NCBI GenBank assembly: GCA_039815375.1 | Contig: JBCBZJ010000002.1 | Location: 207,920 to 271,919 of the forward strand | Length of the DNA: 64,000 nt | Source of the DNA: Verrucomicrobiota bacterium | GTDB lineage: Bacteria > Verrucomicrobiota > Verrucomicrobiia > Opitutales > Coraliomargaritaceae | Reading direction: 5' to 3' | In this document: piece by piece, positions 1 through 64,000 of the stretch | Layout of the letters: every line of letters begins with the position of its first letter | How positions within the stretch are numbered: position 1 is the first letter of the stretch | Made by a program: the position numbers and the translations under genes | Notes under the pieces: model-generated | Databases searched by the model: none | Told to the model about the DNA's origin: nothing | Seen by the model: the letters and a program-made list of their open reading frames with translations, nothing else

Positions 1-23
1 GGCAGCTCAGTGTTTAGAGAGGA

Positions 24-49
24 GTTGATGACTCGAGTCGTCACTCTAC
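24..49 (-). repeat. GTAG-type REP-like palindrome (single copy seen)
   Basis: Minus strand reads GTAG-AG-TGACGAC-TCGA-GTCATCA: a GTAG tetranucleotide followed by an imperfect palindrome. No second copy noticed in the window. Confidence 0.35.
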
Positions 50-151
50 GTCGGTTCTAATCGCAACGATTCTGAATATCCCGAATAGTCCTGAAAATGT
101 TCAATGCGCAATACTGTATAAACTATGGGCGTTGGGCATTGTGGCTTCTGA

Positions 152-208
152 TCACACAACCATGTCTTCGCAGTAAGATAGAGAGTTTACGATATTTGCT
201 GTGAGCAT
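152..208 (-). CDS. possible 18-aa micro-ORF (MLTANIVNSLSYCEDMVV)
   Basis: ATG preceded by a strong SD-like GGAGGAG about 7 nt upstream. No recognisable family. Confidence 0.25.
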   Translation of the reverse strand: MLTANIVNSLSYCEDMVV

Positions 209-279
209 GCGTGATCTCCTCCGCCTGCTTAGCATTGAATAGAAGGCAGGCGTGGAAGAGGGAGGGGTTCAGAGTAAAT

Positions 280-310
280 AAAAACGCCGCAGTTTTAGCT
301 GCGGCGTTTT
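280..310. terminator. intrinsic terminator, bidirectional type; ends the ilvD-pgi-hypothetical-lipoprotein run
   Basis: AAAAACGCCGCAG-ttttag-CTGCGGCGTTTT: perfect GC-rich stem flanked by A and T tracts. Confidence 0.8.
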
Positions 311-346
311 GAAAGAGGAATGTTTGATAAGGAAAGCTATAGGATC

Positions 347-484
347 TCAAAAGCCCGGGGCTCCACGCTCCCAATCGGCAGGACGACTCCAAGGCACTGC
401 TGTATCATCAGGCGTAGCGTTGAAACAGCCAGCGAGTCCGAGTGTGCTTGTGCAAATTGCCAGGACGATGAGAAGTCTTATCAT
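347..484 (-). CDS. 45-aa small lipoprotein (not in ORF track)
   Basis: Manual translation MIRLLIVLAICTSTLGLAGC-FNATPDDTAVPWSRPADWERGAPGF: hydrophobic signal plus LAGC lipobox. Starts 17 nt after the upstream stop and ends before the terminator. Confidence 0.75.
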   Translation of the reverse strand: MIRLLIVLAICTSTLGLAGCFNATPDDTAVPWSRPADWERGAPGF

Positions 485-501
485 GCTTTTATGGAATCTA
501 G

Positions 502-1344
502 TTATCGTAGAAGTTTAACGCTATCTCCAGCTGCGAGACCACTGCTGAGGACACCGGGAAGAATGTTGGCGATTGCCAGAGTTTCTGTCACCGTCGAAAT
601 CTGGACCTTCCCGACAGCCTGAAGATCTTGAACCAACGTGATGGTCTGTCCTGGGGCAAGACCCAGCTCGGGTCGGCTATCGAGCACAAGAAGACCGCTC
701 GATGAGCTGACATTTTGAATAGTTGTGGCGGGGCCAACACTGACGGGAGAGATGGTTCCACCAGCTGTTGGGTCAAGGCTTAGGCTAACTCCACTGCCTG
801 CGACGGGTGCAACGGTTGCTGGGCCGGATGCAGCGAGGGCGGTGTTTTTCGGGAGTGCTTTGGCCTCTTCAAGATCTGCCTCCAATTCTTCATTGGCTTC
901 GGATAGCTCAGCAATGCGTTCGTTAAGCTGATTGATTTCTGCTTCTCGGCTGGCAGAGGCCAGTTTTTGTTCGGTGTCGAGTAGGTCGGCCCGAAGGCGG
1001 CGTGTGGTATCTTCGAGTTCTTCGATGCTACCACGTGCCTGCGTCATATCCTGCTGGGCCTTGGTCAGCTCCTGACGAGAGGTATAAAGCTCTGCGCGGA
1101 CACCTTCGAGGTTTCGTTTGGTCTCAGCAGCCTTGTTACGTTCGGTGTTCAGGTTGGCTTCCAACTCACCAATCTTTCCATTAGCGGTGGTTAGCTCGGC
1201 TCTACTTGTGTCGGCCGCTTCCTGTGCGTCGTTGAGTTGCGCGTCCAACTCCGCAAGCTTACCTTTGCTCACGAAGAAAATTACGGCAGCCGCGACTGCT
1301 GCCGCGATCGCGAAGACGCGAAGGATTAGGGATAGGTATTTCAT
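502..1344 (-). CDS. membrane-anchored coiled-coil hypothetical protein with small C-terminal beta domain
   Basis: N-terminal TM helix, about 135 aa of heptad-rich E/A/L/K/Q sequence, a low-complexity linker and a beta-rich C-terminus. Confidence 0.8.
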   Translation of the reverse strand: MKYLSLILRVFAIAAAVAAAVIFFVSKGKLAELDAQLNDAQEAADTSRAELTTANGKIGELEANLNTERNKAAETKRNLEGVRAELYTSRQELTKAQQDMTQARGSIEELEDTTRRLRADLLDTEQKLASASREAEINQLNERIAELSEANEELEADLEEAKALPKNTALAASGPATVAPVAGSGVSLSLDPTAGGTISPVSVGPATTIQNVSSSSGLLVLDSRPELGLAPGQTITLVQDLQAVGKVQISTVTETLAIANILPGVLSSGLAAGDSVKLLR

Positions 1345-1365
1345 GGTAGTTGGGATTTGTTCGAG

Positions 1366-2940
1366 TTATACAGTGTAAAATAGACTATCGGTGATGGGTG
1401 ATTTGCTTTCCATGGCGATGCCACGGTCGTTTGCAGCCAGATGGGTGAGTAACTTGAATATGAGTTCGGCTGCCGAATCTTGATTTAAGTTTTGTGCAAT
1501 CGTAACAGTAGTCAATCGTTCTCCGGGCCTTTCGGCGAGAGTTTTTACAATGGCTCTTTCGAGCTCTAGCACGCCTGCGGCAGCTTTTTTGCCAGCCTCG
1601 ACACCGGGTTGATGATAGGCGTTTATATTGACCAATGTGGCGTAAAAACCGACCGCACGTTCAAAGAGTGCGATGAGTTGGCCGACAGCTTCGGGAGTAA
1701 CCTCGTCGATTGTGATAGTGATCGACTGACGGCCATTTTCATAGAGTGCATCGCGAGTGCCAAGATAGAAGCCTTGGAGGAAGTCGCCGGCGGTGATGCC
1801 TTCTTCGACTTCGATGGATGCGCCGGCGCGGTCTTTGAGCACTTCAATGAAAGTGACGAAGAAATTGTGCACGCCTTCACGGAGCTGCTGCACGTAAGCG
1901 TGCTGGTCAGTCGAGCCCTTGTTACCATAAACGGCGATACCCTGATTGACAATGGCACCGGCGAGGTCGAATTCCTTGCCGAGCGACTCCATGACGAGTT
2001 GTTGAAGGTATTTTGAAAAGAGCATGAGCCGGTCTTTGTAAGGTAACACGACCATGTCTTTCGCACCTTTGCCGTCGGTCGCAAAATGCCACATCAGTGC
2101 GAGCAGGGCGGCGGGGTTTTGTGCAGTCTCGTTACTGCGGGTTGCGGCGTCCATGGCAGCGGCACCGGCGAGCATCCGGTCAATGTCGAGGCCTTGAAGT
2201 GCTGCAGGGAGTAGGCCGACTGCGGCGAGTTCTGAGGTGCGTCCGCCAACCCAGTCCCACATGGGGAGGCGGGCAAGCCAGCCTTCGGATACAGCGACGC
2301 CATCAAGCTTGGAACCTTCTCCGGTGATGGCGATTGCGTGCTTTGCAAATTCGAGGCCAGCGGCACTGTAGGCGGCTTGAGCCTCAAGCATTCCGTTGCG
2401 GGTTTCGGGAGTGCCGCCGGATTTTGAAATGACAACGGAGAGCGTTGCGCCGAGCTGTCCTTCGAGAGCTTCGAGGGTGCGGTCAATGCCGTCCGGGTCA
2501 GTATTGTCGAAGAAAAAGAGCTTCATCTTGTCGCCCTTTTGGCTTCCCAGGGCGTCGGCCACAAACTGTGGTCCAAGAGCGGAGCCGCCGATGCCGACGA
2601 CAAGGCAGTTTTTGAATGGGCCATTTGCGCCGGCGAGCTCTCCGGCGTGAACATCGGCAGCGATTTGCCTGATATCGGCGAGGCAGGTTTCGATCGCACT
2701 GGTAAGTTCCGGCTGCGGTGCAAGTGCTGCATTTCGTAGCCAGTAGTGGCCAACCATTCGGTTTTCGTCCGGATTGGCGATGGCACCGGCCTCGAGCTCA
2801 GTCATCGCAGTGAACGCGGCCTGCATTTTTGGCTCCATTTCGGCAAGGAATTCGTCGCCGAAATCGATGCGGCTGATATCGAGTGCGAAATCGAGCTCAG
2901 GCAGTGAAAGGTAATGCTTCGTGAATTTTTCCCAGGACAT
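1366..2940 (-). CDS. pgi: glucose-6-phosphate isomerase
   Basis: [37 protein letters not shown] and QPGVEAGK motifs. Confidence 0.97.
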
Positions 2941-2972
2941 AATTATTTAATATAAAAGTGGAGGTTTGAAAT

Positions 2973-4688
2973 TTAAAGATTCTTGTCGGTGACGGCACCA
3001 TCGGAAGCGGTGGCAACGAGAGCGGCGTATTTACCGAGCACGCCGCGTGTTTCTCCGGGGCCCTTCGGCTCAAAAGCCGCCATGCGGGACTCGTATTCGT
3101 CGTCGTCGATCAGAACATTCATGCTGTTCTTCACTGCGTCGATTTCGATCATGTCGCCACTCTTTACGATCCCGATCGGCCCCCCCTTGGCAGCCTCGGG
3201 TGTAATATGCCCCACATCAAATCCATGACTGCCACCGGAGAAGCGTCCGTCAGTAATCAGAGCAACCTCTTTGATCAGCCCGCGGCCAGCAACTGCACTG
3301 GTTGGCGAAAGCATTTCACGCATTCCGGGTCCACCGACAGGGCCTTCGTTGCGAATGACGACGACGTCGCCGGAAACGACATCGCCACGAAGGATCGCGA
3401 TCAGAGCTTCTTCTTCGCCCTCGTAGACTTTGGCCGTGCCTTTGAAGTAAAGACCTTCCTTGCCGGTGATTTTACCGACTGCGCCACCAGGGGCTAGATT
3501 ACCGCGAAGGATACGAAGGTGGGTGCTGCTTTTAATCGGGTCGTCCCATGGGCGGATAACGTCTTGTTCATCCGGGAAGCTTGCATAAGGCTGCACGTTT
3601 TTCAGAGATTCGGCCAGCGTCTCACCCGTTACGGTGAGTGCGTCGCCATGGAGGAGTCCGCGGTCGAGCAGCATCTTCATCATTGGGCGAATACCGCCGA
3701 TGCGGATGAGGTGGTTCATACTGTATTTGCCAAAGGGTTTGAGGTCGCCCATGACGGGCACACGTTCACCGAGTTCGGCAAAGTCATCAATGGTCAGTGG
3801 CACGTCGCAGGAATGCGCGATGGCAAGCAAGTGAAGCACGAGATTGGTTGAGCCGCCTAGCGCAACGCAGGTCGTGATGGCATTTTCAAAGGCCTCGCGA
3901 GTCATGATATCGCGCGGAGTGATGCCTTTCTCGAGCATCGTGACGACCGCTTTGCCAGCCATCTCGCAGTCCTTGCGTTTGGACTCACTGACGGCGGCTT
4001 GGGCCGAACTGCCGGGTAGACTCATTCCGAGGGCCTCGATCGCGCTGGCCAGGGTGTTAGCGGTATACATGCCGCCGCAGGAGCCTGCACCGGGAATGGC
4101 ATATTTCTCGACCTCCTTGAGTTCCTCATCGGTAAGCTCGCCCTTCGCGTGTTTGCCAACGGCTTCGAAGACCGAGACAATATCCATCGGGTTGCACTGC
4201 TCCTCCTCGTCTTTTGGGAGGAAGCCTGGAAGGATGGTGCCACCATAGACGAAAACCGCCGGGCGATTGAGGCGGGCGATTGCGATCATGCAGCCAGGCA
4301 TATTTTTATCACAGCCACCGATGGCCACGAGACCATCAAAGCCTTCTGCCGCGACCGTGGTTTCGATGGAGTCGGCGATCACGTCACGCGAAACGAGACT
4401 GTAGCGCATACCCTTTGTGCCCATGCTGATACCGTCGGAAACGGTGATGGTGCTGAAGTTGACTGCCTTGCCGCCTGCCTTATTAATCCCGTTTGTAGCG
4501 TGTTTGGCGAGGTCGCCGAGGTGCATGTTGCAGGGAGTCAGGTCGCTGGGGGAACCGACTACGGAGATCTGTGGTTTTTGAAAGTCGACATCTTCAAAGC
4601 CGACAGCGCGCAACATCGAGCGGGCAGGCGCGCGGTCATGGCCATCGACGACGACGGAGGAGTGGGGACGTTTGTTTCGTTCAGCCAT
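2973..4688 (-). CDS. ilvD: dihydroxy-acid dehydratase
   Basis: PCNMHL, SDGISMG, GCDKNMPG, CGGMYTANT, GPGMREML and TDGRFSGG motifs. Confidence 0.97.
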   Translation of the reverse strand: MAERNKRPHSSVVVDGHDRAPARSMLRAVGFEDVDFQKPQISVVGSPSDLTPCNMHLGDLAKHATNGINKAGGKAVNFSTITVSDGISMGTKGMRYSLVSRDVIADSIETTVAAEGFDGLVAIGGCDKNMPGCMIAIARLNRPAVFVYGGTILPGFLPKDEEEQCNPMDIVSVFEAVGKHAKGELTDEELKEVEKYAIPGAGSCGGMYTANTLASAIEALGMSLPGSSAQAAVSESKRKDCEMAGKAVVTMLEKGITPRDIMTREAFENAITTCVALGGSTNLVLHLLAIAHSCDVPLTIDDFAELGERVPVMGDLKPFGKYSMNHLIRIGGIRPMMKMLLDRGLLHGDALTVTGETLAESLKNVQPYASFPDEQDVIRPWDDPIKSSTHLRILRGNLAPGGAVGKITGKEGLYFKGTAKVYEGEEEALIAILRGDVVSGDVVVIRNEGPVGGPGMREMLSPTSAVAGRGLIKEVALITDGRFSGGSHGFDVGHITPEAAKGGPIGIVKSGDMIEIDAVKNSMNVLIDDDEYESRMAAFEPKGPGETRGVLGKYAALVATASDGAVTDKNL

Positions 4689-4822
4689 TATCTTTGTCTT
4701 TAATTCGTTGGTCCGGGTCTTTCTCGTTGCAGAAAAACCGGGAATTCAATCAATAGCGGATATCTCGACAACTCCCTTTTTGCTCTACAAGGCCGATATT
4801 AGCTATTTCAGTAACGCGTTAT

Positions 4823-5614
4823 ATGGATTTTGACCTGAAAAAGACTCTCGAAGCACTTCTTCTCTCCACCGCTGAACCAATTACAATGAAACAATTGGTA
4901 AAGCTTTTTACACGTTTCCACGAGGAGGCAACTGCGGCTGCAGAGGAAGCAAAAGAGTCCACGGAAGAAGATGCGAATGAAGTTGAGTTGCCGAATCTGG
5001 TCACGCAGGCGCAGATTCTTGAGATTGTTACCGCTTTAATGGATGCGGCAGAGGTTGAAGACAAGGCCTACCGCATTATTGAGGGACCGAACGGTTACCA
5101 GATCGTAACTGCACCGCAGTTTGCAGAGTTTGTTCGGCTGCTTCGAGGAGAGCCGCGTCCAATGAAGTTGAGTCCCGCTGCTCTTGAAACCATGTCGATC
5201 GTCGCTTACCGTCAACCGGTGACACGAGCCGAAATGGAAGCGATCAGAGGTGTCTCGGTGGATAGTGCACTGAACAAACTGCTTGAGCTTGAGCTGGTCC
5301 ATGTAACGGGTCGCGCGGAACTTCCCGGCCGCCCGATTCAGTATGGCACTACGGATAAGTTTCTCGAGTTCACCGGTATTAAGGAGCTCGACGAGTTACC
5401 CGCATCCGATGTGTTGACCAACCATCAGATCGACGAATGGATGCGGCGCAGCGATGAGCCTGTGGAAGAGATTTCTGATGAAGATGTCGGTCTGGCAAGA
5501 GAGCCTAACCCGGATGAACTGCCGTTGGATCAAGCTTTTGCCGAAATCGACTGGCAGGCTGAAAATGCTGAGAGTGATGCGGCTGATCAGGTTGCTGAAG
5601 TTGACGAAAAGTAG
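4823..5614 (+). CDS. scpB: SMC-Scp complex subunit ScpB
   Basis: LEALLL, LSPAALETMSIVAYRQPVTRAEMEAIRGV, GRAELPGRP..YGTT..FL; acidic tail. Confidence 0.95.
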   Translation: MDFDLKKTLEALLLSTAEPITMKQLVKLFTRFHEEATAAAEEAKESTEEDANEVELPNLVTQAQILEIVTALMDAAEVEDKAYRIIEGPNGYQIVTAPQFAEFVRLLRGEPRPMKLSPAALETMSIVAYRQPVTRAEMEAIRGVSVDSALNKLLELELVHVTGRAELPGRPIQYGTTDKFLEFTGIKELDELPASDVLTNHQIDEWMRRSDEPVEEISDEDVGLAREPNPDELPLDQAFAEIDWQAENAESDAADQVAEVDEK

Positions 5615-5620
5615 GACCTT

Positions 5621-6916
5621 ATGGCCGAAAATATTAACTTACAGCTCCAGCAACACCGCGATGCCATCGACTCGATCGATAATCAGGTTGTTGATCTCCT
5701 GAATCAACGCGTCCAGCAGGATGGCGGCCGCAGCGAGGAAGAGGTTCTCGAGAAAGTTGCCCGGATGAACAATGGGCCACTTTCTGATGAGAGCCTCCAA
5801 GCAATCTATACCTCGTTGATGGTTGCAGGTATGGCGTTGACAGCAGAAGCCCGAGACCCGGATGAAGTGGATCAATCAGATCTGAAGATTATCAGTTTGC
5901 TCAGCCAGCGGGTGAAGGAGGCAGGTGCTATTGGGAAGATTAAACATGCCAACGGTGCAGATTACTACGATCCAACGCGCGAGGCCATTGTCATGGCTAA
6001 GGTCAAGGGGTTGAATACGGGTCCGATCAGCGACGCGACGATCCAGTCCGTTTATCGTGAGGTTATTTCCGGGTCTATTTCTTTGGAGAAGAAACTTGTA
6101 ATCGGCTACCTCGGACCCGAAGCGACCTACACACATCAGGCTGCTATCCGAAATTTCGGTGTGAGTCTGGATTATCGTGCAATCAAAACGATACCAGATG
6201 TTTTTGCTGAGGTTGAGAGTGGTAAAGCGGATTATGGTGTCATTCCGATTGAAAACTCTACAGAAGGAGCCGTTTTCCACTCTATGGATATGCTGGTCGA
6301 GTCCGAGCTGCATATTTGTTCCCAGGTCTATTTGCCGATTGAGCATTGTTTGATTTCGCATTCGCCACTCGATGCAATCAAGGAGGTCTGCTCCAAGGAT
6401 CAGGCGATCGGTCAATGCCGCGATTGGCTGCATGCAAATCTTTCAGATGTCGCCAGCAGGGACGTGGTCAGCACTGCCGAAGCCGTTCGATTGGCGAGCA
6501 AAGATCCCTCGCTCGCGGCGATCGCTAGTTCACTTTCCGCGCAGTATTATGGCGTGCCTATCGTTGAACGGGGGATTCAGGATCGAAATGACAACGTCAC
6601 GCGCTTTCTTGTGATTGGCAAAACGCGGGCGAAACCCCTTTGTCAGGGGCTTGATAAAACGAGCTTGGTAATCTCTCTTAAGGACCAACCAGGTGCGCTG
6701 GAGAAAACGCTCCGTCCATTCGCTTCTCGCAGTCTAAACCTAAGTAAAATCGAGTCACGGCCGAGCCGGAAGAAGGCCTGGGACTATCTCTTTTTCATCG
6801 ATTTTATCGGGCACTATGAAGACGCTGTGGTGCAGGATGCGTTGAAGGAGCTCCGTGAGCACTGCGAGTTCGTCAAATGGCTGGGTAGCTATCCGAATTT
6901 GCCGCGCGGCGACTAG
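5621..6916 (+). CDS. pheA: chorismate mutase/prephenate dehydratase (P-protein) with tandem AroQ-like N-terminal repeats
   Basis: YLGPEATYT, PIENSTEG, NVTRFLVI, ACT domain (NLSKIESRPS, LGSYP); two AroQ-like segments at the N-terminus. Confidence 0.93.
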   Translation: MAENINLQLQQHRDAIDSIDNQVVDLLNQRVQQDGGRSEEEVLEKVARMNNGPLSDESLQAIYTSLMVAGMALTAEARDPDEVDQSDLKIISLLSQRVKEAGAIGKIKHANGADYYDPTREAIVMAKVKGLNTGPISDATIQSVYREVISGSISLEKKLVIGYLGPEATYTHQAAIRNFGVSLDYRAIKTIPDVFAEVESGKADYGVIPIENSTEGAVFHSMDMLVESELHICSQVYLPIEHCLISHSPLDAIKEVCSKDQAIGQCRDWLHANLSDVASRDVVSTAEAVRLASKDPSLAAIASSLSAQYYGVPIVERGIQDRNDNVTRFLVIGKTRAKPLCQGLDKTSLVISLKDQPGALEKTLRPFASRSLNLSKIESRPSRKKAWDYLFFIDFIGHYEDAVVQDALKELREHCEFVKWLGSYPNLPRGD

Positions 6917-6957
6917 CCTGAGAGTTGATTTCTCAAAATCGTTCGGACGAATTGATT

Positions 6958-8028
6958 CTAAGCGGCTGGGGTGGGGGCTCTTGAATCCTGACGATCCAGC
7001 TCCCTGTTCATCAGTTGGTGGAATCCCTTAGGATAAAAAGCAAGCAGACTGAGCAGAGGGTAACCGAGCGGCAGACGGTAGCTATCCCGATGTGAACGTA
7101 GATAGATATATTCATTGCCTGCATTCAAATGGTGGTCTGCATGGCGCTGCACCATAAAGGTTTGGTAGTTGGAAAAACGGTGGTAGGAGTCCCACGAGTG
7201 ATGCGCGGCGACTTTCTCGCTTTCTTCCCGCTTGAGCCCATAATGTTCAAGGTAGAAGGCCGCCTCACTAAAAAGAACCGAGAAAAGCGCTATCGCGGTA
7301 TAAAGTAGAAGGCCGGGGATCCCTCCGAGAGAGAATGCGATGCCAAGCATAAGCACTGGGATGCCGAAGTAACTCAGATAAGGATTCTTCAAGCTGAACC
7401 GTTGGATTTGATGCTTCCGAATCCGTTCGTCGACAATGCGGCAGCTTTCCGCATATGACTTAGGATACGACTCGACGAGATATTTCCAGTAAGACGCATC
7501 GCGTGACGGAGCGTGGTTGTCCTTTTCGGTTGCGACGTGGGCATGATGGTTGCGGATATGAGCAATTGGGAAGTGCCAATAGCCGAAGGCATTAAAAGCA
7601 AATTGCCCGAAGGCGACTTTGGTTTTCTGTTTGCGATGAATGAGCTCATGGCCAGCAGCAGCAAGGACGCCGCCAGCACAGGCAAAGGATACAATCGCAA
7701 CTGTAGTCTCCCACCAGTTCAAAGTGTCAAGAACTGCGATCAGCCACAGCAGGCAGACGAAGAAGAAAACTACATAGGTTAGGGTGGAGTAGGATAGAAC
7801 TTCCTGAAGCTTGGGATGAACCTTCTCCTGCTTGATCGTCAGCATATGTTCCCCGACGAAATGATCGAGCGCTGGAACAACAATGAACATCATCAGAGTC
7901 GGTAGGAGCATCCAGTAGGATCCGCCGATCAGCCCCAGGGCCGCGAGAGCTAGAATGAATTGCGGGAAGAGTCCCCGGATAAGGGCTTCGCGGTTCTGTA
8001 GATCGAATAACTTGATGGTTTCAGGCAT
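6958..8028 (-). CDS. AlkB-family membrane diiron monooxygenase (fatty-acid desaturase superfamily)
   Basis: His boxes HELIH, HIRNHH and QRHADHH plus the AlkB/XylM-type YLEHYGL motif; multiple TM helices. Confidence 0.85.
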   Translation of the reverse strand: MPETIKLFDLQNREALIRGLFPQFILALAALGLIGGSYWMLLPTLMMFIVVPALDHFVGEHMLTIKQEKVHPKLQEVLSYSTLTYVVFFFVCLLWLIAVLDTLNWWETTVAIVSFACAGGVLAAAGHELIHRKQKTKVAFGQFAFNAFGYWHFPIAHIRNHHAHVATEKDNHAPSRDASYWKYLVESYPKSYAESCRIVDERIRKHQIQRFSLKNPYLSYFGIPVLMLGIAFSLGGIPGLLLYTAIALFSVLFSEAAFYLEHYGLKREESEKVAAHHSWDSYHRFSNYQTFMVQRHADHHLNAGNEYIYLRSHRDSYRLPLGYPLLSLLAFYPKGFHQLMNRELDRQDSRAPTPAA

Positions 8029-8038
8029 TTTCCGTTCG

Positions 8039-9226
8039 CTAGAAACGATATCCTAAAGAGAGCGAAAAGGCGGTGCTATCAAGGTCGTAGTCTCCGTTTA
8101 CGGTAGGAAAGTTATTGCCTGATACACGACGGGGGTCAGCAACGGCTTGCTGGAAAGTCAACATCCAGAAAAAATGTTCCAGGTCCTGTCCCACGCCTAT
8201 CGAAAAAAAGTGGCGATCTTCGTCTGGGACAATCGGTAGGAAGTCGTCATCAGGAATCGCGTTTTCGACGAAGGTGTAACCTGCGCTTAGATGCCAACCA
8301 TTCTCGAAGAAGCGGGTGGCGCCGAACTCCCAAATGTATGCAGAGATCCAATTCAATTGATAAGAGGCAGCGGGCACGCCATCAATCGTCAGCTCATTGA
8401 CCCGGTCCCAGTTGGTCCAGTCCAGGTTGAATTCGAAGTTCCACTTCTCGTTTGGCTTATAGGCGTATCCGGCAACAATTGATTCTGGAAAAATAAGATC
8501 GACTTGTGCATCCACTGGGAAGCCCATTGTGAGCAAGCCCTGCGCAGTGCCTTCATATGTAAGTTCCGTTTTGGCCTGATAGTTGAGACCAAAGCTATGC
8601 TGTTCGCTTGGCCTCCAAAGGACAGAAACCGTGTAGCCGAAAGTCTGGTCGTCGCCTTCATACTCCAGTGCGTTGGTAAGAAGCTCGACATCGCTGTCGT
8701 CGAAACTGACGCCAATACCGACTGAAAGCGAGTTATTGATCTGCCAGGAAAGGGTGGGCTGGTATTTGACGTAGGCCAGTTGTCCTTCGTAAGGAACTGC
8801 AACCCCCAATAATCCGGATGCAAAAGATGCATCGCTGCCCCAATCCGTGCCAAGTGCGAAGGGAGCATATGCGCCAAAGCCCACGGCTATCGGCAAATCT
8901 TCGAAGTTGTGTGCAATGTAAAGGCTCGGGATGGGTTGAAACGCATCGTCTATGTCGTCGCTTGCGCCGAAGTCTCCTTCATATTCAAACGTCGCTGAGA
9001 TAGCGAGTAAGTTAGCACGAAATTCCGTGCCTTCAATCTGGATGAGACCGGCGGCGTTGTAGAAAATCGCTGATGCGTTGTCAGCCGTGGCGGTAAATGC
9101 GTTCCCGCGTGCAGTAGCGAACGCGTCGAGATAGGCAAAGCGAGTGGCGGCCGCTTGTAACCCGTAAGGAGGGATCGTGACGAAAAGAAGGCTTAGGGCT
9201 ATGAGGCTTGTACGTAGTGAAATCAT
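8039..9226 (-). CDS. FadL/OmpP1/TodX outer-membrane channel for long-chain hydrophobic molecules
   Basis: Signal peptide, ARGNAFTATADNASAIFYNAAGL hatch motif, C-terminal GYRF. The ATG at 9226 overlaps the upstream stop (ATGA). Confidence 0.9.
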   Translation of the reverse strand: MISLRTSLIALSLLFVTIPPYGLQAAATRFAYLDAFATARGNAFTATADNASAIFYNAAGLIQIEGTEFRANLLAISATFEYEGDFGASDDIDDAFQPIPSLYIAHNFEDLPIAVGFGAYAPFALGTDWGSDASFASGLLGVAVPYEGQLAYVKYQPTLSWQINNSLSVGIGVSFDDSDVELLTNALEYEGDDQTFGYTVSVLWRPSEQHSFGLNYQAKTELTYEGTAQGLLTMGFPVDAQVDLIFPESIVAGYAYKPNEKWNFEFNLDWTNWDRVNELTIDGVPAASYQLNWISAYIWEFGATRFFENGWHLSAGYTFVENAIPDDDFLPIVPDEDRHFFSIGVGQDLEHFFWMLTFQQAVADPRRVSGNNFPTVNGDYDLDSTAFSLSLGYRF

Positions 9227-11253
9227 CTGGTCGAAGGAATCAAAAGTGAAGGGAGTTCGATTTCGACATCCCATTCGTGTTTATCGTCTCTCGGATAGAG
9301 CCGAAGGTAACCTCCATGCTCGGATACGATCTTATTTGCAACGGAAAGGCCCAGCCCTACGCCAGTATAGCGTGTTGTGAAGAATGGCTCGGCGGCTTGT
9401 TCGATTACTGTAGAGCTAAGACCCGAACCGCCGTCTCGTAGTTTAATACGTAGAATACCTTCCTCATCTTCTGTGAGAACAACCTTGATCTCCTGCTTGT
9501 CGGGTGCGGCTTGCATTGAGTTGATAAACAGCTCTTCGATGGCGTAAGTCAGTGCCTCACTATTACCCTTTAGCTGCGAGCTTCTCGACTGATTGTCGAA
9601 AGTGAGCTGCGCACTGGAATTGCCAAGTTGACTACGAGCCCGGTCAAATGCGTCTTCTACAAGTTGCGCAAGCGCAAGTTCATTACTTCCGGCCAGCGAG
9701 GACTGAGCCATGTAGAGCATCTGCTCGCTGAAACGTTTGATGCGGGCAGTCTCCTTGATGATAGAGTTTTTAAGAGAGGCCTGGAAGTTTGGTTGATCGA
9801 TTTTTTTGTCGATTAACTGAGCATGGGTTGAGAGCGGGACCAACGAGTTGCGAATCTCGTGGGCAAAGCGTTCCGCGATTAAGCTGATAAGTTTTTCCTT
9901 TGTGCTATCGACTGCGCTTTGCTTGTTGGCCTCGATCTTTGTGAAATCCTCGACGATGACCATCGTCGGTCGCGGAAGGAGGACGAGCTCGCCCTTCTGG
10001 GTGAAAGGGAATATTGAAACACGGAAGATACCGTCACCTTCCGGACCATCTATTTCGAAGGGCTCGGGCAGTTCACCTTTCTCCACTGCGCGGTGTATCG
10101 GACTGGCAAGCTTATGTGGGAGTTCGGCAAAGTCGACCTGTCTCTTAGTATCCGAATTTTCGATACGCAAGAAACGTCGAGCGGCATCGTTGGTATAGAG
10201 GATCTGAAGGTCTTCACCGCAGACAAGCGCCCCACTTGACATAGAGTGCAGGACATTTTCGATTAGTTGACCATGCTGTGCGAGCTCGCTGTGCAGACGG
10301 CTGTTACGAATCGCGAGTCCAAGTTCTTCCATTAGAACGTAAAGTAGCTCAAGCTCGTCATCAATGAAGCTTCGCCCCGTCACCGGTCCGTTGAGGACTG
10401 CGATTCCAATCGAGCCTTCACGATCGCTGATCGGAATAGCGATATCACAGCCTAGAATTGCAAATTCCTTCTCGGTATTTCCGGCTGACACGCTGAACGG
10501 CGGTGCAGTTTGCCTCTGTCTATGAAGAATACGCGGCCGTTCGCTGAGCTCTTTGCCAATTCCCACATCTCGGCTCAGTTGAAAACAATCAATCAAATCT
10601 GTGGGCAGTCCGAGTGAGGCAATGCATTCGAGATGATTCGTTGTGCTTTTCCGGACGACACTTTGCTTAGCTGAGCTTTCGAGAAAGATACCGATTCGAC
10701 TGAAGCTGATGTGATCTCGAAGCTTGAGAATGAAGTGTTGAGTGAATGCTTTGTAGTCCAGGCTGAAGCTAAGGATGTGCGACAGATCCCGAAGGGTTCG
10801 GAGTGTTGAGGCAGTATCGGCTGTAGTCTTGACTATTGGATATTTTGAACCTTCCGGTGGTTTGGATAGATGGCTCTCCTCGGCGACCGGGTCTTTTTGT
10901 AGAAGGCGTTTCAAGGTCCGAACCGGCACAGGCTCGGCGAAGTAAAGATCGGCACCTTCATCAAAGGCGGTGGTTTCACTGGCAAGGCTGTATTCCGGCA
11001 CGAGAACAATGGTAAAAACATCTTCCCGTGTTTCGCGAATATCGCGAAGATGGCGCTGCATGATTTTCTCACCGCTTTCGGCGTAGATGATTATCATGTC
11101 AAAGGCACCTCGCTTGATTGCAGATTGCGCTTCATTCGGGGAGCGGCGGATTACGATTCTTTGCTCCGGAGCCGAAAAGGCTTCCCGCAGATTCAGCGGG
11201 ATAGAGGCTTCGTTTCTAATGAATAGAAAATGACTCACGTGATCTTTTAACAA
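9223..11253 (-). CDS. cytoplasmic sensor histidine kinase (degenerate REC-GAF-PAS-HisKA-HATPase)
   Basis: H-box FAHEIRNSL, N-box ELFINS, DGGSG, PFFTTR..GVGLGL. No TM helix. The receiver-like N-terminus lacks an obvious phospho-Asp. Confidence 0.85.
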   Translation of the reverse strand: MLKDHVSHFLFIRNEASIPLNLREAFSAPEQRIVIRRSPNEAQSAIKRGAFDMIIIYAESGEKIMQRHLRDIRETREDVFTIVLVPEYSLASETTAFDEGADLYFAEPVPVRTLKRLLQKDPVAEESHLSKPPEGSKYPIVKTTADTASTLRTLRDLSHILSFSLDYKAFTQHFILKLRDHISFSRIGIFLESSAKQSVVRKSTTNHLECIASLGLPTDLIDCFQLSRDVGIGKELSERPRILHRQRQTAPPFSVSAGNTEKEFAILGCDIAIPISDREGSIGIAVLNGPVTGRSFIDDELELLYVLMEELGLAIRNSRLHSELAQHGQLIENVLHSMSSGALVCGEDLQILYTNDAARRFLRIENSDTKRQVDFAELPHKLASPIHRAVEKGELPEPFEIDGPEGDGIFRVSIFPFTQKGELVLLPRPTMVIVEDFTKIEANKQSAVDSTKEKLISLIAERFAHEIRNSLVPLSTHAQLIDKKIDQPNFQASLKNSIIKETARIKRFSEQMLYMAQSSLAGSNELALAQLVEDAFDRARSQLGNSSAQLTFDNQSRSSQLKGNSEALTYAIEELFINSMQAAPDKQEIKVVLTEDEEGILRIKLRDGGSGLSSTVIEQAAEPFFTTRYTGVGLGLSVANKIVSEHGGYLRLYPRDDKHEWDVEIELPSLLIPSTR

Positions 11254-11306
11254 TATGTTCAGCTTTTTTTTAGGATTGCAAAGCTGTTTTTCTCGAAGGT
11301 TCCCTG

Positions 11307-11346
11307 TATGCGACGGACAATGGGTTTAATGGGGATTTATGCGACG
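11307..11346. promoter_or_regulatory. direct repeat TATGCGACG x2 (31-bp period) in divergent promoter region
   Basis: Exact 9-mer at 11307-11315 and 11338-11346. Confidence 0.35.
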
Positions 11347-11418
11347 ATTTATGGCCTGAGAGCTTCACCAATAATAAACGTTGCCAGCCTGATCCGATTC
11401 CAACAAAAAAAATCGGCA

Positions 11419-13083
11419 TTGGATAAACTTAAGGCATCTTCCACACCAGATGTGACCAGTCAACGCGTTACCTTTGAGGGTCCACACGGCATGCAGATCG
11501 TCGCCTACATTGACGAAGGGCCTAAGGAAGATTGGAACGGTAAGTTCATTCTACTGGCCCCTCGCTATGGTGAGTCGAAGAAGAACAACCTCCAATTGAG
11601 CTACGTTCTTGCTTCGAATCACTTCAAAGTGATGCGCTTTGACCATACCAATCACATAGGTGAAAGCGACGGCACGATGGAGTGGTTTACCATTCATGGT
11701 GCTGCCGAGGATATCATTGCCTGTGCCAATCATCTTGACATGTACTATGAGCCTAAGGAGATCGCTTTAGTCTCGTTGAGTCTGTCGTGCCGGAGTGGTT
11801 TGAGGGCCTGTGCGCGCGGTTGCCCAATTTCCCGTTTTGTCAGTGTGGTGGGGATGGTCGATTTGGGAAAGACCCTGAACGCAATCTATGACCGCGACAT
11901 GTTGAAGGCCTACTCGGAAGAGAAATGGGAGAGAGTTGATATTCTGGGATTTGATATCAATGGCGCAAATTTCTACGACAGTCTATTCCGGGAGAATTTG
12001 CAGGATCTTTCCGGAGCAATTGAAGATGCCAAAAAGACGAGTGTGCCACTGCTTCACCTTCACGCAGAGAATGATAAATGGGTGGATAGCAATGACGTCG
12101 AGGAGCTGATATCTCATTGTCCAAAGGGCCAACTCGAATTTGTTTCCGGTGTAGCACATGAGATAAACGAGAATCGTGATGCGTTTGCCAATGTCATTGC
12201 GCGGATCATTGCCTTTTGTGCTGGAGTTGAGAGTGGGCCGGTTCGCCAACCTGAAAAGCGGTGTCTGATGAAGCAGAACAAGGCTGAGCGTGAGGCTCTT
12301 CAGAAGATGTTTTCTTTCAATCAATCGGAGGCGGAATTCTGGGGTGATTATCTAAGCAAATTTGGAATTATTGAAGAGGCAGAATTCTACGTTGAGTATT
12401 TTAAGAACATGTCGGAACTGCTTGGCGCGGTAAGGCCGGGAGATACAGTACTGGATGCAGGCTGTGGTAACGGTTTCTTTGGTCTTAGCCTTTTGCATAG
12501 TGCAGCAAATCAAATAGCACCGGGCGGTCCAATTTACTATTGTGCCTTGGATCTTTCTCATGATGGGCTGGCCACGTCCTATCGTCGTCATGTTAGCGAA
12601 TATTCCCGATTGATGCAGATGAGTTTGCGGGCTTCGGGAATCGGAATGACCTATTCAAGGGTTAATCTTGACGGGAGTGAGCAAGAAGAGGACTACCAGT
12701 TGCATTGTCGTGATGGAAGCTTTTCAAAAATCTGCAGCAGTCTGGTCGTTTCCTATCTTAAAGACCCGAGCTGGTTGTTCCGCGAGATCTTTCGACTGCT
12801 TAAACCCGGAGGTGTTGCAATTGTATCCAGTATGAAACCGGGATGCGACATGACAGTTCTTTACCATGAATCGATCACGCAGAAACACACCTCTAATCGG
12901 GAATCGGGAGGACGCGCGCTGCTCAGTGCAGCGGGAAAGATTAAATTGAAGAAGGACTCGGGTATTTATCATTTTTTTAGTAGAGCTGATCTGCAGAGAG
13001 CCGCATTTGATGCGGGATTCACGGATATTTCTGCGCATAGGAGTTTCGGCAATCAAGCGAATGTTGTCCGCCTAGTTAAGTGA
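11419..13083 (+). CDS. LuxD-like acyl-ACP thioesterase/acyltransferase fused to class I SAM methyltransferase
   Basis: N-half follows LuxD: RFDHTNHIGESDG..FT, SLSLS nucleophile, VGMVDL..TL, AENDKWV, GVAHEINEN. C-half has VLDAGCGNG, SLVVSYL and RLLKPGG. Start uncertain (TTG 11419 or GTG 11452; track gives 11308). Confidence 0.8.
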   Translation: MDKLKASSTPDVTSQRVTFEGPHGMQIVAYIDEGPKEDWNGKFILLAPRYGESKKNNLQLSYVLASNHFKVMRFDHTNHIGESDGTMEWFTIHGAAEDIIACANHLDMYYEPKEIALVSLSLSCRSGLRACARGCPISRFVSVVGMVDLGKTLNAIYDRDMLKAYSEEKWERVDILGFDINGANFYDSLFRENLQDLSGAIEDAKKTSVPLLHLHAENDKWVDSNDVEELISHCPKGQLEFVSGVAHEINENRDAFANVIARIIAFCAGVESGPVRQPEKRCLMKQNKAEREALQKMFSFNQSEAEFWGDYLSKFGIIEEAEFYVEYFKNMSELLGAVRPGDTVLDAGCGNGFFGLSLLHSAANQIAPGGPIYYCALDLSHDGLATSYRRHVSEYSRLMQMSLRASGIGMTYSRVNLDGSEQEEDYQLHCRDGSFSKICSSLVVSYLKDPSWLFREIFRLLKPGGVAIVSSMKPGCDMTVLYHESITQKHTSNRESGGRALLSAAGKIKLKKDSGIYHFFSRADLQRAAFDAGFTDISAHRSFGNQANVVRLVK

Positions 13084-15206
13084 ATACTTATTTAACTATA
13101 TCCTCATTAGTTAATACATTTTCAGGGCTACTTTTACTAAGTCTCCTATTTTCTTCGCGTGGAATCGACCGAGTAAAGTCGCGTTTCATACTGCTCACAA
13201 TCAGTGTAATCGGCTGGTCTTTTTCTTATTTCCTCTGGCGTATTTCGGACTCCGCCACACTTGCGCTTTTATATTGTCAATTTCTCACAGTCTTCTCGAT
13301 CTTTTCGCCGATTACCTTCCTTGATTTTTGCTTGGAGCTCGTCGGCTTGCGTCGGCGGATGCCAGTCTTTCTTGGATATCTGCTTTGCCTGGTGGTCGCT
13401 CTTATGGTCGCAGCCGGATATGTCGTTGAAGGTGTCGAATCTAAATACGGACATGTATTTTGGCCTGTGGCCGGTGAACTGTTTTACGTCTACATCATCT
13501 GCTTTGTACTTACGGTCGCTTTAAGTTGCGCCGTTTTGTTTTACGGCACGAAAAAGCACATTGGGCGACGTGCTTCAGACTGCACTTTTGTATTCTGCAC
13601 CGGGTTGATTGGTTTTCTTGGAGCAGCGACCAATTTTCCACTTTGGGTCGATATCCCAATGCAGCCCTTCGGTAATATCCTCGTTGCTGTCTATCTCGTG
13701 ACGATCGGACACGGATTATACAGTCAGCGGATTTCCGGTATCAGCACCGATGTGTATAAAGCCTTCGTTGGTATTTTTTTGAACGCTTCAGCGACCTTGT
13801 TCTATCTGATCCTGGTGGCGCTCTACCGCACCTTGATTGAAGAACCGATGGCAAGTGACGAATTTTGGTTCCATGGGGTCTTTGCGTTTTCTGCCAGTGC
13901 CTTAGTCTTTTGGGGTGTCCCGAAATTGAAAGTTCTAAGCGAGCATATTGTGGAAGGGGTGTTTCGTCGGGAGATCAATACTGCCCTTGCAGAGCTGCAG
14001 GCCCTCCCAACCGAGCTTTCGGAGCTTGGCGAGATTGATGCAATTGCTCAGGTCACCGCCGACACAATAAAGTCTTCACTCGGTGTCTCCGGTGTAGCCG
14101 TGTATCATAATGACGAATTTTCCAGCGAGTTTCGCTGTATCTATTCGAGTGGATCCTTCTCCAGAGATGTAAATGGCTACAAGATTTTAACCACGAATCC
14201 AGTTGTCGAGAGATTGAGTCTAAGGCCGGAGTGCCTTGTTCTGAATCACGTCGCTGATGACTATCGAGAAGCTTTTTATAAGGCACTCGTTTTGCTAAAG
14301 AACGACCTTGGGCTGACAGTTGTGGTGCCTATTTTCGCGAGCCATCAAATTTATGGCCTCATCTTTTTGGGTGGGACAGATCAGCCACGCCCATGGTCGG
14401 AGGAGGAAATTGCTACGCTTTTTAACATTGCCGCACAGATAGGATTAAACATGCGAGCTCGTGACTTTGAGCGACGTTCCAGTGAGATTGATAAGCTGGT
14501 CGCTCTGGGCACGATGGCTGCAGGACTCTCTCATGAGATTCGTAATCCATTGGTATCGATACAGACCTTTGCATCTCTGCTCAAGAAAGGGAAAAGTGTT
14601 GAAAAGCTTCCGGACGATTTTCGCGAAGTCTTGGTGCGTGATGTGAAGCGAATCGAGAGTATCGTTGATGGCGTAGCCTCATACTCCAAAAACCAAAAAG
14701 GGCGAAAAGCACCGATTGATATACGCGAAGTAGTCGAATCCAGTTTAAGGATTTACGAACAAGCTGCTGATGCTCAAGGGATTGAATGGAAGCTGACGTT
14801 ACCCCGAGAGGGTGAGGCCATCGTTATGGCGAATTTTGATCAGATGGTGCAGGTGTTCAATAATCTGATTGAAAATGCGATTCAGGCGCTCGCTGTTCGC
14901 GCAAAAGGTGAAATTGAGATTGATTTAGGGTTACGAAATCTCAGTAAACAGGGCTCTCGACGATGGGTTGAAATTTCTATCGCGGACAATGGTGACGGGG
15001 TTCCTGATTCGATTATCGACCGCATTTTTGATCCCTTCATGACGTCGAAGGATACGGGTAGCCGTGACGAAAAGCAGGGCATGGGTCTTGGGTTGGCCAT
15101 TTCGAAACGGATTATCGAGAACCATGATGGGGCAATCTCCGTATCAAATTTTCCTGGTGGCGGTGCAAAATTTGTTGTCTCGCTGAGGCTTTTTGATTCG
15201 AAGTAG
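13080..15206 (+). CDS. membrane sensor histidine kinase (HisKA_7TM-like multi-TM N-terminus, GAF, HisKA, HATPase)
   Basis: About 280 aa of hydrophobic helices, a GAF-like segment, LGTMAAGLSHEIRNPL, NLIENA, DNGDG and GMGLGLAI. GTG start overlaps the upstream TGA. Confidence 0.92.
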   Translation: MNTYLTISSLVNTFSGLLLLSLLFSSRGIDRVKSRFILLTISVIGWSFSYFLWRISDSATLALLYCQFLTVFSIFSPITFLDFCLELVGLRRRMPVFLGYLLCLVVALMVAAGYVVEGVESKYGHVFWPVAGELFYVYIICFVLTVALSCAVLFYGTKKHIGRRASDCTFVFCTGLIGFLGAATNFPLWVDIPMQPFGNILVAVYLVTIGHGLYSQRISGISTDVYKAFVGIFLNASATLFYLILVALYRTLIEEPMASDEFWFHGVFAFSASALVFWGVPKLKVLSEHIVEGVFRREINTALAELQALPTELSELGEIDAIAQVTADTIKSSLGVSGVAVYHNDEFSSEFRCIYSSGSFSRDVNGYKILTTNPVVERLSLRPECLVLNHVADDYREAFYKALVLLKNDLGLTVVVPIFASHQIYGLIFLGGTDQPRPWSEEEIATLFNIAAQIGLNMRARDFERRSSEIDKLVALGTMAAGLSHEIRNPLVSIQTFASLLKKGKSVEKLPDDFREVLVRDVKRIESIVDGVASYSKNQKGRKAPIDIREVVESSLRIYEQAADAQGIEWKLTLPREGEAIVMANFDQMVQVFNNLIENAIQALAVRAKGEIEIDLGLRNLSKQGSRRWVEISIADNGDGVPDSIIDRIFDPFMTSKDTGSRDEKQGMGLGLAISKRIIENHDGAISVSNFPGGGAKFVVSLRLFDSK

Positions 15207-15211
15207 GTCTG

Positions 15212-16645
15212 ATGTCGGAATTGCCTGAAATCGGAACGGACAATCAGAGTGTAGAACCTGCAGCATTGGCGGGTCATTATCTGAGGGTTTTTGCGAGTGC
15301 AGTTGCTTCGATGTCAGATTTTGAAGGATTTATCGATGCATTGAATGGTCTGGTTCGGGACGATACTTTCTTTCTCGGCACTGCGGAACTCTCGAATGCC
15401 TTCGCTGATGGTGACGAAAAGTTTCCAGACTTTGAGACTCTGGACAGTTCTGAGACAGTTGTCGCGGTTGCAGGTGATGCGGGAAATTTGGGATACCTTA
15501 AATATTCCGGTCGACAGGACAAACAACCCTTTGGAGCAGAAGATATGCACCTCATGGGTTCGATTGCCGGTTTTATCTCAGCTCTTATTTCACAAGCGCA
15601 TGAATTCAGGCAAAAGAGTAAAGCTGACAGGGTACTTCAATTTCTGATCAACCAGTTGCCGTTAGGAGTGATTTGCTTTGATTCTAAGGGAGATGTTTTA
15701 GTCCAGAGTAATTCTGCAGCGAATCTCGTAGGTGATGCGGGAGCTGCGATTCTTGCGGAGTTGATCAGTTCGGAAAAGACTTTCGTCAAGGATCGTGCGA
15801 GACTCCACTTTGAGGCCGGAGGAAAATTGGTTTATGCAGAGGGTCGTCGATTGCAGGTCGAAGAGGGCCTGAAGGTCGTTGCCTTTTTGCTCTATGATAT
15901 GTCGGCTTCGCGCGAGAAGTTGTTAGTTGATCTAGAACGTGAAGCTTACCGAAGCGAGGCTCGCGGCACGTTTCTCACGCTCGCTCTCCTTGAGATGGAC
16001 GACGAAGCAGGCAAGGTGTATCGCACACTCCGCTCTGCCGCCAAAAGCCTTCAGATTGATGTGAGCAAAATACAACCGGTAGATGCCTACAGTTGTGCTT
16101 GTGTATTTGCCGGTAAAAGGATGCGTGCAGTCCGTTTCCTTCTCAGGGCTTTACTGAACAAGGCGGCGACTCCCGTTAAAGTGTCAATTGTTCAACACGA
16201 AGGCGCCACTTCCGAGGACAATCCGGCAGATATGATGCTTGAAGTAGCGAAAGAATCTCTTGCGGTAGCAGAGGTTGCATTGTTACCGAAGCTTCTGGTG
16301 CTGGACCCTTATCCGGCAATCTTCGATGCGCTTACTGTTATTACAAATGAAGTTTGCCAGTTAGACGCGGCACAGTCGGTTGAGTCAGCTTCTACATTGC
16401 TGGCGACAGGTCGCTACGATGGAATTTTTGTCGATTTGGATAGCTATCATTTAGATGAGATTGCAGTGCTTCGTGAAGCGGCAGTTTTAGCCTGCGATGG
16501 TTTCAAGTTTTTGTATTGCAGCCACAAGCAACCCGGTATGGCCCGTCATAGCAATGCATTGAGACCTGAGGAGATTGTTCTCCAAAAACCATTTCATGCT
16601 GATAAGATCGTGGAAATCCTCTCGCTTCAGTTTGATTTAGCTTGA
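15212..16645 (+). CDS. multidomain signalling protein (GAF-like/PAS/degenerate GGDEF-like/C-terminal receiver)
   Basis: PAS-like LINQLPLGVICFD; C-terminal receiver with LLVLD, GIFVDL and LQKPF. The middle domain is tentative. Confidence 0.6.
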   Translation: MSELPEIGTDNQSVEPAALAGHYLRVFASAVASMSDFEGFIDALNGLVRDDTFFLGTAELSNAFADGDEKFPDFETLDSSETVVAVAGDAGNLGYLKYSGRQDKQPFGAEDMHLMGSIAGFISALISQAHEFRQKSKADRVLQFLINQLPLGVICFDSKGDVLVQSNSAANLVGDAGAAILAELISSEKTFVKDRARLHFEAGGKLVYAEGRRLQVEEGLKVVAFLLYDMSASREKLLVDLEREAYRSEARGTFLTLALLEMDDEAGKVYRTLRSAAKSLQIDVSKIQPVDAYSCACVFAGKRMRAVRFLLRALLNKAATPVKVSIVQHEGATSEDNPADMMLEVAKESLAVAEVALLPKLLVLDPYPAIFDALTVITNEVCQLDAAQSVESASTLLATGRYDGIFVDLDSYHLDEIAVLREAAVLACDGFKFLYCSHKQPGMARHSNALRPEEIVLQKPFHADKIVEILSLQFDLA

Positions 16646-16701
16646 GCAAGATTCTCTATTGGTGAGCATTCCTTATCGTTCCTATTTCGGATTCCAACAA
16701 G

Positions 16702-17829
16702 ATGAATATCGCTAAGACTGACATCATGACCAAACGATTACTCGTCGTGGATGATGAGGACGGACCGCGACAATCGCTAAATATGATCTTTAGCGACGAT
16801 TACGATGTTACGATCGCGACTTCCGGAGAAGAGGCGATTCGGTTTTCATCGGAGAGTCCTTTTCATGTCGTCTTGACCGATATACGTATGCGCGGGCTCA
16901 GCGGTATTGATGTTTTAAGGGAGGTTAAAAAACTGGATTCCAATACTGAGGTGATTGTGCTGACGGCATATGAAACACTGGAGACAGCTCGTCAGGCTAT
17001 TAGTCTGGGGGCTTCCGAGTATTTGAAGAAGCCTTTTGATATCGAGCATATCCAGAACGTTGTTGATCGCTGCTTTGAGAACTACCTTTTCACGACACGG
17101 CAAGATGCTGTTATCAGGAAAGACGTTAATGCAGCAAAGACCAACTTCCTCGAAATCGTTAGCCATGAACTGAATACCCCGATGAATGGCATCGTAGGTT
17201 TCATTGAATTACTACAGGAAACCAAGCTTGATACAGATCAGACCGAATATGTTGAAATGATTCATGACTGCAGCCTGAAGTATTTTGAACACGTTCAGGA
17301 TATTTTGACTTATGCGAAGATATCGATGAGTGACTGCGAGATATCACGGAGCTCATTCAATCCAGCTACGATGTTATTGAAGCAAATTTTCGAAGCCGTC
17401 CCGAGAGAGGGTGTCGAGTTAACGCATGAGATTACTGAGAGCATGCCGGAGTTTGTCATGGGTCCCGAGCAAGAAATTAGAATTGTATTAAGAAAGCTGC
17501 TCCTTAACGCGCTCAAATTTACCGAATCGGGGACGATCAATGTGTCTCTCGACGCCGTGCCCCTGGGCGGAGGGCATCACATTTTTACTTTTACTGTAGC
17601 TGACACTGGGCCGGGCATCGAAGAAGGCTTGATCAAGGGTGGAAAAATCTTTGATGCGTTCACACAAGGTGACTCATCGCTTAAACGAGCCCATGAAGGG
17701 CTGGGTCTTGGCCTATCCCTTTGCAAAAGCCTTAGTGATAGACTGAATGGTGAGCTTTCGGTCGAGAGTATAGAGGGGGAGGGGAGCACTTTTTGCTTCC
17801 GTTTCGAACTTTCTGAAGGTAGCTCCTGA
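16702..17829 (+). CDS. hybrid response regulator-histidine kinase (REC-HisKA-HATPase)
   Basis: [46 protein letters not shown]. Confidence 0.92.
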
Positions 17830-17928
17830 GGTGCTCTCACAGGCAAAATCGATTTGTCAAAAGTAGTGAAACCTCGCAACTTTCCCGGACAACCAGCAAT
17901 TTGATAAAACCATATTCTCTCAAAGCCA

Positions 17929-18318
17929 ATGCAAGTAACGCTTCTTAAGTCCAAGCTCCTTCGTGCCGAAGTTACCGATCGTGCCCTTCATTACGAGGGG
18001 AGTCTAGCGATTGATGCATCACTAATGGAACAGGTCGGGATGCGGCCGTTTGAGAAGATACTTGTTGCCAATATTGCCAATGGGGAGCGCTTTGAGACTT
18101 ATGCAATCGAGGCGCCTAAAGGTTCGCATACGATTTCGCTGAATGGGGCTGCAGCTCACAAGGGCGAGCTGGGCGACCTCTTGGTCATCATTTCATTTGC
18201 GCTGTTTACTGCCGAAGAAGCTGAAACCTGGAAGCCAAGCGTGATGGTTTTGGCCGATGGCAATCAGCGCGTGGTTCGTGTTGATAACCCCAAGGTTAAG
18301 GAAAACGTTTACGTTTAA
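17929..18318 (+). CDS. panD: aspartate 1-decarboxylase
   Basis: LKSKL, YEGSL self-cleavage site, [15 protein letters not shown]. Confidence 0.95.
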
Positions 18319-18529
18319 ATCCTGCGAGGGTGGGTTAGTTTTATCCGAGGTAAGCTTGGGTAGTCAAATTTAGGCATCGCCTCCATGCTGTGTGTTTAGT
18401 TTCTGCGTTTAAACTGTGTCGTATATGTTCTAGATAAGATAAAGAAAACTTATGACAGAGTATTTATTTATTAGAAATAAGAATGAGAATATCGTTGACG
18501 CTCGAGGTCGTTACTTCTACGACAGCTCA

Positions 18530-18619
18530 GTTGATTCTTCGGTAAGTCCCGTGTGATTCGGGCGCTGTCGCGCAACTGTAGTCAGCTTTCGGGCTGCGAG
18601 CCAGAAAACGAATTTCAGC
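18530..18619 (+). ncRNA. cobalamin riboswitch, compact form
   Basis: GGTAA-GTCCCGTGTGATTCGGGC-GCTGTCGCGCAACTGT ... GAGCCAGAAAAC core motifs upstream of a CobN-like gene; TTGACG at 18495. Confidence 0.8.
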
Positions 18620-18720
18620 AACAACAATTCAATCTCCTGCGCGTTATCATGGAGAGGCACACATGGAAATGCTCCTTGTTTTTGCTTTTTTGTGGCGACG
18701 CAACAACCGCATAAAGCAAA

Positions 18721-21700
18721 GTGAACCTGAAATCTTTATCCGTTTGGCTAATCTATTTCGCTAGCCTTACCATTCTCTCACCATCGCTCAGCCACGCTGC
18801 GCATCTGGTTGGTTTTGTCTCGGACCGTTCGGCTCCAGAGCTTTTAGGCGGGGCGCACCAGTTCTTGGACAACTATCCAGAGCACCGCATTACGCTTCGC
18901 AGCACCCACCAGTTGGCTGAGTTGACTGATTCTGAACTGAAGCAGTTGTTGGGTGATGCGGATGTTTTCCTCATGGTTGGAATTTTTGGCGAAGAGGTCG
19001 TTCGCCTTGAGTCTTTTTTGCAGAAGAACGAATTGGGCAAAGCATGTCATGTGATTGCGCTCAATGGCGACCGTCGACTGACTCGATTGGCGCGCGTTGA
19101 AGGTAAGCGGATTCTTGAAGATCTCAGTGTTGAAGAGCTTCAGGAAATCCATACTAACGCAGACTCAAGCACAGACGCGGCCACGCTGCTCAAGCAGAAA
19201 CTCAAGGAGTTTCCGGAACAGGCGCACTGGATCGAGGCGCGCGCCTACTGGCAATCGAAGGGGACGGATAATGTGGCAGAAATGTTTGCTTATCTCCTGA
19301 AGCACCGGGCCACAGGTTTAACGCCCAAGCCATTAAGACCGCAGGCGGCAATCCGCTATTTTCAAAAAGGAAATGCTATATCCGCCGCCGACCTTGACCT
19401 GAAAGCGGGCGAATCGGTCATCGCTATTCTCGACCTTAATTCAGGTGACAGTGCGGGTAAACGGGAGACGCTCATCGATATCGAGCAGCAGCTTGCGACA
19501 CATGGAGTCAACTCTTTCAGCGTGCTTGCCCGCTGGGGCAACTCCAGTGTGGAAGCATTAAAGAAATTGGAAGCAACGGCAGCTCCAGCTCGTATCGCTG
19601 GAATCATCGCTTTGCAGGACTTTGTGATCGGCGGTGGGTCAGGACGTGAATCCAGCGTTGAGGCTTTTAAGGCACTCAATGTTCCGGTCTATAAAGCCAT
19701 AAGGATGACAGAGACGACGGAAGCGCAATGGCGGCTTTCCGAGGCCGGCCTTCCCTGGGAAACAATCCACTATCGCATTGCGATGCCTGAGATTCAGGGA
19801 ATCAGCCAGCCAACAGTGGTGGCGGCGACGTCTAGCCCGAGCATCGACTCGATCACGGGCCTGCGCTTGGTGACGACGCTATCGATTGACTCCCAAATCG
19901 AATCCCTCGCTGAGCGTGTTCGTAATTGGAATCGGCTGAAGCACAAAGCGAATAAGGATAAGAAGATTGCTTTGATTTATTACAACCATCCCCCCGGCCG
20001 CCACAACATAGGCGCGGACAATCTCGACGTGCCCGCATCCATCTGGGAGTTACTGCACGACTTAAAGGCCGCTGGCTACGAGACCGGAGAGCTTCCGGAG
20101 TCGCCCGAAGAATTGTTGGATATGCTCCAGGAGAAGGGCGTCAACATGCCGGAAAACTATGAGCAGCTGGCTGCTTATGCGAAGCGCGTGACTACGGTTC
20201 GCGGAGAGCAATATCAGGCATGGTTCTCCGAATTGCCTGAGGTGATTCAACAGGAGATGCAATTCGGCGCTCTCGGCTATTTAGATGGAGTCATTCGACA
20301 GGCAGTAGAATCAAGGGAGATTTCGATCGGACAAAAACATCTGCACGCGGTGATTCACGATCTGGAGCATTTTGTTGAAGTGGTCGATCATCCGGCACGG
20401 GAGCGTGCGCTTGCTCTGATCGAACAGCTCGAGGAGCTCTATCATGAAACGCTGGAAGGAAACCCTCGATGGGATGAAGCTAAGAAGCACATCAAAGCGT
20501 TGGCCGGAATTGGTATCGAAGGCTTGCGCGGATGGGGCGAGGCACCGGGTAAGGTAATGGTGTATGACGGGGAGCTCGTTCTCCCAGGGTTGCGCTTTGG
20601 CAATATCTTCGTTGGGCCGCAGCCGCCGCGCGGTTGGGAAGTCGACGAGGAGATCCTACATGCCAATATGGCCGTTCCGCCGCCCCACCAATATCTGGCG
20701 CTGTATCTCTGGTTGAAGCGTGAGTTCGAGGCGGATGCACTGGTGCACTTGGGGCGTCACTCGACCTACGAGTTTTTGCCACGGCATCGAACTGGCCTTT
20801 CCGAGGTGGACTACCCTTCGATCATCGCCGGCAATCTTCCGGGGGTGTATCCTTACATCGTCGATGGTGTGGGAGAGGGGATCCAAGCCAAACGGCGTGG
20901 ACTGGCTGTTATGGTCGATCACTTAACTCCACCGCTTCAGACCACACCACTCTATGACGAGCTGCTGCAACTCAGGCAACTGGTCGAGAGCTACGAAGCC
21001 AATGAGCAGGCCGGTAATGCGCCGACTCAGTTACGCACTGGAAAGGCGATCCGCGAAAAAGTCGAGGTGCTGAACATGCAGGACGAGCTGATTAACGAGC
21101 TTAAGAAAGAACACCATCTTGACGATCTGACCTTTGCGAATGTCGACGATGACTTACTGATCCATGAGATCGGGCACCATTTGACTGAGATGCAGGAGCG
21201 CTTCATGCCGCTAGGCTTGCATATTTTCGGGCGTGATTGGAGTCAGGAGGCTATCGAGACCATGCTCAACTCCATCAATCCGAAAGGGGTGCCGGAAAGC
21301 ACTCGCGAGGCTTTGACGGTATCGCCATCCCACGAAAAACGCGCCTTCCTAAATGCTTTGGATGCGGGCTACGTCCTTCCAGGTAAGGGCAACGACCCGG
21401 TTCGCACGCCTGAGGCGATGCCAACAGGCCGGAACTTCCATGCACTGGACAGCGGGTTGCTTCCCACGAAGATAGCCTGGGATATTGCAGTTCAATTGAA
21501 CGAGCAGGAGAAGGCAAAAGGTAATGATCCCAACGAAAGTGCTGCGATTGTGCTCTGGGCATCGGATGTCGTGCGCGACGAAGGCGTGATGATTGCCTTG
21601 GGCATGGAGATGTTGGGCATTCAACCACAGTGGAATAGCCGCGGCATAGTTAAGGGTCTCGAGCGCCTTCCGCTGGACCCGGACTCTCGACCTTACCGGC

Positions 21701-23052
21701 TCGATACGGTCTTCACAATTTCCGGTCTGTTTCGCGATCTTTACGGGCAACAAGTTGTCTGGCTCGACACCGCGGTTCTGATGGCATTGGACGGCTCTAG
21801 TAAGACGATCGCTGAAAAACACCCCGGCTTGAAAGCGGCACTGGAGGCAGCGCTTGAGCCGCTCGGCGAGGCCCGAGAGCCCGGCAGCGAATCGCTGGAG
21901 CACAACATTGTCGCGGCGCACTGGGCTCAATCCACGCTTGAACAGATTGAAGGTGACACCCCTCCAGGTATGGCTGGAACTCAAGCGATCCTCCGTTTGT
22001 TTGGTGCCCCTCCCGGTGGTTACGGCGCAGGCGTCAATCGTATTGTCGAGCGCTCGGGAGCGTGGGAAACACGTGCTGAAGTTGCGGAGGTGTATTTGCG
22101 CGGAATGGGGCACACTTATGGTATCGAAAAAGAAGGTGCGCCTGCCCACAGCAGCTTTGAGCGACAGTTGGCAAAGGTTGGTCAGACCTATTTGGGGCGA
22201 GCCAGCAACCTCTACGGCCTGATGGATAACAATGATGCATTTGACTACCTCGGTGGCCTGAGCATGGCGATCGAGAGCATTCAGGGCGAAGCTCCGAACA
22301 ACAATGTCATTCACCATAACAATGTGAACGATCTGAAGATAGAACCTCTGGAGCGTGCTTTGCTTGGCGAGCTACGTGGCCGATTCTTGAACCCCGCTTG
22401 GCTAAAGCCGCTTATGGCTCACGACTATGCAGGTGCGCGAACCATGGGCAGCGAGTTTTTAGAATACCTTTGGGGCTGGCAGGTGACGAATCCTGAGATC
22501 GTGAAAACCTGGGTTTGGGACGAGGTGCATGACGTTTACTTCAAAGATCGTCATGGTCTCGGACTCGATGAATTTCTTGAAGAGGGTAATAATGTGCACG
22601 TTAAGATCAACATGCAGGCGATTCTTCTGGTGGCTGCAGATAAAGCGTTCTGGGAGGCCGATCCTGAAACCCTGCAGCAGTTGAGTCAGGAGTTCACGGA
22701 GCTCGTCATAGAGCACGGCCTGCCTGGGAGTGGTCACACGCGCCCTGATCATCCGATCTTCAAATCAATCATGCCTCGCTTGAGCGAGGATATGCAGGCA
22801 GCACTACAGGCCGTTCTCGATAAGGCGTTGCCTCCGGAAAGCTCTGAAGAAGAGGCAGAAGTTCCGTCTACCTTGGCGGAAATTGATACGGTCGATGCTC
22901 CTACCCGAACAGAGGCCGCTCAGCCGCAGGAACAGACGACTGAGGCGTCGATCGATCAGATGACAATTCGGGTTGCGATCGGAGTTCTTGTTGCGCTGTT
23001 CTTGTTTGGTGCTCTTCGTGGAAGGTTCCTATCTGGAATTAAGGGAAAATGA
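18721..23052 (+). CDS. CobN/Mg-chelatase H-family protein, exported and membrane-anchored (BtuS/HmuS-like)
   Basis: [47 protein letters not shown] motifs; N-terminal signal-like segment and C-terminal TM helix. Confidence 0.9.
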
Positions 23053-23480
23053 TGTTACCGGAATTTTTACACCTTATCGTCTCGTGGCTATTGGTCCCGG
23101 TTATCAGCTGCTTGCTTATTGCGGCAGCTTTCTCGGTTTATGAGTTGGGGCTTGCGTTTGGTGAACGCTTTGGAGGTCTGAGGCAGTGGCATGAACTCAG
23201 TATCGAAAAGATTGAGAAGATGGCGCGACGCCGCATTGACCGGGCAGACCTGATTGCGCGGCTTGCACCGATGCTGGGCTTGATGGGAACACTGATCCCA
23301 CTTGGGCCGGGTCTCGCCGCTCTGGGGCGTGGCGATGTAGCCGTGCTCGCATCTGCTGTGACTGTGGCATTCGATACGACAGTCATCGGGTTGTTTGCCG
23401 GAGGCATTGGCTTTCTCTTGTCCCGCCTACGGCGGCGCTGGTATGATAAAATCCTCGATGAAAAGGAGAACCGGTTGTGA
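23049..23480 (+). CDS. MotA/TolQ/ExbB proton-channel family protein
   Basis: [14 protein letters not shown] and AFDTT..GL motifs. Confidence 0.88.
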
Positions 23481-23773
23481 GGCGGCGTAACTGGGAAAAA
23501 AGCCGTTTTGAGACCGACGCTGTTGATCCCATGGATTCGATGGCCAACCTGGTTGATGTTATGCTGGTCTTTGCCTGTGGCCTGATTGCGGCGCTGGTCG
23601 TCAGCCAGGGAGGACTGAAGCAGAAAGAGGCTTTGCAACCTAAGGAGATCGAGAAGAAACAGGAACTCCCCGAGATGCCGCAAGGTGTCGGAGCAGGTGG
23701 CGAGGGCTACGAACCGGTGGGGCAGGTCTACAAAGACCCGACAACGGGGAAGCTCATTCTAATCAGCGAGTAG
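23477..23773 (+). CDS. DUF2149 family (ExbD-like single-TM) protein
   Basis: [20 protein letters not shown] and G.VYKDP.TGKL motifs. Confidence 0.8.
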
Positions 23774-23918
23774 CCTGCGTTGCCTTCTCTTCAGCGGTTC
23801 CTTCTATTAGTTTTCAAATTTTTAATTTGTATTGACATTAATTAATCTTATCAAAAAAATTACTTATTAGCGATTAAAGCCAAGTGCTTTGCGCTGAATG
23901 TTCTTATCCAGATTCTAT

Positions 23919-24091
23919 GCGATGCAGACTCAGGAAACGCCGTGAAAACCGGCGACAGTCGCGCTACGGTAACAAGTCACAAATCCGCGTCTAGAGCTGG
24001 CAGCTCTAGACACTCTACAGTCGTGGAATAGGAAAAGGCTGCCTCTTCGAAGAGGCTACAAACTTGGAGTCCGGCCACTGACTGCATTCGC
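23919..24091 (+). ncRNA. cobalamin riboswitch, extended form
   Basis: AGGAAACGCCGTGAAAACCGGCGACAGTCGCGCTACGGTAA ... GGAAAAGG ... GAGTCCGGCCACTG; closing stem GCGATGCAG/CTGCATTCGC; TTGACA at 23832; lies upstream of btuB. Confidence 0.8.
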
Positions 24092-24268
24092 CCGTCTCGG
24101 AAATTCCTTTTCCAACATCCTGTCGCAGAAGCAGGAGTCATGACTAGTATTCATTCACTAGGTTCATCAGTATTCAATTAGCACTGTCTAATCGCTGATC
24201 GGACCTCGAGTAGTGTTGTTTGAGTCCGTTTTGGCCTTCTTTTGCGCAGGCCGAAATCAAACAACAAC

Positions 24269-26191
24269 ATGAAAATCAATACACGCAAAATACCGTCCAT
24301 ATCGAATCCGGTTTTAGCAGCTAGTGCTGTAACAATAAATGCGCTCGCCAGCTATTGGAGCCATGGATTTAGACTGGCAGGTGTCGCTGGATGCTTTGTT
24401 GCATCGAGTTTCCCCGGTCTCGCCGCAGAGAAGGTCTATGAACTTGAAGAGTTCGTTGTAACAGCAACAAAAACAGAAACGCGAATCAATGAAATTGGCT
24501 CCAGTATCACTGTTTTGAACAGCGATACCCTCGAAAGAAGAGGTTACATAAGCGTCTTTGAAGCAATAGGTTCCATTCCCGGTGTTTCCACTACTCGAAA
24601 CGGGGGGCCAGGGACTTCGGAAGGTATTAACATTCGTGGTATGGATGCGAACCAGACCCTTATTCTTGTAGACGGTTTTGAGTTAAACGATAGCTCCCAG
24701 ACCAGCGGGGTTTTAAACTTGGGGACGATTCCTGTTGATTTGATTGAGCGAATAGAAGTTTTACGTGGGCCTCAAAGCATGGCCTACGGATCCGATGCAA
24801 TGGCGGGCGTTATCAATATCATAACGAAGCAGGGTGACGGCGATCCTCAGCACCAACTCAATCTGGAGCGTGGTAGTTTCGGAACGGGTAAGGCAAGCTT
24901 CACATCGCGTGGTAGCATTAACAAATGGGACTACTCCTTACTTGCATCTATATTCGAGACTGAAGGGTTTTCAGCGTCCTCTGAGCCAGGTCAAGAAGAT
25001 GACGATGACTATGAAAATGCGGTCCTCCAAGGAAACTTGGCTTATAACTTAAACCAGAACGCACGAATCTCGACCTTCATCACAAGGCAGAAATCAACTT
25101 TCGATTTCGACAATCCAGTGAACTCTTTTGGTCGGAGCGAGAATGCCCTATGGGGCTTGCGTGGAGATTTTGTTCTTCTGGACGAAGCACTTACTTTAAA
25201 GCCTCAAATAAGCTTAACCGATTCCGAAAACATTAGCAGTGGTTCCTCTGTGTCGACCACAGAAGGACGTTCGATAAACGTCTTTTTAGATAGTGAGTAT
25301 CGTTTGAGTGAGATGTGGACCCTGTATGGCGGAGTCGACTATCAGGAAGACGATGCCAAGGCCGACGATTATGAGAATACGAGGGATAACATCTCAGGTT
25401 TTCTTCAGGTAGGTTACGCCGCGGATGAAGTATTGTTCCTGACATTAGGCGGACGATTCGATGACAATAGTGACTTCGGCGATAAAGCGACTTGGCGTGC
25501 GACCGCAAATTATGTCTTTGAAGAAACGAAAACCCGCATCTTCGGCACATATGGCACCGGGTTCCGAGCGCCCACATTAGCGGAGCAATTCGGAACTTTT
25601 GGCGGATTTGCTATCATCAATCCTGACCTTACGGCAGAGTTTAGCCGCGGGTTTGATTTTGGTGTAGAGCAAGAGTTTCTTTCCGGAAAGCTCGTCGGAA
25701 ACGTGACCTATTTTAACAACAACGTTGATGATCAAATCGCGTTTGTCTTTGTTGCCTTCCCAGGCCAGTTCCAAAATGTCGACGAAGTGGAAACGCAGGG
25801 GGCTGAAGTCAGCCTCTCGTATTACCCAACAGATAGTTTATTCTTCAGCGCAAATTACACTTACACCGATGCTGAAGATAAGACAACAGGTCTTCAATTA
25901 GGACGGCGCCCGGAGCACCAAGCTTATATTGAAGGTAATTGGACTCTAAAGGAAAATAAGCTTATGCTCAACATTCGGTTATCCTACATCGGATCTCGTT
26001 TCGATAGAGCGAATGAGGTCGATGAAATGGGCGGTTACAGTGTCGTTGATTCAAAGATCAGTTACCAGCTTTCGGATTCAATGAAGGTTTATTTACGAGT
26101 GGATAATGTATTTGATCGAGAATACGAGAATATCAGGGATTTCGCTACACCTGAGCGTAGTGCCTATCTTGGTCTTAGCTATTCTTTCTAG
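24269..26191 (+). CDS. btuB: TonB-dependent cobalamin receptor
   Basis: TonB box EFVVTAT, plug IERIEVLRGPQS..YG..A..GVINIIT, C-terminal LSYSF; riboswitch and btu context. Confidence 0.85.
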   Translation: MKINTRKIPSISNPVLAASAVTINALASYWSHGFRLAGVAGCFVASSFPGLAAEKVYELEEFVVTATKTETRINEIGSSITVLNSDTLERRGYISVFEAIGSIPGVSTTRNGGPGTSEGINIRGMDANQTLILVDGFELNDSSQTSGVLNLGTIPVDLIERIEVLRGPQSMAYGSDAMAGVINIITKQGDGDPQHQLNLERGSFGTGKASFTSRGSINKWDYSLLASIFETEGFSASSEPGQEDDDDYENAVLQGNLAYNLNQNARISTFITRQKSTFDFDNPVNSFGRSENALWGLRGDFVLLDEALTLKPQISLTDSENISSGSSVSTTEGRSINVFLDSEYRLSEMWTLYGGVDYQEDDAKADDYENTRDNISGFLQVGYAADEVLFLTLGGRFDDNSDFGDKATWRATANYVFEETKTRIFGTYGTGFRAPTLAEQFGTFGGFAIINPDLTAEFSRGFDFGVEQEFLSGKLVGNVTYFNNNVDDQIAFVFVAFPGQFQNVDEVETQGAEVSLSYYPTDSLFFSANYTYTDAEDKTTGLQLGRRPEHQAYIEGNWTLKENKLMLNIRLSYIGSRFDRANEVDEMGGYSVVDSKISYQLSDSMKVYLRVDNVFDREYENIRDFATPERSAYLGLSYSF

Positions 26192-26350
26192 TAGGGCTTT
26201 GATGTTGCCACTTTTACGATTGAAAAAGGAGGGTTCCTTTCGCCGGCAGCTCTCTTTCCACTCCGATTTTCTATGTTCCATGATTGTCAAGGTATTCAAG
26301 TGTTGGTGCTTTTGGTTCTGAGGAGATCTTTCGATTTGCACTCACTGATT

Positions 26351-27241
26351 ATGAAACATGCTGCATTGTTCTTTCTGTTCGGACTCTTGCTCTCTGCTTG
26401 CTCGCCTGATGTTCAAAAGACCATACCGAAGAACCCCCAGCGAATCGTGTCGCTTGCGCCCAGCATTACCGAATGCATCCATGGAGCTGGGGCGACTGAC
26501 CGTCTGGTTGGGGTGACGCGCTACTGTGATTATCCTGGGTCGATTAGTGGACTTCCCCGAATTGGGGGAATGACGGATACGAACTTCGAGGCGGTTTATA
26601 AGCTCAAGCCGGATTTAATCATCGTTCAGGAGGAGCACAATGCCAGCGCGGAGCGGCTCGATTCGCTCGGTATTCCCTACCTTATCATCAACACATCCAC
26701 CATCCCGGATATTTTCGAAAGTCTCCGTTTACTGGGTGGTGTTTTTCAAACGGAAGCCGCCGCTGAAGCGACGATTCGCCGGTTGGAACGCCGCATGGCG
26801 GAGATCGCTGAGATCACGAAAGATGCGCCGAAGCGCAAGGTCCTTATCTCGGTCGGGCGGAACATGGGCACAGGAGGATTGAGCGACGTTTATGTTGCAG
26901 GCAGAACAACACTTTACAACGAGATGCTTGAGTTGATCGGGGCCGAGAACGTTTACTCAGGAAATTTGAAATATGCGCGACTTTCCAGTGAAGGGATTCT
27001 GCGTTTGGAACCTGATGTAGTCATTGACCTCATTCCGGACCTTGAGAAATCGGTGAAGATGAGTGCCCGGCAGGTGCAGTCTGAATGGGACGATCTGGTT
27101 GCTATTCCGGCAGTGCAAAACGGCGAGGTCTACGTCTTTGGAGATGACTATGTCTGCGTGCCAGGACCACGTTTTATTCTGGTGCTCGATGATATCGCGC
27201 GTGTCGTTCATCCCGGGCTCTTTGCGGAGGTGGTGGAGTGA
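26351..27241 (+). CDS. btuF: cobalamin ABC transporter substrate-binding lipoprotein
   Basis: LLSAC lipobox, RIVSLAPSITE, GVTRYCDYP, PGPR. Confidence 0.85.
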   Translation: MKHAALFFLFGLLLSACSPDVQKTIPKNPQRIVSLAPSITECIHGAGATDRLVGVTRYCDYPGSISGLPRIGGMTDTNFEAVYKLKPDLIIVQEEHNASAERLDSLGIPYLIINTSTIPDIFESLRLLGGVFQTEAAAEATIRRLERRMAEIAEITKDAPKRKVLISVGRNMGTGGLSDVYVAGRTTLYNEMLELIGAENVYSGNLKYARLSSEGILRLEPDVVIDLIPDLEKSVKMSARQVQSEWDDLVAIPAVQNGEVYVFGDDYVCVPGPRFILVLDDIARVVHPGLFAEVVE

Positions 27242-28038
27242 GCCAGCCATCCAGCCTTTCAGCCATACAGGTCGAAGGCCTCAGGCTTCAGATGTCCGGG
27301 GAAACGATTCTGGAAAACGTCTCATTCGAAGTCGGGAAGGGCGAGTTTTTCTCCATTATTGGCCCGAATGGAGCGGGTAAGACTTCGCTGATAAAATGTC
27401 TTGGGCGTATCCATAATCATTGGACGGGACGTGTTTACATCAACGGCCAGGACCTACAGGCTTTTTCCCAACGAGATCTGGCGCGCTTTCTAAGTTACGT
27501 GCCACAGGCCGAAGGCCGGACTCTGCCGTTTAGCGTTTTTGAGTTTGTGCTGATGGGGCGCTACCCGCACCTCTCACCCTTTAGCACGATCAGTATCAAA
27601 GATCGGGAGGTAGTCACATCCATACTGGACCTCGCCGGCCTTACTGAGTTCAGCGACCGCCGTATGGACACTCTCAGTGGAGGTGAGCGGCAGATGGTTT
27701 TCATCGCGGCGGCACTTGCACAGGGAGCGGAAACGCTCCTACTGGATGAGCCCACCGCATTTCTTGACTACCGGCACCAGGTGCAAGTCTCCGAGTTATT
27801 GAGGCGGCTGAACAAGGAAAATAAAATTACGGTTATTTCCATCAGTCACGACATCAATGCTGCCTGTGCACAAAGCACTCGTGTGATGGCTATGAAGGAC
27901 GGCACCTGCCTGTTTGTCGAAACGCCGGAGAATACGATGAATTCCGACCGCCTTCAGGGGCTTTATGATACATCCTTCCTTATTGCTGATCACCCAGCCG
28001 GAATGGGACGGATCGCACTCATGGAGAAGCAAGCATGA
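27238..28038 (+). CDS. btuD: cobalamin/iron ABC transporter ATP-binding protein
   Basis: GPNGAGKT, LSGGERQ, LLLDEPT, SHD. Confidence 0.88.
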   Translation: MSQPSSLSAIQVEGLRLQMSGETILENVSFEVGKGEFFSIIGPNGAGKTSLIKCLGRIHNHWTGRVYINGQDLQAFSQRDLARFLSYVPQAEGRTLPFSVFEFVLMGRYPHLSPFSTISIKDREVVTSILDLAGLTEFSDRRMDTLSGGERQMVFIAAALAQGAETLLLDEPTAFLDYRHQVQVSELLRRLNKENKITVISISHDINAACAQSTRVMAMKDGTCLFVETPENTMNSDRLQGLYDTSFLIADHPAGMGRIALMEKQA

Positions 28039-29024
28039 GGAAGTCGGTCATATTGATCAATATGGGACTGGTTGCTTTCGTCAGCTTGCTTATCGCGCCG
28101 ATGGTGGGTATGGCTTTTATTCCTATAAACGAGCTCTGGCAAGCACCTGGTAGCACCGATGCAGGTATCCTTCGTGATATCCGTATCCCTCGCGTGCTGA
28201 CCGCATTTACCGTAGGCGGCGCACTCGCCTTGAGCGGGATGACCTTTCAGGCCATGTTTCGTAATCCGCTGGCGACTCCTTTCACCTTGGGCACGGCGAG
28301 TGGTGCTTCGCTCGGTGCAGCGATCTATATTCGCCTCGGGTTGACTTTCTCGCTTCTGGGAATTTCGGGCATTATCTTTGCCGCGTTTGCCGGAAGTTTG
28401 TTGGCGGTTGTGTTCGTCTATGGTTTGACCCGTCTGAAGAGCGGTTTCTCATCGGCAACCCTTTTACTGGCTGGGGTGGCTGTCAGCTTCTTCTTTTCCA
28501 GCCTGATACTCTTTATCCAATATATCAGCGGTTTTACCAACTCCTTCCGGATTCTTCGCTGGATGATGGGCTCGGTTGATTTGATGGGCTACGATGGGCT
28601 GCTTAATATGCTGCCCTTGATTTTGATTGGTTTGCTGATCGTTCTTTTTAGTTCGAATGAGCTCAATCTCTTGATGACCGGCGATGACATTGCGGCCAGT
28701 CGTGGTGTGAATGTAAACCGGACGAAGAAGGTTCTTTTTACCGCCACTTCTTTGATGGTGGGAGGTGTGGTGGCCTTTTGCGGGCCGATTGGGTTTATCG
28801 GTATGATCGCGCCGCACATCAGCCGTCTTTTAATCGGTAGTAATCACCGTATTTTGATTCCTGCGACGATCCTGTTTGGAGGCACATTCCTTCTGATTTG
28901 TGATACGCTGGCCCGCACGCTCATTGCACCGGTGGAGATACCCGTTGGGGTCCTTACGGCTTTGATCGGTGGCCCCTTCTTCATTGTCTTGCTGCTCAAT
29001 CGGAAGGGAGGACTGGGGCTGTGA
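28035..29024 (+). CDS. btuC: cobalamin/iron ABC transporter permease (FecCD family)
   Basis: IRIPR, FRNPLATP..LG, G.IGFIG.IAPH, EIPVG. Confidence 0.88.
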   Translation: MRKSVILINMGLVAFVSLLIAPMVGMAFIPINELWQAPGSTDAGILRDIRIPRVLTAFTVGGALALSGMTFQAMFRNPLATPFTLGTASGASLGAAIYIRLGLTFSLLGISGIIFAAFAGSLLAVVFVYGLTRLKSGFSSATLLLAGVAVSFFFSSLILFIQYISGFTNSFRILRWMMGSVDLMGYDGLLNMLPLILIGLLIVLFSSNELNLLMTGDDIAASRGVNVNRTKKVLFTATSLMVGGVVAFCGPIGFIGMIAPHISRLLIGSNHRILIPATILFGGTFLLICDTLARTLIAPVEIPVGVLTALIGGPFFIVLLLNRKGGLGL

Positions 29025-29097
29025 ATATTGGCTTACCAGTTGCCATACCATCTGCGTATTTCGGTATCAGCAACCATCGTAACGGAGGGTCAAAGCC

Positions 29098-29874
29098 ATG
29101 ATGAAAGGGCGCTTCCCATTCCGCTTAGGCACGACCTCGTTTATCCTGCGTGACGACATCCTGCCCAATGTTCACTATCTGAAGGATCGGGTGGATCACG
29201 TCGAACTACTCGTGTTTGAGACTGATGCTAGCTATCCTTATCCGAATCGTGAAACGGTCGCCGAACTTCAGGCGATCGGTGCCGAGCATGAGACGACTTA
29301 CACGGTGCACTTGCCAATCGGTATCAAGCTCGGCTCGTCTGATGAGAAGCGGCGCCGCAAAGATGTCGACGCAGTTCTCCGAGCATATGAGGCCATGCGG
29401 GCGCTTTCTCCGATTGCCTGGGATCTTCACCTCGAACGCAATGATAATAGACCGCACGATGGCCTGGCCTGGCAAGCGGCTTGTCTAAAGTCCTTGGACG
29501 AGCTGAAGGCAGGCGGTTTGGATCCGGCGCAGACCGGCATCGAGACACTCGAATTCGATTTTACAGAGACGGTTCCGCTACTGGACGCCACCGGTTTCGC
29601 CATCACGCTCGATATTGGTCATGTTTGGTATCGTGATTATGATGAAGCAAAATACCTGGAGCTCTACTTGCCCCGTGCGGTCAGTATACATCTGCATGGC
29701 TTCAACCAGGAGCGCGACCACAAGGGGCTGCAACATGTCCCGCGCCCACGGCTCGAGCGTTTCCTTGATGCCGTCGCAAAACATCCGCAGGCTAGCAAAT
29801 TGCCGGTCTCCGTTGAAGTGTTTGATCCGGACAGCTTTAACCAATCGATGGAGACTCTGAATGAAATCGCCTAA
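29098..29874 (+). CDS. cbiR: cobamide remodelling phosphodiesterase (AP-endonuclease-2/TIM-barrel fold)
   Basis: FRLGTTSFI, VELLVFE, TVHLP, TLDIGH, IHLHG...DH, VEVF; directly upstream of cobU-cobT-cobS. Confidence 0.8.
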   Translation: MMKGRFPFRLGTTSFILRDDILPNVHYLKDRVDHVELLVFETDASYPYPNRETVAELQAIGAEHETTYTVHLPIGIKLGSSDEKRRRKDVDAVLRAYEAMRALSPIAWDLHLERNDNRPHDGLAWQAACLKSLDELKAGGLDPAQTGIETLEFDFTETVPLLDATGFAITLDIGHVWYRDYDEAKYLELYLPRAVSIHLHGFNQERDHKGLQHVPRPRLERFLDAVAKHPQASKLPVSVEVFDPDSFNQSMETLNEIA

Positions 29875-30391
29875 AGTATTACTTGTTACCGGTGGGAGTC
29901 GGAGTGGTAAAACTGCCTATGCGCTTCAGCGGGCTATGGAGTATGAGCGCCGCATCTATCTCGCTACGGCCGAGCCGGTCGATTCGGAGATGGAAGACCG
30001 GATTACCCGCCATCAGCAGGAGCGGGGAGGGGATTTTACCACTATGGAGGAGCCTATCGATCTCTCTGGTGCATTGCGGCGCGTGCCAGAGGATGCTGAA
30101 GTTGTGCTTGTCGACTGCATGACGGTCTGGCTCGGAAATCTCATGCACCACCAAGGCGTGCAAGCAGATCCCTACGACGCGGTGAACCAATTCCTGGCTG
30201 CACTTAAGAAGCCTCCCTGCAATCTCATTATCGTAACCAATGAGGTTGGCTCTGGAATCATTCCGCATGATCCCATGACCCGGACCTATCGTGATCACGC
30301 GGGCTGGCTGAATCAGGATATCGCAAAAATTGCCGCCGAAGTCGTACTTGTAGCCTGTGGTCTTCCACTCGTTTTGAAGGAGTGTAGATGA
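29861..30391 (+). CDS. cobU: adenosylcobinamide kinase/adenosylcobinamide-phosphate guanylyltransferase
   Basis: [33 protein letters not shown]. Confidence 0.93.
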
Positions 30392-31446
30392 ATACAGAGC
30401 TGACCCGGATCATCGATTCCATTTGTGCTGTCGACAAAGCGCTTGAACCTCAAATTCAGGCACATCTCGACGACCTGACCCATCCCAAGGGAAGCCTTGG
30501 CCGTCTTGAGGAGATCGCCATGCGTTATTGCAAGATCCAACGCAGGCTCGAGCCTGTGCTGGGCAGGAAGATCATTTTTACCTTCGCCGCAGACCATGGC
30601 GTGGCAGCGGAAGGGGTGTCGGCATTTCCTGCGGAGGTCACGACACAAATGGTGTTAAATATGCTCGTGGGTGGTGCAGCGGTGAATGTGCTGGCCAGCC
30701 ACTCGGGTGCGGAAAATCGTATTGTCGACATGGGGGTCAATTATGATTTTGAGGACCGTCCCGGACTGATCGACCGTAAGGTGCGTTGGGGCACTGATAA
30801 CTTATGCAAAGGCCCGGCGATGTCTTTGGCTGAAGCGGAGCAGGCCTTGCTGGTGGGTGCGCAGTTGGCGCGTGACGCCCGGGATGAGAGCGCCACCCTA
30901 CTGGGAACCGGTGAGATAGGCATTGCCAACACGACTCCCTCCGCCGCCTTGTTCGCTGCACTGCTGGACCTCTCGGCAGAAGAAGTCACCGGACGTGGTA
31001 GCGGGATCAACGACGAACGCTTGCGGCATAAGACACAAGTGGTTCGCCGGGGGCTTGAGGCCAATCGGTCCCGGCTAGGGACTCCGATTGAAGTGCTTGC
31101 GGCGCTTGGGGGATTCGAGATTGCAGGTATCAGCGGGCTCTGCCTTGGCGCGGCATCGGCGGGCGTGCCGGTCGTAGTGGATGGATTTATTTCTTCAGCG
31201 GCAGCACTTGTAGCGTGCCGAATAAATCCACTGGTTAGAGACTATCTTTTCTTTAGTCATCGGTCTGCAGAATCCGGGCACAGTACTTTTCTGAAAACCT
31301 TTGATAGTCGTCCTATTTTAGATTTGGACCTGCGTCTGGGCGAAGGCACAGGTGCTGCGCTGGCGATGCATGTAATCGACGCTTCCGTTAAAATCTATAA
31401 GGAGATGGCAACTTTCAGCAGTGCCGGGGTAGCCACCAAAGAGTAG
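30388..31446 (+). CDS. cobT: nicotinate-nucleotide-dimethylbenzimidazole phosphoribosyltransferase
   Basis: [41 protein letters not shown]. Confidence 0.95.
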
Positions 31447-31561
31447 ATCATTTTTAACACATAGCATATGTCGACGATAAGCATTCTACAGGATCATGAA
31501 TTTTCCCAATGCTCCCCCTTCTGGCGCAGCGCTTGCGAAAATCTAAATTAATTTTTCCAAT

Positions 31562-32281
31562 ATGAACGGCTTGGTAACAGCTTTCCGAACTCTGAGTATT
31601 CTACCCATACCAGGCAAAGATGCAAAGGACTTCTCCACGGCTCTGCCGTGGTTCCCGATCGTCGGGGCATCGCTCGGTGGACTGTTGGCGATACTTGCGC
31701 TGGCATTGAGTTCCCTGCCAACTGATGTTGCCGCTGGATTTTTGCTGCTCGCCGGGGTGCTATTAACCCGTGGTTTCCATATCGATGGGCTCGCGGATTG
31801 TGCCGATGGGTTTGGTGGTGGTTACACCCGAGAGCGCGTGCTTGAGATCATGAAAGACTCAGCGACCGGTGTATTCGGCACGCTGGCGATTGTCCTCTCG
31901 CTCTTCTTAAAATGGCTTGCTTTGAAGCATCTTCTGATGGTTGGAAACCTCGTCGTTATTGTTCTCGCTTACACCTTGTCGCGTGCGCTCATTGTCGAGC
32001 AAACTGTTTGTTGGCCCTATGCGCGCAAAAAAGGCACGGCGTCATCTTTTGTTGCCGGGGCAACACAACTACACCGCATCATCGCTTTATTGATTGCTGC
32101 CGCCGCTGCGTTTCTCGCAGCCGGACCTTTGGGATTCACCTATCTTGCGATTGCCTGGTTGGCCGCCTATGGAATCGGACTGTATTCAAAGCGACGCATT
32201 AAGGGCATTACCGGAGATGTGCTTGGTGCAACCAGCGAATGTGTCGAAACTCTGGTCCTCCTGCTTCCCTTGTTTATATGA
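31562..32281 (+). CDS. cobS: cobalamin synthase (adenosylcobinamide-GDP ribazoletransferase)
   Basis: [30 protein letters not shown]. Confidence 0.93.
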
Positions 32282-33783
32282 GCCATTCTAAAGCACGTTG
32301 TGTAGCACTGTTCGGCACCGGATCCGATGTGGGTAAGAGCATCGCGACAACTGCTATCTGCCGTATTTTCAAAAACAAAGGCTGCCGCGTCTCCCCCTAC
32401 AAGGCACAAAATATGTCGAATAATTCTTATGTCACCTTGGGCGGAGGTGAGATGGGGCGCGCACAGGTTGTCCAGGCGGAGGCTTGTGGCCTAGAGCCGC
32501 ATGTGGATATGAACCCGGTCTTGTTGAAGCCCAACACAGATATGGGCTCGCAGATTATTCTCCAGGGTAAGGCGATCGGGAATGCGCAGGCAGCCGATTA
32601 CTTTAAGGAAACCGGTCACCTTTTCGCCTCGGCTAGGGAGAGCCTGGCCCGCCTGCGCGAGCAGAATGATTTGATTGTGATCGAAGGTGCGGGCTCCTGC
32701 GCAGAGGTTAATCTACGCAAGCGGGACTTCGTTAATTTTGAAACTGCCCATGCGGCTGAGGCGCCTGTAATCCTCGTCGCGGATATCGACCGTGGTGGAG
32801 TCTTTGCCCAAATTATAGGCTCTCTGGAAGTAATGCCCAAGGAGGATCGCCAAAGGGTTGCCGGATTCATCATCAACAAGTTTCGTGGCGATCCTTCACT
32901 CTTTACTGATGGCATTCGCTATCTGGAAGAACGCACGGGGCTGCCTGTGCTTGGGCTGATCCCGTATTACCGTCACATTGAGATCGATCCCGAGGATGGC
33001 ATGCCTCTCGAAACGGCTATCGACCCGCCTGGATATTCCCTGCCAGGAAAGATTAACCTTGCCGCAATCCGCTGGCCGCATGTTTCAAATTTCACAGATT
33101 TCAATCCGCTGGTTCGTAACCCTGCGGTTTCCTTTCACTATCTTTCGAAGCCGCGGTCGCTCGAAGGCTACGATGCGCTATTTCTACCAGGCACGAAGAA
33201 TGTGCGTTTCGATTTAGACTGGTTGCGTGAAAAGGGCTGGGAAGCTCCGATTCGCGACTTCGCGCAACAAGGTGGGCGGATTCTGGGGATCTGCGGTGGC
33301 TATCAGATGTTGGGTAAGCAGATCCATGATCCCTTTGGGGTGGAGGGGGATCCGGGAAGCACCGCAGGGCTGGGTTTGCTGGACGTGGAGACCACGCTTG
33401 AGCAGCGCAAGGTGCTCTCACGTTCCAAGGGCAAGCTGGCGAATGGCACTTCGATCGAAGGCTAAGAAATCCACATGGGGCAAAGCACACTTGGGGGCGG
33501 CTCTGCACCGCTGATCTATTTGGACAGTCGCAATACGGTGGCAGTGGACGATACCGACGGCGCGATATCATCGGATGCGAAAACCGCAGGATGTTACTTT
33601 CACGGCCTCTTTGACTTCCCAAATTACCGAAATGTGTTCCTCTCGAGCCTGAATCCTGACTACGTCTGTGAAGACATCGAGATTGCTGCGCAGTTCAAGC
33701 AGAGGCAATACGATCTGCTCGCAAAACATTTCGAGCAACATCTTGATTTGGAACGACTCGAACAAATCATCTTTCAAGCATGA
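32278..33783 (+). pseudogene. cobQ: cobyric acid synthase interrupted by an in-frame TAA at 33463-33465
   Basis: [47 protein letters not shown], then EG*EIHMG where GYEIH is expected; the same frame continues to YFHG and the normal end. Confidence 0.85.
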
Positions 33784-34445
33784 CACATATAAGCAACGCC
33801 ATGGATATCTTACCTGAAGAACGAGACGCTGTTTACAAAACAATCCATAGCCGCCGCGATACACGTAGCGAGTTCCTGCCGGGCCTGATTCCAGAGGAAG
33901 TGTTGCAGCGAATCCTTGGAGCCGCGCACCATGCGCCGAGTGTTGGCTTCATGCAGCCCTGGGACTTTATTGTCGTAAAGGATTGCGATACCCGCCAGAA
34001 GATCAAAGACGGCTTTGAAGTGGCCCATGCCGAGGCCACGCGGATGTTCGAAGGGGAGAAACGGGAACGTTACCAGAGCTTCAAGCTCGAAGGCATTATG
34101 GAAGCGCCGATGGGTATTTGCATCACCTGTGACCGTAGTCGCACCGGGCCAGTTGTAATTGGCCGCACGGCCAACCCGGAAATGGATCTCTATAGTTCTG
34201 TTTGTGCCGTGCAAAATCTGTGGCTGGCCGCACGTGCCGAAAATATCGGTATCGGTTGGGTCAGTATCGTGAGCCACGATGTGATGCGCGACGCGCTAGG
34301 CATTCCCGAAGGCATCATGCCTATCGCCTATCTCTGCATCGGCTACGTCAGCGAATTTCATGATCAGCCCGAACTCGAAAAGGCCGGGTGGTTGCCACGT
34401 CTTTCGCTGGAGTCGGTCACCCACTACGAACGCTGGTCCAAGTAA
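33780..34445 (+). CDS. bluB: 5,6-dimethylbenzimidazole synthase
   Basis: RRDTR..F, APSVGFMQPW.F, KLEGI.EAP, S.CAVQNLWLAARAE.IG.GWVS. Confidence 0.93.
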   Translation: MTHISNAMDILPEERDAVYKTIHSRRDTRSEFLPGLIPEEVLQRILGAAHHAPSVGFMQPWDFIVVKDCDTRQKIKDGFEVAHAEATRMFEGEKRERYQSFKLEGIMEAPMGICITCDRSRTGPVVIGRTANPEMDLYSSVCAVQNLWLAARAENIGIGWVSIVSHDVMRDALGIPEGIMPIAYLCIGYVSEFHDQPELEKAGWLPRLSLESVTHYERWSK

Positions 34446-34451
34446 ATCTGT

Positions 34452-35486
34452 ATGCACCAACACGGTGGAAATCCTGATTTGGACTGTAAGCGTCTGGGCA
34501 TTACAAGCGGCGAGATCATCGATTTCAGCGTTAATGTAAGCCCACTCGGATTACCTCCGCAAATTCGAGTGCTCTGGGATCGGCTGATTGTTGAAAACGA
34601 ACAGTATCCGACACCCTATGGGGAAAGGGTAAAAACCTTCTACCATTCACGGTTCGGTCTGCCGGAAGACTGCGTTCTTCCGGGGAACGGATCGATCGAT
34701 TTGATCTACGATGCACCGCGCACGCTTGGCATTAGGCGCGCCTCAATCCCGCAGCCTTCTTTTCATGACTACCAACGAAGCTGCAAGGCATGCGGTGCAG
34801 AGATCATACACACAACAGCCGGTCGCTTGGATGGTTGCGATGCCTACTTTATTGGCAATCCGTGCAATCCAGCTGGCGGCCTTACGCTTGCGGAGGAGCT
34901 GCTCTCACTTGCCGATATGAATCCTTCTGTCAGTTTCTTTGTTGATGAAGCCTTTATCCAATTGGTTGATGAGCCAGGTCGATACAGCCTGCTGCAGAGG
35001 GATCGCTTGCGAGATAATATCATTGTCTTCCACTCACTTACTAAGGTTTACGCATTACCGGGTCTGAGGGTCGGTGCCTGTGTTTCCACTCCGGCAACAA
35101 TCGAGCGCTTGGAAGCGAAGCGACCGCCCTGGATGGTGAGTCGTCTCGCCGAGCAGGTAGCCGGAGCACTTGTGCATTGCAGCGATTATGAAGCAGAGCT
35201 TCGTCGCATGGTGCGTGCGGAGCGTGAACGCATCTATCAAGCCCTGAAACAATCGTCCGCTTATGAACCGGTTCCCGGCAATGCGAATTACCTGCTTACC
35301 CAATGGAAGGCCACGGAGGATCTCGATGACCTGCTTCGCTCACTCCTGAGCCAGGGACTCTACGTGCGGGATTGCCGTAACTTCCCCACACTTGAAGACA
35401 ATTGGTTCCGTATCGCAATTCGGCGTCCTGAAGAGAATGACCGACTGTTGGAGGCATTAAAGGCATGCAAAACAATCCAGGCGTAA
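34452..35486 (+). CDS. cobD: L-threonine-O-3-phosphate decarboxylase (PLP)
   Basis: HGGN, DFSVN.SPLG, NP.NP.G, VDEAF, SLTKVYALPGLRVG, RDC.NF. Confidence 0.88.
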   Translation: MHQHGGNPDLDCKRLGITSGEIIDFSVNVSPLGLPPQIRVLWDRLIVENEQYPTPYGERVKTFYHSRFGLPEDCVLPGNGSIDLIYDAPRTLGIRRASIPQPSFHDYQRSCKACGAEIIHTTAGRLDGCDAYFIGNPCNPAGGLTLAEELLSLADMNPSVSFFVDEAFIQLVDEPGRYSLLQRDRLRDNIIVFHSLTKVYALPGLRVGACVSTPATIERLEAKRPPWMVSRLAEQVAGALVHCSDYEAELRRMVRAERERIYQALKQSSAYEPVPGNANYLLTQWKATEDLDDLLRSLLSQGLYVRDCRNFPTLEDNWFRIAIRRPEENDRLLEALKACKTIQA

Positions 35487-36421
35487 TTCTGCTCGTTGCC
35501 ATTGTCTTGGATCGCTTTCTGGGAGATCCTGCCTACCGCATGCATCCGGTGCGTTTATTCGGACACTTGATCACTGCGCTGGAGCACGAACTTCGTAAAC
35601 GCGTCCCATCACTTCGACTCGCATCTTTTCTGCTCCCGGCATTGGCACTCTTTGCTACGCTCTTAGTCTATATACTTCTAACAAATTTTCTTGGAGACTG
35701 GGTTTGGGTGTTAAACATCTATCTCACTTATTCCTTGTTAGCTTTGGGTGATCTCTTGAAACATGCCAAGGCGGTCCAACAAGCCTTGAATGTGTCGGGT
35801 ATAAAAGTGGCGCGCCAACAGGTGCAACGGATTGTCGGGCGTGATACCTCTGTGCTCGATTCTGCGGGAGTTGCTCGTGCCACGATCGAGTCGGTTGCTG
35901 AAAGCTTTGTCGATGGAATACTGGCTCCTATTTTCTGGTTCGCGTTCGGAGTTGTTTTGTTTGGATCGACAGAGGGAGGAGTGTTTTGCCTGATCACATT
36001 CAAAGTGGTCAGTACGCTCGACTCGATGGTGGGCTACAAGAACAAGCGCTATCTTGTTTTAGGTCGAGTGAGTGCTCGGTTAGATGACCTCTTGAATTTC
36101 GTCCCCGCTCGTCTTTCGATTCCCCTGATCGCGCTTGCTGCAAAACTGCTCGGCAATGACGCCCGTGCCGCGCTTCACATCGGCCTGCGGGATCGTAAGA
36201 AGCACAGCTCCCCGAACTCAGCTCATGCAGAGGCCGCGGTGGCCGGGGCGCTGGATTTGCGTTTGGGCGGTCCAACCCAGTATCCGCATACTCTGGTTGA
36301 TAAGCCCTGGTTGGGAAAAGGCAGTGCGGAGGCTTCACCCGCAAAGATCGGCGCAGCACTCAGGCTGGTAACTCTCAGCACTTATCTCGCCGCAGGCATC
36401 GCTGTCTTCATCGTATTCTAG
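35465..36421 (+). CDS. cbiB: adenosylcobinamide-phosphate synthase
   Basis: GDP...HPV, IVGRDT, ES.AE...DG..AP, TLDSMVGYK, ARLDD..NF.PARL, SPNS. Confidence 0.92.
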   Translation: MQNNPGVILLVAIVLDRFLGDPAYRMHPVRLFGHLITALEHELRKRVPSLRLASFLLPALALFATLLVYILLTNFLGDWVWVLNIYLTYSLLALGDLLKHAKAVQQALNVSGIKVARQQVQRIVGRDTSVLDSAGVARATIESVAESFVDGILAPIFWFAFGVVLFGSTEGGVFCLITFKVVSTLDSMVGYKNKRYLVLGRVSARLDDLLNFVPARLSIPLIALAAKLLGNDARAALHIGLRDRKKHSSPNSAHAEAAVAGALDLRLGGPTQYPHTLVDKPWLGKGSAEASPAKIGAALRLVTLSTYLAAGIAVFIVF

Positions 36422-37026
36422 AAATCCACGCCCTCGCGTGCGGCGATGCCTTCTTTGAAGGCGTGCTTTACGCAGTTCACGTCCGAGACTGTATCCGCCA
36501 ACTCACGAATCGCGCTTCCACCGCCGCGACCGGTGATGACAACTGTTTGCTCATAGGGCCGATTCTTTATGGCACTTATGATGCGGTCTTCTGCCAGATA
36601 CTTGTAACCGAGCATATAAGTCAACTCGTCGAGCACGACTAATCGAATTGCATCATCCTGGAGTAAGTTCTCTGCGAAGTCCCAGGTTTTCTCCGCTGCT
36701 TCAATGTCACTGGAGCGGTCTTGCGTATTCCAGGTGAATCCTGTTCCCATTTGATAAAACGGGATCTCAGGGAACTTTTTCTGGATGAATTGCTCCTCGC
36801 CACTTTGCTGGGCTCCTTTGATAAACTGGACGATGCCAACATTGTGCCCATAGCCAAGGCTACGCAGGACCATGCCGAAAGCCGAAGTGGACTTTCCTTT
36901 GCCATTGCCGGTCAGAAGCACGACAATTCCGCGCGACTCCGTAGCCTCGGCGATCTTCTTATCAATGCGCGCTTTTTGTTTTTCCATGCGCGCTTTGTAT
37001 TTGGCCTGTTTTTCTTCTTCGTTCAT
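36418..37026 (-). CDS. cobA: cob(I)yrinic acid a,c-diamide adenosyltransferase (BtuR/CobO/CobA)
   Basis: TGNGKGKSTSAFG, QFIKG, GTGFTW, LDE, ITGR, KHAF..GI.A..GVDF. Confidence 0.95.
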   Translation of the reverse strand: MNEEEKQAKYKARMEKQKARIDKKIAEATESRGIVVLLTGNGKGKSTSAFGMVLRSLGYGHNVGIVQFIKGAQQSGEEQFIQKKFPEIPFYQMGTGFTWNTQDRSSDIEAAEKTWDFAENLLQDDAIRLVVLDELTYMLGYKYLAEDRIISAIKNRPYEQTVVITGRGGGSAIRELADTVSDVNCVKHAFKEGIAAREGVDF

Positions 37027-37290
37027 GTGGGCAATGAATATGGGTTCCTACTCTCCTCGAAATTGTAACATCTCGGGAGTATCGCAATGCGATACATGGA
37101 GTGCTCAGGCATTTCGGCGATGATGTGACGAACTGAGACGCTTTGAGCAGTTGGCAGAGAGAAGTGGACGGCGGCAACTTGGGCGAAGTGTAGGCTGTGC
37201 CGTTAAGTTCCGAGACCGTAGGCCGACAAGACCGGATCCGGCAACCGTCCAGTTTTAGGAGGTCAGATCAATTCTTCAGATTTGACGATC

Positions 37291-38139
37291 TCATTTAGCA
37301 TTTAGCCGAATCCTAAGCGCTTCTTTATGCTGCTTCTTTGCAGGATGCCGAAGCGCGTGGCGTATGACCCATCGGCGGTTCTTGATATGCACTGGATCTG
37401 TCATGGACCTCGTTTCTACGAGCCAACGCTCGCTGGTTTGCAACAAAGTTGGCAGGTTTGCTTTGCCAATGTCGCCAAGGTGGTTCGCAACTGAGCGCCG
37501 TACGTAAAGTTCGGGGTCGTCCTTGAGTATTTCGAGAAGAGGTAGTGTGAGGTCTGGATTTGTATCTATTTCCTTAAGGCGTATTGCCCAGGGTAGGCGA
37601 GGGCGACTGCCTTCGCTGACGAGTCTTCTCACGTGCGGATTCGGGTCGCGGGTCCATTGCCTTAGAAGTTCTAGGCTCTTATCTCGATGCTCGATGATGT
37701 AGCCGCGTATACTGAATTCTGCAGTGAAGCGCTTGGTCAGCTCATAGTTGGCCCGCATCCCTGCATCGAAGTGATTTGAGCTGTAACGTCCGATCAGCGC
37801 TGCGTGCGGCATGTAGAAGAACGGCTGTAAACCGTAGTCTTGAGTTGCTTCGAGTTCAGGTCCGAAAGACTGAATCAGAATTTTCGAGCTTTCCTCAAAA
37901 TCGTCAGGGAGCTCGCGCTGCAATGCGTCGGCTATATGTGCAGCTCTCTCTTTAAGCTCAAGTTCTTCGAGCCCGTTCTTCGCTGAAATTTTAAAGCGAC
38001 TTGTGCTGAAATGAGAAAATACCTGCTCTAGCGAGTCGCTAATTAGATCAACGAGTCTCGCATCGATAACTTTCTTCAGAGGCACTCCTGCTTGGATTGA
38101 GTTGGGTGCTGAAAAACGTTCTATTGGGTGACCAGACAT
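37291..38139 (-). CDS. DNA alkylation repair (AlkC/AlkD-like HEAT-repeat) protein
   Basis: LTKRFTAEFSIR, HVRRLVSEGSRPRLPW, D.ELYVRRSVANHL.DI.K. Confidence 0.85.
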   Translation of the reverse strand: MSGHPIERFSAPNSIQAGVPLKKVIDARLVDLISDSLEQVFSHFSTSRFKISAKNGLEELELKERAAHIADALQRELPDDFEESSKILIQSFGPELEATQDYGLQPFFYMPHAALIGRYSSNHFDAGMRANYELTKRFTAEFSIRGYIIEHRDKSLELLRQWTRDPNPHVRRLVSEGSRPRLPWAIRLKEIDTNPDLTLPLLEILKDDPELYVRRSVANHLGDIGKANLPTLLQTSERWLVETRSMTDPVHIKNRRWVIRHALRHPAKKQHKEALRIRLNAK

Positions 38140-38595
38140 TTTTTTTGTTACCTTTAAAGACGTCTTGTAGTGGCTGCAAGTGCTCGTCCTTTAAATCGTA
38201 GATTCAAATGGTAACTTGGAGATGCTGTTTCCTATTTCCACCGGTCCTGAGCGTGCCGCTGCCAATTATCGAGTAGTCTGAAGCACTAATTCTTGGCTAA
38301 TTCTACGGAAAGGTGAACTGAAAAACCAAATCGGCATTCGCATCTAAAACGATTTTTATATGAGTAAAACGGCGTAATTTAAAAAAAATGTAAGAGCTAT
38401 GTTAGTTGCTCTATTCTTCGATAGGCTCCTTTTTTCGAGCGTTCTGGGGTGATCTGCTTAATCGCAATATGATAACTAAAAAAAAGGTTATTTTGGATCA
38501 CAATACGTTGATTTGATTGGGTTTATGCGTTTTTTTAAAGTTCCCAATGAGTCAAAGTCTTCAGCAAATTACTGCCTGCATGGTTCCACTCGATT

Positions 38596-41400
38596 ATGAA
38601 TCGTAGCCGAGGGACTGTTTGGTATTTTCATATTATCGTATTCGTCATTCTCTTGTTTTTCTCAGGGATGGCGAATGCGGTAGTACTGAATTGGGAAGGA
38701 GCTGGCAACCTGGATGGCTTTGGCAATGCTCTGTGGAGTGATCCGGATAACTGGTTCGGTTCGAATGTGCCGAGCAATAATGACGAACTGATTTTTTCCG
38801 GAACAGGAAACGCGGTCGAGAGTTTCAATGATCTGAATGGACTGTCTATTGACAGGGTTGTTTTTGGAAACACCTCAAATGGCGAAAGCTTTGTAATTTC
38901 CGGCCAGCAGCTTCAGCTGACAGGTTCTATCACGACTGTCGCGACGACCGATCCTGACGAGATTGAGGATCAAATAGCATTGAATTTACTGATCGGCCAA
39001 AATGTAGCCATCAATACAGGAGCCGGCCATGGGCTGTCTATGAGTGGTTCAATAAGCGGTGCGGGTAAGTTGACTTTGAATAATGGCTCAAATTCGGAAG
39101 ACGATGGCACAGTCAAGCTTTCTGGGCTGAATACCTATACCGGCGGCACGGATCTCCAGGGCGGCACTGTAGCTGTTTTTGATAGTAATGCGTTCGGCTC
39201 TGGTGATGTGACGGTCTATGATCGGTCGAATACGAATCCGCGGTTGGAGATTGGTTCCAGCGGTCTTGTTTTGGCAAATACACTGATCTTAGAAAATCAA
39301 GGCGGAACGAAAACACTGGTATTCGATATCGATGGATCGGGAAATACTGCCGAGTGGGCCGGCGATATTGTTTTGAACGAAACGGGAGGGAACAATAATC
39401 GCCTCCTTGTTGGCGAAGGAGAAACCTTAACCCTTTCCGGCGACATCAGCGGCGCAGGCCGCCTTACCCTTCGGCGTGATACAACTGGGGGTGATCTGGT
39501 TCTGAGCGGAGACAATACCTTCGAGGGCGGCGTCCGTCTGGAGGAGGGGGTCCTTTTCATCGAATCCGATACAGCTCTCGGCACAGGTCTGCTCAGTATT
39601 CTGGATCGTGGAGTTACACCCGTGGCGGACTTCGCCGATGGGTTGACGGTCGCCAATGACATTCTGATTTCCAATACTGGCAGGAACAAGCGATTACGTG
39701 TGGATCGCGATGGTGCCGCTGCAACGACGTTATCAGGCAATATTGAAGTGCAGGAAACGAGGAACAACCAGTTTGATTACGAGGTGGGCGAGGATGACAC
39801 CTTGATGATCACCGGAGTGATCTCTGGTGTAAATGGTGGGGAGAAGATCGGTGGAGGCACTTTGATCCTGACCAATGCGAATACCTTCGGACAGGACTTT
39901 ACCTTGAGCGAAGGAGTTCTGGTATTGGCAAATGATAAGGCCTTAGGCAGTAGCACACTGACGATTCGAGACACTGGAGAGACACCGATTCTCACGCTGC
40001 AGGATGGTCGAACTTATGCGAATGACATTACGGTGTCCAACACCGGCGGCTCCAAGTGGATACTGATAAATGAGAGCGGCAGCGCAGTCTCCGCGACGCT
40101 CACCGGTGATATCGATATCGAGGAAACGAGTGCGCGTGCCTTTGACTTTGAGGTCGGATTTGCGGATGAGTTGACCGTATCCGGCATGATTACTGGGGCG
40201 ACCGATGCAGGTATTGAGAAGCGTGGTAGCGGCATCTTGCGGCTAACGAATGGGGCGAGTGATTTCGCAGGACCACTCTGGGTGAGTGGCGGGGTGGTCG
40301 AAGCCGGCAAGCTAGCGGATGCTGGCGTTGCGAGTTCGATTGGCACTAATAGTTTGATTGTTCTCGGTTCGAACGACGCCGATGGCACGTTGACGTATGT
40401 TGGTGTCGGCGACAGCACGGATCGCCAAATTATGGTAGGGCGACGTGGGTCGGATAACAATCGCTCCGGTGGTGCCGCGATCCTTAATAATGGCACTGGT
40501 GGTCTGGTATTTACGAACCCGAATTTCAATGTGGTTGATCCTGCGAGCGCAGGGCAAGTAGCAGCTCGAACCCTTGAATTGGGCGGGTCTTATGTTGCAT
40601 CTACAAATCGCATCGAGGGAGCGATCATCGACAACCGTGCTCAGAGTGACGGTTTTGTTGATGAGTCGATTACCGTTGAGAAGACCGGTCAGGGCACCTG
40701 GTCGCTTGAAGGAGACAACACTTACACGGGCGGCACAATCGTGCGGGAAGGCCTTTTATGGATCCGGGGAGACAGTTCAGGTGCGACAGGTGCTTCGATC
40801 GTTGAGGCGAACGCACGACTCGGTGGAGACGGTCAATTGGGTGCTGTCGTTGCCGTTGATGGGAGCATCGAGCCCGGGGCTGGCACACTCGGTGTGTTCA
40901 GTGTCGGTGAAATTAGCTTCAACGATAGTTCCAGTTTTGGTTTCGATATCGATTCGAGTGCAGCGGCACTCAACTCGGCTGACATGTTGGTCGTATCGAG
41001 TGGACTTTCGGCCAACTCAACGGGAAACATAAACCTGAGTGGTGATGCGAAGCTCGAGATTAATGATGTGGCGTTTTCCCCCTCTGCCTTCGACGAGGGA
41101 TCGGTGATTACCCTGATCAGCTATGATGGCGATTGGAATGGTGGCCTCTTCTCCTATGACGGTTTAACGCTCGTCAATGGTGGCACGTTTACCGCTGGTT
41201 TGAATACTTGGCAGATCGATTACGACGCTGAGTTTGCAGGGACTAACTTCAGTCAAATCAATCTCGGTGAAAAGAACATCGTCTTGACCGCAGTTCCAGA
41301 ACCAAGCTTTGGAGTTCTGAGTATTGGGTTGATGGTCCTTGGGAGGGTAGGTTGCCGTAGATATTCACAACAGAACCCCAACCGGACGGGCTCCTGCTAG
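38596..41400 (+). CDS. autotransporter-associated beta-strand repeat protein with PEP-CTERM sorting signal
   Basis: Repeated K.G.GTL.L...NTY.GGT....G.L units; C-terminal AVPEPS plus hydrophobic stretch plus RR; N-terminal signal. Confidence 0.88.
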   Translation: MNRSRGTVWYFHIIVFVILLFFSGMANAVVLNWEGAGNLDGFGNALWSDPDNWFGSNVPSNNDELIFSGTGNAVESFNDLNGLSIDRVVFGNTSNGESFVISGQQLQLTGSITTVATTDPDEIEDQIALNLLIGQNVAINTGAGHGLSMSGSISGAGKLTLNNGSNSEDDGTVKLSGLNTYTGGTDLQGGTVAVFDSNAFGSGDVTVYDRSNTNPRLEIGSSGLVLANTLILENQGGTKTLVFDIDGSGNTAEWAGDIVLNETGGNNNRLLVGEGETLTLSGDISGAGRLTLRRDTTGGDLVLSGDNTFEGGVRLEEGVLFIESDTALGTGLLSILDRGVTPVADFADGLTVANDILISNTGRNKRLRVDRDGAAATTLSGNIEVQETRNNQFDYEVGEDDTLMITGVISGVNGGEKIGGGTLILTNANTFGQDFTLSEGVLVLANDKALGSSTLTIRDTGETPILTLQDGRTYANDITVSNTGGSKWILINESGSAVSATLTGDIDIEETSARAFDFEVGFADELTVSGMITGATDAGIEKRGSGILRLTNGASDFAGPLWVSGGVVEAGKLADAGVASSIGTNSLIVLGSNDADGTLTYVGVGDSTDRQIMVGRRGSDNNRSGGAAILNNGTGGLVFTNPNFNVVDPASAGQVAARTLELGGSYVASTNRIEGAIIDNRAQSDGFVDESITVEKTGQGTWSLEGDNTYTGGTIVREGLLWIRGDSSGATGASIVEANARLGGDGQLGAVVAVDGSIEPGAGTLGVFSVGEISFNDSSSFGFDIDSSAAALNSADMLVVSSGLSANSTGNINLSGDAKLEINDVAFSPSAFDEGSVITLISYDGDWNGGLFSYDGLTLVNGGTFTAGLNTWQIDYDAEFAGTNFSQINLGEKNIVLTAVPEPSFGVLSIGLMVLGRVGCRRYSQQNPNRTGSC

Positions 41401-41433
41401 AGAAATTTTCCTAGAGATAATGACTTTGAAATC

Positions 41434-42321
41434 ATGAACCCTTCTCCTAAACCAGACGATCCCTACTTTTTCATTATGGGGCAGTCTTTCCCGCGCAGTG
41501 AGATTGTTAAACTGTTTACGATTCTTGGATTTCTACTTCTGATGATAGTGGTCGGTGTATCCTTCTTCTTCTTCGATTGGAAAAAAAAGCAGGATCTTCG
41601 ATCGTCTCAGTTAGCAGAACAAGCGAGCTTGTCGGGAAGCGAGGTTCAAAAAGCGGCTAATCCGACTGTTGCATTTTTTGATGAGTTTCTCGAGCAGACC
41701 CGCTTTGATGAGGTATTTAGTATAAACGCGGTTGGAATTTATAATGTTAATGGAATTGAAATGAATTTGCAGTTTCTAGCGAAGCGGCCTCGGCTTTACC
41801 GGCAGACTCTTCGCAAGAATGATAAAGTTATTGAGTTCGGTTATGATGGGGAAACGGTATGGTTCTCCCAAAGCCACGATGTGGTTGATGGTGAAAATGA
41901 AGCATTAATGAGTTTGAATCGATCCCTTGCTATTTTAGAGAGTGCTGTGCCTTGTCTGGCCTGGGACTACAATTCTGAAGAATCGATAGAGGGTTTCGAA
42001 CTCATGCCGGAGAACGATTGGAACGGACATCCCTGCTATGTGATCAAGAACAGTCGACTTCTCGAAAATACGGTAGTCTATCACTACATCGATAAAGAGA
42101 GTGGCTTTGAGCACTATCGACGGGCTTCACTGCAGATTGCTCCAAGACGCTACAGAGACGCTGAGTTATTCTATAAAGCCCCTCTTGAAGGTTCCGAATT
42201 TACACTGCCCTCCGGGATCGAGCTTTTGCTTGATGGACGCCTCTACTACAAAGTTACATTTGAAAGTGTCGAAGTTAACAAAGGTCTTCTCAATATACTC
42301 TTTGAAGCCCCTAACCCGTGA
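41434..42321 (+). CDS. membrane-anchored periplasmic hypothetical protein (possible LolA-like fold)
   Basis: N-terminal TM helix; KRP..YR, GYDGETVW, C-terminal VN..L....F pattern. Confidence 0.6.
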   Translation: MNPSPKPDDPYFFIMGQSFPRSEIVKLFTILGFLLLMIVVGVSFFFFDWKKKQDLRSSQLAEQASLSGSEVQKAANPTVAFFDEFLEQTRFDEVFSINAVGIYNVNGIEMNLQFLAKRPRLYRQTLRKNDKVIEFGYDGETVWFSQSHDVVDGENEALMSLNRSLAILESAVPCLAWDYNSEESIEGFELMPENDWNGHPCYVIKNSRLLENTVVYHYIDKESGFEHYRRASLQIAPRRYRDAELFYKAPLEGSEFTLPSGIELLLDGRLYYKVTFESVEVNKGLLNILFEAPNP

Positions 42322-42579
42322 TTGTGGGCGCGTCGAATGAACTGATCCTGATTGACTCGATGGTGTTCGAGTCGATCAGGAACCAGAGCCTGTCCCGCCG
42401 AAAGTGATGCTGTATTTCGCGGGAGCGCCGAACCGTCAGTGTCTCGCTAGGGTTCTCTAAGCCGAGAATACATGATGTTTCCGAGACTTAACGGCGAGGA
42501 CACTTCCCGAAGGTTTTTCGAACACAACTTCGATTTTTGCTGGCTTAGTGTTCGAGGGCTGCGTTGTCCTATCAGACGA

Positions 42580-43824
<1,245 letters not shown>

Positions 43825-43909
43825 GGTGTAGTGGATAGTGTTGATCGGGTTTTGTTAGCCTCTGATTATTATTGTGATATGTAGTTATTCGTCTATCAGT
43901 CCGGACATC

Positions 43910-44752
43910 ATGCAGACAATTCAATCAATCAACGAAATGCAGTCGCTTGCAATCCAGCTCCGTTCAAAGGGGCAGTTGATCGGTCTTGTGCCGACGATGG
44001 GTAGCTTACACGAGGGACATTTGTCACTGATTGATATTGCCAAAGAACGCGCCGACAAAGTCATCGTTTCGATTTTTGTCAACCCTGCCCAGTTTGGACC
44101 GAATGAAGACTTTGATAAATACCCCCGGGTTCTCGAAGAAGATTTAGAAAAGTGCAAGGCCCGTGGGGCTGATATCGTTTTTAATCCTTCGGTTTCGGAA
44201 ATGTATCCAGAGGGTTACTCAACTTATGTCGAGGAGGAGCACATCAGCTCGGGTTTATGTGGTGTCTCGCGGCCACAGCATTTTCGGGGTGTGACGACGA
44301 TTTGCCTGAAATTATTCAATATCGCGAGGCCCGATATCGCCGTTTTTGGCCAAAAGGATGCGCAGCAATGTGCAGTGATGAATAAAATGGTCATCGATTT
44401 GAATCTACCGGTTGAAATCGTTGTCGGGCCGACTGTTCGTGAGCCAGACGGTTTGGCGCTGAGCTCGCGAAATGCCTATATGACAAGCTTTCAGCGTGAG
44501 GATGCGTTAAGTATCTCAAAGTCGCTTGAAGTGGCGAAAAATATGGTCGAAGAGGGAACTCGCAGTGTTGACCGGATTGTGGCTGAGATAATCCATTACC
44601 TGTCTTTGTCTCGTCGTATCCGGGTTATTTATGTCCAGGTCGTCGACAAGATGACAATGGAGCCGGCATCGGAGATTGTTCCAGGCAAACAACTCGTGAC
44701 TGTCGCGGCATGGGTTGATCAGACGCGATTGATTGATAATATCGATCTTTAG
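43910..44752 (+). CDS. panC: pantoate-beta-alanine ligase
   Basis: VPTMGSLHEGH, FVNP.QF, RP.HF.GV, FGQKDAQQ, GLALSSRN, RLIDN. Confidence 0.96.
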   Translation: MQTIQSINEMQSLAIQLRSKGQLIGLVPTMGSLHEGHLSLIDIAKERADKVIVSIFVNPAQFGPNEDFDKYPRVLEEDLEKCKARGADIVFNPSVSEMYPEGYSTYVEEEHISSGLCGVSRPQHFRGVTTICLKLFNIARPDIAVFGQKDAQQCAVMNKMVIDLNLPVEIVVGPTVREPDGLALSSRNAYMTSFQREDALSISKSLEVAKNMVEEGTRSVDRIVAEIIHYLSLSRRIRVIYVQVVDKMTMEPASEIVPGKQLVTVAAWVDQTRLIDNIDL

Positions 44753-44755
44753 TAA

Positions 44756-46357
44756 ATGGCCAAGTTATACGATGTAATTGTCGTCGGCAGCGGAATTGCC
44801 GGCCTTAGCTTTGCTCTTAAAGTAGCAGAGGCCGGGAAGAGCGTAGCCATCATCACGAAAAAGAACTCCGCAGAGTCCAACACGAACTATGCGCAGGGCG
44901 GCATTGCGGCGGTGACGTCGCGAACGGACGATGTCGAGATGCATGTCGCAGACACGTTGACTGCAGGAGACGGTCTGTGTGACGAGCAGGCAGTCCGTGA
45001 AATCCTCAAGGACGGTCCGGCCAGTATTGATGAGCTTGTGCGTCGCGGAGTTGGTTTTTCCCAGCTGGGCGACGGCCGCGTTTCTTTGGGCAAAGAAGGC
45101 GGGCACTCGAAGCGGCGCATCCTTCACGTCAAAGATATGACGGGAAAGGCCATCGAGCAGGCACTTCTGCACGCGATCGAAAACTCGAAGCGTATCGACA
45201 CTTTGGAGCATCATTTTGCAGTCGAGCTCATTACGTCTGCAAAGTTGCGGCACCACGGCCAAAGTGCATCGGGCTCCAATCGCGTTTTAGGTCTTTACGC
45301 GTTGGATACACAAACCGGCAAGGTGGAGACTTTCGAAACCGGTGCGGTGATGCTCGCGACCGGCGGCATTGGACAGGTTTATCAATACACGACTAATCCT
45401 TTTATTGCGACAGGGGACGGTATCGCGATGGCCTATCGCGCGGGTGTTGAAGTCCGCAACATGGAGTTCATTCAATTCCATCCCACGGCCTTCTATTCTC
45501 GAGACTCGGATCGATTCCTGATCAGCGAAGCAGTGCGAGGGGAGGGCGCTATACTTCGGAATTTGAAGGGTGACGCCTTCATGGGCAAATATGACAAGCG
45601 TAAGGACCTTGCGCCGCGCGATATCGTGGCCCGGGCGATTGACTCGGAAATGAAGAAGTCAGGTGCGCGTCATGTCTGGCTTGATACTCGAGGAATCGGT
45701 TTGAAGACCTTACATGAACGTTTTCCAAACATCTACGACTACTGTGCTAAAAGAGGGCTTTCCTTGGAGAGGGATATGATTCCAGTCGTGCCCGCTGCGC
45801 ACTACTTGTGTGGTGGGGTCCAAACGAAGCTCAATGGTGAGACCTCGCTGTCCGGTCTTTACGCTTGCGGCGAAGTGGCCTGCACTGGTCTCCATGGTGC
45901 CAATCGCCTTGCCAGTAACTCGCTCCTCGAGGCGGTTGTCATGGCTAACCGTGGAGCTGATGCAGTTGTCGAATACTGTGGAAGAAACACTCGCAGTAAA
46001 ACAAAGCTTCCCACCTGGAAAGATGGTGATGTTCGCGATTCAGATGAGCGGGTGGTGCTTCTTCATAACTGGGACGAGGTAAAGCGCACTATGTGGGATT
46101 ATGTAGGGATTGTCCGCAGCACAAAACGCCTTGAGCGTGCGCAGACGCGGATTCAGACACTTGATCGTGAGATCAACGAATACTACTGGAACTTCAAGGT
46201 CGACGAGAGTTTGCTCGAATTACGTAACATGATCCTTGTCGCCCGGCTCGTGATCGACTGTGCCCTGCAACGGAAGGAAAGCCGGGGCCTGCACAGCACA
46301 CTCGATTATCCCGGTCTTTCCGAAGATGCCGTGGATACTTTGGCGCAGCGAATTTGA
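44756..46357 (+). CDS. nadB: L-aspartate oxidase
   Basis: GSGIAG, YAQGGIA, EGGHS..RI.H, QFHPT, LAPRDIVAR, HGANRLASNSLLE, ESRGLH. Confidence 0.96.
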   Translation: MAKLYDVIVVGSGIAGLSFALKVAEAGKSVAIITKKNSAESNTNYAQGGIAAVTSRTDDVEMHVADTLTAGDGLCDEQAVREILKDGPASIDELVRRGVGFSQLGDGRVSLGKEGGHSKRRILHVKDMTGKAIEQALLHAIENSKRIDTLEHHFAVELITSAKLRHHGQSASGSNRVLGLYALDTQTGKVETFETGAVMLATGGIGQVYQYTTNPFIATGDGIAMAYRAGVEVRNMEFIQFHPTAFYSRDSDRFLISEAVRGEGAILRNLKGDAFMGKYDKRKDLAPRDIVARAIDSEMKKSGARHVWLDTRGIGLKTLHERFPNIYDYCAKRGLSLERDMIPVVPAAHYLCGGVQTKLNGETSLSGLYACGEVACTGLHGANRLASNSLLEAVVMANRGADAVVEYCGRNTRSKTKLPTWKDGDVRDSDERVVLLHNWDEVKRTMWDYVGIVRSTKRLERAQTRIQTLDREINEYYWNFKVDESLLELRNMILVARLVIDCALQRKESRGLHSTLDYPGLSEDAVDTLAQRI

Positions 46358-47316
46358 TGATAACGAAAGGCAAGACTTCCTGGGCAGTTGTGGGCCCCGG
46401 AGCTGTCGGCCTCTACTACGGTGGCCTGCTCGCCTCCAATGGGCAAACAGTTCACCTCCTCGCGCGCAGCGATGCATCCGCATTGAAGGCACAGGGAATC
46501 ATTTTCTCTCAGGTTCATCCCACGACAGGCGAAGTTTTTGAGGAAGTTGCCGTCCGTCCGACAAGCATAGCGAGCGAAGCTACTGCAATCGGTCCGGTTG
46601 ATCTCGTCATGATCGCTGCGAAAACAACCGTGAACGAGCAACTCATCGAATTGCTGGAGCCACTGGTTGAAGCGGAGCGAACAACCCTTCTGAGTCTGCA
46701 GAACGGAATGGGAAACGCTGAGTTTTACGCGGAGCATTTTCCGGATAATCCGATTCTCTCAGGGCTTTGCTTCGTCTGTGTCAACCGGGTCGCACCCGGA
46801 GTCGTTGAGAACTACCATCCCGGACGGGTGGAGATTGGTTCATTGGGCGATCGCTGGCCCGAGCTCGCAAAGCGGGTTGTCGATGCCTTCAAATCGTCTG
46901 GAGTGAAGACGAGTTTCTCGCCGGAACTCGATGCAGCACTTTGGAGGAAACTCTGCTGGAATGTGCCTTTCAATGGACTTGCGATCACTGGTGGAGCGAT
47001 CACTTGTGACAGGATTCTCGCAGACCCGAAGCTCAGGAATCGCGCATTTAAGTTGATGGAAGAAGTCCGGGCCGCAGCGGCCAGATTTGGCCACGAGATC
47101 ACCGACAGCTTTTTGCAGGGACAATTCGATGTGACCGAAAAGATGGGAGCTTATCAACCGTCCTCATTGATCGATTTTCTTGAAAACCGACCGGTAGAGG
47201 TAGAGTCGATTTGGGGCGTACCACTCAAGCGCGGGCTGGCTGCTGGCGTCGAGATGCCAGAACTCCACCGCCTGTATTCAGAAATTAGCGCTGCCACATC
47301 TTCGCCTATTCTCTAA
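46354..47316 (+). CDS. panE: 2-dehydropantoate 2-reductase
   Basis: VGPGAVG..YG, LQNGMG, W.KL.WN.PFN, SS..D......E. Confidence 0.88.
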   Translation: MMITKGKTSWAVVGPGAVGLYYGGLLASNGQTVHLLARSDASALKAQGIIFSQVHPTTGEVFEEVAVRPTSIASEATAIGPVDLVMIAAKTTVNEQLIELLEPLVEAERTTLLSLQNGMGNAEFYAEHFPDNPILSGLCFVCVNRVAPGVVENYHPGRVEIGSLGDRWPELAKRVVDAFKSSGVKTSFSPELDAALWRKLCWNVPFNGLAITGGAITCDRILADPKLRNRAFKLMEEVRAAAARFGHEITDSFLQGQFDVTEKMGAYQPSSLIDFLENRPVEVESIWGVPLKRGLAAGVEMPELHRLYSEISAATSSPIL

Positions 47317-47389
47317 ACACTGTATTTCGTGCCTCTTCCATTTGGCCACTGCCATGGACGGCTCTTACCGCATCTGAGTTTTAGCTAGT

Positions 47390-49240
47390 CTATTCGACTG
47401 TAACTGATTTTGCGAGATTGCGTGGCTTGTCCACGTCACATCCACGCTCCAGCGCAATGTAATAGCTGAGCAACTGGACGGGTATACTCATCAGGATCGG
47501 CTTTACGATCTCATGGCATTCGGGAACGACTACGAGATCATTGATCAAGCCTTCTGGAATGTCACATTCGGCACTCGCGATACAGATCACTTTACCTTTG
47601 CGTGCTTTAACCTCCTGAATGTTAGCCAGACTCTTTTGGAAAATCTCCCCGGAGGTTGCGAGAAAGACACTCGGGCAATCCTCGCTAATCAGGGCGATCG
47701 GTCCGTGCTTCATCTCAGCGGCTGGGTAGCCTTCTGCATGGATGTAGGAAATCTCCTTGAGTTTCAGCGCACCCTCGAGAGCGATTGGGAACATGAGTTG
47801 GCGGCCAAGGAAAAGGCAGTCTTCGTAGTGTGCGTATTTTTTGGCAATCATGGCGAGCTTGTCGCTCTGATCGAGCACCTCTCGGATCATGTCCGGAAGT
47901 CCCTTGAGTGCCTTGACGATATCGGAGCCATCACTGTAACTAAGGTCGCGAAGACGGCCAAGATAGAGAGCAAGCATGGCACAAATCGTGAGTTGCGAAG
48001 TGAATGCCTTGGTGGATGCAACGCCGATTTCAGGCCCTGCATGCTGATAGATGCCGCCGTCGCATTCGCGAGCAATCGTAGAGCCGACGCTATTGTTGAT
48101 CGAAAGCACTCGGTAGCCTTTGCGCTTGGCCTCGCGCAGCGCCGCAAGTGTGTCGATCGTTTCACCGGACTGGCTGATTGCCACGACCAGCGTGTTTTTA
48201 TCGAGGGGCGCGTTTCGGTAGCGGAACTCTGAAGCGTATTCCACTTCAACCGGAATACGTGCGTAACGTTCAATCAAGTATTCTGCGACCATGCAGGCGT
48301 GCCACGCCGTGCCGCAGGCAATGAAGAGCAGCCGGTCGACATGTCGGAGTTCTTGCGGAGTGAGATTTAGCCCGCCGAAAACCGCTGTGCTGGCATCGTC
48401 CGAAAAACGGCCACGCATTCCGTTTTCGAGTGCAGTTGGCTGCTCGAAAATCTCTTTCTCCATGAAGTGGTGGTAGTCGCCAAGTTCAGCTTCTGCAGTG
48501 TCCCAGTCGACCTGGTGGATGACTGCTTCGACGTTTTTGCTGGTGACCGTGCATATCGAAAAGTCGTCGTTTTGCAGATGCACGACTTCGTTGTCGTTTA
48601 GGTAAACCACATTCTGTGTGCAGTGCGTGATCGCATTGACGTCGGAGGCAATCAGGTTTTCGCCCTTCCCGATTCCGACAATGAGGGGGGAGCCCTTTCG
48701 TGCACCGATCAATTCGCCGGGGCATTCACTGCAGATCACCGCGATACCGTAAGTACCTTCCACGTGGCGGAGTGTTTTGCGGACGGACTCGAGGAAGCGG
48801 CTCTTGCCCTCGGTTTCAGGTTCTTTGGCGTAGTGGTAGGCGATCAGGTTACTGAGCGCTTCGGAATCCGTCTCAGACGAAAAGGAGTAGCCCTTCTCGG
48901 AGAGGAATTTTTTCATGCCTAGGTAGTTCTCAATGACGCCATTGTGGACCATAGCGATTTTGCCATCGCTACTCATGTGGGGGTGGGCGTTGGCTTCGGT
49001 GACATCCCCGTGGGTCGCCCAGCGAGTATGACTAATACCGAGATTTCCCCCGAGTTGAGGCTCTTCAAGCGCATCCTCAAGTTGCTTCACACGACCGGTC
49101 CGCTTCACCTCTTCGAAGCCTTTCGGCATGGCGACAACGATCCCAGCCGAGTCGTAGCCCCGGTATTCCAGACGCTTCAACCCATCTAACATGATGCTGC
49201 CCGCTCGATCACGGCCGACATATCCGACTATTCCACACAT
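47390..49240 (-). CDS. glmS: glutamine-fructose-6-phosphate aminotransferase
   Basis: True start MCGIVGY at 49240; LEYRGYDSAG, HTRWATHG, SQSGET, VASTKAF, PRNLAKSVTVE. Confidence 0.97.
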   Translation of the reverse strand: MCGIVGYVGRDRAGSIMLDGLKRLEYRGYDSAGIVVAMPKGFEEVKRTGRVKQLEDALEEPQLGGNLGISHTRWATHGDVTEANAHPHMSSDGKIAMVHNGVIENYLGMKKFLSEKGYSFSSETDSEALSNLIAYHYAKEPETEGKSRFLESVRKTLRHVEGTYGIAVICSECPGELIGARKGSPLIVGIGKGENLIASDVNAITHCTQNVVYLNDNEVVHLQNDDFSICTVTSKNVEAVIHQVDWDTAEAELGDYHHFMEKEIFEQPTALENGMRGRFSDDASTAVFGGLNLTPQELRHVDRLLFIACGTAWHACMVAEYLIERYARIPVEVEYASEFRYRNAPLDKNTLVVAISQSGETIDTLAALREAKRKGYRVLSINNSVGSTIARECDGGIYQHAGPEIGVASTKAFTSQLTICAMLALYLGRLRDLSYSDGSDIVKALKGLPDMIREVLDQSDKLAMIAKKYAHYEDCLFLGRQLMFPIALEGALKLKEISYIHAEGYPAAEMKHGPIALISEDCPSVFLATSGEIFQKSLANIQEVKARKGKVICIASAECDIPEGLINDLVVVPECHEIVKPILMSIPVQLLSYYIALERGCDVDKPRNLAKSVTVE

Positions 49241-49315
49241 AAAGCTTCTATTCAGCGTACAGGTTGCGTAAGTTTCAAGCCAATAGCTTTTTTCTTCAAA
49301 CCCACACTTATACAC

Positions 49316-50614
49316 ATGAAAAAACGCAAGGTTATCTGCATTATCATGGGCGGCGGCCGAGGCTCTCGCCTCAGTCCTTTGACGAAGGAGCGCTGTAAGC
49401 CTGCGGTGCCACTGGCAGGCAAATATCGCTTGGTCGACATTCCTATCAGTAACTGCTTGAATTCGGGCTTTAATCGAATGTTCGTGTTGACTCAGTTTAA
49501 CACTGCGTCGCTCCACCGGCATATTCAGGAGTCCTATAAGTTTGATCCCTTTGCGGGAGGGTTCGTCGACATTCTTTCGGCTGAGCAAACAGATAGTGAT
49601 AACAACTGGTATCAAGGCACCGCTGATGCCGTTCGGCAGAACTTGCATCATTTCCGTTCGGAGAGCGACGACGATCTCTACATCATCCTTTCAGGAGACC
49701 AGCTCTACCGCATGAATCTTCGTGATGTGGTGCGTGAGCACGATGAATCTGCTGCCGAGGTTACGATCACCGCGAAGCCGCTCGGCTTGAATGAAGCTGA
49801 GGGCCTGGGATTGATGCGCGTGGATGATGCGCAGGAGATCACAGAGTTTGTGGAGAAGCCGACGGACCCCGAGGTTATCAAAGGCCTCGCGGTTGGCGAT
49901 AGTGTGAAGAAAAAAATGCGCGATCCGGGGGATAAAGACTACTGCCTTGCCTCAATGGGTATCTATGTCTTCAACGCGAAGACCCTGCACGAGGCGCTCG
50001 ATTCGGACACAACTGACTTCGGTGGTGAGGTCATTCCTGCACTTCTTGGAAAGTCCAAGCTCTATAGCTACGTCTTTGACGAATACTGGGAAGACATCGG
50101 AACGGTAAGGGCATTTTTTGAATGTAACCTTCGTCTAACCGATCCAGTTCCACCTTTTGATTTTTTCGATGAAGAAGCACGTATTTATACGCGCGCACGT
50201 TATCTGCCTGCAACCAAGGTCAATAGATGTTTTATTGACCGCGCGATTCTCGCTGATGGCTGTATTGTGATGGATGATGCGCGTATTACCCATTCCTCGC
50301 TGGGGGTTCGTTCAGTAGTCGGTCAAGAGGCTGAGTTTGACGATGTGGTCATGATGGGCGCGGATTTCTTTGAGACGGATGCGGATCGTTCGGAGAATAT
50401 TGAAAGAGATCGCCCGAATGTGGGCATCGGTAAAAATTGCAGGATAAAGAGCGCGATCATCGATAAGAACGTCCGCATCGGAAATAATGTGATTCTCGAT
50501 CCTACAGGACTTCCCGATAACTTCGGGCCTGATGTCGATGTTGCGATTCGTGATGGCGTATTGGTCGTTTGCAAGGATGCGATTGTGCCGGACGGCTTTG
50601 TCCTGACCGCGTAG
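49316..50614 (+). CDS. glgC: glucose-1-phosphate adenylyltransferase
   Basis: GGGRGSRL.PLT..R.KPAVP, WYQGTADAV, LSGDQLYRM, FVEKP, SMGIYVF, YWEDIGT. Confidence 0.96.
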   Translation: MKKRKVICIIMGGGRGSRLSPLTKERCKPAVPLAGKYRLVDIPISNCLNSGFNRMFVLTQFNTASLHRHIQESYKFDPFAGGFVDILSAEQTDSDNNWYQGTADAVRQNLHHFRSESDDDLYIILSGDQLYRMNLRDVVREHDESAAEVTITAKPLGLNEAEGLGLMRVDDAQEITEFVEKPTDPEVIKGLAVGDSVKKKMRDPGDKDYCLASMGIYVFNAKTLHEALDSDTTDFGGEVIPALLGKSKLYSYVFDEYWEDIGTVRAFFECNLRLTDPVPPFDFFDEEARIYTRARYLPATKVNRCFIDRAILADGCIVMDDARITHSSLGVRSVVGQEAEFDDVVMMGADFFETDADRSENIERDRPNVGIGKNCRIKSAIIDKNVRIGNNVILDPTGLPDNFGPDVDVAIRDGVLVVCKDAIVPDGFVLTA

Positions 50615-50635
50615 AATCAGGATATTTCCAGTTGG

Positions 50636-50666
50636 ACCGCGCTTCGTCAGGGGCGCGGTTTTCTGT
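50636..50666 (+). terminator. intrinsic terminator after glgC
   Basis: ACCGCGCTT..GGGCGCGGT hairpin followed by TTTCTGT. Confidence 0.6.
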
Positions 50667-50746
50667 TGCCTGAATTCTATTTCGGACGCACAATCTAGGC
50701 TGAAAAAGCGGTTTAGCCCTTTTGTAACTTTATCACTCTGTTCGCC

Positions 50747-51595
50747 ATGAAAAATCTACTGGTCTGTATAGACGGTTCGAGATACGGCCAAGTGGTTTGC
50801 CGTTACGCAGCCTGGCTTGCCCAGGAATCTGAAGCCACCATCGAATTGCTTTATGTAACTGATCTACGCCAGTTTGAGGTGCCTGCAATTGGCGATCTCA
50901 GCGGTAGTCTTGGAATACAGCCATTTGAAGGAATGATCACGCATTTGCAGGAAGTGGAAAAAGTAAAGGCGAAGTTCATTGGTGAACAAGCGATGCAGGT
51001 CTTTTCTGCTGCGGGGCTCTCCAATCACACCAGCTTCAAACACGAGACCGGCCTTCTCGTCGACGTGATCAAAGATTACTCCAGCGAAGTGGACCTTATT
51101 CTTCTGGGTAAGCGTGGAGAGAATGCTGGTTTTGCGTCCGAGCATCTTGGTTCCATGTTGGAGCGCGTGGTTCGCTCTGCTCGTGTGCCTTGTTTCGTAG
51201 GTAATCGTGACTATCGAGAACCCAGCAAAATCGCGATTGCCCATGACGGTGGTGATAGCTGTCAAAAGGCGCTTGATTACATTTGTATGCTGGCACCCAT
51301 ATTTCGGGTCAGGCAAGTCCATGTCCTTACTTGCGTAGAAGGGCATAATGAAGACCTCGCATCGGATCGCCTCGCAGATGCGGAGGAGCAGCTGGGTTCG
51401 GTCGGGATTCACCCCAACTGCGAAATGTTATCCGGTGTCGTTGAACATGCGATCGCGAACTATGTGACGGATGCTGGTATCGATTTATTGGTGCTTGGTG
51501 CCTACGGTCACAGTCGAATTCGTGAGTTACTGATTGGCAGCACGACAACGGAGTTGATCCGCAGCTGTCATGTGCCCGTGCTTTGTTTCCGCTGA
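50747..51595 (+). CDS. universal stress protein (tandem USP domains)
   Basis: LVCIDGS, LILLGKRG...GS.LERV, LVLGAYGHSRIREL.IGSTT. Confidence 0.92.
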   Translation: MKNLLVCIDGSRYGQVVCRYAAWLAQESEATIELLYVTDLRQFEVPAIGDLSGSLGIQPFEGMITHLQEVEKVKAKFIGEQAMQVFSAAGLSNHTSFKHETGLLVDVIKDYSSEVDLILLGKRGENAGFASEHLGSMLERVVRSARVPCFVGNRDYREPSKIAIAHDGGDSCQKALDYICMLAPIFRVRQVHVLTCVEGHNEDLASDRLADAEEQLGSVGIHPNCEMLSGVVEHAIANYVTDAGIDLLVLGAYGHSRIRELLIGSTTTELIRSCHVPVLCFR

Positions 51596-52422
51596 TACTT
51601 CCTTGCCAGGTAAATCACTAGCGCACCGCCCAGAATCATAAAAGTCGAATAGAACTGTCCACGGGTGATTCCCATGATCAAACTGGCATCTGGTTCGCGG
51701 AAGGCCTCTCCGATGATTCTCAAAATACCGTATCCGATCAGGAATTCTCCGCCCAACTGCCCGGTTGGAGGACGTTTGAACCAGAAGCGCCATTGAGTGT
51801 AGGCGAGTAAGAGCGCTCCCTCGAGGCCGGCCGCGTAGAGTTGGGAAGGGTGGCGCGGCTCTGGGCCAAAGATGCCAAGCGTGACATTGTAGGCTGGGGG
51901 ACTGTCGGGAAAAACCACCGCCCATTTTACTGTGGTGACGCGTCCCCAGAGTTCGCCATTGATGAAGTTGGCGATGCGACCAAACATCACGCCTAGTGGA
52001 CCAAGCGTCACCATCACGTCTCCAAGCTCATAAAAATTGATTTTCTGTCGTTTCGCAAACCAGATCAGGGCGAGAATAATCCCGGCAAATCCACCGTGAC
52101 TGGCCATGCCGCCTTGATCAATTCGGAGAACTAATAGTGGGTTTTCCAGAAAAGCCGCTAGATCATAGAGCAACATGAATCCCAGTCTTCCACCGACCAG
52201 CACCCCGACAATTATTGCCGTCATCAGAGTTGCTCGGGCATCTGCGTCGATCACAAATTTACCGCGGGCATTGTAGCTTTTCAACAAGAGCCAGGCTCCG
52301 AAAAAGCCCATGAGGTAGGCCAGTCCGTAGTAACGTATGCCGTCCAGCCCGAGGGGGTTCTCGGGAAACTCGATTAAAAAAGGGCTCAGGTCATGGATCC
52401 AATACTGCTTGTCGACTGTCAT
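51568..52422 (-). CDS. lgt: prolipoprotein diacylglyceryl transferase
   Basis: RYYGLAY, GGRLG, GGMASHGG, GRIANFINGELWGR, RHPSQLY, E.FREPD. Confidence 0.96.
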   Translation of the reverse strand: MTVDKQYWIHDLSPFLIEFPENPLGLDGIRYYGLAYLMGFFGAWLLLKSYNARGKFVIDADARATLMTAIIVGVLVGGRLGFMLLYDLAAFLENPLLVLRIDQGGMASHGGFAGIILALIWFAKRQKINFYELGDVMVTLGPLGVMFGRIANFINGELWGRVTTVKWAVVFPDSPPAYNVTLGIFGPEPRHPSQLYAAGLEGALLLAYTQWRFWFKRPPTGQLGGEFLIGYGILRIIGEAFREPDASLIMGITRGQFYSTFMILGGALVIYLARKYQRKQSTGT

Positions 52423-52519
52423 TAACCGGATTTGCTAAGTGTCTCCGGCAAGCCTTGCAACCAACAACAGGCCAAGCTTTACTTTGACTTTTCCAAACCC
52501 GATCGAATCTTAAATTTTC

Positions 52520-53119
52520 ATGATGAAGCCCACCTTCTCGGCAATGGCACTCTTTGCAGTGGCCTTGTTCGTTTTCCAACCACTTGCCGCGCAAACTGAG
52601 AGCCTGCGTGTGACTGTTGCCAACCTGAATCAGGATTTGGATCTTATTGCTAAACAAGTCAGCACGCTGCGGCTTGAGATCGAAGAAATTCGTCGAGAAA
52701 ATGCGCGCCTTCGTTCGCAGGTTTCAGCTGCCAGCTCGAATCGTGATGCAGAGGCCAGTCTCTTGTCTGCGATGGAGACCCTGAGGCGTGAATATCGCGC
52801 CGCAGATGAGTCCCAGAAGCAACAGATTGTTGCCGAAGTCACTCGCCAGATTAACGCCCTCGCTTCCGAAACACAGGAAGCGATCAATACCGTTGCCGAC
52901 GCCGTGGGCAGCCAACCTCAGATTAGCAAACCGGTTCACTTTTCCAGCGATTACCCGAAGACGGGAGTGACTTACACTGTTCGTTCCGGTGATACTCTCA
53001 GTAAAATTGCGCGTGATCATGGCTCAACGATTAAGCACATTCAGAATGCAAATAAAATCCTCGATCCCTCTCGTGACCTGCAGGTCGGCCAGACGATCTT
53101 TATCCCGGTAGCACAGTAA
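52520..53119 (+). CDS. exported coiled-coil protein with C-terminal LysM domain
   Basis: Signal peptide; YTVRSGDTLSKIA...I..AN.I.....LQVGQ.IFIP. Confidence 0.9.
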   Translation: MMKPTFSAMALFAVALFVFQPLAAQTESLRVTVANLNQDLDLIAKQVSTLRLEIEEIRRENARLRSQVSAASSNRDAEASLLSAMETLRREYRAADESQKQQIVAEVTRQINALASETQEAINTVADAVGSQPQISKPVHFSSDYPKTGVTYTVRSGDTLSKIARDHGSTIKHIQNANKILDPSRDLQVGQTIFIPVAQ

Positions 53120-53121
53120 CT

Positions 53122-54084
53122 ATGTCCAGTTCCAAATCCCGACTTGGCCGTGGCCTCGGTGGACTAATCTCCGATGCCGGAAGCGCTCCTGCAAAGACCG
53201 GCCAAACACCGGTTAAGAAGATCACACCCGAGGCTAGGAATGTTCCCGCGAAAAAAGCCGCGACGACTCTTCCGAACGAGCTTCCCAATGTTCCCGGCTT
53301 CCAAGAGATTTCACTTTCTCAGATTGTTCCGAACCCATATCAACCGCGCCGTGAGATCAATCTCCCGCAGGTCGAAGAACTTGCCAAGAGCATCTTGTCC
53401 GAAGGCCTGATTCAGCCTGTTGTTGTCCGAAAAAAGGCAGGCAAATACGAACTGATCGCCGGCGAGCGTCGCTTGCGTGCTTTTGAACATTTGAAACGGC
53501 CGGCGATTCCTGCTCGAATCATGGAGGTCAGCGATGCGTCTTCGGCAACGCTTGCCCTTGTCGAAAATCTCCAGCGCGAAAACCTCAATCCGATCGACGA
53601 GGCCCTCGGCTATGCCAGCCTCGTGCGTGATTTCGATCTAACTCAGGAAGGCGCTGCTACTCGCGTTGGCAAGAGTCGTGCAGTTGTGGCCAATGCACTT
53701 CGACTGCTTAGTCTCAGCTCCGAGATTCAAGGTTTTCTCAGTCGTCGATTGATTTCCACCGGCCATGCGAAGGTCCTCCTCGGGCTCGAAAGCGACGAGC
53801 ATCGTAAGCTACTTGCACGCCGTATCATCGAAACCGGCATGAGTGTCCGTGAGGCGGAGTCGCAGGTGCGCCGCTTAAAAGAGGGCAGTGGTAGGGGTAA
53901 GAAGGCACGCAAGGTTCCGGAAGCAGAACAGACTGCAATTCGTGATCTTGAAAAGCGCATGGGTGACCACTTCAATACACGTGTTTCACTTCAGCACTCG
54001 GCCAAAAAAGGCAGGATTATGATTGAATATCACGGTAATGAAGACTTGGACCGCATTCTCGAAAAGCTCGGACTAAACGGTTAA
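53122..54084 (+). CDS. parB: ParB/Spo0J partition protein
   Basis: RLGRGLGGLI, NPYQPR, LIAGERR.RA, EN.QRENLNPI.EA, GKSR..VAN.LRLL. Confidence 0.95.
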   Translation: MSSSKSRLGRGLGGLISDAGSAPAKTGQTPVKKITPEARNVPAKKAATTLPNELPNVPGFQEISLSQIVPNPYQPRREINLPQVEELAKSILSEGLIQPVVVRKKAGKYELIAGERRLRAFEHLKRPAIPARIMEVSDASSATLALVENLQRENLNPIDEALGYASLVRDFDLTQEGAATRVGKSRAVVANALRLLSLSSEIQGFLSRRLISTGHAKVLLGLESDEHRKLLARRIIETGMSVREAESQVRRLKEGSGRGKKARKVPEAEQTAIRDLEKRMGDHFNTRVSLQHSAKKGRIMIEYHGNEDLDRILEKLGLNG

Positions 54085-54169
54085 GCCAAAGCTGGAGAGG
54101 CTTGCCCTTGAGCCTCTGCAAAATCACGCAAACGACGCGGAGGGATAAGGGCAGCCCTTCCTACTGGAT

Positions 54170-54643
54170 ATGAACTATTGGCTTATGAAATCCGAGCCCG
54201 ATGTCTTCTCTCTCGAAGATCTGAAGGCCTGTCAGAACCAGACTGAACCATGGGATGGGATCCGGAATTATCAGGCGCGAAACTTCATGCGTGATGACAT
54301 GAAAATCGGTGACCAAGTCTTGTTCTATCATTCGAATACGGCGCCACCGGGTGTAGCCGGAATCGCCGAGATCGCAAGTAAACCCTATCCCGATCCAACC
54401 GCTTTCGATGAGAAATCAAAATACTACGACCCGAAGAGTGACCCTGAGAACCCACGTTGGATACTGGTCGACGTAAAGTTCAAGGCCGACCTCAAACGGC
54501 TCGTCTCACTCGATGAAATCAGGGGGATGCCGGAATGTGCAGAGATGCGCCTGATCCAGCGCGGTAATCGCCTTTCGATCAATCCCGTGACGAAGGCAGA
54601 ATTTCAAGCCATCAAGAAAGCCGGGATGCGGAAGAGTTTATAG
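54170..54643 (+). CDS. EVE domain protein
   Basis: YWLMKSEP, WDGIRNYQARN, FYHS, YYDPKS, RLS..PV. Confidence 0.93.
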   Translation: MNYWLMKSEPDVFSLEDLKACQNQTEPWDGIRNYQARNFMRDDMKIGDQVLFYHSNTAPPGVAGIAEIASKPYPDPTAFDEKSKYYDPKSDPENPRWILVDVKFKADLKRLVSLDEIRGMPECAEMRLIQRGNRLSINPVTKAEFQAIKKAGMRKSL

Positions 54644-55132
54644 CTCACTTGCTAGTTTAATTGTGTGACCTCGCTTTAACGGAAGAATAACTGCCCAAGC
54701 ATTAGTATGTGTTCCGGTGATCCTGATTGTGGAGACTCATACAACCAGCCTCTGGCAGACGTGACACTTCATATCTGTCTTTCTACTGGTAGATCAATTT
54801 GGCAGAGCATTCGGATTTACCAAAATGCTGAATGGCATAAGTTTTTCCTTTCGCCTGAAGCGACGATGTTGTGACAAGGGTAAGTCGATTTAGGCACCCA
54901 AATGCTAAACCCTCTTCGAAGGCACTTATCTATTTTGACTGACATGCACTCGTGTAGATCAGCCACTCATCGAAAGGCAATCTTTGCATGAAGCACAAAG
55001 TGTGAGTAATCCAAATTTTGAATGTCGTACTACTCGCAATAACGAAATACTTTGCACCTTTAACGTTTATAGCTAAGTGAAGCTATAGATTATACAAAAT
55101 GAACAATTAACCTGTTCGAGAGAAAACAAGAC

Positions 55133-55597
55133 ATGCTGCATTTATTTATTGATGGAAGCGTGGATCCAAGTTCACGAATGGGTGTCGGTGCGAAACTGGC
55201 ACTGAAACGGATTGATACTAGCAAACAGAATTATGTAAGCAGCATTAAGTTCAAAGAATTTCATGATACCTCATCCACACAACTTGAAATTAGAACCTTA
55301 TTGTGGGCTCTAGATGAACTCGAAGTTAGTTCGCTGAAAGTGTATACGGATAGTTTAAATATTATTGGTTTGCCGGAAAGAAGGAACCGACTAGAGCAAA
55401 GCGAATATTTGTCGAAGAACGGAAAGCTTTTGAACAACCACCATCTTTATCGAGAGTTTTACATTAAATCTGATCAGTTTAATCTGGAGCTTATCAAAGT
55501 TAAAGGGCACTCCCCTGGTCCAGGGCATACAAACATTGAAAGTATCTTTTCACAGGTCGACAGAGCTTCTCGGCGTGAACTTAGAGAACGCATTTAA
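55133..55597 (+). CDS. ribonuclease HI-like protein (cassette-borne)
   Basis: FIDGS, STQLE, YTDS, KVKGH, VDR: catalytic DEDD set present; visibly AT-rich. Confidence 0.8.
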   Translation: MLHLFIDGSVDPSSRMGVGAKLALKRIDTSKQNYVSSIKFKEFHDTSSTQLEIRTLLWALDELEVSSLKVYTDSLNIIGLPERRNRLEQSEYLSKNGKLLNNHHLYREFYIKSDQFNLELIKVKGHSPGPGHTNIESIFSQVDRASRRELRERI

Positions 55598-55606
55598 TCA
55601 ATCAGC

Positions 55607-55675
55607 CTCCAACCAGCAGTTGCACACAACTTCGAGTAGCTGAGCTATTCTACGTGTGTGAACTTATCATTCAGT
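55607..55675 (+). mobile_element. degenerate integron attC site
   Basis: CTCCAAC-N5-GTTGCACACA ... TGTGTGAAC-N5-ATTCAGT: paired L boxes with one extra-helical base and a central hairpin; R' GTT appears mutated to ATT. Confidence 0.65.
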
Positions 55676-55681
55676 GAGAAA

Positions 55682-55960
55682 ATGAGAAAATTCATCCTTG
55701 GATTTCTAGCGGGGATGGCGTCATCACTCATCGTCTTATTCGGTCTCTTTTTCCTCTCTGTTCAAGAAGCTGAAAGAAGGCTCTATGGCACTTGGGGAGA
55801 AAAAGAAGGAACAGAATTGGAATTCATCTTTTACCCATCGGAAGGCATTGAACTAAACGACGCTCTTGGAATGAATGCCTCGAGATCGAAGGTATTACTG
55901 GCTTTCTCAACCTGCAAGCTGCTTGGATTTTGTCGCATATCATCGACAACTCTGTCTTAG
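55682..55960 (+). CDS. small membrane protein, probable truncated second cassette gene
   Basis: ATG 6 nt after the attC end; N-terminal TM helix (MRKFILGFLAG...); no closing attC seen. Confidence 0.4.
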   Translation: MRKFILGFLAGMASSLIVLFGLFFLSVQEAERRLYGTWGEKEGTELEFIFYPSEGIELNDALGMNASRSKVLLAFSTCKLLGFCRISSTTLS

Positions 55961-56052
55961 TTTGGGCCAGAGCAAATTTTTTGAATATCCTGCAACTTTT
56001 TTGGTGCAGGAGAGATTGTATATATGAACCCTCGATCCCCCTACCTGAATAA

Positions 56053-59000
56053 ATGTTTTATTGGAAAGTTTTCACTCTCTCTTTTGCTGCCGCATTAACA
56101 CTAGCAGCAGAGCCCATTCTCTCTTCCTGGCATAAAATCCAGTCCGGACAATACGCTCGGATTTATGAATCGAATGAAGATGTGATTGCTCAGAATGCAG
56201 TCACAACCTGGATCCATCCAACCAGTGGCACGGGCCAAATGCAGCCGACCTATGCCGGCATTCACGAAGTCGCCTACGATGCAGATATGGTCTACGTTCG
56301 CAGTACTGGGCTTGGATTCCACGTCATGGGTCCCTGGTATCGCGATGAGGGTGATAACAATATTTTCGGTAACTTTCCGGCCAACCGGTCCGTCATCTTT
56401 CAGTTTCCTCGTGCCGTCGGGGCACCTCCTGCTCAAAAAACGCTGACCGGGCTCGGTGCAATCGGATACTTTGTGGATGGCATCGCCATGTTTGATAGCA
56501 GAGACGCGTTTTCCTATAACAACTCTGAAGGAGCGGATGCTACCCCTGGAGGCTCATTCAACGGCGACGGGATTTGGAACCGCGATGCCTACGTCAACGA
56601 GTCCGTAACTTTCGATCCGGCAAACGCACACCAAGCGGGGACCAATCATCACTACCACGCAAATCCACCGGGTCTCCGCCACCTATTGAACGATAGCGTC
56701 GATTACGATACTTCGGCGAATACCTATACCGAGAATTTTAACGGTCAACACTCGCCGATACTTGGTTGGGTAAGTGATGGTTACCCTGTCTACGGACCTT
56801 ATGGATATAGCGATCCGCTGAATTCTTTGAGCATGGTGCGGCTCATGGTCTCTGGCTTTATTAAACGTGATGGCACCAGCGGTAGCACGAATCTGAATAC
56901 AGACGGTCGAACATCACTACCTGCTTGGGCAGTCGATGTTCAAGGTATCGGACCGGCGCTTTCCAGTGGTGAATTCGGCCCTGGCGTCAGCGTTGCGAAT
57001 CCGATCGGGCATTACATCGAGGACTACGCTTACCTTGGCGATCTTGGCTTCACCCAGGGCACCGATTTCGATCTGGATGTGCACAATGGACGCTTCTGTG
57101 TCACTCCTGAATTCCCGCAAGGCACTTATGCCTATTTTGTTTCTATCGAAACGGACGGCACACCGAAGTTTCCCTACAATATTGGGCGCACTTATTACGG
57201 GACGCCATCGGGTGGTGCGGTGAATCAAATACCAGAAACCGCTACGATCTATTTTGAAGGTGGTCCCGAAGCTCCGTTGATTGCGAACGACCTGGAAGTC
57301 GATAATACTACCGGCGACGTTACTCTTGTTTGGTCCGCAGTTGAAGGCGGGAGCTATCAGGTCGAACAGGGCAATCTTCAGGATGACTGGGAATCCATGG
57401 GGCCGGAGATTTTATCAGATTCAACAGAAATCAGCATGACGGACACTGCGCGTGCAAATAGCGATGACGCTTACTTCTACCGTGTGCGTTTGACTGATCT
57501 CGCAGACTTTGATGATGCTGGGTTTGTCTACGCTGATCCCAGTGCGCCTGCCCTCACAACCATTGTTGTAACGTTGGACAACGGCGGTTCACCGCCACCA
57601 TCCAACCTAAATAACTTCCCGACCACAGTCCTCTTCAACAGTAGTAATGTCGCCATTGTCTCGCGCCCTTCGCAGTATGAAATCGAAATAGCAGTCGATC
57701 TAAACGGTCTGACAACAGGCGATTACACCGTCAGTGCAACTTGGGATGGTGCACCTGGCACCTGGACGGGGAGCTACAACTATAATGCACCTCAGAACAA
57801 CATTCTCCTGATTATTGCCGACGATTGGGGCATCGACTCCAGTCCAGTAGACAATCCTGATGGGGCAAGCCTGCCCACTATGGCAAACCTGCAGTATCTT
57901 TCTGACAATGGTCTTCGGTTCACCAGTGCCTATGTCCAGCCTGTCTGTTCGCCAACGCGCGCGACCATTCTGACGGGGCGCATTGCCTCTCGGCACGGTG
58001 TCTATAACCCGGGAGGTGTGCTGCCGTCATCCGAAATCACCTTGCCCGAAATATTTACTGCGGCATCGTCGCCTTACGAACTCGCTTCGTATGGCAAATG
58101 GCACCTCGGCAGCGGTGTTACCGGACCGGCCGACAATGGCGGATGGATCGACTATCGTGGTATGACCGGCGGAGGCGTCCCCGATTACTACGCATGGACC
58201 AAAGTTGAAAATGGAGTCACTCTGCCAGACGATGTTACCACCTATGCGACCACTGAGATTGCCAACGACGCGATCAATTTCATCAATGCTCAAAATTCAG
58301 CGGAGAAGCCATGGTTTCTCTGGGTGGCTTTCAATGCACCACACACGCCGTTTCATGATGTTGTGGATACAAACCTCCTTCAATCCTCATGGAATCCGGG
58401 GGATACGGACAACCGCTCGCTTTATGAGAAGGCTCTTGAAGCAATGGACAGTGAAATCGGCCGAATCCTCGAAAGCGTTGATCTCGCAACTACGAATGTT
58501 ATAATTATAGGCGACAATGGCACTCCAGGGCAGGTCGTTCAGGCTCCATTTGGCAGCGGTCGCGCTAAGGGATCACTCTACGAAGGCGGCACACACGTTC
58601 CCCTAATCATAGCTGGTCCCAATGTGGGCGTTCAAGGCACTAGTGATGAGCCCGTGCACTGCGTAGATCTCTTCGCAACGATTCTGGATATCGCTGGTAT
58701 CGATACCAGTGCGATCATTCCAGTCGACACGGAAATCGACTCACGCAGCTTCACTCCTGCAATGCGCGGGGAGGATATGGATGACAAAGAGATTGTGGTC
58801 GATGGTGAAAGTGGGCGGGCACTCTACAAAGACGGCTACCGGCTCGTTATATTGGACGACCCAACCGATGACACTGATACGGCCAGCTACGAGTTCTACT
58901 ATATCCCGGATGATCCCAACGAGCAAAACAACTTACTCCTCGGCACCGTAAGTGCAGAAGGTATCGCTGTCTACAATGCCCTGGTCGATCATAGCAACAC

Positions 59001-59343
59001 AATCGGCGGTAATTACGACGCAGGAAGCTATCTCGTAAACAACGTTGAGACGGTTTACATTGAACTACCTAATCCGGGAGCGCCAAATGTCCCACAGCTC
59101 ACCAATAATAACGGTAATGTGGAACCTATCGAAATCCTGATCGGCGGACAACCCGCCACTTTTATCGGCAGGGTCGATAGCTCGGAGGTCGAGGATCGCT
59201 ACTGGGTGAAAGTCGGTTTCGATTCTTCCGCCGCAGGGCTCACTGCAGGCACCTACTCCATGACTGTTCAATTCCGGGATCGGCCCAGTAACGGAGAAAC
59301 AAGACTCTACACTGCTCTCAACACATTCACCGTAGACGGTTAA
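56053..59343 (+). CDS. exported YHYH-domain protein fused to a Cys-type sulfatase domain, with Ig-like linkers
   Basis: Signal peptide; HQAGTNHHYHANP, HSPILGW..DG.PVYGPYGY, DVHNGR...TPEFP.GTYAYF; NILLIIADD, CSPTR..ILTG, GKWHLG, APHTP, GDNG, KG.LYEGG. Confidence 0.85.
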   Translation: MFYWKVFTLSFAAALTLAAEPILSSWHKIQSGQYARIYESNEDVIAQNAVTTWIHPTSGTGQMQPTYAGIHEVAYDADMVYVRSTGLGFHVMGPWYRDEGDNNIFGNFPANRSVIFQFPRAVGAPPAQKTLTGLGAIGYFVDGIAMFDSRDAFSYNNSEGADATPGGSFNGDGIWNRDAYVNESVTFDPANAHQAGTNHHYHANPPGLRHLLNDSVDYDTSANTYTENFNGQHSPILGWVSDGYPVYGPYGYSDPLNSLSMVRLMVSGFIKRDGTSGSTNLNTDGRTSLPAWAVDVQGIGPALSSGEFGPGVSVANPIGHYIEDYAYLGDLGFTQGTDFDLDVHNGRFCVTPEFPQGTYAYFVSIETDGTPKFPYNIGRTYYGTPSGGAVNQIPETATIYFEGGPEAPLIANDLEVDNTTGDVTLVWSAVEGGSYQVEQGNLQDDWESMGPEILSDSTEISMTDTARANSDDAYFYRVRLTDLADFDDAGFVYADPSAPALTTIVVTLDNGGSPPPSNLNNFPTTVLFNSSNVAIVSRPSQYEIEIAVDLNGLTTGDYTVSATWDGAPGTWTGSYNYNAPQNNILLIIADDWGIDSSPVDNPDGASLPTMANLQYLSDNGLRFTSAYVQPVCSPTRATILTGRIASRHGVYNPGGVLPSSEITLPEIFTAASSPYELASYGKWHLGSGVTGPADNGGWIDYRGMTGGGVPDYYAWTKVENGVTLPDDVTTYATTEIANDAINFINAQNSAEKPWFLWVAFNAPHTPFHDVVDTNLLQSSWNPGDTDNRSLYEKALEAMDSEIGRILESVDLATTNVIIIGDNGTPGQVVQAPFGSGRAKGSLYEGGTHVPLIIAGPNVGVQGTSDEPVHCVDLFATILDIAGIDTSAIIPVDTEIDSRSFTPAMRGEDMDDKEIVVDGESGRALYKDGYRLVILDDPTDDTDTASYEFYYIPDDPNEQNNLLLGTVSAEGIAVYNALVDHSNTIGGNYDAGSYLVNNVETVYIELPNPGAPNVPQLTNNNGNVEPIEILIGGQPATFIGRVDSSEVEDRYWVKVGFDSSAAGLTAGTYSMTVQFRDRPSNGETRLYTALNTFTVDG

Positions 59344-59433
59344 GGTGATCCGCTTTTCGAACCGAAAACTATCTCAATTTATGTGGATTAAGGGTTCAAA
59401 AAACAGAAACCCAGTTGTTCGTTCTCAAATTTA

Positions 59434-61248
59434 TTGATCCCTGTTAATTTTGGAGTGAAGAGGATAATTGCAAAATATTCAGGAAGGGGGCTTCCTGCAA
59501 GATTCCTCTTTGCTCCATCCTTCTTTTTATTCCTGGTATCTGGTTTCAGTTCGATGGTCTCTGGATTCGAGCTTCAACTGAAGTTCAGGCATACTGTAAA
59601 CGGCGCACCAATCCTATGGGATTCACTTCGCTACGAAAACGCCCATCAAGAGACTTATTCGTTCTCTCGCATCAGCTACTTACTCACTGGATTTGCACTG
59701 CAGGATGCAACAGGCCGCTGGATTCCACTTTCCGATTCATTTGCATGGATCGATGGACCTTCGAGTCGTAACCAAGTCGCACTCACTGACATCCCGGAAG
59801 GCCGCTATCACGCGATACGTTTCCATATCGGTCCAGAATCCGAGCAAAACCACGGCGATCCTACACAATACGCGGCGGACCATCCGCTAAATCCAAATCT
59901 AAACAAGCTGCATTGGGACTGGCAGAGCGGATATATATTCCTTGCGCTAGAGGGGCGTTATCGTGACGCCAACGAGTCCAAAACATCGGGATACGTCTAC
60001 CATTATGCGAACAATCCGCAGCGCACTGCGGTGACCCTGCCTTTGCCCATTGATTTGAAAGCGACCAGCTTATTCGAAATAGATTTCGATCTTGGCAAAC
60101 TGTTCAACACCCCGGGACCGATATCTTTTCACCAACACGGTGCCTCAACCCACTCAAGAAAGGGCGACCTGATCCCGGTGTTGTTGAAGAAAAACCTGCC
60201 CCACGCCTTTCAGGTCACCAAAGTCCGTTCAGCGGCTATGTCTCCAGACAAAGTGCGCACTGTGCCGATCGATCTGCCGGCACAGTATACGCCTTTCCCG
60301 TTCAAAATGAGCCGCACCTTCCCCGTGCCGGATTTGCCAGTGGACAACCCGCTCATCACAGAACGTGTGGTGCTCGGTAAAAAGTTGTTCCATGACACCC
60401 GTCTCTCCCTCGATGGCACTATCGCATGTGCAAGTTGCCACAAAGAACCTGCTGCGCTCTCCGATAATGTTGCGCAGAGCACAGGAATCTACGGTCAACT
60501 CAGCCGTCGTCACTCTATGCCACTTTTTAATCTCGCATGGAAGGATCGGTTTTTCTGGGACGGACGCGCCGAGACGCTCCGAGCGCAGAGCCTCATGCCG
60601 ATCGTCGATCCCACCGAAATGAATGAAACGTTACCGAGCGTTATCCAAAAGTTGGATGCAGATCCTGAATATAAAGAGCTCTTTGCGCGCGCTTTCGCTT
60701 CTGGAGCGATCTCGGCAGAAAATATCGGACTTGCCTTCGAGAACTTCCTACTCAGCCAGACTTCCTACAGTTCGCGCTTTGATCAGGCCACCCAAGGCAA
60801 AACCACCTTGCGCGAACAAGAGCGACGAGGTCTCGAACTTTTTATGACCGAGTTCGAACCGCGCTCGGGTCAATATGGAGCCGACTGTTTCCATTGCCAC
60901 GGAGGTGCACTGTTTACTGACAACCGCTTTCACGACAACGGGCTCCGTGAACTTATCGAAGACCGAGGTCTCGAGGAAGCCACTGGAGATCCACTTGATG
61001 CTCATAAATTTGCCACGCCTTCGCTGCGTAATGTCGCCCTCACGGCACCCTACATGCACGATGGTCGATTCAATACGCTTGAGGAGGTCGTTGAGCACTA
61101 CAGCACCGGCGTGGTCAATCGGGATACCCTTGATCCAAATCTGGCAAAGCATCCGGCAGAAGGCCTCAACCTCAACGATGCTGATAAAGCCGCACTTGTC
61201 GCCTTCCTCAGAACCCTGACCGACCCGCAATACGCGGTCAGTAATTAG
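59434..61248 (+). CDS. MbnP-like domain fused to MbnH/MauG-type di-haem cytochrome c peroxidase
   Basis: HWDWQSGYIF (WxW motif); LGKKLF.D.RLS, CASCH, CFHCH, TPSLRNV..TAPYMHDG. Start uncertain. Confidence 0.85.
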   Translation: MIPVNFGVKRIIAKYSGRGLPARFLFAPSFFLFLVSGFSSMVSGFELQLKFRHTVNGAPILWDSLRYENAHQETYSFSRISYLLTGFALQDATGRWIPLSDSFAWIDGPSSRNQVALTDIPEGRYHAIRFHIGPESEQNHGDPTQYAADHPLNPNLNKLHWDWQSGYIFLALEGRYRDANESKTSGYVYHYANNPQRTAVTLPLPIDLKATSLFEIDFDLGKLFNTPGPISFHQHGASTHSRKGDLIPVLLKKNLPHAFQVTKVRSAAMSPDKVRTVPIDLPAQYTPFPFKMSRTFPVPDLPVDNPLITERVVLGKKLFHDTRLSLDGTIACASCHKEPAALSDNVAQSTGIYGQLSRRHSMPLFNLAWKDRFFWDGRAETLRAQSLMPIVDPTEMNETLPSVIQKLDADPEYKELFARAFASGAISAENIGLAFENFLLSQTSYSSRFDQATQGKTTLREQERRGLELFMTEFEPRSGQYGADCFHCHGGALFTDNRFHDNGLRELIEDRGLEEATGDPLDAHKFATPSLRNVALTAPYMHDGRFNTLEEVVEHYSTGVVNRDTLDPNLAKHPAEGLNLNDADKAALVAFLRTLTDPQYAVSN

Positions 61249-61935
61249 CTAGAGACATCGATAGTATATAAGAATTCGCCTACGCAATATTACATTATTA
61301 AAACCAGATTATGCCATAAGCTGAGAAGTGTGCTCGGCAACGGAAGAGCGAAAAAGCGTATAATCCCACGTGCCTGCAGCTCTGACGGGCAGCGATGTGC
61401 GCTTCTCGCCTAAGTTCTGATCGAAGCGACAAGACCGGTCCAGCCGCCGCCGGAACAGGAACAATTCGAAAACACCATTCGGGTGAACACATTTCCAATG
61501 CTTTGCATTAGGAATGTGGCTTACAAAAAAGCAATAACGTCACTCGATATCATGTTGCTGAAGTCCGTTTGCATCGATTCGGGTAAATCTGATCGGAATC
61601 GAGTTTTACGTAGCTGGAAGTAATGAAGGCGTGAAATGTAGAAGTTGCGTGATTGAGCTTCTAGATTGCTTCCATTGGAATGGTTTCCTCTCATTTGACT
61701 TCATGGAGGTCTGATTCGAAAAATTACCTAGCGTCACAGTCAAGTAATGCTGCTGGTCTTTTCGGACTATTCGGACTGAGTGGTTCTTCTCAGATCATCA
61801 AATTTCCAAACTGAGATGAGCAAAACTAATATAGCTGTGCTCCGTCACGAACGTGGTTTTACCGACTTGATTTTGAGTAAATGTCGCCCCTAAAATTATC
61901 CTATTCCTCCGAAACGGCTCATCTTAAAACCTCCC

Positions 61936-62115
61936 GTGAAAATCCAAAACCCACTCCTTTTTCTCTTGCTCACTCCTGCGCTGGCGATGGCAGGCGAGCC
62001 CTCCAAAGGCACCGTAATTATGATATCTGGTATCAGCAGCTGGCTGCTGATCAGTTCCGGTTTTATCCTTTGGAAGGAGCTCCGGCGCGCAGGCAGCAAG
62101 AAGGAGCAGAAGTAA
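61936..62115 (+). CDS. 59-aa small membrane protein (not in ORF track)
   Basis: Manual translation from GTG: MKIQNPLLFLLLTPALAMAGEPSKGTVIMISGISSWLLISSGFILWKELRRAGSKKEQK; signal-like segment, TM helix and basic tail. Confidence 0.55.
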   Translation: MKIQNPLLFLLLTPALAMAGEPSKGTVIMISGISSWLLISSGFILWKELRRAGSKKEQK

Positions 62116-62135
62116 CCCCGGCGAAAGGAGTTTTG

Positions 62136-64000
62136 ATGATTTCTTTGAGCCATTATCGTTCATTCCGTTTGGCGGCGGGACTTTTTGCCCTTTGCGCGGC
62201 GAGCCACTGCGTCAGCGGTGAGAACGCTCCGGTTGCCTTGCCCTATGAATCGGACTTCGAGTCCGCTGACGGTTACGTGAGCGGTCCTGTGTTGTCGGAT
62301 CCGGACTGGAATCTGGATTCGGATCTGAGTGCGGAGATCCTTCCCTTCGGTGCACTGGGCAGCCAGTCTCTGAGTTTTACCGGTAATCAGTGGCTCTGGC
62401 TGAACAGCGGCGGTCTGGCCGATGGTGCAATCACCTGGATCGATTTTTACCTGAAGCCTGTTTTCGTGGAATCCTTCGACCTTCCGGTGGAGATCGGATC
62501 GGGTCAGAGTGCGGTGACCGGCTTCGTGAAGGTCGATCCTGCCGAAGGTGAGGTGTATGCGGTCGACGGTGACGGTCTGGGCAGCGGTCAGTGGCTGCCC
62601 TCGGGCGGGCGGACGTCGCTCTTTGGGAATACCTCGCAGGGCTGGGTTCGTTTGACCTACCGTCTGGATTATGCGGGCAAGCGCTGGGACCTGTTTGTCG
62701 ACGGTCAGATGGCGATGACGGACCTGGGTTTTCTGGACAATACGGTGGTGAAGCTGACTGAATTTGCCGCCCGCGGTGACGCCGATGACACCTCGGTTCT
62801 GGATTACTTTTATGCCGGAGGGGGCAATCCGCTCTACGAGGACACGTCCAACGACGGTTTGCCCGACGTCTGGCTGCTTGCGCAGGGTCTGGATGTACTG
62901 GTCAACCAGCGGGGCGGGGACGGTGATGGTGACGGTCTGGACAATCTGACCGAGTATAAGCTGTCGACGCGTGCGGACCTCTCCGACACCGACGGGGACG
63001 GCGCCGATGACGGTGCCGAGCTTGCCGCCGGGATCGATCCGAACGATCCGGACACGGACGATGACGGCGCGCAGGACGGAGCGGAGCTGACGCTGGGGAT
63101 CGACCCTCTTGATCCGGATACAGACTTTGACGGGGCGCAGGACGGCCCTGAAATTACCAATGGGACCGATCCTCTGCTGTTTGACACCGACGGGGACGGT
63201 CTGGCCGATTCGCTGGAGCCGGTCTGGGCTCTGGACCCACTGGCCGCGGACGCATCTTTGGCCAACCTGACCGAGACCGCATCGGGTTCGGGTATCTTTG
63301 CCTGGAATCAAAGCCTCGAGACAGGAGAAGGCTTTGTGGATGGGCCCCTGAGCGGCCAGCAGGGCTGGTCGGCCCTGGGCGATGTGGTGGTTGCTGCCGG
63401 GCAGGTGGATATGACGGACTCGCTGACGGGGGACGCCTCCTTCGAGCGCCTGGCCGGGACCGGTGAAACACGCCGGATCTGGATCAGTTTTCGGGCCAGG
63501 CTTCCGGCTGGTGAATTACCTGAGCTGACAACACTTACGGAGCCTGCCGTGGCGGTGTGGGGGGCGGGTAACCCCTACAGTCTCTCGGTTTGGGATGAGG
63601 CATCCCAGCAGTGGGCTGCTTACGACTGCCCTGCCGATGTGACTGAGTGGAACGACTACGCCCTCTATCTGGATTACGTGGCGCAGGAGTGGCTGCTCAC
63701 TCAGAACGGTGTGCTGATTGCAGGCGAGTTGCCTTTCCGTGACGACGACCTGATCGTCTTCTCCCGCTTCAAGGCCCTGCAGGGCAGCGTCCCGGGAGGC
63801 GATCCCGCTGCCGAGCGAGCGGTGGCTTCGTTCGATGACTTTGTCTTCTCCACGGCCGAGCCGGAAGGCCTTGATTACGACGGCGACGGCCTGGCGAACA
63901 CGACCGAGAGCCAGCTCGGTTCCGACCCCCTCGCCACCGACAGCGACGGGGACGGTATCGACGACGGCTATGAATACCTCCACGGACTCGACCTGCTCGC
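62136..64000 (+). CDS. large secreted protein with bacterial TSP3-like Ca-binding repeats and beta-sandwich domains (partial; runs off window)
   Basis: SD AAGGAG, ATG at 62136, signal peptide, open frame to the window end, DxDxDG..D..E...G.DP repeats. Absent from the track because no stop lies in the window. Confidence 0.85.
   Translation, partial: MISLSHYRSFRLAAGLFALCAASHCVSGENAPVALPYESDFESADGYVSGPVLSDPDWNLDSDLSAEILPFGALGSQSLSFTGNQWLWLNSGGLADGAITWIDFYLKPVFVESFDLPVEIGSGQSAVTGFVKVDPAEGEVYAVDGDGLGSGQWLPSGGRTSLFGNTSQGWVRLTYRLDYAGKRWDLFVDGQMAMTDLGFLDNTVVKLTEFAARGDADDTSVLDYFYAGGGNPLYEDTSNDGLPDVWLLAQGLDVLVNQRGGDGDGDGLDNLTEYKLSTRADLSDTDGDGADDGAELAAGIDPNDPDTDDDGAQDGAELTLGIDPLDPDTDFDGAQDGPEITNGTDPLLFDTDGDGLADSLEPVWALDPLAADASLANLTETASGSGIFAWNQSLETGEGFVDGPLSGQQGWSALGDVVVAAGQVDMTDSLTGDASFERLAGTGETRRIWISFRARLPAGELPELTTLTEPAVAVWGAGNPYSLSVWDEASQQWAAYDCPADVTEWNDYALYLDYVAQEWLLTQNGVLIAGELPFRDDDLIVFSRFKALQGSVPGGDPAAERAVASFDDFVFSTAEPEGLDYDGDGLANTTESQLGSDPLATDSDGDGIDDGYEYLHGLDLL
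62919..63248 (+). repeat. five 66-bp (22-aa) coding tandem repeats
   Basis: D(G/T)DxDG units begin at 62919, 62985, 63051, 63117 and 63183. Confidence 0.8.

Follow-up and report, generated by a model that had tools for sequence, protein, structure and literature searches.

The window, i.e., the whole stretch of 64,000 nucleotides that was analysed, carries seven open reading frames (ORFs) between pheA (5621-6916) and panD (17929-18318), which are arranged in two tight, divergent arms. This organisation had been proposed in the initial annotation, and the ORFs, both gene overlaps and the domain calls all proved to be real. The features are the following:

6958..8028, minus strand: membrane di-iron oxygenase/desaturase, a divergent member of the AlkB family (His boxes align with those of solved AlkB)
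8039..9226, minus strand: FadL/TodX-family outer-membrane channel with a hydrophobic leader at the N-terminus (Pfam, FadL/Toluene_X E 1e-41)
9223..11253 (probable start 11238), minus strand: soluble pseudo-REC-GAF-PAS-HisKA-HATPase kinase (Pfam, tree)
11254..11418, no strand: divergent intergenic region of about 165-180 nt between the arms (sequence)
11419..13083, plus strand: LuxD-type acyl-ACP thioesterase/acyltransferase::class I SAM methyltransferase fusion, candidate signal synthase (Pfam/NCBIfam, 1THT alignment, model)
13080..15206, plus strand: HisKA_7TM-GAF-HisKA-HATPase sensor kinase, candidate cognate receptor (Pfam, conserved adjacency, co-variation)
15212..16645, plus strand: soluble GAF-PAS-degenerate GGDEF-like-REC protein of 477 aa (Pfam scan of members, PDB profile, model)
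16702..17829, plus strand: REC-HisKA-HATPase hybrid with Asp and His intact (Pfam, alignment)

In the right arm, the synthase stop and the 7TM kinase start share a GTGA overlap (13080-13083, 4 nt); in the left arm, the kinase gene ends at 9223 with an ATGA overlap to the fadL start at 9226, and the co-oriented alkB-like gene follows 10 nt past fadL. The synthase ORF is open from 11308. Its ATG at that position is disfavoured as the fusion start by homolog lengths; TTG 11419, giving 554 aa, is the most likely start given the public gene call and its agreement with homolog N-termini. For the left kinase, GTG 11238 is the probable start, since homolog alignments begin at residue 6. Two of the earlier descriptions are to be amended: the right-arm “PAS/REC protein” does contain PAS and REC, but also a GAF and a degenerate GGDEF-like domain, and the left-arm REC/GAF/PAS kinase has the domains ascribed to it, however, with a receiver devoid of the phospho-acceptor Asp.

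The gene set—alkB excepted—is far beyond chance, as its order is kept in dozens of genomes. The divergent intergenic region holds one weak sigma-70-like match; given that the promoter scan returned 3 promoter-like sites versus 12.1 expected, i.e., fewer than in shuffles, no promoter is claimed there. The terminator scan stayed at chance level, and an Rfam scan of the whole window gave no match.

The fusion enzyme and its neighbours

The fusion is composed of a LuxD-type domain (residues ~8-270; LuxD/Acyl_transf_2 match with E 7e-24; PF02273 at 85 bits versus a Pfam cut-off of 20.3) and, in the same ORF, a class I SAM methyltransferase domain (~275-554). The catalytic triad S121 (11779-11781), D219 (12073-12075) and H247 (12157-12159) is intact, as is the SAM motif D346-G352 (12454-12474). 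It aligns with the S114/D211/H241 triad of Vibrio harveyi LuxD (1THT). This protein is the nearest match of the thioesterase domain by both sequence and predicted structure; the domain model (pLDDT 87) superimposes on 1THT with Z 30.2 and an rmsd of 3.0 Å over 275 aligned residues, followed by the next match at Z 27.9. Among the aligned homologs, 79 of 81 rows keep the triad, the remaining two being truncated; among homologs longer than 1000 aa, it is missing in 16 of 31. In a plasmid collection, the sole match was luxD on a cloning plasmid.

The methyl acceptor is less evident from the model of the methyltransferase domain, whose fold search was headed by CmoA (Z 20.4), BelI (20.0) and OxaG (19.9), with an S-methyltransferase and a C-methyltransferase at Z 19.3-19.4 and a large number of unrelated class I enzymes, all within 1-2 Z units. 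A carboxyl methyltransferase was not singled out by the structure searches, and with the model equally near to so many unrelated enzymes, carboxyl methylation is only putative. The top 50 rows of structure and profile searches with this domain alone contained no mycobacterial fatty-acid or juvenile-hormone-type carboxyl methyltransferase, a result with which kinship is still compatible.

The adjoining kinase carries the HisKA_7TM domain (PF16927, 30.0 bits, cut-off 28.6; Atlas features 0.95), which is listed only as a sensor domain (PMC5847659). Its phospho-accepting H485 is invariant, and 58-60 of 60 receptors from distant metagenome loci keep W46, G132, G181 and P196. The 477-aa protein is present in 63/63 informative loci; its GGDEF resemblance (Atlas features 0.87, a lead only; model TM of about 0.7 to GGDEF domains) is accompanied by unrelated sequence at the position of the GG[DE]EF motif in all aligned rows, and PF00990 found no match in the genome. 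Given the missing motif, this protein is likely a non-enzymatic relay or scaffold. The left kinase is found in 71/74 loci. In Opitutaceae-labelled loci, the REC-HisKA-HATPase hybrid is replaced by a different REC-kinase on the left arm; one of the two is present in 45 of 47 loci, both together never. Neither a transcription factor or other DNA-binding protein nor an autoinduction feedback is visible in the block.

Import of the signal via FadL, as initially suggested, is plausible. The channel gene adjoins in 54/65 related loci, but it behaves as an accessory backbone gene: it was not found by BLASTP near 80 distant loci, occurs in 29/100 family genomes (synthase, 23/100), does not co-vary with the synthase (partial correlation 0.00, 47 loci) and, in one complete genome (G475), is intact with the rest of the block lost. 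The AlkB-like protein has two alkane 1-monooxygenases as best PDB matches (E 3e-34 and 1e-32), and every His-box segment aligns with 8SBB and 8F6T; its nearest relatives (62-64%) are from Coraliomargarita sp. W4R72/W4R53. As a core component it was rejected, since alkB is missing from related loci (0/80) and family genomes (0/100); it was detected in 2/150 order genomes, at 28% identity, and a P450 gene occupies its slot in four loci. It is, thus, not part of the system but an insert specific to this genome, in a slot beside fadL whose content varies. The initial idea that AlkB modifies or destroys the signal is weak accordingly. A search of the genome (99.9% complete) for rubredoxin (PF00301) gave no match, with the control matched in 7/14.

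Coupling and joint exchange of enzyme and putative receptor

The block is conserved in many Opitutales bacteria. In GTDB loci for which 500 nt of flank or more was available, the 7TM kinase lies directly 3′ of the synthase without exception (77/77), and in 74 of these 77 both genes share an in-frame 4-nt ATGA/GTGA overlap. Partial correlations with synthase identity, controlled for the left kinase (47 loci, pairs not independent), are highest for the 7TM domain (0.87), followed by the kinase GAF domain (0.75) and the kinase core (0.28).

Distant metagenome loci were retrieved with a search pattern built from a narrower set of 30 proteins, a first, more diverse alignment having given no pattern. 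Here, the 7TM kinase is within 2.5 kb of the synthase in 60/62 loci, and other genes of the Opitutales block were not found nearby. The expectation that such fusions recur next to HisKA_7TM kinases across genomes was, thus, borne out in both collections. An intact triad goes together with a directly adjoining receptor in 46/47 distant loci, while loss of the catalytic Ser to Asn comes, in 10/10 cases, with an extra enzyme in between (FabH, FabF, acyl-ACP-reductase-like or haem-oxygenase-like) and a 7TM domain that scores lower; these ten loci are probably one lineage. Counter-examples are the near-identical loci L150 and L151, with a broken triad and the receptor still directly adjacent, and L159, with an intact triad and yet an inserted enzyme. 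Distant synthases are also fused to PilZ, REC, PAS or START domains, and sigma-54 and REC-HD regulators lie 3′, as expected of regulated signal output.

In the window's family, enzyme and receptor fall into two deeply split types, A and B, for which Coraliomargarita sinensis-type and Thalassobacterium maritimum-type loci, respectively, are examples. Between types, the thioesterase is 31-41% identical and the 7TM domain 23-31%, and the cytoplasmic GAF domain and linker of the kinase are the most type-divergent regions (7-23%). Each type forms one clade with support 100 on both the synthase and the 7TM tree; on the left-kinase tree, by contrast, type needs five changes, and a grouping by type is rejected (AU p 1.5e-57). 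Enzyme and receptor are, hence, exchanged together within a relay backbone of other history, of which the left kinase, going by its tree, is a vertically inherited part. A case in point is the blastn comparison of L077 with L032: the 2159 nt leading up to the synthase start are 95.8% identical at the DNA level, synthase and kinase share no more than one 110-nt patch (72%), and identity is back at 95% inside the gene of the 477-aa protein. The synthase start is the left edge of the swapped unit in relatives, and in one genome pair the GAF domain of the 477-aa protein moves with the unit.

Relation to known signalling systems

In its presumed working, the block is closest to the Ralstonia Phc system, whose signal is a 3-hydroxy fatty-acid methyl ester, although homology beyond shared folds was not found. 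In both, a synthase gene is followed by a membrane kinase and a REC-kinase hybrid, PhcR having the same architecture as the hybrid described here; in contrast to Phc, the methyltransferase is fused to a LuxD thioesterase, additional GAF/PAS kinases and FadL are present, and a PhcA-like regulator is missing from the block. As a stand-in for PhcB, we took a 465-aa methyltransferase, which is encoded by the first gene of phcBSRQ-like operons in a relative and in Paraburkholderia graminis and which we call PhcB-like by its architecture; it shares 16% identity with the methyltransferase domain over 129 columns, confined to the Rossmann core. No protein named PhcB was among the 95 matches of the domain's profile search, a comparison limited to name words. 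Together, this points to a synthase outside the PhcB methyltransferase family. Against the kinases from two phc-like operons, likewise stand-ins and not Ralstonia PhcS, the 7TM profile scored no higher than 0.2 bits.

With the DSF system (RpfF-RpfC-RpfG, RpfB), as laid out in PMC7912708, the block shares an acyl-ACP thioesterase synthase and a multi-pass membrane kinase receptor, and a REC-HD protein resembling RpfG, as described there, ends distant loci. RpfF, according to the same text, is a thioesterase/enoyl-CoA hydratase, whereas the enzyme here combines an α/β-hydrolase with a methyltransferase; Pfam, PDB sequence and structure searches over the whole protein gave only these two folds and none of RpfF type. 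An Hpt domain and an acyl-CoA ligase are missing in the Opitutales block. With V. harveyi LuxD, fold, cap region and Ser-Asp-His triad are shared; however, identity is ~21%, the domain is methyltransferase-fused, luxCE/AB neighbours are missing—no lux genes were found in the synthase neighbourhoods examined—and the LuxD equivalog NF052253 scored 83.2 bits versus a cut-off of 420.

The membrane domain-GAF-HisKA-HATPase layout is also that of PrsK of the PEP-CTERM/exosortase A-associated PrsK/PrsR pair, and the sigma-54 regulator 3′ of the kinase in distant loci adds to the likeness. A weak N-terminal similarity to PrsK is present in some 7TM kinase homologs (E 5e-9), which stay far under the 300-bit cut-off of TIGR02916; this family is not among the 25 best NCBIfam matches of the whole kinase, the N-terminal 467 residues of the window's kinase gave no match, and an exosortase gene never recurs in the block. 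Staphylococcal agr and Bacillus comQXP are examples of pherotype cassettes, in which the signal-producing gene and the sensor domain diversify and move as a unit while the response backbone is conserved; these are peptide systems of Gram-positive bacteria, whereas here a lipid with enzyme-defined specificity is predicted.

A candidate lipid-signal circuit and competing readings

We consider it somewhat better than an even bet (roughly 55%) that the block is a quorum-sensing-like circuit in which a methylated fatty-acid signal synthase is translationally coupled to a 7TM receptor, with two exchanged types. In this circuit, the LuxD-type domain would likely release a fatty acid from acyl-ACP, the substrate suggested by LuxD, and the fused SAM domain would likely methylate it, giving a diffusible ester (a fatty-acid methyl ester, if PhcB is a guide) that would act between cells. 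The HisKA_7TM kinase is likely to bind this product in the membrane, and phosphoryl groups would pass from it to two receivers, one in the REC-kinase hybrid and one in the GAF-PAS-GGDEF-like-REC protein; the soluble left kinase would presumably feed in as a second input. FadL would help the lipid to cross the outer membrane, and the dispensable AlkB-like enzyme (P450 in some relatives) may oxidise it. As no DNA-binding protein is encoded in the block, the final output would lie elsewhere. A core that makes and senses a signal, as initially annotated, is what the near-invariant coupling, the joint exchange and the intact catalytic residues argue for at the sequence level.

The same synthase-receptor logic might also serve another chemistry, i.e., acyl transfer to a small acceptor or a cyclised, methyl-activated hydroxy acid, with methylation at N, O or C. 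LuxD is an acyltransferase-type serine hydrolase, and BelI/CysG methylate a carboxylate before hydrolase-catalysed β-lactone formation. BelI ranking second in the fold search, fold matches that leave the methyl acceptor unspecified, and the ketosynthases and reductases inserted in distant loci, which point to varied products, all speak for this option; we nevertheless judge it rather unlikely, because acyl-ACP and SAM are the simplest substrate pair and an acceptor-supplying gene never recurs in the Opitutales block across the neighbourhoods of related loci, so that the substrates would have to be housekeeping metabolites. Joint inheritance would also follow from an intracellular ligand or direct protein contact. 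An enzyme that samples the acyl-ACP pool and passes a short-lived lipid to its own kinase, thereby reporting fatty-acid/SAM status and not density, would fit the translational coupling, the PilZ/REC/PAS control domains of distant homologs, the missing exporter gene and the dispensability of FadL; we regard it as improbable, given that it offers little reason for the repeated swapping of two divergent types among close relatives and that an outer-membrane lipid channel so frequently adjoins.

Less probable still is a modifier of the kinase, in which the fusion (de)methylates or acylates the receptor, a CheR/CheB-like adaptation pair within a single protein, while the kinase responds to some other stimulus. 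A hydrolase and a methyltransferase could indeed remove and add a methyl ester, and the type-divergent GAF and linker would suit a contact surface; yet the hydrolase is specifically LuxD-like, with an aligned acyl-binding cap region, it is the membrane domain that co-varies most with the enzyme, and loss of the Ser comes with other lipid enzymes and not with protein-modifying ones. Modelling of the fusion in complex with the GAF region of the kinase (score 0.00) speaks neither for nor against contact. Finally, the 10-nt spacing of fadL and alkB and the persistence of fadL in G475 are compatible with a catabolic module, with FadL as importer of environmental lipids or alkanes, AlkB as the enzyme oxidising these, the hydrolase as an esterase and the kinases as inducers of the pathway; with alkB missing from relatives, no rubredoxin found in the genome, β-oxidation genes that never recur nearby and no place for the fused methyltransferase, this is very improbable.

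Beyond the favoured circuit, we tentatively, and at less than even odds, envisage an undescribed multi-phylum lipid-signal family, in which HisKA_7TM-GAF kinases would read the product of the preceding acyl-ACP-tailoring enzyme (LuxD::methyltransferase, FabH/FabF, acyl-ACP reductase or haem-oxygenase-like). The Opitutales synthase-receptor cartridge would then be a pherotype switch between near-identical genomes, serving self-recognition in Verrucomicrobiota and Nitrospirota, and its product the first HisKA_7TM ligand class. A full-text literature search found no description of the LuxD-methyltransferase fusion or the gene set, in agreement with the earlier claim that none was known; a mention in supplementary tables or closed papers is possible.

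If true, the circuit would be an undescribed cell-to-cell language with dialects, built from parts that, shared folds aside, are non-homologous to the LuxI, RpfF and PhcB-like enzymes compared, in environmental lineages where searches found no such fatty-acid signal system. It would also provide a ligand for the HisKA_7TM sensor domain, which is widespread and has no ligand known to us. An enzyme that combines acyl-ACP thioesterase and methyltransferase in a single chain would be of use as a biocatalyst for fatty-acid methyl esters, and the type A/type B pairs in cultured Coraliomargarita/Thalassobacterium strains provide a built-in specificity experiment.

The seven-gene block and its spread

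The ORF list and family scans bear out the arrangement proposed by the initial annotation. Seven genes, grouped into two divergent arms, occupy the interval from pheA to panD, with a GTGA overlap of fusion and kinase in the right arm and, in the left arm, an ATGA overlap of kinase and fadL with the AlkB-like gene 10 nt beyond:

6958..8028 (-), AlkB-like gene, left arm
8039..9226 (-), fadL, left arm
9223..11253 (-), soluble kinase ("left kinase"), first gene of the left arm, ATGA overlap with fadL
11419..13083 (+), fusion (candidate synthase), 554 aa, right arm; LuxD-type acyl transferase domain (PF02273, E 7e-24) and class I methyltransferase
13080..15206 (+), candidate receptor kinase, right arm, after the GTGA overlap; HisKA_7TM-GAF-HisKA-HATPase
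15212..16645 (+), 477-aa protein, right arm, after the receptor kinase; the window's own sequence has no Pfam hits
16702..17829 (+), hybrid kinase, last gene of the right arm; REC-HisKA-HATPase

Homologs place the fusion start at TTG 11419 and that of the left kinase at GTG 11238. No DNA-binding protein was found within the block, whose relatives carry Opitutales names.

The synthase and its neighbouring kinase, which we infer to act as a synthase-receptor pair, form a cassette that is real, conserved and apparently undescribed. A GTDB genome scan with two patterns biased towards Opitutales yielded 84 confirmed relatives, 80 of which were kept, all labelled Verrucomicrobiota. Among loci with enough flank, the HisKA_7TM kinase lies beside the synthase in 77/77 (with the stop/start overlap in frame in 74/77) and fadL is present in 54/65; the 477-aa protein is found in 63/63, the left kinase in 71/74, and a REC-kinase, on one side of the block or the other, in 45/47. 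Among other genomes of the family, 23 of 100 have the synthase; across the phylum, 11 of 300 do. A second scan, using 30 distant homologs as query, confirmed 196 metagenome stretches (80 loci kept). There, an orthologous 7TM kinase lies at most 2.5 kb downstream in 60 of the 62 loci whose flank measures 500 nt or more, and a sigma-54 regulator and a REC-HD protein often come after it, but fadL, alkB and the 477-aa protein gave no match with the window's sequences or profile; thus, the minimal unit is enzyme plus receptor. A full-text literature search retrieved no description of the LuxD-methyltransferase fusion or of the gene set, and the available portions of two PilZ surveys (10.1101/814665, 10.1101/2020.02.11.943704) make no mention of such fusions.

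At L095:2825-7775, fadL is relocated and has two extra REC-kinase hybrids on its flanks in opposite orientation, and two loci titled "uncultured Akkermansia" (L037, L097) carry an Opitutaceae-type block; these titles may be mislabels. In the window, pheA (5621-6916) has an N-terminal extension resembling a duplicated, degenerate chorismate-mutase segment ahead of the CM_2 domain (match residues 82-157). Directly after panD lies a cobalamin-related cluster (18721-37026; names read off the ORFs rather than from a family scan) with a CobN/chelatase-like 1443-aa protein, a TonB-dependent receptor, an ABC transporter and cob genes; a similar TonB receptor stands 3' of panD in eight related loci.

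The didomain enzyme and its putative receptor

The N-terminal domain of the fusion aligns to Vibrio harveyi LuxD, with S121, D219 and H247 falling on what we take to be the LuxD catalytic triad S114/D211/H241; of 81 aligned rows, 79 keep triad and SAM motif and two are truncated. LuxD is also the best match of the AlphaFold model (pLDDT 87), both by Foldseek and by structural alignment (Z 30.2, rmsd 3.0 A). Modelled separately (pLDDT 88.7), the methyltransferase domain adopts a plain class I fold; since its matches are tied among enzymes whose chemistries differ (CmoA, Z 20.4; BelI, 20.0; OxaG, 19.9), the fold does not single out a methyl acceptor.

The LuxD::methyltransferase didomain constitutes a separate family, with 552 representatives in a profile search (E up to 1e-30) and named full-length members in Omnitrophota, Nitrospira/Nitrospirales and candidate division WOR-1. 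According to a domain scan that covered 43 of the 147 newly listed proteins, members are often fused to PilZ, REC, PAS or START domains. Of 123 near-complete representatives, 100 have an intact triad, including 29/29 of those up to 620 aa versus 15/31 over 1000 aa. Among the latter are REC-PAS-PilZ-fused versions with Nitrospirota names (P0198, P0202, P0223, P0237, P0239 and others), in which the triad is often missing and the methyltransferase retained. Triad-less versions over 1000 aa are possible pseudo-enzyme lipid-binding domains.

Loss of the serine was compared in 59 metagenome rows in which the triad region is complete and a receptor lies downstream, truncated or split rows being dropped. 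With an intact triad, the receptor is directly adjacent in 46/47 loci; where the serine is replaced by Asn (10 loci, some near-duplicates, which probably form one lineage), a different enzyme stands between fusion and 7TM kinase in 10/10, and the kinase scores lower; the inserted enzyme is FabH-like with PilZ (4), haem-oxygenase-like (3), acyl-ACP-reductase-like (2) or FabF-like with PilZ (1). Three of these four families are presumably acyl-thioester enzymes. Exceptions are L150 and L151, where the triad is broken yet the receptor follows directly, and L159, where an enzyme is inserted despite an intact triad. The receptor thus appears to follow whichever lipid-processing enzyme stands before it. 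The loci L153:8870-19208, L160, L184:528-11483 and L181 hold tandem arrays in which each lipid enzyme (acyl-ACP-reductase-like, haem-oxygenase-like, B12 radical SAM, acyltransferase, ICMT-like) precedes a HisKA_7TM kinase of its own. Some of these kinases have two 7TM domains, and the arrays point to several lipid signals used in parallel by one genome.

Exchange of enzyme and putative receptor

Within 19 loci, the window and 18 of its family type, enzyme and receptor split into types A (13, window included) and B (6), with A-versus-B identities of 31-41% for the thioesterase and 23-31% for the 7TM domain; fadL, left kinase and REC-kinase show no such split. In quick trees (six outgroup loci, rows under 60% filled left out), each type is a single clade for synthase and 7TM domain (support 100, one change), whereas the left-kinase tree needs five changes and rejects a type-B clade (AU p 1.5e-57). 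Type B locus L077 and type A locus L032 are 95.8% identical over 2159 nt of DNA up to the synthase start, share a single 110-nt patch (72%) across synthase and kinase, and return to 95% just past the GAF-coding part of the 477-aa gene. The same gap with different breakpoints is seen in the pairs L080/L022 and L045/L023. An assembly artefact is contradicted by L080, a chromosome in one contig, and L076, from an isolate, both of which carry type B; the source genome of L077 (G346) is 98% complete with 0% contamination. Across related pairs of 47 complete loci, the partial correlation with synthase identity, controlling for the left kinase and purely descriptive, is 0.87 for the 7TM domain, 0.75 for its GAF domain, 0.28 for the kinase core, 0.21 for the 477-aa protein and 0.00 for FadL. 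We take this joint exchange to be the pattern of agr and comQXP pherotypes.

Proposed signal passage and relay, and comparison with known systems

We give a probability of roughly 0.55 to a mechanism in which the enzyme would convert acyl-ACP and SAM into a diffusible lipid, likely a methyl ester, which the 7TM kinase would read and pass on through receiver domains, with FadL easing passage across the outer membrane. In the accessible part of one study, a DSF response in Salmonella depends on FadL (PMC7504960). Here, this FadL type occurs in 29/100 family genomes and in 22 of the 23 synthase carriers. Seven family genomes have FadL and no synthase match: the block is deleted in G475 (fadL intact), G463 (stop in fadL) and G460 (a deletion reaching from inside fadL into the REC-kinase), runs off the contig in G484, two end at contig edges, and G019 has a paralog. 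The three independent deletions in family members (L201:12657-14729, L203:5724-7526, L214:3160-4015) would define natural signal-blind, non-producing lineages.

The AlkB-like gene, initially counted as part of the set, was discarded as a component: neither BLASTP nor TBLASTN matched it in related loci (some end before reaching past fadL), and none of 100 family genomes has a match. At order level, 2/150 genomes match at only 28% identity, the one inspected being a 796-aa protein in a different context, and no rubredoxin was found in the window's genome. That AlkB acts on the signal is rather doubtful. A cytochrome P450 occupies the same slot, convergent with fadL, in 4/4 genomes with a match better than 1e-150, carrying a stop in block-deleted G460; two unrelated oxygenase families sharing one slot are a hint of signal turnover. 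Most loci have neither.

As to the relay, the phospho-His is conserved in all three window kinases. Left-kinase relatives contain GAF (33/39), PAS and a weak REC (5/39) without acceptor Asp. The 477-aa ORF, first labelled "PAS/REC protein", has the layout GAF-PAS-middle domain-REC (GAF_2 in 21, REC in 18 and PAS_8 in 9 of 51 members scanned with Pfam). The middle domain is GGDEF-like in its predicted structure (TM about 0.7) and, as a lead, in its Atlas features (0.87), with the GGDEF motif missing. The window's genome (99.9% complete) keeps this GGDEF-fold pseudo-domain despite having no PF00990 match.

A fatty-acid-derived signal read by a histidine kinase is of a known kind; the parts of the system predicted here are different. 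Methyltransferase, membrane kinase and receiver-kinase hybrid recall Ralstonia Phc, as far as the available sections of PMC7912708, PMC9102662 and PMC13220807 describe it, and RpfG-type output in distant-lineage loci recalls DSF. The cassette is filed under neither, because a separate phcBSRQ-like operon (methyltransferase-kinase-receiver) exists in relatives and, at 41% identity, in Paraburkholderia graminis, its methyltransferase sharing 16% identity with the fusion, in the core only. This methyltransferase, which we assume to be PhcB-like, clusters with proteins of Coraliomargarita algicola and Thalassobacterium maritimum SDUM461003, the latter also carrying the LuxD cassette block (L076). 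The G019-type operon has no match in the window's genome. In G019, an Opitutales genome without the LuxD cassette, a fadL paralog, a 2090-aa highly reducing type I PKS, a 465-aa methyltransferase, a membrane hybrid kinase and three receiver proteins are consecutive (L208:8468-20000 and L216:593-8197), constituting a phcBSRQ-like operon with its own PKS. On the P. graminis plasmid (L217:5995-10370), the 41% identical methyltransferase is accompanied by a kinase and two regulators.
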